NCBI GenBank assembly: GCA_002269645.1
Contig: NIVC01001673.1
Span: 186,001 to 250,000 of the forward strand
From: Macrostomum lignano
Taxonomy: Eukaryota
DNA length: 64,000 bases
Direction of reading: 5' to 3'
The notes beneath the pieces were generated by a model that was given only the letters and a program-made list of their open reading frames with translations, was not told the origin of the DNA and did not search any database. The position numbers were made by a program, and so were the translations under genes. Shown piece after piece: positions 1-64,000 of the stretch. Position 1 is the first letter of the stretch. The number at the start of each line of letters is the position of its first letter.

Positions 1-70
1 AAATTAGAGAATATCATTGTTGCAAATTAGAGAATGTCATTGTTGCAAATTAGAGAATGTCATTGTTGCA
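1..70. repeat. 23-bp tandem repeat (aaattagagaatgtcattgttgc), about 3 units, cut by the window edge
   Basis: Seen directly. Only about one unit is present in the mirror at 49546-49575. Confidence 0.85.
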
Positions 71-542
71 AATGAAGACTAACTTTTCAGTGGAAAATGA
101 CCAACTTGAAACTATTGCAACCGTATATCGCGCAAAAGACACCAATGTTTCATTTTTAAAGAAATTTGAAAGTCTTATTTTGAAAAAGGCTTCAGTGGAG
201 CAGGTGTAGGTGCAATGCTTTGTCTTATTTATATTTAAACTGTTATTGACAGCAAAGCTGCGCTAACTCGGAGCCAGCAGTTCGTTGCCATTAGTGCCAA
301 TGCGCTACTGCAGTGAGTGACTTAGAAGTAAGTAGAAAGTTTCTACAAAACTGTAGATGCATAAAGTGTCAAAACTGACATGCAGACAAGAAAGTGCCGG
401 GAGAGTCAAGTTAAACATTAGCCTGTATTATTAGTGCATGGAACTTCACAACACAGCAGAATATGCGCTGCACAAGTAGCAGTTTATTCGATTGGTTCAT
501 TCAGTCAAAAGCCTTCGAGGCTACACGAGCCGCAGTTGCCTG

Positions 543-1479
543 TCAGTCGCTGAAGCAGCTTCCGGTTGCTTTGCCGCCCGCTGCACTGGCCGAAGACGGC
601 GCGGCTATCGCAGCGGCGGCAGCCACGGCCGCGGCAGCTGCAGCCGCCTGTCGCAGGTGATGGCGCTGCAGCGAGCAGTCCGGGCACCAGCAGTGCAGCG
701 GGTGCTGCTGGTACAGCAGGTGCGGTGGGAACAGGCCTCCGGCAAATGGATGCTGCTGCTGCTGCGAGTGCGTCGGCATCGCTGGCGGCTGCGGCAGCAG
801 CATCGCCGGGGTGGGAGTCGAAGGCATTGGTGTCGCTGACGTTGTTGGCGCTGGTGGCGGCGGCAGTGGCGCCGCTGTCACTGCGGGTGCCCCGGCTGCT
901 GCCGCTGGAGTCGTCAAGTCGGACGGCGAAGTTGGCGTCGACCGCGGTGACTCCCCAGTCCCGCCGCCGCTGCCGCCCCGGTGCTTGTAGACCTCTGACA
1001 GCAGCTTCTTCATCTCATCAAGCGAGCTCTGCAGCATCAGGATGTAGTTCTTGGCCAGCAGGAGGGTGGCGATCTTCGACAGCTTCTTCACTGACGGCCC
1101 CGTGGCGTACGGGATCACCTCCCGGAGGCCGTCCAGCGCCGAGTTCAGGTCGTGCATCCGCTTGCGCTCGCGGCTGTTGATTTTCAGCCTGACGGGGGTC
1201 CGGCGGCATGATATGATTGATATACATGTAAATACAGCATCTCGAATGATGCAGCATCAGACTCGAAGCTTCTCAGACTCACCTCAGCTCCCTGCCTTCG
1301 GTCTTCTTGCCACCTCCGCTCGCGCCGCCCGGCATCTCCTCGTCCCGGCGCTCCGCTGCCTCCTCCTCCTCTTTTTCGTCTTCGCCGGAGTGCGCAGGTT
1401 CGAGTCCGAGGCGCCGCAGCTGCTGCTTCTGCTGCTCGAATGCCTGCTGCAGGCTCGCTACCGCTGCGCGCCCAGCCAT
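543..1479 (-). CDS. Olig: Olig-class bHLH transcription factor, left copy; exons 1479-1283 and 1188-543
   Basis: Splicing out a 94-bp GT-AG intron gives [55 protein letters not shown], close to the OLIG2/3 bHLH. The C-terminal CWCPDC resembles the CxCxxC motif of Olig/Beta3 proteins. Confidence 0.9.
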
Positions 1480-3034
1480 TTGTGTTGCGGATTGTCGGGA
1501 CTTCTGAAGCACAAGCTAGTTCTAAGCAGTGTCTCAGCCCTGCCGATCTCAACCAGTTGTTCCGGTTGGGGCCGTATAAATTGGCTCTCGGTTTGAGTCC
1601 GGGAGAGTCGGGCCCTCTCAGCCAATAGGAGAGCCCCGACTTGATTGCGGCTGCGGATCGAATCCCGGGCGTCCCCGAGACCAGCGGCCAAGCCGCAAGG
1701 GGATCTGCGGTAGAGCTCAGAGTCCGCTCCCTTTTAGCCATTTGAAAAAAACAATAACTAAACTGAAATATTTTTGCACTGGTGGAAATGTTTTTGATGC
1801 AAAAAATTATTTAATAAACAGCTTAAGCCAGATTACTCTGAATCAACTGCAGTCCCAATCTGCATGCACAATGGGAATTTGAACACGAGTTGGCTCTCCA
1901 GATTCTCTTTCTCAAGACTTCCACGAGGTTCAGGTGGGTGCCCAATCTCCCATCTGGGTCGGCGGTCCATGCGGGGCGGCAGGCGGTGCCTTGTCCAGGG
2001 AGGAAGAGGATTATCCAACTGTTCCTAATCTCCTATTCGACTTTTTGACCGGTCTTTCGAACCGGAGTGGGGGGTAGAGGATTAAGTGCCTCCCCGTTTA
2101 ATAGAGGGTAGTCAACAGCTCACCTGCAGCGGTGCCGCGCCTTTATTAGAGAAAATCTCTCCGGGCTGTCTTGGCCGCGGCCCGCTCTGCTCAGGAGGCG
2201 GCAGAGATCTCAGGCCCCGCGGGACCGGGCCGGTCGGAATCGCCCGACTTTACCGTCCTCGAGCTCGGCTGATCGATTGATCCACGCCCGAGCTCAGCTG
2301 GGATCGGCCTCTAAGCTGCTGGGCTGGGCGCGAGTCAATCACCCGAGCGCCATTGTCTCTGCCGGCATTCATCTCGCGGCTTAATCACCCCAGGAAAGAA
2401 GGAGCTCAGAAAATCCGATGTCTGCAAGCTCACCAGAAAATGGGTGCTCAGCCACTTGCCGAGTAGGGGCTCAGGTTGGCAGAAGACTGAGTCCGAACCT
2501 TGCTACTAAGCAACAATGTGGAGATCCACGTGTGCGCTTTCACCAGGATTCAACGGAACAGGGTGAAAATTCATTGTTGGCTTGTGGCTCACCAACTGCC
2601 GCGCCCAAAAACACCGCGGACGCTGACACCTGCCGGGTACCTGCTGTATGACTCTTAGATGTCAGCCATTGCATCGGAATTAGATTTTAACCCTGACAGC
2701 TTTGACTGTGTCAAATTTGTTAATACCCAAATGGCTTAGACTTGATTCGTCCGTTCGTAATAGGGGTTGATGGTTAATTGCTGTGTTTTTGCTCCGTTAC
2801 TGTAAGCAGATGGTCAGAGTTGCTTGCAATCGCTTTGTTCAAGTAAAAGTAAAACCAGCCACACACAATGAACACTGGTTCCTAAAATTCAGTTGGCAAC
2901 TGAAGTAAATTAAAACCGGGAAACCTGCTGTTGCGAAGTCCTCACAGCGGGGAGCCATCCAAAACTGCCATTACGGGATGGAGAACTGACCGTCTGCTCT
3001 GGGAGCGGAGCCTTTAAGTCTAGAGATCGTTGAA

Positions 3035-3062
3035 TCAGACAGGCGGACAGACACAGACACAC

Positions 3063-3125
<63 letters not shown>

Positions 3126-3138
3126 CACAGACAGACAC

Positions 3139-3229
<91 letters not shown>

Positions 3230-3254
3230 CACAGACAGACACACAGACAGACAC

Positions 3255-3297
<43 letters not shown>

Positions 3298-3338
3298 AAC
3301 AGACAGACAGGCAGACAGACAGACACACAGACAGACAC

Positions 3339-3394
<56 letters not shown>
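3035..3394. repeat. (GACA)n microsatellite with CACA/AACA variants
   Basis: Seen directly. The mirror at 46418-46620 is shorter. Confidence 0.98.
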
Positions 3395-3395
<1 letters not shown>

Positions 3396-3802
3396 CCGCT
3401 ATACGGGCAGTCAAAAGAGCCACAAGTTGCAAGCACTTTACCCCTTTCAGCACTATTACTAAGACATTGCTAAACTGTTTACGCAACTGCTTGAGAGACA
3501 GAGAACGAGATCGCCAGCTCGAGATAAGCAGCCAACAGAAGCATCTTTTCTGACCAAAAACTCTTTTAAACCTTGCAGCAATGGTGCCAAATTTCACTGA
3601 TGCAGTGCAAATTTCTACATGGCTGCAGAGCTGTTTGTTTATAGTGAATTCGCTCCAACAGCCAGTGGGGTGCCTATGGAATATATTGTACTCGTGAATA
3701 TGCATGTCCGCGAGTGCGGCAATTTAGCGTATAAAAGTGGTCACAAGAATGTCGACGCGCTAGGGCTTACGCACCTGAGCCGAGGTGTTGCTGCAAGCAA
3801 CC

Positions 3803-5457
3803 ATGCGGCCCGTTCTGAGCCTGGCGCTCTGCCTCTGCTGCTGCGCGCTCGCCGAGTGCCAGAGACGCCGCGTCGAGGAGCTGCCGCGGCTGCTGTTCCG
3901 CCCGAACTTCACCCAGTACTCGGGCTACCTGACCTCCAGCAGCGGCAGCGGCGGCAGCCGGCGCCTCTTCTACTGGCTGGTCGAGAGCTCCCACGTGGAC
4001 GCCGCGACGGCTCCGCTCGTGCTGTGGATGAACGGCGGTCCCGGCTGCTCCTCGGTCGGCGGCCTGCTCATGACGAACGGGCCGTTCCTGGCGAACGACC
4101 GCGCCGAGCTGGAGCGCAACGACTTCGCGTGGAACCGGCTGGCCAACGTGCTGTACATCGACTCGCCCAGCGGTGTCGGCCTGAGCGAGCCCGGACCCAC
4201 CGACCCGACCGAGCTCAACGATAACGCGACCACGCGGCTGAACCTGGGAGCGCTGCTCCACTTCTACAGCCTGTTCCCCGAGTACCGAGGCCGGGCCTTC
4301 TACATCGCGGAAGAGAGCTACGCGGGGATCTACATCCCGCTGCTGGCCAGCGCCATCATCGACGGCGGGCATTGGCCCAGCCTCATCAACCTGAAGGGCA
4401 TCGCCGTGGGCAACGGTCTGCACGTTGCAATCAACCACTTTGACATGTCGCCGTATCGCGAAGCAGTCACGAAAGCGCTGGGCATTCGGTCTGATGAGGT
4501 CAACCTCATCGATCTGGTGAGTTCCGGCAATTAATTCCAGCAGTTAATTCGGGACTCGTGCACGGAAACTGACTCGGAGATTGCTTTGAGATTCGCGCCT
4601 ATGAGGGCCAACCCTTGTGGGCGCGGACCATGACAATGCACCCTTGTCGAGTGTGCGCCTCCGTACGTATCCGTATGAGTGCTCAGGGCTTAGCGGGATG
4701 AGCATGACTGCTGCCTTCCTTACTGGCTACAGTTGGGCTCTCACAGATGCCCCTCTGCGAGCTGGCTGACTGGCTAAGCCTACCGATGCACCCGCAGAGC
4801 TCGGAGGCGGCACAAGTGAACCCTTACAACCTGGCGCAGCCCTGCTTCTTGAGCAGCGAAAGTGGCGGCTACCCCTGCTCAAACACGACGGGCCTGAGCA
4901 GCTTCATGGCTGACATCAGAGTGCAGAGAGCTCTTGGCGTGAGCGGCCAGGTGAACTACAGCTTGTGCAATGTCCTGATAACCGGACACTATCAAAGAAG
5001 AAACAAAGATGTTCTGCAGCAGCTGGTGACAGCTGCCAGCAGCTGCGTGTCGGTGCTGCTGTACCACGGGGCCCTGGACTGGATGCTGCCTCTGGGGTGC
5101 ACGCAGCAGCTGCTGGACCGGCTGCCCGTGGATCCGTTGCGCGAGGGCGAGGGCGCCTGGTTCTACTCGATGCGGGCGCCGGGCTACGGACTGCAGATCG
5201 GAGGCGTCCAGAGGTCCTACCTGGGCGGCCGGATCAGGTACCGGACGGTGATCGGTGCCGGACACTCCGTGGCGACTGAGCGGCCGGAGATTGGACTGCA
5301 GCTGCTGCAGGACCTGCTGGCTGCGGACGCGAAGGCCTGCACTCCCATTGAGCCGGAGCTCCCGTCCGGTGCGTCGTTGCCGCTTGGGTGTCTAGGTGGC
5401 AGCGCGCTGATTCTCCAAGTTCTGCTGGTGCTGCTCAGTCAGCTGATGAGTCATTGA
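3803..5457 (+). CDS. Serine carboxypeptidase 1 (peptidase S10, cathepsin A-like), left copy; exons 3803-4516 and 4798-5457
   Basis: Signal peptide MRPVLSLALCLCCCALA and motifs YSGYL, LFYWLVES, LWMNGGPGCSS, NVLYIDSPSGVG, nucleophile loop AEESYAG (canonical GESYAG), GALD (Asp), GAGHSV (His). Phase-0 intron 4517-4797. Hydrophobic C-terminal tail. Confidence 0.9.
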
Positions 5458-5706
5458 AACTGGGCAGCCCTGACCGACTGGCTGACACTTCTATTGGACA
5501 GCGCTGTCCGAAATCTTTGCAGTAGAAAATTTGCACTTGACTGAAAGCAATAAATAAAAATTATTTTTTTATTCAAACAGGGCGGCTATTTGGGAGGTTA
5601 TTTGGGAGGCTAATGTTTGTGGATGAGCGCTATTTGCGTTAATGAAGCGTGGTTTAATCTGATGAGGCATTAGTGGATTTGATGAGGGGCATTTTTCTTA
5701 CACGAT

Positions 5707-5963
5707 CGCCATTTTGTTTGAAAGGGCGAATTTTGTTAGAATCGGCGCAAATTTGTTTGAATTGACGCCATTTTGTTTAAAAGGGCGAATTTTGTTAGAA
5801 TCGGCGCAAAGTTGTTTGAATTGACGCCATTTTTTTAAAAGGGCGAATTTTGTTAGAATCGGCGCAAATTTGTTTGAATTGACACCATTTTGTTTAAAAG
5901 GGCGAATTTTGTTAGAATCGGCGCAAATTTGTTTGAATTGACGCCATTTTGTTTAAAAGGGCG
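5707..5963. repeat. ~60-bp tandem repeat, about 4.3 units (about 2.3 units at 43961-44100)
   Basis: Unit cgccattttgtttgaaagggcgaattttgttagaatcggcgcaaatttgtttgaattga seen directly. Confidence 0.9.
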
Positions 5964-6340
5964 CTGACGTCAACGGCACCATATACTTTTGCCAGCCCGC
6001 TGTCAAAGCCCCTGAGTCCAGATGTTGGCCTGCCTCACCTGTAACCTAACTGCATGGATCCCATAGTTCTGGTTAGCTTAAAGTCGGTGTTGGCCCTGAG
6101 CGCAAAAGAATTTACCCTTAAACATCGGTTTTCTAAATTAAGTTAATTCAGGGCGTGACGTGGCTGCAAATTGAAATACCAATTAAAAAGTGCAGGCTTT
6201 TCGCGCTCAATCGCCTACTAATGAGTAGTAAGAAAATATTTGTAGCGAATCATCTGAAAATGCGTGCATAGATTGTTGAATAGAACTTTTAACTGGTGTG
6301 CGATGAGTTTGCAGCTCAGTTAGGTAATCTCTTGTTGCCA

Positions 6341-6737
6341 AAGCCTGAATCCATTTCTGAAGCCTGAATCCATTCCTGAAGCCTGAATCCGTTCCCGAAG
6401 CCTGAATCCATTCCTGAAGCCTGAATCCATTCCTGAAGCCTGAATCCGTTCTCGAAGCCTGAATCCATTCATGAAGCCTGAATCCATTCATGAAGCCTGA
6501 ATCCGTTCCCGAAGCCTGAATCCGTTCCCGAAGCCTGAATCCGTTCCTGAAGCCTGAATCCGTTCCTGAAGCCTGAATCCATTCCTGAAGCCTGAATCCA
6601 TTCCTGAAGCCTGAATCCGTTCTCGAAGCCTGAATCCATTCATGAAGCCTGAATCCGTTCCCGAAGCCTGAATCCATTCCCGAAGCCTGAATCCATTCCT
6701 GAAGCCTGAATCCGTTCCCGAAGCCTGAATCCATTCA
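6341..6737. repeat. 19-bp minisatellite (gaagcctgaatccattcct), about 21 units
   Basis: Seen directly; explains ORFs 6207-6734 and 6488-6793. Confidence 0.97.
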
Positions 6738-8948
6738 GGGGCAATACTCTCTATATTTATGCAAGTTGTACTAGCGATGTACATAGAGAGCAAACGTACA
6801 TTAAAGCGATACCATTGCTAGCAAAGTAGCAAAGTAGCAAAGTCGCAAAATCTGCGTAATAGTTCAATAACTGCCAATAAGGCAAGGCATAAAACAATTC
6901 TACACTCTCGAAGTTTTAATTCCAAAAGTCAGCAAGCGGACCAATCTTCGGGAACCCGTTCTGGTCGACATTCTGGGCTCGGTGTTGCCGGCTGTGCAGG
7001 AAAGGCTCTGTAGAAGTCAGGCTTGTCTCACCCATAAGCTACAAAAACATTATCACTGACTAATATTCCCAAGTGCCGCACCCAACTCAAAGCACTGCAT
7101 AGCTGAGTTTCCAAATGCGCAGTTGCCAGATTTTGTTGCCTTAAAAAAATTCTTTCAACTTTTGGCTTCAAGTGCTACACTCCACGCTCTGATATCAATG
7201 CAATTCCCTAATTTCCTAACCTAAACCTAAGTCCTATTCCTAATTGTTCCTACGATAGTCCCTAAATGACAGTTGATTATCATCCTTATACATCTTCATC
7301 TTCACCATGAGTGAGTTGCCAGAGCTGCGATATTTGGTGAGTGGGCTATACTGGTTGTCGCGGTGCTGGTGAAAAGTCTCAAGCGTCTCGCAGGGTGAGC
7401 TGCGAAGTTGGAGTACAACGGAATGGCGCTGGAATGGTTTCTGTCAGTAGCTGGGCTCCCCGGATTGCGGCCGATTGTCGGCGATGCCGATAGGCAGAGG
7501 ACCCTTTCTAATCCTTCAGCATGCCTTTTTTAGAACTAATTAGCACATTTCACGGCTCCTGCACCGATATCTATTCTTTGAGGGTTCACGTCACGTCTCT
7601 TATTTACAGGGGAGATTTCCCAGTGCAGGATTTCAGTTATAAAACTATGCAAATCGGTTAAAGCAGTCTGATTTTTCGATGATCAGCGCAATAAGTGACA
7701 ATATTGTGATGATAAACAAGCTTTATCAAAGAGGATGCAGAATAACAAGCAACTGGGGGGGGGGCTGCTGAGGAGCCTCAGGGGTACGACAAACTAGCCG
7801 AAACCAATTTTTTGTTTGAAAAATTGTTAGAATCATAAGAGAATGACTTTGAAAACAATGATAAAAACAGGATACTTCACTGATAGGTAAAATCCATATC
7901 AAAATCAAAAGCAGAAACGGCCCACTCTTAGAAAGAGTTAGATAAACATCAGCCATTGTGAAGCGTTTGTTGAGAGTCAGGGCCAGTTGGGGTATGTTGG
8001 GGTCAGAGAGTACTCACTGAACAACTTTGAAGGACCAATTAACGCGAATAATCTTACAAAACAAAAGGGAAGCAGAGGTAACGTTCTGTAGTGTACCTTT
8101 AATATAAAGTTACCGAGGGTGTTCCGTCATTATAGACCAATACACAACCAAAATTAGAAAATAACTTGTTTCGTCCGGGTGGATTGAAAATACGGAAACC
8201 TTTCAAAGTTGGTCTCTAAACTAACATCGAATCCTCAACAGAACAGAGCAAAATGTATTTGAACAGAACAATGAATGAAACTCAAACTTTTGGAAATGAA
8301 GATATTGGAATAATCACAGGTAATAAAATATACACAAAATGACCCCCATTAAATAAAAAATCCAGATCCTGGATTCCGGATTCCAGATGGATTTCCACTC
8401 CAGCTTGCTCTGTTAAAGACTCCTTGACAGTAAGGCTGCGGTAGAATAGCTGCGGGTACATGAAGTATGTGCTGCAACTGCCTTTAAAGGGATGTCAGCA
8501 GCGTAAGCGCTGGAATGGAACCCAAAGCACGGCAGCGGACCAGAGCGTCTGGAATAGATATCTGGCTTAGCTGACCGGACCAGTCGACTAGGAACGCCGA
8601 GACATCCCAGTCTAACCGCCTGCTTAGTGTGAACCGACTTGGCGTTCATCTTAGCATGTTTTTAACTGAATGAATTGCAGTTCTAAGCAAAATAGGGAAT
8701 AAAGCTCAAAAGCTGGGTAGGATGGCTCGGCGTTTCTAGTCAACTTGTTTGACCGGCTATTGATTCCAGTTGGTTTGGTCGGATAAAAATATCTACGTGG
8801 AAATATTCATAAGCATCTCTTGTTCAAAAAAATTATTGAAAAATGAATGATTCAAAGTTGTAAAACGATGGAATTTTGCAGCTGTTCAAACTCGCAGGAT
8901 TACTCGGTCGTAGCACCAAGCAATTCTTGCTAGGAAACCCAACACCGG

Positions 8949-11900
8949 TCAGTTTAGAAAACGTTTGTATTTTTCTTCAAGCCATGGCGGTACGTCACCC
9001 AGTACCTTGGAACTTCTTCTCCGCAACATCCTCAGCAGTTGCAGATCTTCGCAACTCTCCACAGCCACAACCAGCTCCTGTTCATCAGCATCTTCTCTTT
9101 CCGCAACATCTCGAATCCAGTCTCGGGTGATCGCGTCCATCGGCTCTTCTAGCTCTAGTCGGAGAGCATGGAACAGGGCTTCAAAGTTCATGTACTGTAA
9201 GCCGATGTAATGCTTAACAACTAGAGGAAATACATTGGCAATATTTTTATTTCTAAAAGGAAAAATCGGACGCCGATTAGTGCGAAAGCAAAGCTTCAAA
9301 ACAGAGTCTTGACTCTTCAGGTGCTGCAAAACGAACTCCACAGTCGCTTCGCTGGCTGATCTTTCAGCCGGCCAATCAATGCCTCTACTTGCGCTGAAGC
9401 CCTTGAGACTTTTCAAAATATCCGCTGCAGCGTCTCTTTTACCCAACTGAAGGCAAATAATTGCTCTGACAGACTCTCGCGCTGATCGAGCACAGTCTGG
9501 GAGCTTGTCAATCAAATCCATGAGAGACTCTGCATTGCCGTCCACAGCTGGCAGACGACGCATGGCTTCCAACAGCACGTCATAAATCTCATGGTACTCG
9601 CACTTGGTGGCGCTTGAAACACGCGTGCTATGATGAGCTGGAAGTAGCGAAAGAATTAGGAATGGATTGAAGTAAAATCGACCGAATTCATTGATTGGTT
9701 GCAGACTGTCCTTGAAATAAATTAGCAGCTCAGGCAGCCTAGCGACAATGTCCTTCGCTGCACTTGATGCTTGGTGCAGTGATTCCCGCACACTGTCGGC
9801 TGAGTTTGGGTCCGCGCCTTTTAGGTAGACAGCTGCATCGCTCAAGAAGAAGTGGTCCATAATCCGACAATCCAAATAGCCTGACCTACAGGCGTTCTCA
9901 ACACTGTCAATCAAAATCTGCAGCGAACGTCTCGTGAGATTCACCAGGTTCTCTGATTTCCACTGATCAGGTGGCGTCTCTTCTAGCATACGGAACGTGA
10001 TTGTCTTTGCATGATACGTCCTGAAGCCATTGTGGCAGATTGCCTTTTTGAGTAGCCACTTCAGAATGACAAACATTTGACCCTGTAGAGTGGTCAGATT
10101 TCGTAACAGCCGCCTCTCAAGGAAGCTGGTGCTCACTCGAAGCTGCTCACCGGCCTTACCAGGGGGAGCTGCGTGCACTATGTGACAGGGTGACGAGGCT
10201 GAAGTAACATCGCGCTGGATCGACTGCAGCACGGCTGGGAAGATGTTGGACTTCGCAACTCTGTCTGGCTGCAGTGGAGCAATAGGCGGGTAGCGGCAGA
10301 GGCGATGCGCCGGCACCTCGTCCAAAGTCGGCCTCTGGTTGAACCCCAGATATGAGCGGGCTGGATTCGACGCTGAAATTTTTGGATTGTACTGCTTAGG
10401 TATGTATGCTTGTATGTATGCTTGTCTGATTAATGCTCTATTTCAAAACAATGTAGTAGCGGAGAAAGTGACATCAGCACTCTTACCAAATCCAGAGCAC
10501 AAAATGTGCCCCTTGCAGTACTCTACTGTCCGCTCACTTCTGTCAGCGCACTCGCAAAAGTCTTTCAGGTGAAAGGGTTTTCCATGAGTGAGCCACATCA
10601 CATCAACGTCAGAGTCGAAGTCAGTTCTGCCATCCAGAGTGACCAGGCTGTTGCCCCAGCCTTCAGCGAAGCTGCCTACGACAAAGTACTCGTCCGTATG
10701 ATATCTTTTAAAAAGAATATCTTGAAGAAAATCTGCGGTCGAGCTTTGAAAAACAGCACGGGATTGCACGAAACCCGATTTAGACAGGGCTAAGTGAAGC
10801 AGCTGGCTTAGTTCCTCATCACTGTGCGTCTGTCTGTAGGATGAAAGCAGTGGTAATATATGTTTCACATGCGCTCGAAAATCGGGCCGTTAAGATAAAG
10901 AATTTTAAGTCAGTAGCTCGTAGATGACATGCAGTTTGCACATCGACAAACATCCAGCGAGGGGAAAGTAACTATGGACGTTCCTCGGACGGCACCTAAG
11001 CACGAGCACGCGCCCGAATATGTACTCAGGCACACACGCAGAGCTGTATATCTGCTCTCAGCATCGTCTGTATGTGTATTCTGAAGCTTGAGGGTCGGTC
11101 CACATGAGTGAAAATCGCACGAGCCTTCAGGCCAGCACCTGAGTCCTGAACCTGCGTAATATGGCCCATGCTGCGTGATGTAACCCAAGAAGTGAGCGCG
11201 AGGGTTGGATTCATTCTCCCTCCCAGCTACCCAAAAGTGATCAAATTAGCTATCGAAAATGCAGCACTTACTTTTCAACGTTTATTCCAGAGTCATCCAG
11301 TGACGTGGCAGCATGAAACAGTTCCACAACACGGTCATTCTCAAACTCTTCGGCACATCTCAGACCCTGTTTTAAATAGCTGGCTTGAATGCCATTACGA
11401 ATACAGAACTCGATAATTAACTTGACAGTCTGATAGTGATTGTTTTGTGAAGCAATATCTAAAGGTGTCTTTCCTGCGCCATTTGCACTGGTGACATCGG
11501 CTTGGGCTTTCAAGAGAGACTCGACTACTTGGTAATGCCCTTGCTGACACGCTGCGAATATCGGTGAGCAGCCTTTAGAATCTTGAAGATTTACGTCAGC
11601 TTTTCCTCTGATTAGTGAGTTCACCACCTTTAGATAACCCTGCTCTGAAGCGATGTATAGGGGCGAAAACCCATCAAAATCCTGAAGGTCGACATCAGCT
11701 TGTGCTTTAATGAGCAATTCTACTGCTTGATACCGATCCTCAAGCGAGGCAACGTACAGTGGCGTGGAGCCGATCACTGTTTGAAGATTTACTTCAGCTT
11801 GCGCTCTGACTAGCGACTCAATAACCTTGCAATGACCCTCCTGCGCCGCCATGTAAAGAGGAGAACAATAGGCAAGATCAATATCGGCTTGGGCTTTTAT

Positions 11901-12295
11901 GAGAAGCTTAGCCACTTGATGATGACCGTGCTGCGATGCTGCAAAAAGAGATGATTTTCCCTCACGTGTTTGAAGATTGACATCGACTTGTGCATGAATT
12001 AGTAGCTCGACAATTGAAAAAAAGCCTTGGTATGAAGCTAGATACAAAGCTGAGATGCCGTCGCTGTTTTGCCTATCCAAATCCACCTTTGCTTCAATTA
12101 ATATGATGAGGAGATCTGTCCTTTCTAAGTCGCATGCAATCATTGCCGGCGTAAAATGTTTACCTTTATACACAATAAATGGTCAACACATTTTCCGCCA
12201 GAAATAATACTTTGAACAGCGCCCGAGTTGTTGGAGGCCAGAGCTAAAATCAACTCATCTTCCGTGGGCTCTGCCGAAGGTTCGTTGCCCGGCAT
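8949..12295 (-). pseudogene. ANK-cGLR left copy, apparently disrupted (exons about 12295-11272, 10875-10487, 10372-8949)
   Basis: 1-nt deletion in a T run near 12178 (gaccatttatt vs gaccattttatt), and the exon-2 acceptor reads TTTTCG instead of TTTTAG (position 10877). Otherwise nearly identical protein. The homopolymer lesion could be sequencing error. Confidence 0.6.
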
Positions 12296-12873
12296 TTCAG
12301 CGGGTCACAGGTGTATGTATGGTTGCGGAGAGCTGCTATCTCGACGTTAAGTAACCATTGAGCTCTGGATTCTCTACTCCTGTCCGTATATTTATCATAT
12401 TTATATCCACCTACTGAAGCATGGGTACGAACAACTGCTAGCTACAAAAGGCAGTGATGCGAAAACAACAATAAGTGTGCAGCAGCCCAAACCGCCTGGG
12501 GTAGAAAGACCGAGACGAGAGTCATTAGAGAAGTGCATACAAGCTATCAGCCAGCGTTTAATAATGTTTTGCAACCGTTTGTGTGTCGGGTGAGCCTCAA
12601 CAACTACAATTGGGTGTTGAACTGCCCCACTCACATGCTGCCATAAACTGCCATATACTCGCGTACGCTTGCACTGACATAAAATGCGACTCCTTAAGAG
12701 ACTCTACTTTGGTATGCTAACTTATGGCCATTTCCATTATTCACCCAAGAAATCGTCATGCCTTCCAAAAAACCTAAAATTTAAATTCTTCAGAATGAGG
12801 AACGCAGAGTCCTTGTGAGACTTAATACTCCTAAAGGTATAAGTTGCTCAGCGCAATAGTAAGCGGTTCAATA

Positions 12874-13322
12874 AGTGAGGGGCTCAGCGCGGTAGTGAGG
12901 GGCTCAGCGCGGTAGTGAGGGCTCAGCGCGGTAGTGAGGACTCAGCGCGGTAGTGAGGGGCTCAGTGCGGTAGTGAGGGGCTCAGTGCGGTAGTGAGGGG
13001 CTCAGTGCGGTAGTGAGGGGCTCAGTGCGGTAGTGAGTCGCTCAGCGCGGTAGTGAGGGGCTCAGTGCGGTAGTGAGGGGCTCAGCGCGGTAGTGAGGGG
13101 CTCAGCGCGGTAGTGAGGGGCTCAGTGCGGTAGTGAGGGGCTCAGCGCGGTAGTGAGGGGCTCAGTGCGGTAGTGAGGGGCTCAGCGCGGTAGTGAGGGG
13201 CTCAGTGCGGTAGTGAGGGGCTCAGCGCGGTAGTGAGGGGCTCAGTGCGGTAGTGAGTCGCTCAGCGCGGTAGTGAAGGGCTCAGTGCGGTAGTGAGGAC
13301 TCAGCGCGGTAGTGAGGGCTCA
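12874..13322. repeat. 20-bp minisatellite (agtgaggggctcagcgcggt), about 22 units
   Basis: Seen directly; mirror at 33871-34320. Confidence 0.96.
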
Positions 13323-14394
13323 AATTTCATGGAACTCAGCTCGATAGTGTCAGTCGTGTCGTGAACAGAGATTTGGAGCTCATCAACAGTAGAACTATAC
13401 CAAGGGTGTCACCTGGCTAAGGTGCTTACGGCGTCGAGGTGGTGAACGCTTGAGAGATTAGCTGAGGATGTCCAGCAGTTGATGTTTGCTCACCGCCGAG
13501 GCTTGATCAGAAAAACTGGAGAAATTCGCAACAGGGTGTCCATAGCCACCTAGTGCCACTTTTGAATGTCCAAAAGCTCCGCGTGGGTGAAGGCCAGTGA
13601 CCAACAAAGCCAGATACTAGGAGAACGTGGTCGACGCGCTGATGAAAGTTGAAGGCTTGTTAAGGCCGCACTGAGACGCAGTGCTGATTGCCGCACAGGG
13701 GTGTACTAAATACACTAATCCGACCTCCTGGCAGAACTTTGGATTATCTCGATGGTCTGCATTCTTGTGTCAGAAGGTGTGCAACAAAATTCAGCCCATG
13801 TTCTTGAAGTTCATGTGCCTGCGTTGCTTTGTGTTGCTTATTTTACGCTGTCTTTATCCAAGGATAATAGAATTTTGCATCAAGTAGCAGCAACAATGTT
13901 TCAGATGTTCCTCAGGCGGTGTTCACGAGTATTATTATTTTAATTTCATTGTTAGCAACCGCATCAAGGTCTTGTACGGGCTGATAGCAAAATAATTGTA
14001 ACAGCTATTGCAACAGCTTCACGTGTGTCGATTTTCTGCCCAACACCAAGGACTACTCTAGTGGACTACATTAGTAGTCCTTGTCCAAAAGACGGCTACG
14101 AATCATTTAAAATTGATTGATATTTCTTTGTAGAAATTCAAAAAGCACTGCTAAAATCGTGCTGCGTACTTTCAGTGTATTCAGATATTGACCCGTTTTA
14201 TCAAACTGTTTCATTTTGTCCATTGTTAACAAGCGAAAACATCCTAAAAACATCTTATCGCATAAATATAACTAAAGTAGGAACAAACAGATCCGTACTA
14301 GAGGAATACAGAATGGTAACAATATGCTCTAGTACGTGTTAAACATCACAACAGGTCCTCGACATCAGCAAGCCACTAGCAGTTTATAGTTCAC

Positions 14395-15591
14395 TCAGTC
14401 TTTTATACTGCCAATTTGCCAAAGATACCAAACCCTGCACAGGCCGCAGATGCCTCTCAGCAGCAGGTGGTGAGCGTGCTGCAGGCGAGCCAGTCCGATG
14501 TACCGAGCCCTCAGAAACATGATACCGAAATTCCCCGACACGAATCGCAGGTTGTCGGCGCCCAGCCGATCTGCCCGCATGATGAAGAGGCGACGGTAGA
14601 AAACCTGCAGCGATTCCAGAGCCTGCACACTGGCCTCGCTGGCCATAATTGGAGCCTTCACGCTTAGAGCCGAATTCGTATCCCAAATCACGCACCGTCA
14701 GTTGGAATCTCATTTGGCGGGCTCTGGGGTAAGCAATACTGACCGTCCGAGCTGGTTAGCAAATTCTTGTCGCACTTTTTCACACAAATATGTTCCGTTT
14801 GCAGACGCCATCAAGCGCACGCCGCGGCAAGCGGAGCAAGCCTCGGGCCTGCCGGAGCAGCCGCCTACGCACTGGCTATCGCAGCACTCCTCCCTACCCG
14901 TGTCCGGATCGCGGTAGCAGCTGCTGCACTGGAACCGCTCAAGGCAGCCATGAAAGCTCTGGCAGCCATTGGGCCCGCCTAAACCAACACAGCTTCTTTT
15001 CCGAGGCCTGCGGGCTGCAGTTGGCATGTCAGCTGGCCACCGACGAGCAGGCGGTGTTGACCGCATCAAGGTGACCTGCCCGTCGCCGATGGTTAAAACG
15101 GAGGTCTGATCGATAAATTTATGCTTAAATTTGCCGCAACTCAGCAGCAAGTTGGCCCAGTCGATCGAGCGCCGACAGATAGCAGTACAGGCTGGCGCTC
15201 AGCTGAGCAGCTCCAGCCGAGTCGGATACATTGGCTGCATCACCTGTAGAACGTAGAACTAGCCTCTTGTCTCCAGGTTTTTGCCCTGAATGATGCGCAG
15301 ACTCCGCAGGCTGATGCGCTGCAAGTTGACCCGCCTGATCACCAGCTGGCCGCTGATCTCCTCGACAGAGTCCAGGAAGTCAGTGCGCAGCTTGATGATG
15401 ACGTTGACCAGCGGTGCTTCGGTAATCGGGTTGACGCCAAAGTTCTCGACAACGAGGTCGCCGAGCACGTACTGGCAGCCGGCTACGGTGCTTGACAACC
15501 GGGCGTGCAGGCTGCTGACATAGATGCTGTGAACCAGTGGGACAAAGTTGGAGGGTGTCTGAAGTACTGCGATGAGCGACCTCACCCTCAA
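14395..15591 (-). pseudogene. Mirror copy of the decayed receptor L-domain/furin-like gene
   Basis: Translations are identical to those at 31602-32798, including the stops. Confidence 0.75.
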
Positions 15592-16483
15592 AGCAGTGTA
15601 TATTTGGGTGCAGCTATGAAACTATGCGATCATTTCTATGGTAAAGCCTAGTTAGTGCGGCTTTATAAAAACTGCAGAATTCACTTGAAAGAAAATTTGT
15701 ACACTCGCACTGAAATCGAATATCTATGGCAGAGAATGGAAGGATTCTTGAACACTAACGAGTGCGAGACTTTGTCCATGGTAAAAATTCACTTAAGTAA
15801 CATTAGCTAATCTTAAAGGAACGAGTTTTTCATTCCTGCACGACCAGACAAATTTATTTTTAGACACAACATATTAACATGAAAGAAGATAAACATCAAA
15901 GCGACGAGACAAACGAAGAGCAAACAGTTAATGAGTCTACACTCAAATCATTCTCAAACTCCACTCGAAAATGAACTGCACAGCATTTGGTTTCGTCAAG
16001 CGTGCACATGGTTTCCGGATCCGAGCTGACAAGTTACTCTAATTCTTAGTCAAACATGAAATCCACAACCGATCCAGCCTTCATCGCTCGCCTTCTCAAA
16101 TTTGCTTTAAGCAGCTTCGATAAACAATTCTTCTTCACTAGATCCACACACTGTTGCGTTGCGCATATCAATTAGTGGAGGACTCTGAGACAAGTCGATT
16201 ACAGATGCGATCGTTGAAGCTAAGTTGAGCTTTATAACATTGCCTATAGACTGTCCGTGGTCAAAAGACAATGATCTTTGGCAAACCGTGCGTCTATGAC
16301 AAAATGCACTCGTTTTTCGTGCGCAGGATTGTGGGATTGCGCAACTGTCCATGGTTTAAAGAAATGAAAAGAGTACAGAGAAAACGTCAATGATGTCGAT
16401 GCACTGCCTTCAATTGCATTATATTTCAATTATTCGTATATAGCCATACCAGAACTTACATTGAAAACTAACAGAAACAACAT

Positions 16484-16556
16484 GGGGCCGTAGCCCAGTG
16501 GTCAAGTGTGGTGCTCTGATGTGCCAGCGGCCCAGGCTCGATTCCAAGTGCAGTCA
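16484..16556 (+). other. tRNA-like (SINE-head-like) degenerate sequence; mirror about 30637-30709
   Basis: GGGGCCGTAGCCCAGTGGTCAAG (A-box-like) and GGCTCGATTCC (B-box-like) at tRNA spacing, but the D and T stems pair poorly. Confidence 0.35.
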
Positions 16557-17661
16557 CATTAATTTGGGGCTAAATTGGAATCTCGGCTTGGGTCAGCTCA
16601 TGCAATTAACGCACGACGCCCCCAAGCTCCAAGGCACAGTGAATGAAGTGTACATTCCTAATGATAAAAAAGTTAGGGCCGCTGTACACTCCTATGTGAG
16701 TGTGTGCCTGTGCATATCCGCACGCTTGTGTGCCTGCTCAGGGGAGTCAGCGGAATGGGCAGCAATGCCGCTCGCCGGTTGGGTGACAATGTCGCTTAAA
16801 GTGCGCCAGGGTGCACACAGCCCCCAGCCTTTAACTAAAACAAAAACAACATAAAATTCGGCTCAGTAGTCGGTTCTCAAAATTAGAAAAATTAATTTGT
16901 TAAAAATGCTCTACCAACACAGCACAGCGGAACGCGGCGTTGCATATGATTAAAATACCTGATAGGAGCTCAGTAGTAGAAAAATGGTACGGTCTGCCGC
17001 ACGTCGCTGATTGGCTGGGGCAGGCCGCAGGTGGGGTGGGGTAGGCCAGAGGCGGGGTGCGGCAGGATAGAGGGGGTCGAGCAGGCTGGGGGTGAGGTGA
17101 GGTAGGATGGAAGAAGGATGGGGCAGCCCAGAGGTGGGGTTGGACAGGAGGGGTGGGGAAAGCCAGAGGAGGGGTCAGGCAGGTGAGTGTCTGGAAGTGG
17201 GTGAGTGTCCATGGGTTGAGTGTCATTCACCCGTGTGTGGTGAGGGGTTTCAATGTGGTTTCAATGTGATTGGTCGGAAAGGGGCATGTGGTTCGCAACT
17301 GCATAGAGGTGCCGATGACTTGGAATTTCCGAGTAGTGGAAGGGCCTACGGAAGGGTTCGATTTCTGAGTAGAGAGGGGTTTCTATTGGTTGGCAGGCTT
17401 TGGTATCAGGGGTTCGGAGTCGGACCCAACGCGGAAGGGCTCTATATAAACAAAGTACCCGAGGCTCCTTGTGTTCATACAATTTTTTTGATAAAATCAT
17501 GCGTTTAGCAAACAGTGGAATGTCTGTCTTGCAACGAAAGGATTGCCAACAGCAATCACTTTATGCTGACCGAACCCTCTCGTCCGACCTGGGGTTTACC
17601 GAAGTGAAGACAGTGCCACAGCGGTATGGCAACCAGTCAGCTAAATTATAATCAAGCGCAG

Positions 17662-19025
17662 GCCGCGGTTGCTGTTCCGCCCGAACTTCACCCAGTACTC
17701 GGGCTACCTGACCTCCAGCAGCGGCAGCGGCGGCAGCCGGCGCCTCTTCTACTGGCTGGTCGAGAGCTCCCACGTGGACGCCTCGACGGCTCCTCTCGTG
17801 CTGTGGATGAACGGCTCCTCGGTCGGCGGCCTGCTCATGACGAACGGGCCGTTCCTGGCGAACGACCGCGCCGAGCTGGAGCGCAACGACTTCGCGTGGA
17901 ACCGGCTGGCCAACGTGCTGTACATCGACTCGCCCAGCGGTGTCGGCCTGAGCGAGCCCGGACCCACCGACCCGACCGAGCTCAACGATAACGCGACCAC
18001 GCGGCTGAACCTGGGAGCGCTGCTCCACTTCTACAGCCTGTTCCCCGAGTACCGAGGCCGGGCCTTCTACATCGCGGAAGAGAGCTACGCGGGGATCTAC
18101 ATCCCGCTGCTGGCCAGCGCCATCATCGACGGCGGGCACCGTCCCGGCCTCATCAACCTGAAGGGCATCGCCGTGGGCAACGGCCTGCACATGCCGTACA
18201 ATGACTCGGTCTTTGAATCGCACCGCAGAGCCCTGACGGACGCAATGGGCATCAGCTACTCGTACAGAGGGTCCAGTGTCATGAAGACGGTATCAAAGTT
18301 TCTATCATCTGTTCAAATTTGTTTGCATGCTTCAGAACAAACAGCGCACCATGCCGCAATATACATGTATTCTCCTGAAGGACTCCCGCCGAGTGAACCC
18401 GTACAACATCGCCCAGCGGTGCTACAGCGACGGGCAGCTGGACAACTATCTCTACCTAAACTCCACGGGTCTCACGAGCTTCTTGAACGACGCTGACGCT
18501 CGAGTAGCTCTTGGCGTCAACGAAAATTTTGCTGTGAATTTTACCATCTGCAACGACACATTGTTTAGTGAGTATATCCAGTCTGTGCGAGACGTCCTGG
18601 GTGAGTTTCAGAGCCTAGCGAATCACAACGTGCCGGTGCTGTTGTACACCGGAGTCCTGGACTACATGCTGCCCGTGGGGTTGACGCTGCAGCTGCTGGA
18701 GCGGCTGCCCCCGGACCCAGTCAGCCGTCAGGACCCCTGGTTCTGGTGTCTGAGAAAGCCGGGCTACGGACTGCAGATCGGAGGCATCCAGAGGTCCTAC
18801 CTGGGTGGCCGAATCAGGTACCGGACGATGATTGGCACCGGACACTTCGTGGCGACGGACCGGCCGGAGATCGGGCTGCAGCTGGTGCAGGACCTGCTGA
18901 CTGCGGGACTTGGGCACTCGACAACTGAGAGCTGCATTGCCACCGCTGCTTCAGTTGACTGGGACTCAAATTTGGGTTGGCGATTTGCCGGGTTAAATTT
19001 TTACGATTGTTCTGCTGCCTGTTAG
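17662..19025 (+). CDS. Serine carboxypeptidase 2 (S10), left copy, 5'-incomplete and possibly non-functional; exons 17662-18289 and 18381-19025
   Basis: Starts at acceptor GCGCAG| with PRLLFRPNF and no signal peptide is visible. GPGC is deleted (WMNGSSVGG). AEESYAG, GVLD and GTGHFV are present. Phase-0 intron of 91 bp. Confidence 0.78.
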
Positions 19026-19621
19026 TTTTAAATTAGGGAGAGCCTTAAAATTACACGTACGAAAAAGTTGTTGTCAAGCCTCGTAAACCGCGTTTACTGC
19101 GCTCAATTCAGTCGAAACCAATACTTGATTCTGTCAGTAGCTTTTTTTGTAAGAAACGATTACTGTACTGTCATTTTGACCCACGGAAGTGGCGAAAAGT
19201 TTTGCTGCAAAAATGTGAAATTGCATCTGCGGCCATCACAGGTTTCTACGAATCCGAGGCTCATCAAACGCTTTGTAGCAGGATGCAACGGCAGATTGCG
19301 AGCTCATCGTGTGTTCAAAAGTATTTCAGCTGATGCGGAACCGTTCAATCCTGGACTTGGCTTTTGATTTCCAATTGGGATCTGGATGCTGAGTGATAAA
19401 AACACCAGGATGAATCTGGGGGCCAGAGGGATCGGGAGAAGTACCCAGCCAATCCCACGGGTGCCCTGGGGAGTTTTCGGATTCCCAGGCACATCTATGA
19501 ATATCTAAACAGAACACTTTTGCTGACAGCTCCTTGCCAAGCCAAACCGAGCTCTGTCCCGCTGGCTGCACTTCTTCAGGCAGAAACCGAATACACCAAG
19601 GGCTGAAGAGACGACTAGGAA

Positions 19622-22103
19622 ATGTCGGCCGGGAAGGCCATGGCGGCGGCCATCGCTGACAGCAGCGCGCACGGCATCAGCCGGGCTGTGGGCGCCCGCT
19701 CGACGACTTTGAAGGTGATGTGGACAGTCCTGTTCCTGCTGTTCCTCGCCCTGTGCTGCAAGAGCGCCTCCACGCTCATCAGCAGGCTCATCAACATCAC
19801 CGTGGTGCGGACTTACGAGTCTGACAAGGTGCCGTTCGAGTTTCCGGACATCTACTTCTGCCCGAGCCTCATCTACTCTGGCAGCATACCCTACACTCTC
19901 AAGGAGGCCGAGGCCAAGGTGGTTAATGATGAAGTTGAGAGGCTGAGCCGGCTATATGACAGGCTGTACTGCAGCAAGAGCGCGGAATTCTGCACCCACG
20001 GAGAGAAGGCCACATTTCGCCGGGTGTCCCGGATCCAGCTGTCCATGCCGGTGCACATCCTCAACCGCTACCTGCTGCAGCAGGAGAACCAGTCCTTCCT
20101 CACCTGGCCCTACGTTCGCTACCAGTCTTACAGCACCAGCAGCAGGTACGCCGCCAGGACTGTCTTCATCCACCCCGACAACCGGATCTGCTACAAGATC
20201 TCGGTGTCCGCGGAGAGCCTGGAGAGCCTCAGCTACAAGCGATCCGTCCTGCTCTCCTGGCTTCTTGTCGATCCGCACTATTCCGATTTCACCTTCACCG
20301 GAGTGGAGGTAAAGCCCATTGTGAACCGGTTCCTCAACAAGAGCGTCCCGTTCCAGAACTGGCAGTCCATAGACGGCTACCACAGCATCACCAGCCTGGG
20401 TTACACCCTGCAGGTGGTGCCAGAGGCACTTATCCATCTCTGATGCACGAAGCCAAGCTGGGCCTGGCCGCCGGCAGGTCCTACCACGTCTCCATCGACA
20501 TGGAGGAGACAGTCCACAGCCACGAGCTCAACGGCAAGTACTGCAACCCCAAGCAGGAAGTTGCTATCTTTCAGAACCAGCTAACCGGCGAAAGGCAGGA
20601 GTTCAAGAGCAGCCAGCGTCTTGCTTCTACACTCAGATGAACCTCCTGCTGCAGAAGGAGTTCCAATTTGTGTTCTCTCTGTACCGAAGCCGTGGAGCCA
20701 GAGAGACGTGCCCAGGTTTGAGAACATGACGGGAGATCGAGATGACGAAGGCCGCCATCGAGAATGTCTCCCTGTACGACGTGAGGAAGTTCATCGACAT
20801 CCACACTCAGCACATCACCGACTATTGCAAGAAGGAACAGCCGTGTGAGTTCACTGAGTACAGCGCGACCTCGACGTCTGTGAAGTGGCCACGGGCGAGC
20901 AGAGCTCTGGCCGACTTCCTTGTCAACGAATACCCCGACTGGTACACCGACATGGGCCGGCCCGCCACCCGCAGGCTGGTGGATCTGTCGAGGCAAATCC
21001 AGTCCGGTGAGTTGTGCTCATGCTCTAGACTGAGGCAAATCCAGTTCGGTGAGTTGTTCTCATGCTCTAGACTAAGGCAAATCCAGTCCGGTGAGTTGTT
21101 CTCATGCTCTAGACTGAGGCAAATCCAGTCTGGTGAGTTGTGCTCATGCTATAGATTGAGGCAAATCCAGTCCGGTGAGTTGTGCTCATGCTCTAGACTG
21201 AGGCAAATCCAGTCCGGTGAGTTGTTCTCATGCTCTAGACTGAGGCAAATCCAGTTCGGTAAGTTGTTCTCATGCTCTAGACTGAGGCAAATCCAGTTCG
21301 GTGAGTTGTTCTCATGCTCTAGACTGAGGCAAATCCAGTTCGGTGAGTTGTGCTCATGCTCTAGACTGAGGCAAATCCAGTTCGGTGAGTTGTTCTCATG
21401 CTCTAGACTGAGGCAAATCCAGTTCGGTGAGTTGTTCTCATGCTCTAGACTGAGGCAAATCCAGTTCGGTGAGTTGTGCTCATGCTCTAGACTGAGGCAA
21501 ATCCAGTTCGGTGAGTTGTTCTCATGCTCTAGACTGAGGCAAATCCAGTTCGGTGAGTTGTTCTCATGCTCTAGACTGAGGCAAATCCAGTTCGGTGAGT
21601 TGTTCTCATGCTCTAGACTGAGGCAAATCAAGACTACCATCAAGGCATCTCTAGGCTCCTGAATCTCTCAGATTGAGTCAGTTTCGTCAGCTTAAGAGCA
21701 CAACTCAGAGAGTAGGTTCACCCTGAGCAGCCGTTGCTTTGCTTTAACCGCAGATAATCACTCCAGCCACACCGAGTCAATGTTCCGGCACTACGTCACC
21801 GAGGCCATGATCGAGGTGTACATCTCCGTGAAGAGCCATCGGTCATCGAGGATTGTCATCGCCTACTCCTACTCGTGGGTGGCCTTCCTGGCTGACATCG
21901 GCGGCCTCCTTGGCCTGTACATCGGCTGCAGCCTGCTGACCCTGTGCGAGCTGCTGGAGCTGGCCTACCACCTGGTGAACGGCGCGGTGGCAGCGCGAAG
22001 GACCGCCAAAAGCCGGAGATGCAACTCTGTGGAGATCCCGGAGGGCCGGCAGCGGCAGGCGGAAAGCGCGGCCCCGGATGTGGGAGCGGCTGAACGCGTT
22101 TGA
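19622..22103 (+). CDS. DEG/ENaC (amiloride-sensitive sodium channel family) subunit, left copy; exons 19622-21006 and 21754-22103
   Basis: Pre-TM1 HG motif (SSAHGI), TM1, FPDIYFC, PCEFTEY..S..WP, TM2 FLADIGGLLGLYIGCS with GxS filter. Phase-1 intron. Several 1-nt indels (about 20420, 20615, 20685, 20733) are corrected by the mirror copy. Confidence 0.88.
20991..21630 (+). repeat. 42-bp tandem array spanning the DEG/ENaC exon-intron junction (15 donor copies); mirror about 25568-26207
   Basis: Unit aggcaaatccagt(c/t)(c/t)g|gtgagttgt(t/g)ctcatgctctagactg, with GT at 21007 + 42n up to 21595. Confidence 0.96.
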
Positions 22104-22549
22104 TGAGGCCGCATCGATTCAATGACAGCTTCTAATGAGTAAAACAGTTCTCATTTCATGCTGGAAAATTTTAGTTAATCAGTAGCAAACAGACTGCTTA
22201 GTGGTCCTTGACTGCATGGCATATCCGATCTCAGAGTATTACACAACCTACGTGATTCTCGCTTTTTAAATCAGCTCTCATGCTACGAGCAAGATTATCT
22301 CCCTAATCCTGAGCACGTGATCTCCGCTGCCGGAGACAGAGTGCTCGGAGTCTCCAAAAAATCGCTTTACTGAAACCTCAGCTCTCAGAGTTCCCGGAGG
22401 TATGCAGATTTAATCTCGCATAGGATTCCCTCATCTCGGTGTGCTGCTGCTTGCATTAATTAATAAAGACATTGTCAAGCATCGCACACTCGGCAGACTT
22501 CTCTTGGAGCTCTATTTTTCCTGCTCAAACACTGGCTGTTGCGACAGAG

Positions 22550-22677
22550 GGACAGGCAGACAGACAGACAGACAGGCAGACAGACAGACAGACAGACGAA
22601 CACCAAGACAGCCAGACAGACACTAAGACAGGCAGACAAACAGACAGACAAACACCAAGACAGCCAGACAGACACTA

Positions 22678-22712
<35 letters not shown>

Positions 22713-22765
22713 CACCAAGACAGGCAGACAGACATACAGACACTAAGACAGACAGACAGACACTA

Positions 22766-22831
<66 letters not shown>

Positions 22832-22833
22832 GC

Positions 22834-22891
<58 letters not shown>

Positions 22892-22960
22892 GCAGACAGA
22901 CAGACAGAAGACAGACAGACAGACAGACAGCCAGACAGACAGACAGACAGACAGACAGCC

Positions 22961-23011
<51 letters not shown>

Positions 23012-23012
23012 A
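22550..23012. repeat. Compound (GACA)n microsatellite; mirror 24168-24650
   Basis: Seen directly, with cacc/cactaa interruptions. Confidence 0.98.
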
Positions 23013-23375
23013 GACAAATTTGCCATACGCAAACTGAGTTATTAAAAGTACAAATTGTTCGATCTTGCGCGATTGCACTCCGGCACTCATCTGCAGACTA
23101 AATAAACAAGAAGGCCTTGCAACATCAACAGGTAGGCAACAGCAGCGAGGATCAGCAACTTTTCTGTGCTACAGAAAAAACAATTTTATACAGAGTTGAT
23201 GCAGCTTTCGGCTTTAATTATTAGAATTTATTCAACTCGCCAAGGACAGCTAAAGTACAACGCCACGCTGCGTTTCGCTGGAGGCCGGGTTTTGAATGCA
23301 AAATACATTAGCGAGATCGCACTAAATCCCTTTATACGAGTATCTACCTTTTGCATTTCAAAATCGCAAACGAGG

Positions 23376-23702
23376 NNNNNNNNNNNNNNNNNNNNNNNNN
23401 NNNNNNNNNNNNNNNNNNNNNNNNNNNNNNNNNNNNNNNNNNNNNNNNNNNNNNNNNNNNNNNNNNNNNNNNNNNNNNNNNNNNNNNNNNNNNNNNNNNN
23501 NNNNNNNNNNNNNNNNNNNNNNNNNNNNNNNNNNNNNNNNNNNNNNNNNNNNNNNNNNNNNNNNNNNNNNNNNNNNNNNNNNNNNNNNNNNNNNNNNNNN
23601 NNNNNNNNNNNNNNNNNNNNNNNNNNNNNNNNNNNNNNNNNNNNNNNNNNNNNNNNNNNNNNNNNNNNNNNNNNNNNNNNNNNNNNNNNNNNNNNNNNNN
23701 NN
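23376..23702. other. Assembly gap (327 N) at the symmetry centre
   Basis: Run of N. Bases 23703-23808 have no sequenced mirror partner. Confidence 1.
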
Positions 23703-24165
23703 GCAGAAAATTTCGCTGTGACTTTGCTTGCATGCCCGTGTCCAGTAGTATATAGCGTTTCAGGAAAAGAATGAATTGCGACTGCAGCTTAGACGGAACT
23801 CGCGCTTGCCTCGTTTGCGATTTTGAAATGCAAAAGGTAGATACTCGTATAAAGGGATTTAGTGCGATCTCGCTAATGTATTTTGCATTCAAAACCCGGC
23901 CTCCAGCGAAACGCAGCGTGGCGTTGTACTTTAGCTGTCCTTGGCGAGTTGAATAAATTCTAATAATTAAAGCCGAAAGCTGCATCAACTCTGTATAAAA
24001 TTGTTTTTTCTGTAGCACAGAAAAGTTGCTGATCCTCGCTGCTGTTGCCTACCTGTTGATGTTGCAAGGCCTTCTTGTTTATTTAGTCTGCAGATGAGTG
24101 CCGGAGTGCAATCGCGCAAGATCGAACAATTTGTACTTTTAATAACTCAGTTTGCGTATGGCAAA

Positions 24166-24224
<59 letters not shown>

Positions 24225-24255
24225 GGCTGTCTGTCTGTCTGTCTGTCTGTCTGGC

Positions 24256-24300
<45 letters not shown>

Positions 24301-24302
24301 GC

Positions 24303-24364
<62 letters not shown>

Positions 24365-24366
24365 GC

Positions 24367-24432
<66 letters not shown>

Positions 24433-24485
24433 TAGTGTCTGTCTGTCTGTCTTAGTGTCTGTATGTCTGTCTGCCTGTCTTGGTG

Positions 24486-24520
<35 letters not shown>

Positions 24521-25094
24521 TAGTGTCTGTCTGGCTGTCTTGGTGTTTGTCTGTCTGTTTGTCTGCCTGTCTTAGTGTCTGTCTGGCTGTCTTGGTGTTC
24601 GTCTGTCTGTCTGTCTGTCTGCCTGTCTGTCTGTCTGTCTGCCTGTCCCTCTGTCGCAACAGCCAGTGTTTGAGCAGGAAAAATAGAGCTCCAAGAGAAG
24701 TCTGCCGAGTGTGCGATGCTTGACAATGTCTTTATTAATTAATGCAAGCAGCAGCACACCGAGATGAGGGAATCCTATGCGAGATTAAATCTGCATACCT
24801 CCGGGAACTCTGAGAGCTGAGGTTTCAGTAAAGCGATTTTTTGGAGACTCCGAGCACTCTGTCTCCGGCAGCGGAGATCACGTGCTCAGGATTAGGGAGA
24901 TAATCTTGCTCGTAGCATGAGAGCTGATTTAAAAAGCGAGAATCACGTAGGTTGTGTAATACTCTGAGATCGGATATGCCATGCAGTCAAGGACCACTAA
25001 GCAGTCTGTTTGCTACTGATTAACTAAAATTTTCCAGCATGAAATGAGAACTGTTTTACTCATTAGAAGCTGTCATTGAATCGATGCGGCCTCA

Positions 25095-27571
25095 TCAAAC
25101 GCGTTCAGCCGCTCCCACATCCGGGGCCGCGCTTTCCGCCTGCCGCTGCCGGCCCTCCGGGATCTCCACAGAGTTGCATCTCCGGCTTTTGGCGGTCCTT
25201 CGCGCTGCCACCGCGCCGTTCACCAGGTGGTAGGCCAGCTCCAGCAGCTCGCACAGGGTCAGCAGGCTGCAGCCGATGTACAGGCCAAGGAGGCCGCCGA
25301 TGTCAGCCAGGAAGGCCACCCACGAGTAGGAGTAGGCGATGACAATCCTCGATGACCGATGGCTCTTCACGGAGATGTACACCTCGATCATGGCCTCGGT
25401 GACGTAGTGCCGGAACATTGACTCGGTGTGGCTGGAGTGATTATCTGCGGTTAAAGCAAAGCAACGGCTGCTCAGGGTGAACCTACTCTCTGAGTTGTGC
25501 TCTTAAGCTGACGAAACTGACTCAATCTGAGAGATTCAGGAGCCTAGAGATGCCTTGATGGTAGTCTTGATTTGCCTCAGTCTAGAGCATGAGAACAACT
25601 CACCGAACTGGATTTGCCTCAGTCTAGAGCATGAGAACAACTCACCGAACTGGATTTGCCTCAGTCTAGAGCATGAGAACAACTCACCGAACTGGATTTG
25701 CCTCAGTCTAGAGCATGAGCACAACTCACCGAACTGGATTTGCCTCAGTCTAGAGCATGAGAACAACTCACCGAACTGGATTTGCCTCAGTCTAGAGCAT
25801 GAGAACAACTCACCGAACTGGATTTGCCTCAGTCTAGAGCATGAGCACAACTCACCGAACTGGATTTGCCTCAGTCTAGAGCATGAGAACAACTCACCGA
25901 ACTGGATTTGCCTCAGTCTAGAGCATGAGAACAACTTACCGAACTGGATTTGCCTCAGTCTAGAGCATGAGAACAACTCACCGGACTGGATTTGCCTCAG
26001 TCTAGAGCATGAGCACAACTCACCGGACTGGATTTGCCTCAATCTATAGCATGAGCACAACTCACCAGACTGGATTTGCCTCAGTCTAGAGCATGAGAAC
26101 AACTCACCGGACTGGATTTGCCTTAGTCTAGAGCATGAGAACAACTCACCGAACTGGATTTGCCTCAGTCTAGAGCATGAGCACAACTCACCGGACTGGA
26201 TTTGCCTCGACAGATCCACCAGCCTGCGGGTGGCGGGCGGCCCATGTCGGTGTACCAGTCGGGGTATTCGTTGACAAGGAAGTCGGCCAGAGCTCTGCTC
26301 GCCCGTGGCCACTTCACAGACGTCGAGGTCGCGCTGTACTCAGTGAACTCACACGGCTGTTCCTTCTTGCAATAGTCGGTGATGTGCTGAGTGTGGATGT
26401 CGATGAACTTCCTCACGTCGTACAGGGAGACATTCTCGATGGCGGCCTTCGTCATCTCGATCTCCGTCATGTTCTCAAACCTGGGCACGTCTCTCTGGCT
26501 CCACGGCTTCGGGTACAGAGAGAACACAAATTGGAACTCCTTCTGCAGCAGGAGGTTCATCTGAGTGTAGAAGCAAGACGCTGGGCTGCTCTTGAACTCC
26601 TGCCTTTCGCCGTTAGCTGGTTCTGAAAGATAGCAACTTCCTGCTTGGGGTTGCAGTACTTGCCGTTGAGCTCGTGCTGTGGACTGTCTCCTCCATGTCG
26701 ATGGAGACGTGGTAGGACCTGCCGGCGGCCAGGCCCAGCTTGGCTTCGTGCATCAGAGATGGATAAGTGCCTCTGGGCACCACCTGCAGGGTGTAACCCA
26801 GGCTGGTGATGCTGTGGTAGCCGTCTATGGACTGCCAGTTCTGGAACGGGACGCTCTTGTTGAGGAACCGGTTCACAATGGGCTTTACCTCCACTCCGGT
26901 GAAGGTGAAATCGGAATAGTGCGGATCGACAAGAAGCCAGGAGAGCAGGACGGATCGCTTGTAGCTGAGGCTCTCCAGGCTCTCCGCGGACACCGAGATC
27001 TTGTAGCAGAATCCGGTTGTCGGGTGGATGAAGACAGTCTGGCGGCGTACCTGCTGCTGGTGCTGTAAGACTGGTAGCGAACGTAGGCCAGGTGAGGAAG
27101 GACTGGTTCTCCTGCTGCAGCAGGTAGCGGTTGAGGATGTGCACCGCATGGACAGCTGGATCCGGGACACCCGGCGAAATGTGGCCTTCTCTCCGTGGGT
27201 GCAGAATTCGCGCTCTTGCTGCAGTACAGCCTGTCATATAGCCGGCTCAGCCTCTCAACTTCATCATTAACCACCTTGGCCTCGGCCTCCTTGAGAGTGT
27301 AGGGTATGCTGCCAGAGTAGATGAGGCTCGGCAGAAGTAGATGTCCGGAAACTCGAACGGCACCTTGTCAGACTCGTAAGTCCGCACCACGGTGATGTTG
27401 ATGAGGCCTGCTGATGAGCGTGGAGGCGCTCTTGCAGCACAGGGCGAGGAACAGCAGGAACAGGACTGTCCACATCACCTTCAAAGTCGTCGAGCGGGCG
27501 CCCACAGCCCGGCTGATGCCGTGCGCGCTGCTGTCAGCGATGGCCGCCGCCATGGCCTTCCCGGCCGACAT
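25095..27571 (-). CDS. DEG/ENaC subunit, right copy; exons 27571-26192 and 25444-25095
   Basis: Mirror of the left copy with its own 1-nt indels, mostly at 26230 and 26600-27420. Confidence 0.85.
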
Positions 27572-28167
27572 TTCCTAGTCGTCTCTTCAGCCCTTGGTGT
27601 ATTCGGTTTCTGCCTGAAGAAGTGCAGCCAGCGGGACAGAGCTCGGTTTGGCTTGGCAAGGAGCTGTCAGCAAAAGTGTTCTGTTTAGATATTCATAGAT
27701 GTGCCTGGGAATCCGAAAACTCCCCAGGGCACCCGTGGGATTGGCTGGGTACTTCTCCCGATCCCTCTGGCCCCCAGATTCATCCTGGTGTTTTTATCAC
27801 TCAGCATCCAGATCCCAATTGGAAATCAAAAGCCAAGTCCAGGATTGAACGGTTCCGCATCAGCTGAAATACTTTTGAACACACGATGAGCTCGCAATCT
27901 GCCGTTGCATCCTGCTACAAAGCGTTTGATGAGCCTCGGATTCGTAGAAACCTGTGATGGCCGCAGATGCAATTTCACATTTTTGCAGCAAAACTTTTCG
28001 CCACTTCCGTGGGTCAAAATGACAGTACAGTAATCGTTTCTTACAAAAAAAGCTACTGACAGAATCAAGTATTGGTTTCGACTGAATTGAGCGCAGTAAA
28101 CGCGGTTTACGAGGCTTGACAACAACTTTTTCGTACGTGTAATTTTAAGGCTCTCCCTAATTTAAAA

Positions 28168-29531
28168 CTAACAGGCAGCAGAACAATCGTAAAAATTTAA
28201 CCCGGCAAATCGCCAACCCAAATTTGAGTCCCAGTCAACTGAAGCAGCGGTGGCAATGCAGCTCTCAGTTGTCGAGTGCCCAAGTCCCGCAGTCAGCAGG
28301 TCCTGCACCAGCTGCAGCCCGATCTCCGGCCGGTCCGTCGCCACGAAGTGTCCGGTGCCAATCATCGTCCGGTACCTGATTCGGCCACCCAGGTAGGACC
28401 TCTGGATGCCTCCGATCTGCAGTCCGTAGCCCGGCTTTCTCAGACACCAGAACCAGGGGTCCTGACGGCTGACTGGGTCCGGGGGCAGCCGCTCCAGCAG
28501 CTGCAGCGTCAACCCCACGGGCAGCATGTAGTCCAGGACTCCGGTGTACAACAGCACCGGCACGTTGTGATTCGCTAGGCTCTGAAACTCACCCAGGACG
28601 TCTCGCACAGACTGGATATACTCACTAAACAATGTGTCGTTGCAGATGGTAAAATTCACAGCAAAATTTTCGTTGACGCCAAGAGCTACTCGAGCGTCAG
28701 CGTCGTTCAAGAAGCTCGTGAGACCCGTGGAGTTTAGGTAGAGATAGTTGTCCAGCTGCCCGTCGCTGTAGCACCGCTGGGCGATGTTGTACGGGTTCAC
28801 TCGGCGGGAGTCCTTCAGGAGAATACATGTATATTGCGGCATGGTGCGCTGTTTGTTCTGAAGCATGCAAACAAATTTGAACAGATGATAGAAACTTTGA
28901 TACCGTCTTCATGACACTGGACCCTCTGTACGAGTAGCTGATGCCCATTGCGTCCGTCAGGGCTCTGCGGTGCGATTCAAAGACCGAGTCATTGTACGGC
29001 ATGTGCAGGCCGTTGCCCACGGCGATGCCCTTCAGGTTGATGAGGCCGGGACGGTGCCCGCCGTCGATGATGGCGCTGGCCAGCAGCGGGATGTAGATCC
29101 CCGCGTAGCTCTCTCCCGCGATGTAGAAGGCCCGGCCTCGGTACTCGGGGAACAGGCTGTAGAAGTGGAGCAGCGCTCCCAGGTTCAGCCGCGTGGTCGC
29201 GTTATCGTTGAGCTCGGTCGGGTCGGTGGGTCCGGGCTCGCTCAGGCCGACACCGCTGGGCGAGTCGATGTACAGCACGTTGGCCAGCCGGTTCCACGCG
29301 AAGTCGTTGCGCTCCAGCTCGGCGCGGTCGTTCGCCAGGAACGGCCCGTTCGTCATGAGCAGGCCGCCGACCGAGGAGCCGTTCATCCACAGCACGAGAG
29401 GAGCCGTCGAGGCGTCCACGTGGGAGCTCTCGACCAGCCAGTAGAAGAGGCGCCGGCTGCCGCCGCTGCCGCTGCTGGAGGTCAGGTAGCCCGAGTACTG
29501 GGTGAAGTTCGGGCGGAACAGCAACCGCGGC
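28168..29531 (-). CDS. Serine carboxypeptidase 2, right copy; exons 29531-28904 and 28812-28168
   Basis: Mirror of 17662-19025 with AGESYAG and the same GPGC deletion. Confidence 0.78.
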
Positions 29532-31601
29532 CTGCGCTTGATTATAATTTAGCTGACTGGTTGCCATACCGCTGTGGCACTGTCTTCACTTCGGTAAACC
29601 CCAGGTCGGACGAGAGGGTTCGGTCAGCATAAAGTGATTGCTGTTGGCAATCCTTTCGTTGCAAGACAGACATTCCACTGTTTGCTAAACGCATGATTTT
29701 ATCAAAAAAATTGTATGAACACAAGGAGCCTCGGGTACTTTGTTTATATAGAGCCCTTCCGCGTTGGGTCCGACTCCGAACCCCTGATACCAAAGCCTGC
29801 CAACCAATAGAAACCCCTCTCTACTCAGAAATCGAACCCTTCCGTAGGCCCTTCCACTACTCGGAAATTCCAAGTCATCGGCACCTCTATGCAGTTGCGA
29901 ACCACATGCCCCTTTCCGACCAATCACATTGAAACCACATTGAAACCCCTCACCACACACGGGTGAATGACACTCAACCCATGGACACTCACCCACTTCC
30001 AGACACTCACCTGCCTGACCCCTCCTCTGGCTTTCCCCACCCCTCCTGTCCAACCCCACCTCTGGGCTGCCCCATCCTTCTTCCATCCTACCTCACCTCA
30101 CCCCCAGCCTGCTCGACCCCCTCTATCCTGCCGCACCCCGCCTCTGGCCTACCCCACCCCACCTGCGGCCTGCCCCAGCCAATCAGCGACGTGCGGCAGA
30201 CCGTACCATTTTTCTACTACTGAGCTCCTATCAGGTATTTTAATCATATGCAACGCCGCGTTCCGCTGTGCTGTGTTGGTAGAGCATTTTTAACAAATTA
30301 ATTTTTCTAATTTTGAGAACCGACTACTGAGCCGAATTTTATGTTGTTTTTGTTTTAGTTAAAGGCTGGGGGCTGTGTGCACCCTGGCGCACTTTAAGCG
30401 ACATTGTCACCCAACCGGCGAGCGGCATTGCTGCCCATTCCGCTGACTCCCCTGAGCAGGCACACAAGCGTGCGGATATGCACAGGCACACACTCACATA
30501 GGAGTGTACAGCGGCCCTAACTTTTTTATCATTAGGAATGTACACTTCATTCACTGTGCCTTGGAGCTTGGGGGCGTCGTGCGTTAATTGCATGAGCTGA
30601 CCCAAGCCGAGATTCCAATTTAGCCCCAAATTAATGTGACTGCACTTGGAATCGAGCCTGGGCCGCTGGCACATCAGAGCACCACACTTGACCACTGGGC
30701 TACGGCCCCATGTTGTTTCTGTTAGTTTTCAATGTAAGTTCTGGTATGGCTATATACGAATAATTGAAATATAATGCAATTGAAGGCAGTGCATCGACAT
30801 CATTGACGTTTTCTCTGTACTCTTTTCATTTCTTTAAACCATGGACAGTTGCGCAATCCCACAATCCTGCGCACGAAAAACGAGTGCATTTTGTCATAGA
30901 CGCACGGTTTGCCAAAGATCATTGTCTTTTGACCACGGACAGTCTATAGGCAATGTTATAAAGCTCAACTTAGCTTCAACGATCGCATCTGTAATCGACT
31001 TGTCTCAGAGTCCTCCACTAATTGATATGCGCAACGCAACAGTGTGTGGATCTAGTGAAGAAGAATTGTTTATCGAAGCTGCTTAAAGCAAATTTGAGAA
31101 GGCGAGCGATGAAGGCTGGATCGGTTGTGGATTTCATGTTTGACTAAGAATTAGAGTAACTTGTCAGCTCGGATCCGGAAACCATGTGCACGCTTGACGA
31201 AACCAAATGCTGTGCAGTTCATTTTCGAGTGGAGTTTGAGAATGATTTGAGTGTAGACTCATTAACTGTTTGCTCTTCGTTTGTCTCGTCGCTTTGATGT
31301 TTATCTTCTTTCATGTTAATATGTTGTGTCTAAAAATAAATTTGTCTGGTCGTGCAGGAATGAAAAACTCGTTCCTTTAAGATTAGCTAATGTTACTTAA
31401 GTGAATTTTTACCATGGACAAAGTCTCGCACTCGTTAGTGTTCAAGAATCCTTCCATTCTCTGCCATAGATATTCGATTTCAGTGCGAGTGTACAAATTT
31501 TCTTTCAAGTGAATTCTGCAGTTTTTATAAAGCCGCACTAACTAGGCTTTACCATAGAAATGATCGCATAGTTTCATAGCTGCACCCAAATATACACTGC
31601 T

Positions 31602-32798
31602 TTGAGGGTGAGGTCGCTCATCGCAGTACTTCAGACACCCTCCAACTTTGTCCCACTGGTTCACAGCATCTATGTCAGCAGCCTGCACGCCCGGTTGTCA
31701 AGCACCGTAGCCGGCTGCCAGTACGTGCTCGGCGACCTCGTTGTCGAGAACTTTGGCGTCAACCCGATTACCGAAGCACCGCTGGTCAACGTCATCATCA
31801 AGCTGCGCACTGACTTCCTGGACTCTGTCGAGGAGATCAGCGGCCAGCTGGTGATCAGGCGGGTCAACTTGCAGCGCATCAGCCTGCGGAGTCTGCGCAT
31901 CATTCAGGGCAAAAACCTGGAGACAAGAGGCTAGTTCTACGTTCTACAGGTGATGCAGCCAATGTATCCGACTCGGCTGGAGCTGCTCAGCTGAGCGCCA
32001 GCCTGTACTGCTATCTGTCGGCGCTCGATCGACTGGGCCAACTTGCTGCTGAGTTGCGGCAAATTTAAGCATAAATTTATCGATCAGACCTCCGTTTTAA
32101 CCATCGGCGACGGGCAGGTCACCTTGATGCGGTCAACACCGCCTGCTCGTCGGTGGCCAGCTGACATGCCAACTGCAGCCCGCAGGCCTCGGAAAAGAAG
32201 CTGTGTTGGTTTAGGCGGGCCCAATGGCTGCCAGAGCTTTCATGGCTGCCTTGAGCGGTTCCAGTGCAGCAGCTGCTACCGCGATCCGGACACGGGTAGG
32301 GAGGAGTGCTGCGATAGCCAGTGCGTAGGCGGCTGCTCCGGCAGGCCCGAGGCTTGCTCCGCTTGCCGCGGCGTGCGCTTGATGGCGTCTGCAAACGGAA
32401 CATATTTGTGTGAAAAAGTGCGACAAGAATTTGCTAACCAGCTCGGACGGTCAGTATTGCTTACCCCAGAGCCCGCCAAATGAGATTCCAACTGACGGTG
32501 CGTGATTTGGGATACGAATTCGGCTCTAAGCGTGAAGGCTCCAATTATGGCCAGCGAGGCCAGTGTGCAGGCTCTGGAATCGCTGCAGGTTTTCTACCGT
32601 CGCCTCTTCATCATGCGGGCAGATCGGCTGGGCGCCGACAACCTGCGATTCGTGTCGGGGAATTTCGGTATCATGTTTCTGAGGGCTCGGTACATCGGAC
32701 TGGCTCGCCTGCAGCACGCTCACCACCTGCTGCTGAGAGGCATCTGCGGCCTGTGCAGGGTTTGGTATCTTTGGCAAATTGGCAGTATAAAAGACTGA
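31602..32798 (+). pseudogene. Decayed EGFR/insulin-receptor-type ectodomain (receptor L domain, furin-like Cys-rich, partial second L domain)
   Basis: GCQYVLGDL...FLDSVEEISGQLVI...LRSLRIIQG (L domain), SIDWANLL, CCDSQCVGGCSGRPEACSACR (furin-like). In-frame stops at 31932-31934 and about 31992, plus frame changes. No transmembrane or kinase segment seen. Confidence 0.75.
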
Positions 32799-33870
32799 GT
32801 GAACTATAAACTGCTAGTGGCTTGCTGATGTCGAGGACCTGTTGTGATGTTTAACACGTACTAGAGCATATTGTTACCATTCTGTATTCCTCTAGTACGG
32901 ATCTGTTTGTTCCTACTTTAGTTATATTTATGCGATAAGATGTTTTTAGGATGTTTTCGCTTGTTAACAATGGACAAAATGAAACAGTTTGATAAAACGG
33001 GTCAATATCTGAATACACTGAAAGTACGCAGCACGATTTTAGCAGTGCTTTTTGAATTTCTACAAAGAAATATCAATCAATTTTAAATGATTCGTAGCCG
33101 TCTTTTGGACAAGGACTATAATGTAGTCCACTAGAGTAGTCCTTGGTGTTGGGCAGAAAATCGACACACGTGAAGCTGTTGCAATAGCTGTTACAATTAT
33201 TTTGCTATCAGCCCGTACAAGACCTTGATGCGGTTGCTAACAATGAAATTAAAATAATAATACTCGTGAACACCGCCTGAGGAACATCTGAAACATTGTT
33301 GCTGCTACTTGATGCAAAATTCTATTATCCTTGGATAAAGACAGCGTAAAATAAGCAACACAAAGCAACGCAGGCACATGAACTTCAAGAACATGGGCTG
33401 AATTTTGTTGCACACCTTCTGACACAAGAATGCAGACCATCGAGATAATCCAAAGTTCTGCCAGGAGGTCGGATTAGTGTATTTAGTACACCCCTGTGCG
33501 GCAATCAGCACTGCGTCTCAGTGCGGCCTTAACAAGCCTTCAACTTTCATCAGCGCGTCGACCACGTTCTCCTAGTATCTGGCTTTGTTGGTCACTGGCC
33601 TTCACCCACGCGGAGCTTTTGGACATTCAAAAGTGGCACTAGGTGGCTATGGACACCCTGTTGCGAATTTCTCCAGTTTTTCTGATCAAGCCTCGGCGGT
33701 GAGCAAACATCAACTGCTGGACATCCTCAGCTAATCTCTCAAGCGTTCACCACCTCGACGCCGTAAGCACCTTAGCCAGGTGACACCCTTGGTATAGTTC
33801 TACTGTTGATGAGCTCCAAATCTCTGTTCACGACACGACTGACACTATCGAGCTGAGTTCCATGAAATTT

Positions 33871-34320
33871 GAGCCCTCACTACCGCGCTGAGTCCTCACT
33901 ACCGCACTGAGCCCTTCACTACCGCGCTGAGCGACTCACTACCGCACTGAGCCCCTCACTACCGCGCTGAGCCCCTCACTACCGCACTGAGCCCCTCACT
34001 ACCGCGCTGAGCCCCTCACTACCGCGCTGAGCCCCTCACTACCGCGCTGAGCCCCTCACTACCGCACTGAGCCCCTCACTACCGCGCTGAGCCCCTCACT
34101 ACCGCGCTGAGCCCCTCACTACCGCACTGAGCCCCTCACTACCGCGCTGAGCGACTCACTACCGCACTGAGCCCCTCACTACCGCACTGAGCCCCTCACT
34201 ACCGCACTGAGCCCCTCACTACCGCACTGAGCCCCTCACTACCGCGCTGAGCCCCTCACTACCGCGCTGAGGCCCTCACTACCGCGTTGAGCCCCTCACT
34301 ACCGCGCTGAGCCCCTCACT
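33871..34320. repeat. 20-bp minisatellite, mirror copy
   Basis: Seen directly. Confidence 0.96.
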
Positions 34321-34898
34321 TATTGAACCGCTTACTATTGCGCTGAGCAACTTATACCTTTAGGAGTATTAAGTCTCACAAGGACTCTGCGTTCCTCATT
34401 CTGAAGAATTGAAATTTTAGGTTTTTTGGAAGGCATGACGATTTCTTGGGTGAATAATGGAAATGGCTATAAGTTAGCATACCAAAGTAGAGTCTCTTAA
34501 GGAGTCGCATTTTATGTCAGTACGAGCGTACGCGAGTATATGGCAGTTTATGGCAGTATGTGAGTGGGGCAGTTCAACACCCAATTGTAGTTGTTGAGGC
34601 TCACCTGACACACAAACGGTTGCAAAACATTATTAAACGCTGGCTGATAGCTTGCATGCACTTCTCTAATGACTCTCGTCTCGGTCTTTCTACCCCAGGC
34701 GGTTTGGGCTGCTGCACACTTATTGTTGTTTTCGCATCACTGCCTTTTGTAGCTAGCAGTTGTACGTACCCATGCTTTAGTAGGTGGATATAAATATGAT
34801 AAATATACGGACAGGAGTAGAGAATCCAGAGCTCAATGGTTACTTAACGTCGAGATAGCAGCTCTCCGCAACCATACATACACCTGTGACCCGCTGAA

Positions 34899-37800
34899 AT
34901 GCCGGGCAACGAACCTTCGGCAGAGCCCACGGAAGATGAGTTGATTTCAGCTCTGGCCTCTAACAACTCGGGCGCTGTTCAAAGTATTATTTCTGGTGGA
35001 AAATGTGTTGACCATTTTATTGTGTATAAAGGTAAACATTTTACGCCGGCAATGATTGCATGCGACTTAGAACGGACAGATCTCCTCATCATATTAATTG
35101 AAGCAAAGGTGGATTTGGATAGGCAAAACAGCGACGGCATCTCAGCTTTGTATCTAGCTTCATACCAAGGCTTTTTTACAATTGTCGAGCTACTAATTCA
35201 AGCACAAGTCGATGTCAATCTTCAAACACGTGAGGGAAAATCATCTCTTTTTGCAGCATCGCAGCACGGTCATCATCAAGTGGCTAAGCTGCTCATAAAA
35301 GCCCAAGCCGATATTGATCTTGCCTATTGTTCTCCTCTTTACATGGCGGCGCAGGAGGGTCATTGCAAGGTTATTGAGTCGCTAGTCAGAGCGCAAGCTG
35401 AAGTAAATCTTCAAACAGTGATCGGCTCCACGCCACTGTACGTTGCCTCGCTTGAGGATCGGTATCAAGCAGTAGAATTGCTCATTAAAGCACAAGCTGA
35501 TGTCGACCTTCAGGATTTTGATGGGTTTTCGCCCCTATACATCGCTTCAGAGCAGGGCTATCTAAAGGTGGTGAACTCACTAATCGGAGGAAAAGCTGAC
35601 GTAAATCTTCAAGATTCTAAAGGCTGCTCACCGATATTCGCAGCGTGTCAGCAAGGGCATTACCAAGTAGTCGAGTCTCTCTTGAAAGCCCAAGCCGATG
35701 TCACCAGTGCAAATGGCGCAGGAAAGACACCTTTAGATATTGCTTCACAAAACAATCACTATCAGACTGTCAAGTTAATTATCGAGTTCTGCATTCGTAA
35801 TGGCATCCAAGGCAGCTATTTAAAACAGGGTCTGAGATGTGCCGAAGAGTTTGAGAATGACCGTGTTGTGGAACTGTTTCATGCTGCCACGTCACTGGAT
35901 GACTCTGGAATAAACGTTGAAAAGTAAGTGCTGCATTTTTGATAGCTGATTTGATTACTTATGGGTAGCTGGGAGGGAGAATGAATCCAACCCTCGCGCT
36001 CACTTCTTGGGTTACATCACGCAGCATGGGCCATATTACGCAGGTTCAGGACTCAGGTGCTGGCCTGAAGGCTCGTGCGATTTTCACTCATGTGGACCGA
36101 CCCTCAAGCTTCAGAATATACATACAGACGATGCCGAGAGCAGATATACAGCTCTGCGTGTGTGCCTGAGTACATATTCGCTCAGGTGCTCAGGTGCCGT
36201 CCGAGGAACGTCCATAGTTACTTTCCCCTCGCTGGATGTTTGTCGATGTGCAAACTGCATGTCATCTACGAGCTACTGACTTAAAATTCTTTATCTTAAC
36301 GCCCCGATTTTAGAGCGCATGTGAAACATATATTACCACTGCTTTCATCCTACAGACAGACGCACAGTGATGAGGAACTAAGCCAGCTGCTTCACTTAGC
36401 CCTGTCTAAATCGGGTTTCGTGCAATCCCGTGCTGTTTTTCAAAGTTCGACCGCAGATTTTCTTCAAGATATTCTTTTTAAAAGATATCATACGGACGAG
36501 TACTTTGTCGTCGGCAGCTTCGCTGAAGGCTGGGGCAACAGCCTGGTCACTCTGGATGGTAGAACTGACTTCGACTCTGACGTTGACGTGATGTGGCTCA
36601 CTCATGGAAAACCCTTTCACCTGAAAGACTTTTGCGAGTGCGCTGACAGAAGTGAGCGGACAGTAGAGTACTGCAAGGGGCACATTTTGTGCTCTGGATT
36701 TGGTAAGAGTGCTGATGTCACTTTCTCCGCTACTACATTGTTTTGAAATAGAGCATTAATCAGACAAGCATACATACAAGCATACATACCTAAGCAGTAC
36801 AATCCAAAAATTTCAGCATCGAATCCAGCCCGCTCATATCTGGGGTTCAACCAGAGGCCGACTTTGGACGAGGTGCCGGCGCATCGCCTCTGCCGCTACC
36901 CGCCTATTGCTCCACTGCAGCCAGACAGAGTTGCGAAGTCCAACATCTTCCCAGCCGTGCTGCAGTCGATCCAGCGCGATGTTACTTCAGCCTCGTCACA
37001 CTGTCACATAGTGCACGCAGCTCCCCCTGGTAAGGCCGGTGAGCAGCTTCGAGTGAGCACCAGCTTCCTTGAGAGGCGGCTGTTACGAAGTCTGACCACT
37101 CTACAGGGTCAAATGTTTGTCATTCTGAAGTGGCTACTCAAAAAGGCAATCTGCCACAATGGCTTCAGGACGTATCATGCAAAGACAATCACGTTCCGTA
37201 TGCTAGAAGAGACGCCACCTGATCAGTGGAAATCAGAGAACCTGGTGAATCTCACGAGACGTTCGCTGCAGATTTTGATTGACAGTGTTGAGAACGCCTG
37301 TAGGTCAGGCTATTTGGATGGTCGGATTATGGACCACTTCTTCTTGAGCGATGCAGCTGTCTACCTAAAAGGCGCGGACCCAAACTCAGCCGACAGTGTG
37401 CGGGAATCACTGCACCAAGCATCAAGTGCAGCGAAGGACATTGTCGCTAGGCTGCCTGAGCTGCTAATTTATTTCAAGGACAGTCTGCAACCAATCAATG
37501 AATTCGGTCGATTTTACTTCAATCCATTCCTAATTCTTTCGCTACTTCCAGCTCATCATAGCACGCTTGTTTCAAGCGCCACCAAGTGCGAGTACCATGA
37601 GATTTATGACGTGCTGTTGGAAGCCATGCGTCGTCTGCCAGCTGTGGACGGCAATGCAGAGTCTCTCATGGATTTGATTGACAAGCTCCCAGACTGTGCT
37701 CGATCAGCGCGAGAGTCTGTCAGAGCAATTATTTGCCTTCAGTTGGGTAAAAGAGACGCTGCAGCGGATATTTTGAAAAGTCTCAAGGGCTTCAGCGCAA

Positions 37801-38240
37801 GTAGAGGCATTGATTGGCCGGCTGAAAGATCAGCCAGCGAAGCGACTGTGGAGTTCGTTTTGCAGCACCTGAAGAGTCAAGACTCTGTTTTGAAGCTTTG
37901 CTTTCGCACTAATCGGCGTCCGATTTTTCCTTTTAGAAATAAAAATATTGCCAATGTATTTCCTCTAGTTGTTAAGCATTACATCGGCTTACAGTACATG
38001 AACTTTGAAGCCCTGTTCCATGCTCTCCGACTAGAGCTAGAAGAGCCGATGGACGCGATCACCCGAGACTGGATTCGAGATGTTGCGGAAAGAGAAGATG
38101 CTGATGAACAGGAGCTGGTTGTGGCTGTGGAGAGTTGCGAAGATCTGCAACTGCTGAGGATGTTGCGGAGAAGAAGTTCTAAGGTATTGGGTGACGTGCC
38201 ACCATGGCTTGAAGAAAAATACAAACGTTTTCTAAACTGA
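34899..38240 (+). CDS. Ankyrin-repeat plus cGAS-like (Mab-21/cGLR) nucleotidyltransferase fusion, predicted 945 aa; exons 34899-35923, 36314-36702, 36817-38240
   Basis: About 8 ANK repeats. Phase-2 donor AA|GTAAGT (35924) matches phase-2 acceptor TTTTAG|A (36313). Phase-1 donor G|GTAAGA (36703) matches TTTCAG|CA (36816). Exons sum to 2838 nt with no internal stop. NTase motifs GSFAEG...DSDVDVM and LDEVPA; Mab-21 C-lobe LRVSTSFLERRLL, RTYHAKT, W..ENL, MDHFF. Confidence 0.8.
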
Positions 38241-39102
38241 CCGGCGTTTGGTTTCCTAGCAAGAATTGCTTTGGTGCTACGACCGAGTAATCCTGCGAGT
38301 TTGAACAGCTGCAAAATTCCATCGTTTTACAACTTTGAATTATTAATTTTTTAATAACTTTTTTAAATAAGAGATGCTTATGAATATTTCACGTAGATAT
38401 TTTTATCTGACCAAACCGACTGGAATCAATAGCCGGTCAAACAAGTTGATTAGAAACGCCGAGCCATCCTACCCAGCTTTTGAGCTTTATTCCCTATTTT
38501 GCTTAGAACTGCAATTCGTTCAGTTAAAAACATGCTAAGATGAACGCCAAGTCGGTTCACACTAAGCAGGCGGATAGACTGGGATGTCTCGGCGTTTCTA
38601 GTCGACTGGTCCGGTCAGCTAAGCCAGATATCTATTCCAGACGCTCTGGTCCGCTGCCGTGTTTTGGGTTCCATTCCAGCGCTTACGCTGCTGACATCCC
38701 TTTAAAGGCAGTTGCAGCACAAACTTCATGTACCCGCAGCTATTCTACTTCAGCCTTACCATGAAGTACCACAGCCTTACTGTCAAGCAGTCTTTAACAG
38801 AGCAAGCTGGAGTGGAAATCCATCTGGAATCCGGAATCCAGAATCTGGATTTTGTATTTAATGGGGGTCATTTTGTGTATATTTTATTACCTGTGATTAT
38901 TCCAATATCTTCATTTCCAAAAGTTTGAGTTTCATTCATTGTTCTGTTCAAATACATTTTGCTCTGTTCTGTTGAGGATTCAATGTTAGTTTAGAGACCA
39001 ACTTTGAAAGGTTTCCGTATTTCCAATCCACCCGGACGAAACAAGTTTTTTTCTCATTTTGGTTGCGTATTGGGCTATAATGACGGAACACCCTCGGTAA
39101 CT

Positions 39103-41601
39103 GGGTCTATGAAATTTGCTAGCAGGAAATCTGCTAGCCGAAGTTTGCTAGCGAGAAATTTGCTTGCCGAAATGTGCTAGCCGAAATGTGCTAGCCGAAA
39201 TGTGCTAGCCGAAATGTGCTAGCCGAAATGTGCTAGCCGAAATGTGCTAGCCGAAATGTGCTAGCCGAAATGTGCTAGCCGAAATGTGCTAGCCGAAATG
39301 TGCTAGCCGAAATGTGCTAGCCGAAATGTGCTAGCCGAAATGTGCTAGCCGAAATGTGCTAGCCGAAATGTGCTAGCCGAAATGTGCTAGCCGAAATGTG
39401 CTAGCCGAAATGTGCTAGCCGAAATGTGCTAGCCGAAATGTGCTAGCCGAAGTTTGCTAGCCGAAGTTTGCTAGCCATCCGCTAGCCGAAATCTGCTAGC
39501 CGAAATGTGCTAGCCGAAATTTGCTAGCCGAAATCTGCTAGCGATAATCTAACCAAAACCGGCGAGCAGCAATTTACGAAGTTGTAATTTGCTAGAGACA
39601 TTTTTTCTTGTCCAATTTCGCAAGAAACTTTGCAGGACTTATCATGCATGACAAATAAATTTGCGTTTTTCGCTCTAATGACTCTCTTTGTCGTGCTTAT
39701 TAGCAGTGATCTGCAAATTGCAATATATAATAATAATTGCAGCCTGCATTGTTGTATCGTAATATAATGCAATTAAAAATTACTAAATCAGAAATTTCTT
39801 TGTAGCTAGCACTCGTATGACAAGAAGTTGTTTTGTTTTCCCGCTCTCGGTAGTCAGAGTAAATTAAGAAGGCAATCTGTTGTGGGGACGACTTAATCTG
39901 GACGACTTAATCTGCCACCTAGCCTTCGCCGTGGGTTCTCGTACATGTACGTGTTAAAACGCAATCAGTAGATGACGTCATAGACAAAAAGAAAATAAGA
40001 TTTAGGTTTTAACGTAGGTGGATTAACGTAGGGCCAAACCCATAGAGTTGTAATGAGCAAAGGCAGCGCTAAAGAATAAATAAAAAAGAACGAAAGAAGG
40101 CGAAGTAAGCCGCGAGAGCATGCAGCTTGATTGTCAAGTGAAAGTGATTCAATAATCGACTCCGAGCTAACACTATTGAATAAAGTAAATATATTGCATC
40201 CATGATCACAGGGTAAGAGCTTGTGGGCCACACCTGCATAGAGTTTTTGCTTGCTTGTACACAGTGCCGTAAGCGATGGAAAATATCTATACATTAACAA
40301 TACATATAGCTATAGTAAATTGTACCTTGGACAATTTGTAAATTGTATGCTAAAGTACTGTATATGCTAAAACTGCACTTGGAAATCGTCAAAATCATTT
40401 ATATTTTTTGTCCTATTTTACTCGTAGACATTTGATGTTTTAGCATTATCAGCTGTAAGGCCGTAGTTTAGGTAGCTCAGGCAGCTGTAGTTCAGGTAGT
40501 TAAATTTAAACTTATCTATACACACAACTTTCAGTCTTAATGGCTGATAGTGGCAGTATATGGTATATAAGTTATATATTTACTCGTACGAATCAAAGCA
40601 GCTCAAATCGGAATCAAAACACAGCAAACAACATGCAACAGCTACGAGAGCAAGGCAGCTAGCAAAATCCTCGCTAGCAAAATTCCTGCTAGCAAACTTC
40701 AGCTAGCAAACTTCGGCTAGCAAACTTCGGCTAGCACATTTCGGCTAGCACATTTCGGCTAGCACATTTCGGCTAGCACATTTCGGCTAGCAGATTTCGG
40801 CTAGCACACTTCGGCTAGCAAACTTCGGCTAGCACATTTCGGCTAGCACATTTCGGCTAGCACATTTCGGCTAGCACATTTCGGCTAGCACATTTCGGCT
40901 AGCACATTTCGGCTAGCACATTTCGGCTAGCACATTTCGGCTAGCACATTTCGGCTAGCACATTTCGGCTAGCACATTTCGGCTAGCACATTTCGGCTAG
41001 CACATTTCGGCTAGCACATTTCGGCTAGCACATTTCGGCTAGCACATTTCGGCTAGCACATTTCGGCTAGCACATTTCGGCTAGCACATTTCGGCTAGCA
41101 CATTTCGGCTAGCACATTTCGGCTAGCACATTTCGGCTAGCAGATTTCGGCTAGCACATTTCGGCTGGCAAACTTTGGCTAGCAGATTTCGGCTAGCACA
41201 TTTCGGCTAGCACATTTCGGCTAGCACATTTCGGCTAGCACATTTCGGCTAGCACATTTCGGCTAGCACATTTCGGCTAGCACATTTCGGCTAGCACATT
41301 TCGGCTAGCACATTTCGGCTAGCACATTTCGGCTAGCACATTTCGGCTAGCACATTTCGGCTAGCACATTTCGGCTAGCACATTTCGGCTAGCACATTTC
41401 GGCTAGCACATTTCGGCTAGCACATTTCGGCTAGCACATTTCGGCTAGCACATTTCGGCTAGCACATTTCGGCTAGCACATTTCGGCTAGCACATTTCGG
41501 CTAGCACATTTCGGCTAGCACATTTCGGCTAGCACATTTCGGCTAGCACATTTCGGCTAGCACATTTCGGCTAGCACATTTCGGCTAGCAGATCTCGTAC
41601 T
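39103..41601. mobile_element. Foldback-like non-autonomous insertion with inverted arrays of a 14-bp unit and a 12-bp flanking direct repeat
   Basis: ccctcggtaact at 39091-39102 and 41602-41613, single copy at the empty site 8108-8119. (gctagccgaaatgt)n at about 39113-39543 and its reverse complement at about 40660-41590. AT-rich non-coding core of about 1.1 kb. Confidence 0.85.
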
Positions 41602-42984
41602 CCCTCGGTAACTATATATTAAAGGTACACTACAGAACGTTACCTCTGCTTCCCTTTTGTTTTGTAAGATTATTCGCGTTAGTTGGTCCTTCAAGATTGT
41701 TCAGTGAGTACTCTCTGACCTCAACATACCCCATCTGGCCCTGACTCTCAGCAAACGCTTCACAATGGCTGATGTTTATCTAACTCTTTCTAACAGTGTG
41801 CCGTTTCTGCTTTTGATTTTAATATGGATTTTACCTATCAGTGAAGTATCCTGTTTTTATCATTCTTTTCAAAGTCATTCTCTTATGATTCTAACAATTT
41901 TTCAAAAAAAAAATTGGTTTCGGCCAGTTTTTCGTACCCCTGAGGCTCCTCAGCAGCCCCCCCCCCCAGTTGCTTGTTATTCTGCATCCTCTTTGATAAA
42001 GCTTGTTTATCATCACAATATTGTCACTTATTGCGCTGATCATCGAAAAATCAGACTGCTTTAACCGATTTGCATAGTTTTATAACTGAAATCCTGCACT
42101 GGGAAATCTCCCCTGTAAATAAGAGACGTGACGTGAACCCTCAAAGAATAGATATCGGTGCAGGAGCCGTGAAATGTGCTAATTAGTTCTAAAAAAGGCA
42201 TGCTGAAGGATTAGAAAGGGCCATCTGCCTGTCGGCATCGCCGACAATCGGCCGCAATCCGGGAGCCCAGCTACTGACAGAAACCATTCCAGCGCCATTC
42301 CGTTGTACTCCAACTTCGCAGCTCACCCTGCGAGACGCTTGAGACTTTTCACCAGCACCGCGACAACCAGTATAGCCCACTCACCAAATATCGCAGCTCT
42401 GGCAACTCACTCATGGTGAAGATGAAGATGTATAAGGATGATAATCAACTGTCATTTAGGGACTATCGTAGGAACAATTAGGAATAGGACTTAGGTTTAG
42501 GTTAGGAAATTAGGGAATTGCATTGTTATCAGAGCGTGGTGGAGTGTAGCACTTGAAGCCAAAAGTTGAAAGAATTTTTTAAGGCAACAAAATCTGGCAA
42601 CTGCGCATTTGGAAACTCAGCTATGCAGTGCTTTGAGTTGGGTGCGGCACTTGGGAATATTAGTCAGTGATAATGTTTTTGTTCCTTATGGGTGAGACAA
42701 GCCTGACTTCTACAGAGCCTTTCCTGCACAGCCGGCAACACCGAGCCCATAATGTCGACCAGAACGGTTCCCGAAGATTGGTCCGCTTGCTGACTTTTGG
42801 AATTAAAACTTCAAGAGTTTAGAATTGTTTTATGCCTTGCCTTATTGGCAGTTATTGAACTATTACGCAGATTTTGCGAGTTTGCTACTTTGCTATTTTG
42901 CTAGCAATGGTATCGCTTTAATGTACGTTTGCTCTCTATGTACATCGCTAGTACAGCTTGCATAAATATAGAGAGTATTGCCCC

Positions 42985-43590
42985 TGAATGGATTCAGGCT
43001 TCGGGAACGGATTCAGGCTTCATGAATGGATTCAGGCTTCGGGAACAGATTCAGGCTTCATGAATGGATTCAGGCTTCGAGAACGGATTCAGGCTTCGGG
43101 AACGGATTCAGGCTTCATGAATGGATTCAGGCTTCGGGAACAGATTCAGGCTTCATGAATGGATTCAGGCTTCAGGAATGGATTCAGGCTTCAGGAACGG
43201 ATTCAGGCTTCAGGAATGGATTCAGGCTTCAGGAACGGATTCAGGCTTCAGGAATGGATTCAGGCTTCAGGAATGGATTCAGGCTTCAGGAATGGATTCA
43301 GGCTTCAGGAATGGATTCAGGCTTCAGGAATGGATTCAGGCTTCAGGAATGGATTCAGGCTTCAGGAATGGATTCAGGCTTCAGTAATGGATTCAGGCTT
43401 CAGGAACGGATTCAGGCTTCAGGAACGGATTCAGGGTTCAGTAACGGATTCAGGCTTCAGGAACGGATTCAGGCTTCAGGAACGGATTCAGGCTTCAGGA
43501 ATGGATTCAGGCTTCAGGAACGGATTCAGGCTTCAGGAACGGATTCAGGCTTCAGGAATGGATTCAGGCTTCAGGAACGGATTCAGGCTT
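42985..43590. repeat. 19-bp minisatellite, mirror copy, about 32 units
   Basis: Seen directly. Confidence 0.97.
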
Positions 43591-44353
43591 TGGCAACAAG
43601 AGATTACCTAACTGAGCTGCAAACTCATCGCACACCAGTTGGAAGTTCTATTCAACAATCTATGCACGCATTTTCAGATGATTCACTACAAATATTTTCT
43701 TACTACTCATTAGTAGGCGATTGAGCGCGAAAAGTCTGCACTTTTTAATTGGTACGAGTATTTCAATTTGTAACCACGTCACGCCCTGAATTTAGAAAAC
43801 CGATGTTTAAGGGTTAATTCTTTTGCGCTCAGGGCCAACACCGACTTCAAGCTAACCAGAACTATGGAATCCAGTTAGGTTACAGGTGAGGCAGGCCAAC
43901 ATCTGGACTCAGGGGCTTTGACAGCGGGCTGGCAAAAGTATATGGTGCCGCTGACGCCAGCGCCCTTTTAAACAAAATGGCGTCAATTCAAACAAATTTG
44001 CGCTGATTCTAACAAAATTCGCCCTTTTAGACAAAGTGGCGTCAATTCAAACAAATTTGCGCCGATTCTAACAAAATTCGCCCTTTCAAACAAAATGGCG
44101 ATCGTGTAAGAAAAATGCCCCTCATCAAATCAACTAATGCCTCATCAGATTAATTAACCACGCTTCATTAACGCAAATAGCGCTCATCCACAAACATTAG
44201 CCTCCCAAATAACCAGCTGCATAGCAAATACGCCCTGTTTGAATAAAAAAATAACTTTTATTGCTTTCAGTCAAGTGCAAATTTTCTACTGCAAAGATTT
44301 CGGACAGCGCTGTCCAATAGAAGTGTCAGCCAGTCGGTCAGGGCTGCCCAGTT

Positions 44354-46008
44354 TCAATGACTCATCAGCTGACTGAGCAGCACCAGCAAAACTTGGAGAG
44401 TCAGCGCGCTGCCACCTGGACACCCAAGCGGCAACGACGCACCGGACGGGAGCTCCGGCTCAATGGGAGTGCAGGCCTTGGCGTCCGCAGCCAGCAGGTC
44501 CTGCAGCAGCTGCAGTCCAATCTCCGGCCGCTCAGTCACCACGGAGTGTCCGGCACCGATCACCGTCCGGTACCTGATCCGGCCGCCCAGGTAGGACCTC
44601 TGGACGCCTCCGATCTGCAGTCCGAAGCCCGGCGCCCGCATCGAGTAGAGCCAGGCGCCCTCGCCCTCGCGCAACGGATCCACGGGCAGCCGGTCCAGCA
44701 GCTGCTGCGTGCACCCCAGAGGCAGCATCCAGTCCAGGGCCCCGTGGTACAGCAGCACCGACACGCAGCTGCTGGCAGCTGTCACCAGCTGCTGCAGAAC
44801 ATCTTTGTTTCTTCTTTGATAGTGTCCGGTTATCAGGACATTGCACAAGCTGTAGTTCACCTGGCCGCTCACGCCAAGAGCTCTCTGCACTCTGATGTCA
44901 GCCATGAAGCTGCTCAGGCCCGTCGTGTTCGAGCAGGGGTAGCCGCCACTTTCGCTGCTCAAGAAGCAGGGCTGCGCCAGGTTGTAAGGGTTCACTTGTG
45001 CCGCCTCCGAGCTCTGCGGGTGCATCGGTAGGCTTAGCCAGTCAGCCAGCTCGCAGAGGGGCTTCAGTGAGAGCCCAACTGCAGCCAGTGAGGAAGGCAG
45101 CAGTCATGCTCATCCCGCTAAGCCCTGAGCACTCATACGGATACGTACGGAGGCGCACACTCGACAAGGGTGCATTGTCATGGTCCGCGCCCACAAGGGT
45201 TGGCCCTCATAGGCGCGAATCTCAAAGCAATCTCCGAGTCAGTTTCCGTGCACGAGTCCCGAATTAACTGCTGGAATTAATTGCCGGAACTCACCAGATC
45301 GATGAGGTTGACCTCATCAGACCGAATGCCCAGCGCCTTCGTGACTGCTTCGCGATACGGCGACATGTCAAAGTCGTTGATTGCAACGTGCAGGCCGTTG
45401 CCCACGGCGATGCCCTTCAGGTTGATGAGGCTGGGCCAATGCCCGCCGTCGATGATGGCGCTGGCCAGCAACGGGATGTAGATCCCCGCGTAGCTCTCTC
45501 CCGCGATGTAGAAGGCCCGGCCTCGGTACTCGGGGAACAGGCTGTAGAAGTGGAGCAGCGCTCCCAGGTTCAGCCGCGTGGTCGCGTTATCGTTGAGCTC
45601 GGACGGGTCGGTGGGTCCGGGCTCGCTCAGGCCGACACCGCTGGGCGAGTCGATGTACAGCACGTTGGCCAGCCGGTTCCACGCGAAGTCGTTGCGCTCC
45701 AGCTCGGCGCGGTCGTTCGCCAGGAACGGCCCGTTCGTCATGAGCAGGCCGCCGACCGAGGAGCAGCCGGGACCGCCGTTCATCCACAGCACGAGCGGAG
45801 CCGTCGCGGCGTCCACGTGGGAGCTCTCGACCAGCCAGTAGAAGAGGCGCCGGCTGCCGCCGCTGCCGCTGCTGGAGGTCAGGTAGCCCGAGTACTGGGT
45901 GAAGTTCGGGCGGAACAGCAGCCGCGGCAGCTCCTCGACGCGGCGTCTCTGGCACTCGGCGAGCGCGCAGCAGCAGAGGCAGAGCGCCAGAGTCAGAACG
46001 GGCCGCAT
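44354..46008 (-). CDS. Serine carboxypeptidase 1, right copy; exons 46008-45295 and 45013-44354
   Basis: Mirror of 3803-5457 with the canonical AGESYAG and a few amino-acid differences. Confidence 0.92.
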
Positions 46009-46415
46009 GGTTGCTTGCAGCAACACCTCGGCTCAGGTGCGTAAGCCCTAGCGCGTCGACATTCTTGTGACCACTTTTATACGCTAAATTGGCGCACTCG
46101 CGGACATGCATATTCACGAGTACAATATATTCCATAGGCACCCCACTGGCTGTTGGAGCGAATTCACTATAAACAAACAGCTCTGCAGCCATGTAGAAAT
46201 TTGCACTGCATCAGTGAAATTTGGCACCATTGCTGCAAGGTTTAAAAGAGTTTTTGGTCAGAAAAGATGCTTCTGTTGGCTGCTTATCTCGAGCTGGCGA
46301 TCTCGTTCTCTGTCTCTCAAGCAGTTGCGTAAACAGTTTAGCAATGTCTTAGTAATAGTGCTGAAAGGGGTAAAGTGCTTGCAACTTGTGGCTCTTTTGA
46401 CTGCCCGTATAGCGG

Positions 46416-46620
<205 letters not shown>

Positions 46621-48019
46621 GTCTGATTCAACGATCTCTAGACTTAAAGGCTCCGCTCCCAGAGCAGACGGTCAGTTCCCCATCCCGTAATGGCAGTTTT
46701 GGATGGCCCCCCGCTGTGAGGACTTCGCAACAGCAGGTTTTCCCGGTTTTAATTTACTTCAGTTGCCAACTGAATTTTAGGAACCAGTGTTCATTGTGTG
46801 CGGCTGGTTTTACTTTTACTTGAACAAAGCGATTGCAAGCAACTCTGACCATCTGCTTACAGTAACGGAGCAAAAACACAGCAATTAACCATCAACCCCT
46901 ATTGCGAGCGGACGAATCAAGTCTAGCCATTTGGGTATTAACAAATTTGACACAGTCAAAGCTGTCAGGGTTAAAATCTAATTCCGATGCAATGGCTGAC
47001 ATCTAAGAGTCATACAGCAGGTACCCGGCAGGTGTCAGCGTCCACAAGCCAAGAATGAATTTTCACCCTGTTCCGTTGAATCCTGGTGAAAGCGCACACG
47101 TGGATCTCCACATTGTTGCTTAGTAGCAAGGTTCGGACTCAGTCTTCTGCCAACCTGAGCCCCTACTCGGCAAGTGGCTGAGCACCCATTTTCTGGTGAG
47201 CTTGCAGACATCGGATTTTCTGAGCTCCTTCTTTCCTGGGGTGATTAAGCCGCGAGATGAATGCCGGCAGAGACAATGGCGCTCGGGTGATTGACTCGCG
47301 CCCAGCCCAGCAGCTTAGAGGCCGATCCCAGCTGAGCTCGGGCGTGGATCAATCGATCAGCCGAGCTCGAGGACATTAAAGTCGGGCGATTCCGACCGGC
47401 CCGGTCCCGCGGGGCCTGAGATCTCTGCCGCCTCCTGAGCAGAGCGGGCCGCGGCCAAGACAGCCCGGAGAGATTTTCTCTATTAAAGGCGCGGCACCGC
47501 TGCAGGTGAGCTGTTGACTACTCTCTATTAAAGAGGGAGGCACTTAATCCTCTACCCCCCACTCCGGTTCGAAAGACCGGCCAAAAAGTCGAATAGGAGA
47601 TTGGGAACAGTTGGATAATCTTCTTCCTCCCTGGACAAGGCGCCGCCTGCCGCCCCGCATGGACCGCCGACCCAGATGGGAGATTGGGCACCCACCTGAG
47701 CCTCCTGGAAGTCTTGAGAAAGAGAATCTGGAGAGCCAACTCGTGTTCAAATTCCCATTGTGCATGCAGATTGGGACTGCAGAAGATTCAGAGTAATCTG
47801 GCTTAAGCTGTTTATTAAATAATTTTTTGCATCAAAAACATTTCCACCAGTGCAAAAATATTTCAGTTTAGTTATTGTTTTTTCCCCAAATTTCTGCAGA
47901 CTCTGGTAAAGGCTCCTAAAAGGGAGCGGACTCTGAGCTCTACCGCAGATCCCCTTGCGGCTTGGCCGCTGGTCTCGGGGACGCCCGGGATTCGATCCGC
48001 AGCCGCAATCAAGTCGGGG

Positions 48020-48085
48020 CTCTCCTATTGGCCGAGAGGGGCCCGACTCTCCCGGACTCAAATCGAGAGCCAATTTATACGGCCC
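48020..48085 (+). promoter_or_regulatory. Candidate Olig proximal promoter (ATTGG, CCAAT and a TTTATA-like element)
   Basis: ATTGG at 48027-48031, CCAAT at 48070-48074 and TTTATA at 48074-48079, 100-150 bp upstream of the ATG. Retained in the left copy (about 1575-1630). Motif-only evidence. Confidence 0.3.
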
Positions 48086-48174
48086 GAACCGGAACAACTG
48101 GTTGAGATCGGCAGGGCTGAGACACTGCTCAGAAGTAGCTTGTGCTTCAGAAGTCCCGACAATCCGCAACGAAA

Positions 48175-49112
48175 ATGGCTGGGCGCGCAGCGGCAGCGAG
48201 CCTGCAGCAGGCATTCGAGCAGCAGAAGCAGCAGCTGCGGCGCCTCGGACTCGAACCTGCGCACTCCGGCGAAGACGAAGAAGAGGAGGAGGCGGCAGCG
48301 GAGCGCCGGGACGAGGAGATGCCGGGCGGCGCGAGCGGAGGTGGCAAGAAGACCGAAGGCAGGGAGCTGAGGTGAGTCTGAGAAGCTTCGAGTCTGATGC
48401 TGCATCATTCGAGATGCTGTATTTACATGTATATCAATCATATCATGCCGCCGGACCCCCCGTCAGGCTGAAAATCAACAGCCGCGAGCGCAAGCGGATG
48501 CACGACCTGAACTCGGCGCTGGACGGCCTCCGGGAGGTGATCCCGTACGCCACGGGGCCGTCAGTGAAGAAGCTGTCGAAGATCGCCACCCTCCTGTTGG
48601 CCAAGAACTACATCCTGATGCTGCAGAGCTCGCTTGATGAGATGAAGAAGCTGCTGTCAGAGGTCTACAAGCACCGGGGCGGCAGCGGCGGCGGGACTGG
48701 GGAGTCACCGCGGTCGACGCCAACTTCGCCGTCCGACTTGACGACTCCAGCCGCAGCAGCCGGGGCACCCGCAGTGACAGCGGCGCCACCGCCGCCGCCA
48801 CCAGCGCCGACAACGTCAGCGACACCAATGCCTTCGACGCCCACCCCGGCGATGCTGCTGCCGCAGCCGCCAGCGATGCCGACGCACTCGCAGCAGCAGC
48901 AGCAGCCGTTTGCCGGAGGCCTGTTCCCACCGCACCTGCTGTACCAGCAGCACCCGCTGCACTGCTGGTGCCCGGACTGCTCGCTGCAGCGCCATCACCT
49001 GCGACAGGCGGCTGCAGCTGCCGCGGCCGTGGCTGCCGCCGCTGCGACAGCCGCGCCGTCTTCGGCCAGTGCAGCGGGCGGCAAAGCAACCGGAAGCTGC
49101 TTCAGCGACTGA
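48175..49112 (+). CDS. Olig: Olig-class bHLH transcription factor, right copy; exons 48175-48371 and 48467-49112
   Basis: ATG at 48175, donor GTGAGT at 48372, acceptor CAG ending 48466. The split Arg codon AG|G restores the basic region. Confidence 0.9.
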
Positions 49113-50808
49113 CAGGCAACTGCGGCTCGTGTAGTCTCGAAGGCTTTTGACTGAATGAACCAATCGAATAAACTGCTACTTGTGCAGCGCATATTCTGCT
49201 GTGTTGTGAATTTTCATGCACTAATAATACAGGCTAATGTTTAACTTGACTCTCCCGGCACTTTCTTGTCTGCATGTCAGTTTTGACACCTTATGCATCT
49301 ACAGTTTTGTAGAAACTTACTTCTAAGTCACTCACTGCAGTAGCGCATTGGCACTAATGGCAACGAACTGCTGGCTCTGAGCTAGCACAGCTTTGCCTGT
49401 CAATAACAGCTTAAATATAAATAAGACAAAGCATTGCACCTACACCTGCTCCACTGAAGCCCTTTCAAAATAAGACTTTCAAATTTCTTTCAAAATGAAA
49501 TATTGCTGTCTTTTGCTCATTTTCCACTGAACAGGTTAGTCGTCATTTGCAACAATGATATTCTCTAATTTGCAACAGAAACTTCGGGGTACAACCAAGG
49601 TACCTGATATGAGTGGAGAAGGTACCTGAGAAAAAAAGAAAATACTACGTTTACGGTACTACGGTACGGCTGTTAGTCGGTGAGTAAACCGCTAGAGGGA
49701 ACTCATTGACCAGCCCTCGGGCTCAAAGCAGTGCTAATTGCAGTCATTCGCAAGTGAACAGTGCGGCTAATCCTCCAGTTCAAGACTCGCTGACCCGGGG
49801 GACTCGCATCTCTCAAGTGTCAAAACAGCGCGCCGAGGCTAATTAAACTGCCTTGAGGATAATACAGCCGCCGGGGACCCTCGAGTGCTGGGCGGACCGC
49901 CCGCTGCGCCTCGCCTCTCGGAACTTTCTCCCCTCGCCTTTCAAACAGGCGAGTCCGAATCCCCCGCTATCCGTCCGGACGGCAGGGCGGACAGACGGCG
50001 GGTGGACGCCGGTCTGTTTGCAAACTGATTAGTCTGAATGACGCGGGCCTGAGAGCTGCTCAGCAGACGCGAGAGCTGGCTAGGAACCAGGGCGGGTCGG
50101 GACCTCCGCGACCCCCGCCACCGCTGCGATCTCCAGCACACTGCAGGCACGGCCGGCCCAATTAAAGTGTGTAGCGTGAGGCGGCCGGCCCCGCGCTGAG
50201 CTCGCAGCGGGGGGCCAACAGGAGCCACCCGGCGGCGATTAAAATTGGGCCATCGAGCGGCCAATCTGGACGAACCGGCTTCGCCCGCTCAGCGAGAGTG
50301 GCCAGCAAGATTAAAAGCAAGCATTTCATTTCTACCTTTCAGAGCTTCCGGCCCGCTGCCTCACTTCAAAGAGGATGCAGCAAATACAGTAGGGCACCGA
50401 TCTTTGTTGCTGGCTGACCCCTGGAGTTCACCACAAAGACTTTTAGAGCTCGAATTTGAAGTCAGGAAGCAAACAGGCCACAATGAAAGGGAATTCGCTG
50501 ACATATGCGTTTGAGCAAATGCAGCTTAGCGAGCGAAACCGCATGGCAACTCGGACTGCCTAAAATATAAGAACTGTTGGTCCCCGCTCACACACCCGGG
50601 CTCCACTGAAGCATTGCTGATCGCTTATTATGGTCACTTGGATTCAATGGCGGCTCGCATTGAGCGGGAGATGCCATGACTGAGCGAGTGCTCCGTGTGG
50701 CAAAAGCAAGGCAGAGGTTTCAATGGAAGAAATATCACGTAAACTAAAATACCAATATTCATATTTTTGTTTCGTAGAAACGTTCCGCTTGTTGACTCAA
50801 TGTCGCCC

Positions 50809-51335
50809 CATAAACTGACTCAGTGACTTAATGATCGCCTCATAAACTGACTCAGTGACTTAATGATCGCCTCATAAACTGACTCAGTGACTCAATGATC
50901 GCCCCATAAACTGACTCAGTGACTCAATGATCGCCCCATAAACTGACTCAGTGACTCAATGATCGCCCCATAAACTGACTCAGTGACTCAATGATCACCT
51001 CATAAACTGACTCAGTGACTCAATGATCGCCTCATAAACTGACTCAGTGACTGAATAATCGCCGCATAAACTGACTCAGTGACTCAATGATCGCCTCATA
51101 AACTGACTCAGTGACTCAATGATCGCCTCATAAACTGACTCAGTGACTCAATAATCGCCCCATAAACTGACTCAGTGACTCAATGATCGCCTCATAAACT
51201 GACTCAGTGACTTGAAAATCGCCCCATTAACTGACTCAGTGACTCAATGATCGCCTCATAAACTGACTCAGTGACTTGAAAATCGCCCCATAAACTGACT
51301 CAGTGACTCAATGATCGCCCCATAAACTTACTCAG
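50809..51335. repeat. 32-bp minisatellite (cataaactgactcagtgactcaatgatcgcc[c/t]), about 16-17 units
   Basis: Seen directly. Most units contain TGACTCA twice. Confidence 0.96.
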
Positions 51336-51515
51336 TGATTGCTAAATAACAAAACAAAGTAAAAGCAGAGAAAGATTTCGCATAAGATTTTTGTATCCAA
51401 TTAGACTGAGCCAGTTGAACAAAGCAGAGTCAGTGTATTTGGCTCAGCCTGACAATTTTTTTGTCACAGAGCGGCACACAAACAGTTCCGGGTTTCTGCA
51501 ATGCAAATTCAATTC

Positions 51516-54500
51516 TTAAGCGACCAGCACGCAGGAGCCGCCGACCTTCTTGATCTTCTCCTCGGCCTTCTTGCTGAAGAATTTCGCCTTCACGATGACC
51601 GGCACCTTCGGCATGTTGCCCTTGCCCAGCACCTTGAAGAAGCCCTGCGGGTGAGCACAAAATACAATAGGATACAGCGATTGTTGCGTGTCATTCCATG
51701 GTGTGAAACAGTTTTGAGGGCCGATCCCATGGTGTGGGGCAGTTTGAAGGCAGATTCCATGGTGTGGGACAGTTTGAAGGCAGATTCCATGGTGTGAAAC
51801 AGTTTTGAGGGCCGATCCCATGGTGTGGGACAGTTTGAAGGCAGATTCCATGGTGTGGGACAGTTTGAAGGCAGATTCCATGGTGTGGGACAGTTTGAAG
51901 GCAGATTCCATGGTGTGGGGCAGTTTGAAGGCAGATCCCATGGTGTGGGACAGTTTGAAGGCAGATTCCATGGTGTGGGACAGTTTGAAGGCAGATTCCA
52001 TGGTGTGGGACAGTTTGAAGGCAGATTCCATGGTGTGGGACAGTTTTGAGGGCCGATCCCATGGTGTGGGACAGTTTGAAGGCAGATTCCATGGTGTGGG
52101 ACAGTTTGAAGGCAGATTCCATGGTGTGGGACAGTTTGAAGGCAGATTCCATGGTGTGGGACAGTTTGAAGGCAGATTCCATGGTGTGGGACAGTTTTGA
52201 GGGCCGATCCCATGGTGTGGGACAGTTTGAAGGCAGATTCCATGGTGTGGGACAGTTTGAAGGCAGATTCCATGGTGTGAAACAGTTTTGAGGGCCGATC
52301 CCATGGTGTGGGACAGTTTGAAGGCAGATTCCATGGTGTGGGACAGTTTGAAGGCAGATTCCATGGTGTGAAACAGTTTTGAGGGCCGATCCCATGGTGT
52401 GGGACAGTTTGAAGGCAGATTCCATGGTGTGGGACAGTTTGAAGGCAGATTCCATGGTGTGAAACAGTTTTGAGGGCCGATCCCATGGTGTGGGACAGTT
52501 TGAAGGCAGATTCCATGGTGTGGGACAGTTTGAAGGCAGATTCCATGGTGTGGGACAGTTTGAAGGCAGATCCCATGGTGTGGGACAGTTTTGAGGGCCG
52601 ATCCCATGGTGTGGGACAGTTTGAAGGCAGATTCCATGGTGTGGGACAGTTTGAAGGCAGATTCCATGGTGTGGGACAGTTTGAAGGCAGATTCCATGGT
52701 GTGGGACAGTTTTGAGGGCCGATCCCATGGTGTGGGACAGTTTGAAGGCAGATTCCATGGTGTGGGACAGTTTGAAGGCAGATTCCATGGTGTGGGGCAG
52801 TTTGAAGGCAGATTCCATGGTGTGGGACAGTTTGAAGGCAGATTCCATGGTGTGAAACAGTTTTGAGGGCCGATCCCATGGTGTGGGACAGTTTTGAGGG
52901 CCGATCCCATGGTGTGGGACAGTTTGAAGGCAGATTCCATGGTGTGGGACAGTTTGAAGGCAGATTCCATGGTGTGGGACAGTTTGAAGGCAGATTCCAT
53001 GGTGTGGGACAGTTTGAAGGCAGATTCCATGGTGTGGGACAGTTTGAAGGCAGATTCCATGGTGTGGGACAGTTTTGAGGGCCGATCCCATGGTGTGGGA
53101 CAGTTTGAAGGCAGATTCCATGGTGTGGGACAGTTTTGAGGGCCGATCCCATGGTGTGGGACAGTTTGAAGGCAGATCCCATGGTGTGGGACAGTTTGAA
53201 GGCAGATTCCATGGTGTGGGGCAGTTTGAAGGCAGATTCCATGGTGTGGGACAGTTTGAAGGCAGATCCCATGGTGTGGGACAGTTTGAAGGCAGATTCC
53301 ATGGTGTGGGGCAGTTTGAAGGCAGATTCCATGGTGTGAAACAGTTTTGAGGGCCGATCCCATGGTGTGGGACAGTTTGAAGGCAGATTCCATGGTGTGG
53401 GGCAGTTTGAAGGCAGATTCCATGGTGTGGGGCAGTTTGAAGGCAGATTCCATGGTGTGAAACAGTTTTGAGGGCCGATCCCATGGTGTGGGACAGTTTG
53501 AAGGCAGATTCCATGGTGTGGGGCAGTTTGAAGGCAGATTCCATGGTGTGGGGCAGTTTGAAGGCAGATTCCATGGTGTGGGGCAGTTCGAAGGCAGATT
53601 CCATGGTGTGAAACAGTTTTGAGGGCCGATCCCATGGTGTGGGACAGTTTGAAGGCAGATCCCATGGTGTGGGACAGTTTGAAGGCAGATCCCATGGTGT
53701 GGGACAGTTTGAAGGCAGATTCCATGGTGTGGGGCAGTTTGAAGGCAGATTCCATGGTGTGAAACAGTTTTGAGGGCCGATCCCATGGTGTGGGACAGTT
53801 TGAAGGCAGATTCCATGGTGTGGGGCAGTTTGAAGGCAGATTCCATGGTGTGGGGCAGTTTGAAGGCAGATTCCATGGTGTGAAACAGTTTTGAGGGCCG
53901 ATTCCATGGTGTGGGACAGTTTGAAGGCAGATCCCATGGTGTGGGACAGTTTGAAGGCAGATTCCATGGTGTGGGACAGTTTGAAGGCAGATTCCATGGT
54001 GTGGGGCAGTTTGAAGGCAGATTCCATGGTGTGAAACAGTTTTGAGGGCCGATTCCATGGTGTGGGACAGTTCGAAGGCAGATTCCATGGTGTGGGGCAG
54101 TTTGAAGGCAGATTCCATGGTGTGGGGCAGTTTGAAGGCAGATTCCATGGTGTGGGACAGTTTGAAGGCAGATCCCATGGTGTGGGACAGTTTGAAGGCA
54201 GATCCCATGGTGTGGGACAGTTTGAAGGCAGATTCCATGGTGTGGGGCAGTTTGAAGGCAGATTCCATGGTGTGAAACAGTTTTGAGGGCCGATCCCATG
54301 GTGTGGGACAGTTTGAAGGCAGATCCCATGGTGTGGGACAGTTTGAAGGCAGATTCCATGGTGTGGGGCAGTTTGAAGGCAGATTCCATGGTGTGGGACA
54401 GTTTGAAGGCAGATTCCATGGTGTGAAACAGTTTTGAGGGCCGATCCCATGGTGTGGGACAGTTCGAAGGCAGATTCCATGGTGTGGGGCAGTTTGAAGG

Positions 54501-55912
54501 CAGATTCCATGGTGTGGGACAGTTCGAAGGCAGATTCCATGGTGTGGGGCAGTTTGAAGGCAGATTCCATGGTGTGGGGCAGTTTGAAGGCAGATTCCAT
54601 GGTGTGGGACAGTTTGAAGGCAGATCCCATGGTGTGGGACAGTTTGAAGGCAGATTCCATGGTGTGGGGCAGTTTGAAGGCAGATTCCATGGTGTGAAAC
54701 AGTTTTGAGGGCCGATCCCATGGTGTGGGACAGTTTGAAGGCAGATCCCATGGTGTGGGACAGTTTGAAGGCAGATCCCATGGTGTGGGACAGTTTGAAG
54801 GCAGATTCCATGGTGTGGGACAGTTTGAAGGCAGATTCCATGGTGTGGGGCAGTTTGAAGGCAGATTCCATGGTGTGAAACAGTTTTGAGGGCCGATCCC
54901 ATGGTGTGGGACAGTTTGAAGGCAGATTCCATGGTGTGGGGCAGTTTGAAGGCAGATTCCATGGTGTGGGACAGTTTGAAGGCAGATTCCATGGTGTGGG
55001 GCAGTTTGAAGGCAGATTCCATGGTGTGGGGCAGTTTGAAGGCAGATTCCATGGTGTGAAACAGTTTTGAGGGCCGATCCCATGGTGTGGGACAGTTTGA
55101 AGGCAGATCCCATGGTGTGGGACAGTTTGAAGGCAGATCCCATGGTGTGGGACAGTTTGAAGGCAGATTCCATGGTGTGGGACAGTTTGAAGGCAGATTC
55201 CATGGTGTGGGGCAGTTTGAAGGCAGATTCCATGGTGTGAAACAGTTTTGAGGGCCGATCCCATGGTGTGGGACAGTTTGAAGGCAGATTCCATGGTGTG
55301 GGGCAGTTTGAAGGCAGATTCCATGGTGTGGGGCAGTTTGAAGGCAGATTCCATGGTGTGGGGCAGTTCGAAGGCAGATTCCATGGTGTGGGGCAGTTTG
55401 AAGGCAGATTCCATGGTGTGGGGCAGTTTGAAGGCAGATTCCATGGTGTGGGGCAGTTCGAAGGCAGATTCCATGGTGTGGGGCAGTTTGAAGGCAGATT
55501 CCATGGTGTGGGGCAGTTTGAAGGCAGATTCCATGAACTACTAGAGTTGGGTCCTAATCTATTAAATCGATCAAGATCCCGGACTTACGGCCTGAACGCA
55601 GTCAATAACGGGCACTTTGCCCTCCTTGTTTCCATCCTTATACTTGTCGTAGGTCTGCTGAGAGACCAGAGACCAGAGCTTGTCGGTGTTGACAGCCGGG
55701 CAGTAGTAGGGATTCCGCCTGAGATGGAAGTGGCGCATGCCAACCTTGCCGAAGTAGCCGGGGTGGTACTTGTCAAAGTTGGTGCGGTGGTGGTGGGCGC
55801 CGCCGGCGTTACCGCGGCCGCTGGGGTGCTTGCGGTGCTTGCCAATCCGGCCGTGGCCGTGCGACACGTGGCCGCGCAGCTTGCGGGTCTTTGTGGGCTT
55901 CAGCTTGGACAT
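51516..55912 (-). CDS. RPL27A: 60S ribosomal protein L27a (uL15), 150 aa; exons 55912-55589 and 51644-51516
   Basis: [53 protein letters not shown] and [42 protein letters not shown]. Phase-0 intron GTAAGT...CCGCAG of 3944 bp. Confidence 0.97.
51697..55535. repeat. Intronic satellite of 30-bp and 31-bp unit types, about 125 units
   Basis: Type A ccatggtgtgggacagtttgaaggcagatt interspersed with type B ccatggtgtgaaacagttttgagggccgatc. Confidence 0.98.
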
Positions 55913-56071
55913 GGCGGACCGGCCTGGAGCTGCAAATTCAGTTGGCGGTTTCCGAAATTAAAATTTGCCTTTTTTTGTTTAGATTCCTACTTGTAGTAGG
56001 CACGTGCGAACAAAAAAAGTTAAGGCCAAACAGAGTGATTGACTTGTCAACACAGCTTATTTTTAACCATA

Positions 56072-56497
56072 AGGATCTGAGGCTGGCCCAGCAACTGAGG
56101 ATCTGGGAGGCTGGCCCAGCAACTGAGGATCTGGGAGGCTGGCCCAGCAACTGAGGATCTGGGAGGCTGGCCCAGCAACTGAGGATCTGGGAGGCTGGTC
56201 CAGCAACTGAGGATCTGAGGCTAGCCCAGCAACTGAGGATCTGGGAGGCTGGCCCAGCATCTGGGGATCTGGTAGGCTGGCTGCCCAGCAACTGAGGATC
56301 TGGGAGGCTGGCCCAGCAACTGAGGATCTGGGAGGCTGGCCCAGCAACTGAGGATCTGAGGCTGGCCCAGCAACTGAGGATCTGAGGCTGGCCCAGCAAC
56401 TGAGGATCTGAGGGTTGCCCAGCAGTTGAGGATCTGAGGGTTGCCCAGCAGCTGAGGATTTAGGAGGGTGGTCCAAGAACTGAGGATCTGGGAGGGT
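56072..56497. repeat. ~28-bp minisatellite (gaggatctgggaggctggcccagcaact) between eIF2A and RPL27A, about 15 units
   Basis: Seen directly, with shorter variants. Confidence 0.95.
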
Positions 56498-56716
56498 CTT
56501 GGGACATCAGGTGTCGGTGGCTCAGCTTATTTCCTATTCATAAACAGTAAATACAAACAGAAGGAGCAAAAAGCACCAAATCTCACAATGCAATCTCACA
56601 AGAAACAAAACAAAAACGGGAACAAAAGTCCAAATTATATTTCCTTCTCTCAAGCGGCAGCAAACAGAAATAGGAGCAGTTATTATGAGTCGGAATCTCA
56701 GTCAGAACATCGGGGG

Positions 56717-59110
56717 TCACAGGTACAGCTCATCCAGCTTCTGCCGCAGCTCGTCCTCAGTTTTGAGCTTCTCCATCTGGTTGAGCTCCAGCTGCTTGCC
56801 GGCCGCCTGGTCAGCGCGCAGCTTGTCAATCTGCTGCAGCTTGCGCAGGATGGCCTTGGCCCGCTTGTCCTTCTCGGCGTCTCCCGTGGACTCGAAGCTG
56901 GCCAGCACTCCGCCACCGCCAGGCTGCTCGCCAGCCGCAGCGGCCTCGGGAGCGCCAGCGGTTGCGGCGGCCCGCTTGCGCTCTTTCTTGCGCTGGTTCT
57001 TCACGGCCGCCTTGCTGAGGCCGCCGGCCGCGCCGTCAGCCGCCGGCCGCTGATTGGACGGCAGCTCGTAGTTGTGCAGCTGCTGCTGCTGGCGCGGCTG
57101 GGCCTGCTGGCTGGCCGAGCCAGAGTCCCGGTTGCGCAGGTGCGGCGGCACGTACCTGCGGGCCCGGTCGGGGGATTGAGGAAATTGACAGAATCAGCTA
57201 CTACTGAAAAAGTAGCAAGGAAAGAATGCGAGCATCCTATTGTGTGACATTGCAAAACAGTGGCACTATTGCGATTCGCATGTAAACAGTATACGTGAAA
57301 CTCCAGGTCATGTGGCGGACTTTCTTAAGAGTCATTTCTTGAGTTTCCTATAATCTGGACTTGAACCTCCTAAGTTAATGTCTCATAAACATTTAATTTG
57401 GAACAAAACCATCACACATTTGAGCAGCTCTTCACTGGACAATGATAATCCTTCAGAATCAGAGACAAGCTGCTCACCGAGTCGCCTGGGTCTGCTGCGT
57501 GATGGCCTGGAACGACTTGCTGGTGTCATAGCGCAGCTTGGGCGGCTCGCAGGCGGGTTGGGGCCGCCAGGCCACCTCCAGCAGGCAGTCGAAGTCGCGC
57601 CTGGCCATCACCTTGCCCGAGTAGTGGTACACGGTCAGGCAGTTGTTCACCGCAGCCTGGGCGAAGTGGTGGCCGCAACAAAGTGCACGCCGTCCGAGCA
57701 CCACTGGAACTGCGTGGCGTCCGGCACGAGCAGCTTGGCCATGAGGCGCTTGTTGGCGAAGTCCCACAGCTCAACGTCGCCTTTGAGATTGCCGAAGCCG
57801 GCCAGGCACAGGATGTTGCCGAACGGATTAAAGTAGGTCACGTTGCGGGGCCCCGTGCCGAAGTCGAAGACGGGCTCGCAGCGCAGGTTGTACACGGTGG
57901 TCTTGGCGGGCATGGAGCCGGCGGTCACCACGAACTGGGTGCAGTCCGGGTGCCACTCCGTGTGGTAGATCGGGCCGGCCTTTTGCAGCGGCACGGCGCA
58001 GGACTCGCCCCGCACAGACAGGTAGTGCAGGCCCTGCTCACCGTAATAGGAGTCCTTCGACACCTCCGAGGCAGTCAGCAGCAGCAGGTCGGTGCCGCGC
58101 CGGTTCCACTGGAAGCTGACGCTCTCGGCTTTGTAGAGGGACTTGTTGGCCACGGGGGCGGTCGGGCTGAGGTCCGGGTAGCGGAACACCCGGACACTGT
58201 GCGGCTGGCCGCGGCTGCCCGGGATGAAGGCGGCCACGTGGCAGGCGTCCGAGCGGCCGGGGGACATGGAGTACGCGGCCAGGCCCGCGATGGACAGCCG
58301 GCAGCGCATGCTGGAAAAGTCTCGGTCCTGGAGTTTGAGCAGTAGTGGGATTCAAACTGATTGGGATTCAAACTGATTGGGATTCAAACTGATTGGAGCT
58401 CAAACTGAGGGGAACTCAAACTGATTGATTGCAACTCAAACTGATTGCAACTCAAACTGATTGGAACTCAAACTGATTGGGATTCAAACTGATTGGAACT
58501 CAAACTGATTGCAACTGAAACTGAGTAGGATTCAAGGCACTCAATTTCTGAGTTAATCAGAAGTCATCAAGCTACTTAAACTGAAGCTGACCGGAACTAG
58601 GAGCCACAGAATATGAATTAAAATGCTACACAATCAGAATCCACCCACAAAGGCGCACCTGATAACAGTGGACCTCCCCGGTGACGCCGCGAGCGCACAC
58701 AACGCTGTCCTCAGTCCAAGACGGTCGCCAAGTGTCGGCCTTCTTGTGCACAAATGACTTGAGCAATTTCCCAGTGCTAGAGTCGTACAGATTCATATTG
58801 GGCGAGCCCTGCGGATTGTCGCTGGTGACGGCGTACTGCTCCCACACGGCCAGCACCGTGCCGCAGGGCGAGAATGCCAGCTGGGCGGCCTTGGGGTGCG
58901 GCAGGTCAACAGTAGAGTTGGCGGCCAGACTGCGCACTTTCACACCTGCGCTGTTGCAGTGGGCAAAGAATTCGCCATTGGCGCTGTAAGCCAGGCAGCG
59001 GCAGGCGCCAGTGCCGTCACTGGCGAGGCTGCTCAGCGCGTCCTGGGCGCCTTGGCTGGCGCCATCGGATGGTACAAAGCGCTCAGTTTTCAGGCCGTGT
59101 TGAAAGCGAT
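56717..59110 (-). CDS. EIF2A: Eukaryotic translation initiation factor 2A; exons about 59110-58659, 58327-57478, 57155-56717; 5' end unresolved
   Basis: WD-type beta-propeller motifs (FSPCGTVLAVW, KSFVHKKADTWRPSWTEDSVVCAR, SYYGEQGLHYL, FGTGPRN...FNPFGNILCLAGFGNLKG, TSPRLR), YVPPHLRN and the C-terminal GKQLELNQMEKL. One missing G near 57650 (ctgcg[g]gtgaac), probably a sequencing error. Confidence 0.92.
58346..58525. repeat. 16-bp tandem repeat (ttcaaactgattggga) in an eIF2A intron next to the acceptor
   Basis: Seen directly, about 11 degenerate units. Confidence 0.9.
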
Positions 59111-59269
59111 CTGTTTGAATTTGGGAATCGATTGGAGGTTTAGAAACACTGAAGCAGTATGGATTAGCACTTGCTGTCTCTCTAAACCAACAAACATAAG
59201 GCATATGTAAATACCACAATTTACTACTTAAGAATTGTAGACCAAAATCGGAACAAATATCTGGCATTT

Positions 59270-61200
59270 AGAATGTTACTATTTTTCTATTTCCTTTCCT
59301 AATTAAAAAATTAAACTCCAAAATTAAAAACATTTTTACAATATTTTGTCTATTGACAAATACTTATGGCAAAAAATCAATAACCACAAAGACTTTTGTG
59401 CACGTTGACAATTAAACTTTTTTCCTTTTGTATGCCATGCATGCGGAGGTTTTAGAATGTACACCAGAAAATGATAGCATTCACTACATCTTCCAGAATA
59501 TAGTATTTGTATTAATATCAGTTTAATTAAGTTATTAATAATTTAATACTGAGCTATCAACATTTTAGATTTTATTTGAGACAAGATTCAAGACAATACA
59601 AGACAAGATATAATTCTAAAATTCATTTTTAGATTTTGTTGAGTCTGCTATTATATACCTTGTCACAAAACTAAAATAATACATATATAACCATGTTTGT
59701 TAATTGACTAAAACTGCCTAACATTAGCCAGAACTTGAATTTTTTAAAATTACCTTACTGATTATCATACATGCTAAAACATATGTTAGGTAATTTGCAT
59801 TTTGATCAAAAATTAGATTGCATGGCCAGTGTAAATCAAAAGGTTGCACATGTATATTAAGCATAATACAACAACAGATATATTTATAAAAAATTGTCTT
59901 TTTATTTCTCATCCCCCCATTTTTTTATGTAAATATTAAAAAAATTATTGAATCTTGTCTTGAAATTTTTCAAGAAACTTGAGAGATTTCTTGAAACAAG
60001 AAAAAATTGAGACCTTAACTCGAATCTTATCTCATTAAGATCTTATGATGCCTCTATTAATATTAATTTGTATAAATTTTATATACTAATAAATTATATT
60101 TAAGAAAAAATAAGGTCAATGATATAAAAAATCACTTATATATATTATTCCTAATCATTTTACTTTTATATTAAGGTCTAAAGCAAAAGGTCAAACAATT
60201 TATTATATTTAGAATAATAATAGAGCAAATGTTGATTTTTGCAAGTTTCTAAAACCAAATCCAAATTTAGATTCCAAATGTAAATCCAAATATCCAAATG
60301 TGTTTCCAAATGTAAGCAAAAAGTAAAAGGTAAATGGTGGGAGTAACTATAATATTTTGAAGTAACAATAATATCTTGTTATTTAATGAGTTATCTAAAA
60401 AAATAACTAGTCTACTCTTCAAATGAATTGCAAGAATTAAAATTTAATAAAGAGTAAATAGGTTTGAATTGAACTTAATCTTTATACAACTAATCTAGCT
60501 AATTCTAATTACTAATACCAACTAATGTTACATTTGTGCAATTTGAAAACTTTACTATAAGTAGGGACTCTAATGAGATTGTGGTGTGAATTAAAAATGC
60601 AAAATATGACCAAAACAGTGCTGTTTATAAATGCAAAAAAGTAATATAATATAGAATACAAATAATGAGTAAATACATTTTAAAAGAGCAATAAAAATGC
60701 TTTAAAATCTAGATTGATTGGATAAATTTGACAAAAGTTACATTGGAGTAAAGTTTCACAATTTTTGAGAGAATTTTGCAACTGTGACTGTCATAAAAAT
60801 AATGTTTCATATTTTAATTTTTCTAAGAAACAATACATTTTTATATAAAATCGTGATTTCAACTACATTCTACATATAAAAAGGCTATTTTAGGACCATT
60901 TTTTTCTTAAGTTTCAGATTCCACCAAAAGTCATATTTATTTACTTTGTTTCACTTTTTCAAATGGGCAATGTCAAAATCTGTGATCTGGCCATGGATTT
61001 TCTAATATAGAATTTATTGAAGAACATGATAGAATAAGTGCCATTTTCATAATAAGCTGCATTTTTCTGTGCTTAGAGCCTAGAGTACCTACTACATTAA
61101 CAAGTGAATAACAGTTTTAAGACATTTGCATCATTTTGAATGGCAAAAAAACAGAATACATGTCTATTTCTTCTTAATTGTACATAATTACAAAGTATTT
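59270..61200. other. Very AT-rich non-coding island
   Basis: Abrupt compositional shift (roughly 25% GC by eye, not computed) and no credible ORF. Confidence 0.8.
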
Positions 61201-61234
61201 AAGGATTTCAAGTGCTTTTCAGGTTCTGTAGGCC

Positions 61235-61622
61235 TGAGGATCGCCTGAGGAAAGCCAGGGATTGCAACTTCGAAGAAGGCGACAGTGTCCTGGTGCGCGA
61301 CTTTAATGGTCTGGAGAAGTGGGCGCCGGCCTCCGTGAGCCGCCAGACCGGGCCGCTGTCCTACAAGTGCCGCCTGCCCGATGAGTGCATTGTGCGGCGG
61401 CTTGCCAACCACCTGGTTCCGGCGACAATCTCACCTGAGCAAGCGGCAGGATCGGCTCAGTCAGGTGGGGCGGCGCCACAGCTTCTGACTCCGTCAGTGA
61501 CAACGTCTGAAGCGCCACCGCCCCCGCTGCCGCCACCGCCGGCGCCGCCGCTGCTGCCACCCCCGATGCTGCAGCATTTGGAGAGGACTACAAGGGCACC
61601 GGATCGACTGACCTACGAGTGA
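61235..61622 (+). mobile_element. Gypsy-type LTR retrotransposon integrase C-terminal remnant
   Basis: FEEGDSVLVRDFNGLEKWAPASVSRQTGPLSYKCRLPDECIVRRLANHL ... RTTRAPDRLTY matches the GPY/F-like tail of Gypsy pol. No LTR or upstream pol is seen. Confidence 0.75.
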
Positions 61623-61746
61623 ACTTGATCTGACAAAGACTGACAGTTTTTTTGGGTGTTGGGTTTTTCTTTTTTTTTGCAAGTTCTGTTGCTTTTGTCT
61701 TGCAAGTGCTTTCAAGATTTCAAGTGCTTTTCAGGTTCTGTAGGCC

Positions 61747-64000
61747 CTGGGCGTCAATCCGATGCCCCAAATAGGTCACCGAATTCTCCATGAAGCGGCA
61801 TTTGTCAAGCCGGCACTTCAGCCCGGCTTACTTACTTGACTTAGCTGCAGAGCTGTCCCGGAGGGGACACAGCGGGAAGGCGCGGGCGCCTATTCCGCTA
61901 GTCCCTGAACGGCCGATGCGTCGCTATGGACGGAGGGTTGGCGCCGCCCAGGGAGGTCCCCCAGTGTCGCCAGCAGCTATGGTGCTCTCTGGAAAGGAGA
62001 GTTCAGCCCTGCGGGTGGCCCGAAGGTAGCGCATGAGCTGATTAAAGTTTTCGGGTTTGCACGCTTCAGTAATAGATGTGTGTGGCCCCAAGGTAAGTGA
62101 GTCTGGCCCGCGTGAAGGCGGGACAGATGCTGACGAAATGCTCAGCGGTTTTGTCACCTGAGTTGCAGAAGCTATAGGTGGCGTTGGTGGCGTTGCCCTG
62201 CAGGTGCTGGTGCCTGGAGAAGCAGCCGTGACCAGAGAGGGTCATGGTGGCAGCCCGGATGTCTCTGCGCGAGAGGCGCAAGAGGAGCTTCCGGAGCTGG
62301 TGAGAGGGCTGAGGGACAGCGCCTCTGGATTGCCTGCAGTTCGTGCGGTTCGCCCAAGTCAAGTGGTGCTGAGTCCTGATCCACACTTTGATGCGCAAGT
62401 CGATGACACAGCAAGGAATTGGGACAAGAGGTTCGGGGCCGAGAGAGGAGCCGGAGGCACCAACTTTTGCAAGGGTGTCAGCCAACTCATTTCCTCGGAT
62501 CCCCACATGCCCCGGAACCCACTTAAGGGTAATTTTGTTGGCGGAACCCAACACATTGAGGAGTTTGATACAGTCAAGGACTGTAGCAGAGTTGGTGCTG
62601 CAGCCACTGATGGCGTGCAAGGCAGCTTGGCTGTCCGAATGGAAAATGATGTTCTTACCGATAACGCCAGTGGCGAGAAGCTCTGCAGTGCAGGAGCTGA
62701 TGGCCAGAACTTCATTTTGGAAAACACTGGAGTTGACCCCAGTGTATTGAGTGTGGGTAGCGATGACCCTCCTGTTCAGAAAGATTCCAACACCAAAGCC
62801 GGTGTTGGCTGACTGCTTAGAACCGTCGGTGTAGCAATGAAGCTCACCAGGGTTCCAATGGTCATTGATGTTATCGCGCGAGTCAATAGCTACGGAGTAG
62901 CGCTGTCTCAGGTTGAGCATTGAGGCAATGCCATTGGTGAAGACGCGATTGGCCTGACACTCGTTGAGAAAGTTGAGGCACAGATCACTATGCGGGACAA
63001 GGTTCCGCTTAGCAGGTGCTCTCATGTAAATGAATTTGACGCCGGCATCAATTAGACGCCGCATTGTTCTAGCCGCCTCACCCCTGATGAAGAGGTCAAG
63101 AGGCGGAAGATTAAGGAAGGCCCCCATGCCAGCAAAGGGCATGGACCTGGTGGCGTTGCAGATGAGCCTACACGCTCTGCCTTGGATCGTGTTGAGCAGG
63201 TCTGCATGGCTTTTGACCTGGGTAGCGCTAACCCAGACAACAGAGGCGTACGTAATGGCAAGTCTAACTACGGAAGTATAGATCCACCAAAGCTGCTTTG
63301 GGGATAGACCCCAAGAAGTGCCAAGTGCTCGTCGGAGCTGGGCCAGGATGGCTGAGGCACGCTTGGCTTTTGCTTTCACGTGGGAGGACCAGTTGAGCCG
63401 GTGGTCAAGTATGACCCCAAGACATCTGGTCTGGTGCACGAAGGCAATATCTCTGCCGTAGAGCTGCAGAGGACGTATGTTCCAGCGTAGTCTGCTGGTA
63501 AACATAATGGCAACGGTTTTGGGCTCAGAGAGTTCCAGACCATTGTCATTGGCCCAGGATTCTGCTTTGCGGATAAAGCTCTGCATCAGATCCCTGAGCG
63601 TGCTGGGAGATGGTCCTGCCACAATGGCCATGATGTCATCAGCATACCCGACTTTGAAGACGGGGTCGGGTCGGGAGTCACTCAAAAGAGCGTCCATGAC
63701 CAGGTTCCAGAGCGTCGGGGTGAGGACTCCGCCTTGGGGTCCACCCTTACAGACTCTGGTGGAGGCAGTTTGCCCAAGAAGTTGGGCAGTGACTGTACGG
63801 TTGGAGATCATGTACATGATCCACCGTATGAGGGTAGCATGAGCTTTGCGATTTTGAAGGGCCCTCTGAAACGCTTCAAAGATAACGTTGTTGAAGGCGC
63901 CAACAATGTCAAGAAAGAGAGCCAGAGCGTAATCGTCACCCAGTACCGCCCTTTCAATCTTCTCGACAATCGCATGCAAGGCGCTGTCAGTCGACCTCCC
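61747..64000 (-). mobile_element. Non-LTR retrotransposon, RT plus RNase H ORF (62066 to beyond 63979), runs off the window end
   Basis: LFLDIVGAFNN, PQGGVLTPTLWN, YADD, CLGVILD; RNase H YTDGSK, FQNEV, HSDS, WVPGHVGIRGNELADTLAK; C-terminal LSGHGCF..H..HF...C motif. Architecture of LOA/R1/I-group LINEs. The 3' boundary is approximate. Confidence 0.95.

Follow-up and report, generated by a model that had tools for sequence, protein, structure and literature searches.

A three-exon gene on the + strand of the window (the whole 64-kb stretch of Macrostomum lignano DNA that we analyzed) joins an array of ankyrin (ANK) repeats, a Mab-21/cGAS-type nucleotidyltransferase (NTase) and a C-terminal domain in one reading frame. 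The gene is GenBank PAA65214.1 (BOX15_Mlig003740g1), whose single CDS covers both the ANK and the NTase regions. It combines a spliced ANK array, a cGAS-like NTase with a predicted intact active site and a family-specific domain. A cGLR-type sensor enzyme is the candidate function that we favor, at somewhat better than even confidence. The gene is an uncharacterised member of the ANK-cGLR architecture and does not represent a new class, because M. lignano ANK-cGLR fusions were already catalogued in 2023.

Gene structure and correction of the intron 1 acceptor

Joining 34899-35923, 36314-36702 and 36817-38240 gave an open 945-aa frame in which both introns are GT-AG, as the first-pass annotation had proposed. 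That proposal was right about the single spliced gene, the GT-AG introns and the location of intron 2, but it set the first junction 42 nt away from the annotated one. The annotated protein has 931 aa, and the spliced frame is identical to it apart from this acceptor shift. The translation of exon 1 reproduced the N-terminus of PAA65214.1 with no mismatch. The ANK ORF (34899-35927) ends at a TAA (35925-35927) that lies within the GTAAGT donor, and exon 2 lacks an in-frame ATG ahead of the GS motif; both features had been read correctly in the earlier annotation.

We placed the start of exon 2 at 36356, 42 nt downstream of the 36314 chosen earlier, because the annotated protein (P0001) reads INVEK followed directly by QTHSDEEL across the exon 1/exon 2 junction. 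The corresponding acceptor in the 57%-identical paralogue, located four residues ahead of the SDNDLSQQLH motif, also corresponds to 36356, and the 14 extra residues of the 945-aa version had a pLDDT below 50 in the AF2 model. Given the annotation, the paralogue acceptor and the low pLDDT of these residues, the junction 35923/36314 is probably intronic, and the alternative in-frame acceptor at 36313/36314 is at best a minor one. Use of 36314 in the main form was rejected, as the annotated protein and the paralogue both point to 36356. An RNA-seq-guided transcriptome assembly underlies the GenBank models of the M. lignano assembly (PMC5730564), and on this transcript-based annotation the locus is a transcribed gene. 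Literature searches with the gene identifier, or with M. lignano and cGAS or STING, found nothing specific.

Table 1. Features of the gene and of its inverted twin in the window (residues are numbered as in the 945-aa model).
Feature	Position	Strand	Evidence
Exon 1: start codon, about 8-9 ankyrin repeats, linker (residues 1-341 + 2 nt)	34899..35923	+	ORF, Pfam, PAA65214.1
Intron 1, GT...AG, as annotated	35924..36355	+	Annotated protein, paralogue acceptor
Exon 2: NTase N-terminal lobe with G409-S410 and D431/D433	36356..36702	+	Translation, hhalign, paralogues
G409-S410 codons	36513-36518	+	Exon 2
D431 codon	36579-36581	+	Exon 2
D433 codon	36585-36587	+	Exon 2
Intron 2, GTAAGA...TTTCAG, interrupting the codon for the A that follows CSGF	36703..36816	+	GT-AG, paralogue P0002
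Exon 3, part 1: remaining Mab-21/cGAS core with D489 and the Mab-21_C helix KWLLKK..YHAKT	36817..37472	+	
Third catalytic Asp, D489 codon	36867-36869	+	Exon 3
Exon 3, part 2: family-specific C-terminal alpha/beta domain (255 aa) and TGA stop	37473..38240	+	
Inverted twin copying the entire gene at 98.5% identity, with 1 bp deleted in exon 1	8949..12296	-	

The ankyrin array

A Pfam scan of the protein returned Ank_2 at E=4.8e-62 and Ank at E=1.4e-42 in seven stretches, and Ank_4 and Ank_3 likewise exceeded the Pfam cut-offs. By reading the sequence we counted about 8-9 repeats, in agreement with the eight or so reported earlier, and these form the tandem 33-residue array characteristic of ankyrin-repeat proteins. 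Protein binding is typical of such arrays.

The nucleotidyltransferase core

Only the ANK families passed in the direct Pfam scan of the single protein. The Mab-21 N-domain (PF03281) gave no match and Mab-21_C (PF20266) reached 14.8 bits where the cut-off is 24.1; at the single-sequence level, the HMMER comparison suggested in the first-pass annotation recovered the ANK repeats but not the NTase. When the 603 aa that span the NTase and the C-terminal region were compared with the PDB by phmmer, the sole match was a chance one to beta-galactosidase (E=1.1). With a family profile, we recovered mouse cGAS (E=3e-5) over the Mab-21_C helix KWLLKK..YHAKT, and a profile search of 1.84 billion proteins extended to proteins above the Pfam cut-offs for both Mab-21 and Mab-21_C. 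All eight of the distant matches that we sampled, a bivalve protein included, exceeded the Pfam Mab-21 thresholds. Alignment with hhalign to Pfam-positive Mab-21 proteins (alignment A3, 17 Pfam-type sequences) gave a probability of 99.85% and E=6e-31, with the GS, SDxD and D positions aligned.

The AF2 model (pLDDT 80.8, pTM 0.79) adopted the bilobed cGAS/Mab-21-type fold of cGLRs, and the top 19 Foldseek matches in the PDB all belonged to the cGAS/cGLR/Mab-21 family (E 8.7e-6 to 1e-2), consistent with the NTase fold expected earlier. The top matches included Sp-cGLR1 (8gjy, 8.7e-6), cGAS (4k98, with a TM of 0.52, the highest value, normalised by target length), MB21D2, MAB21L1 and MiD51. The structural alignments showed 11-19% identity to characterised cGLRs. 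We evaluated a bacterial CD-NTase (CBASS) as closest kin and rejected it, as the best such match, CdnG (7ljn), had E=0.1 and ranked under every animal Mab-21 structure. The OAS, CCA-adding and PAP families gave no matches among the nearest structures and profiles.

The motifs GSFAEG (409-414), DSDVDV (429-434), LDEVPA (488-493) and YHAKT (591-595), described as intact in the earlier annotation, are all present, and G409-S410, D431-V-D433 and D489 line up with the S/D/D/D columns that are invariant among Mab-21 proteins. The protein therefore carries the G-[S/G]...[D/E]-h-[D/E]...[D/E] pattern of cGLRs and retains every catalytic acidic residue, the loss of which marks inactive proteins of the MAB21L1/2 type. 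Among 40 paralogue representatives, with identity down to 20%, the site was widely kept (G in 40/40, S in 39/40, D431 in 39/40, D433 in 36/40 and D489 in 34/40). The catalytic loops are the lowest-confidence parts of the model, with pLDDT falling under 50 in three stretches (model residues 71-75, 85-87 and 138-142). Taken from alignment and model, the NTase is a divergent cGAS/Mab-21 fold with a complete predicted set of metal-binding and catalytic residues. The pI is 8.14 for the NTase core, 7.14 for the NTase plus C-terminal region and 5.89 for the whole protein; nucleic-acid-sensing cGLRs have a basic groove and a pI above 8.5 according to Li et al. (PMC9980059).

The C-terminal domain

The C-terminal 255 aa (residues 691-945) were predicted to form a separate alpha/beta fold (AF2 pLDDT 88.9, pTM 0.88) carrying the motifs FxFHPFLILP, LPDCA, DSAWKFCF and NFxAL. 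The earlier description of this region as having no recognizable match held against the PDB and BFVD, but its description as helical did not. A profile search of the PDB yielded nothing beyond a designed helical protein (E=0.19), Foldseek found at best TPR-like fragments in the PDB (E=0.28, TM <=0.38, normalised by query length) and no significant match in BFVD (best E 0.81), and hhalign gave a probability of 0.2% for alignment with the extension that other invertebrate Mab-21 proteins carry. A word-indexed protein search with the domain returned three proteins, all from M. lignano. The domain is found only in the M. lignano family. The UniRef name ‘Terpenoid synthase’, carried by fragment P0024, was not supported by the PDB profile, Foldseek, BFVD, hhalign or word-indexed searches, and we did not adopt it.

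Paralogues and the inverted twin

A search for paralogues, which the first-pass annotation had recommended, uncovered an expansion in M. lignano that, when grouped at 50% identity, comprises at least 85 clusters, all with the same orphan C-terminal domain. Most of the members sampled carry ANK arrays, and in one branch the NTase and C-terminal module are fused to a caspase domain. The large expansion has so far been seen only in M. lignano. The paralogue P0002 (locus L001), 57% identical, has the identical three-exon layout, with intron 2 at the identical codon and phase (between SPGY and ASRP), and the ANK-intron-NTase-intron layout recurs in dozens of annotated paralogues. Degenerate catalytic sites occur in the caspase-fused P0082 (D-M-N and E-S) and in P0019, P0074, P0093 and P0107.

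In the assembly, the gene sits in one arm of an inverted duplication of ~49 kb centred on a 327-N gap at 23376-23702, with its twin in the other arm. The 1-bp deletion in exon 1 of the twin causes a frameshift, whereas the + strand copy is fully open. The two copies differ by 16 synonymous and 9 non-synonymous changes, and their divergence is 4.4% in intron 1 and 0.6-1.3% in the exons. Exon 3 of the twin matches P0034 (PAA65213.1/PAA76687.1, BOX15_Mlig003740g4/g3, 880 aa) at all residues except the start codon of the ORF itself.

Comparison with known systems

ANK-cGLR was already a recognised architecture in the survey of Li et al. 2023 (PMC9980059), in line with the earlier caution that ANK-Mab-21 fusions might have been catalogued. 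M. lignano PAA accessions bearing Ank_2 appear in its Table S2, and its Table S3 contains five M. lignano relatives that were cloned (#89-93), namely PAA86972.1, PAA45980.1, PAA57558.1, PAA93208.1 and PAA68676.1. As described there, the five were expressed without their ANK regions and tested with nucleic-acid ligands only. The 15 active enzymes, from insects, anemones, molluscs, hydras and corals, include none of them. We did not find PAA65214.1 among the entries listed in the accessible portion of these tables (PMC9980059), and it is a different paralogue from the five. The cloned proteins share with this gene the motifs GSFAEAWGNSL...DADVDV, LKTYH(A/V)KT, F(N/H)PF.L(L/F)P and LPDCA as well as an Ank_2 region at the N-terminus; PAA45980.1 belongs to the P0060 cluster, and the family profile recovered P0060 at full length.

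The best structural match, Sp-cGLR1 of Stylophora pistillata, shares 19% identity with this protein over 238 aligned columns. It senses dsRNA as a stand-alone protein, makes 3'3'-cUA and has no counterpart of the 255-aa domain. Corals also have cGLRs fused to ANK repeats (Li et al., PMC9980059), and coral cGLRs with ANK or death-domain fusions count among the closest known systems. Vertebrate cGAS shares the bilobed Mab-21 NTase fold and the catalytic pattern at 11-15% identity, but its N-terminus is a disordered basic tail in place of the ANK array, and it lacks the extra C-terminal domain; in our protein we detected nothing that matched the Zn-thumb or the DNA-binding surfaces of cGAS.

The nearest non-Macrostomum relatives named by their sources are one bivalve and one annelid protein. 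The Mercenaria mercenaria protein XP_053407825.1 (P0126), a member of alignment A3, shares GS..EG / SDxDxM / D.V.A, and the Lamellibrachia satsuma protein KAI0227343.1 (P0118) was a direct match of the family profile (E=2.4e-15). These lophotrochozoan Mab-21 proteins exceed the Pfam Mab-21 thresholds, which our protein does not, and lack ANK repeats; their long, partly TPR C-terminal extension is unrelated to the 255-aa domain.

Discussion

We propose that the protein would act as a cGLR-type sensor enzyme in which the ANK array, possibly together with the C-terminal domain, may bind a protein or another non-nucleic-acid partner; such binding would turn on the NTase, which would make a nucleotide second messenger from NTPs, and the messenger would in turn act on a separate receptor. 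The role of the ANK array as an input, seen as sensing or autoinhibitory in the earlier annotation, is an inference, and the innate-immune function suggested there would be a putative one. Several results speak against the sensor-enzyme proposal: the five cloned relatives are not among the active enzymes of Li et al., the single protein stays below the Pfam Mab-21 thresholds, phmmer found nothing relevant in the PDB, and the catalytic loops are modelled with low confidence. No STING-like gene lies within the 64-kb window, as noted earlier, and cGAS and STING have been reported lost in Schistosoma (PMC4117786) and Schmidtea (PMC13563047).

The protein might instead be a non-enzymatic scaffold or adaptor, comparable to MAB21L1/2 or MiD49/51, that makes protein contacts through the ANK array and C-terminal domain and produces no nucleotide signal. 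We regard this as unlikely, though it has more in its favor than the other alternatives. MAB21L1/2, MB21D2 and MiD51 have the same fold, and the structural matches include MAB21L1 and MiD51. The degenerate sites in P0082 and the other four paralogues indicate that the fold is usable without catalysis in the M. lignano family, STING is reported absent in other flatworms examined, and the five relatives fall outside the active enzymes of Li et al. (PMC9980059). However, that negative outcome is weak evidence, because the constructs lacked the ANK regions and met only nucleic-acid ligands. The catalytic residues are all kept here, and each is kept in 34-40 of the 40 divergent paralogues, whereas Mab21L1/2/3 have no predicted functional active site (PMC9980059); the protein also differs from MAB21L1/2, MB21D2 and MiD51 in its ANK N-terminus, and MiD49/51 are mitochondrial membrane-anchored receptors.

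An active NTase of different chemistry or output seems to us less probable again; it might synthesize linear 2'-5' oligonucleotides in the manner of OAS, or attach nucleotides to a protein or an RNA that the ANK array recruits. The G-S / D-x-D / D site is common to the whole Pol-beta-type NTase superfamily, the identity to characterised cGLRs is low, the ANK array would suit a protein target, and flatworms have no known canonical receptor. Against this, all of the nearest structures and profiles belong to cGAS/cGLR/Mab-21, with OAS, CCA-adding and PAP families absent from them, the nearest named relatives are the bivalve and annelid proteins, and the eight distant matches sampled are Mab-21 proteins by Pfam. 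We consider it very improbable that the fusion is an artefact of annotation or assembly, arising from separate ANK and NTase genes or from a decaying duplicate in a misassembled palindrome. The inverted duplication around the gap, the frameshifted twin and the known redundancy of the Mlig_3_7 assembly would fit an artefact, but the recurrence of the layout in a paralogue at an independent locus and in dozens of annotated family members, the open + strand copy and the excess of synonymous over non-synonymous differences from the twin argue otherwise. We rejected separate ANK and NTase genes on three grounds, namely the annotation, the conservation of the introns and the lack of a start codon in exon 2 ahead of the GS motif.

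The usual description of flatworms is that they have lost cGAS and STING (PMC4117786, PMC13563047). M. lignano is an early-branching, genetically tractable flatworm. Most platyhelminths have Mab21-like proteins only, according to Li et al. (PMC9980059), and M. lignano is the flatworm exception, with its large ANK-cGLR expansion. A more speculative proposal, which we rate as improbable, is that the expansion forms a flatworm-specific, STING-independent repertoire in which the orphan domain and the ANK array, in place of a nucleic-acid groove, read non-nucleic-acid ligands and the output is either a new nucleotide signal or, in the caspase-fused paralogues, direct coupling to a protease of cell death. 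For one member of the family, the locus contributes a clean gene model in which one splice junction is corrected, together with an analysis of active-site conservation and a fold assignment. If the proteins are active, they would provide a view of cGLR signalling in a lineage that possibly has no canonical receptor, and would reveal the contribution to the enzyme of its ANK input and of the orphan C-terminal domain.

Gene structure and splice junctions

Joined as 34899-35923, 36314-36702 and 36817-38240, the three exons of the ANK-cGLR gene gave a 945-codon frame without interruption, and both introns have GT-AG ends, in agreement with the first-pass annotation that three ORFs form one frame. 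Its observations that the stop of the ANK ORF is the TAA within the GTAAGT donor and that the NTase exon has no ATG of its own were also confirmed, the latter by the absence of an in-frame ATG in exon 2 ahead of the GS motif. A protein search recovered PAA65214.1, a 100% identical M. lignano GenBank protein of 931 aa ('hypothetical protein BOX15_Mlig003740g1'). The Mlig_3_7 GenBank models rest on RNA-seq, from which StringTie/TACO and TBONE built a genome-guided transcriptome assembly (PMC5730564), so that the splicing of the ANK and NTase exons into a single mRNA already has support at transcript level.

Of the two proposed junctions, 36702/36817 was retained, while 35923/36314 proved to be 42 nt off at its acceptor. 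Across the first junction PAA65214.1 reads INVEK/QTHSDEEL and lacks the 14 residues AHVKHILPLLSSYR, and exon 2 therefore starts at 36356 in that model. P0002 (locus L001), a paralogue with 57% identity, is likewise split into three exons; its first acceptor falls 4 residues ahead of its SDNDLSQQLH motif, the counterpart of 36356, and its second intron divides the identical codon (SPGY/ASRP in P0002, CSGF/ASNP here). The 14 extra residues are the sole N-terminal stretch below pLDDT 50 in the AlphaFold2 model. We take 36356 as the main first-intron acceptor and 36314 as a minor in-frame alternative at most.

Homology and fold of the NTase

The predicted domains fared unevenly in Pfam: the ANK array matched Ank_2 strongly (E=4.8e-62), but Mab-21_C, at 14.8 bits, stayed below its cut-off of 24.1 and the Mab-21 NTase domain had no match in the single protein sequence. 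A phmmer search of the PDB returned nothing relevant for the NTase and C-terminal region, and single-sequence evidence alone could not have justified the cGLR label. A 12-sequence profile of the family (proteins sharing the NTase and C-terminal module) matched mouse cGAS (E=3e-5) across the KYL..SYHxKT helix. Searched against 1.84 billion representatives, the same profile recovered 85 family members at E<1e-30 and, beyond those, a tail of proteins matched across the NTase C-lobe; all eight sampled tail proteins, one of them from a bivalve, exceed the Pfam cut-offs for both Mab-21 and Mab-21_C, and an annelid protein was another direct match. The hhalign comparison of the family with the Mab-21 alignment gave 99.85% probability (E=6e-31), pairing GSFAEG with GS..EG, SDVDVM with SDxDxM and LDEV with D.V.A.

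The AlphaFold2 model of the 603-aa NTase and C-terminal region (mean pLDDT 80.8, pTM 0.79) resembles known structures of the same kind. The first 19 Foldseek matches in the PDB were all cGAS/cGLR/Mab-21 family structures, including Sp-cGLR1 (8gjy, 8.7e-6), cGAS (4k98), MB21D2 (7lt1), MAB21L1 (5eom) and MiD51 (4nxu); a bacterial CD-NTase ranked after them (E=0.1). Family profile, hhalign and the structural model thus uphold the proposed Mab-21/cGAS-type NTase, and we regard the identification of the gene as an ANK-cGLR as nearly certain.

Active site

The claim of intact catalytic motifs was borne out by a sample of 40 representatives of the family, with identities to the protein under study as low as 20%. 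G409 (945-aa numbering) was kept in all 40, S410 and D431 in 39 each, D433 in 36 and D489 in 34, all aligned with the Mab-21 motifs, and the Mab-21_C lysine in YHxK was invariant. A few members (P0019, P0074, P0082, P0093 and P0107) have degenerate sites, so the site is under selection in most, not all, of the family. The catalytic loops are the lowest-confidence part of the AlphaFold2 model. Conservation of the predicted site speaks against the gene product being inactive in the manner of MAB21L but is no proof of activity; whether the predicted enzyme makes a nucleotide signal is, in our estimate, an even chance.

A separate His/Cys cluster (H444, C449, C451, C497 and C534-H535) is invariant or nearly so among paralogues, with C451 kept in 40/40. 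It follows the DxD motif and precedes the C-lobe, in a different place from the cGAS Zn-thumb, and could be a zinc site.

C-terminal domain

The Mab-21 alignment stops near residue 689. Modelled alone, the C-terminal 255 aa gave pLDDT 88.9 and pTM 0.88, with about eleven helices and four to five short strands; the domain is thus alpha/beta and not purely helical as first described, though the description of it as lacking a recognised motif stood. No significant relative was found by profile search of the PDB or by Foldseek against the PDB (best E=0.28, TPR-like fragments) or BFVD, nor did hhalign relate the domain to the C-terminal extension that other invertebrate Mab-21 proteins carry; the few matches restricted to this domain were short M. 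lignano proteins. Because the two-domain model reached pTM 0.79, the model suggests that the domain may pack on the NTase in a fixed manner. The simplest guess at its function is that it serves in regulation, oligomerisation or ligand binding.

Family and paralogues

Every family member looked up came from M. lignano. Their architectures comprise the NTase and C-terminal domain only (some maybe partial models), an N-terminal ANK array followed by both as in the gene under study, very long forms, and forms in which ANK repeats and then a caspase domain come after the NTase and C-terminal domain. The last arrangement occurs outside the window in P0082 (PAA59752.1; Peptidase_C14 E=2.7e-25) and P0186 (PAA80948.1), possibly sensor-protease fusions; their NTase sites are degenerate (D-M-N and E-S). 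P0002 is one of two near-identical ANK-cGLR genes in tandem (L001 3001-8161 and 16935-22442). The called gene covers both copies (3001-22445), its translation does not equal the query, and the model may be chimeric.

Inverted duplication and neighbourhood

Over its first 49.5 kb the window is one large inverted duplication, in which 132-23375 is mirrored on the opposite strand by 23809-49516 around a 327-N gap (23376-23702), and each gene inside, including the ANK-cGLR gene, is present twice. The arms are 99.1% identical over the inner 15.3 kb and 93-98% in the outer parts. The palindrome could be genuine or could have arisen in assembly; redundancy is a known property of this long-read assembly (Mlig_3_7). 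Exon 1 of the twin lacks 1 bp opposite 35015, and the twin is represented in the annotation by the 880-aa models BOX15_Mlig003740g3/g4, with Met52 as their first residue. It differs from the gene by 16 synonymous and 9 non-synonymous changes, diverging by 4.4% in intron 1 and 0.6-1.3% in the exons, a pattern that would fit constrained coding sequence if the duplication is real. Beyond the window, the 252-kb contig carries another copy (g2) of 931 aa.

Features in the window
Feature	Position	Strand	Remarks
Inverted twin of ANK-cGLR gene	8949-12296	-	98.5% identical
His/Cys cluster	36618-36641, 36891-36893, 37002-37007
C-terminal domain	37473-38237	+	255 aa, beyond end of Mab-21 alignment
Serine carboxypeptidase S10 exons, DEG/ENaC (ASC) channel fragment, bHLH protein	17669-19025 (mirror 28168-29524); 4747-5457; 19622-20443; 47955-49112 (mirror near 331-1198)	+	neighbour ORFs
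42-bp tandem repeat	20990-21629 and 25569-26208		15 copies; creates 306-aa ORF
14-bp satellite arrays (GCTAGCACATTTCG)	39111-41590		most of ~2.5-kb stretch
3.8-kb satellite	51693-55535		30-bp unit, 127 copies, 91% matches
Retroelement fragment	62066-63979	-	ORF, RVT_1 E=3e-17, RNase_H E=3e-11; runs toward window end

The neighbouring S10, DEG/ENaC and bHLH ORFs have no evident tie to nucleotide signalling, and their survey agreed with the earlier statement that the 64-kb window holds no STING-like gene; no other obvious signalling partner was found there. The 14-bp satellite stretch is in the right palindrome arm and absent from the left. All three minus-strand frames of the 30-bp satellite contain ORFs (1178-1314 aa) that lack any Pfam match and do not represent genes. 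The weak 'DRHyd-ASK' Pfam match of the 306-aa ORF, across 10 residues, is most likely spurious.

Relation to known receptors and proposed function

The suspicion that ANK-Mab-21 fusions were already catalogued proved right, for M. lignano itself. The survey of about 3,000 cGLRs by Li et al. 2023 (PMC9980059) describes ankyrin or TPR modules on some cGLRs, reports only Mab21-like proteins in nematodes and most platyhelminths, and in Table S2 includes several PAA accessions from M. lignano that carry Ank_2. Five M. lignano proteins (#89-93 of Table S3) were cloned for its biochemical screen; the constructs start just ahead of the NTase core and are clearly of the same family. The 15 active enzymes reported there came from insects, anemones, molluscs, hydras and corals, and thus none from M. 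lignano. PAA65214.1 was not found in the part of Tables S2/S3 that was covered, and a literature search found no mention of the gene's identifier.

The first-pass observation of the fusion stands, as does its assignment by homology. Both cGAS and STING are reported absent in Schistosoma (PMC4117786) and Schmidtea (PMC13563047). On a more novel but less likely reading, the family would be a flatworm receptor repertoire that works independently of STING, with an orphan regulatory domain and relatives coupled to caspases. The best reading of the gene product itself is a cGLR-type sensor enzyme, which would receive its input from the ANK array and perhaps also from the orphan C-terminal domain.
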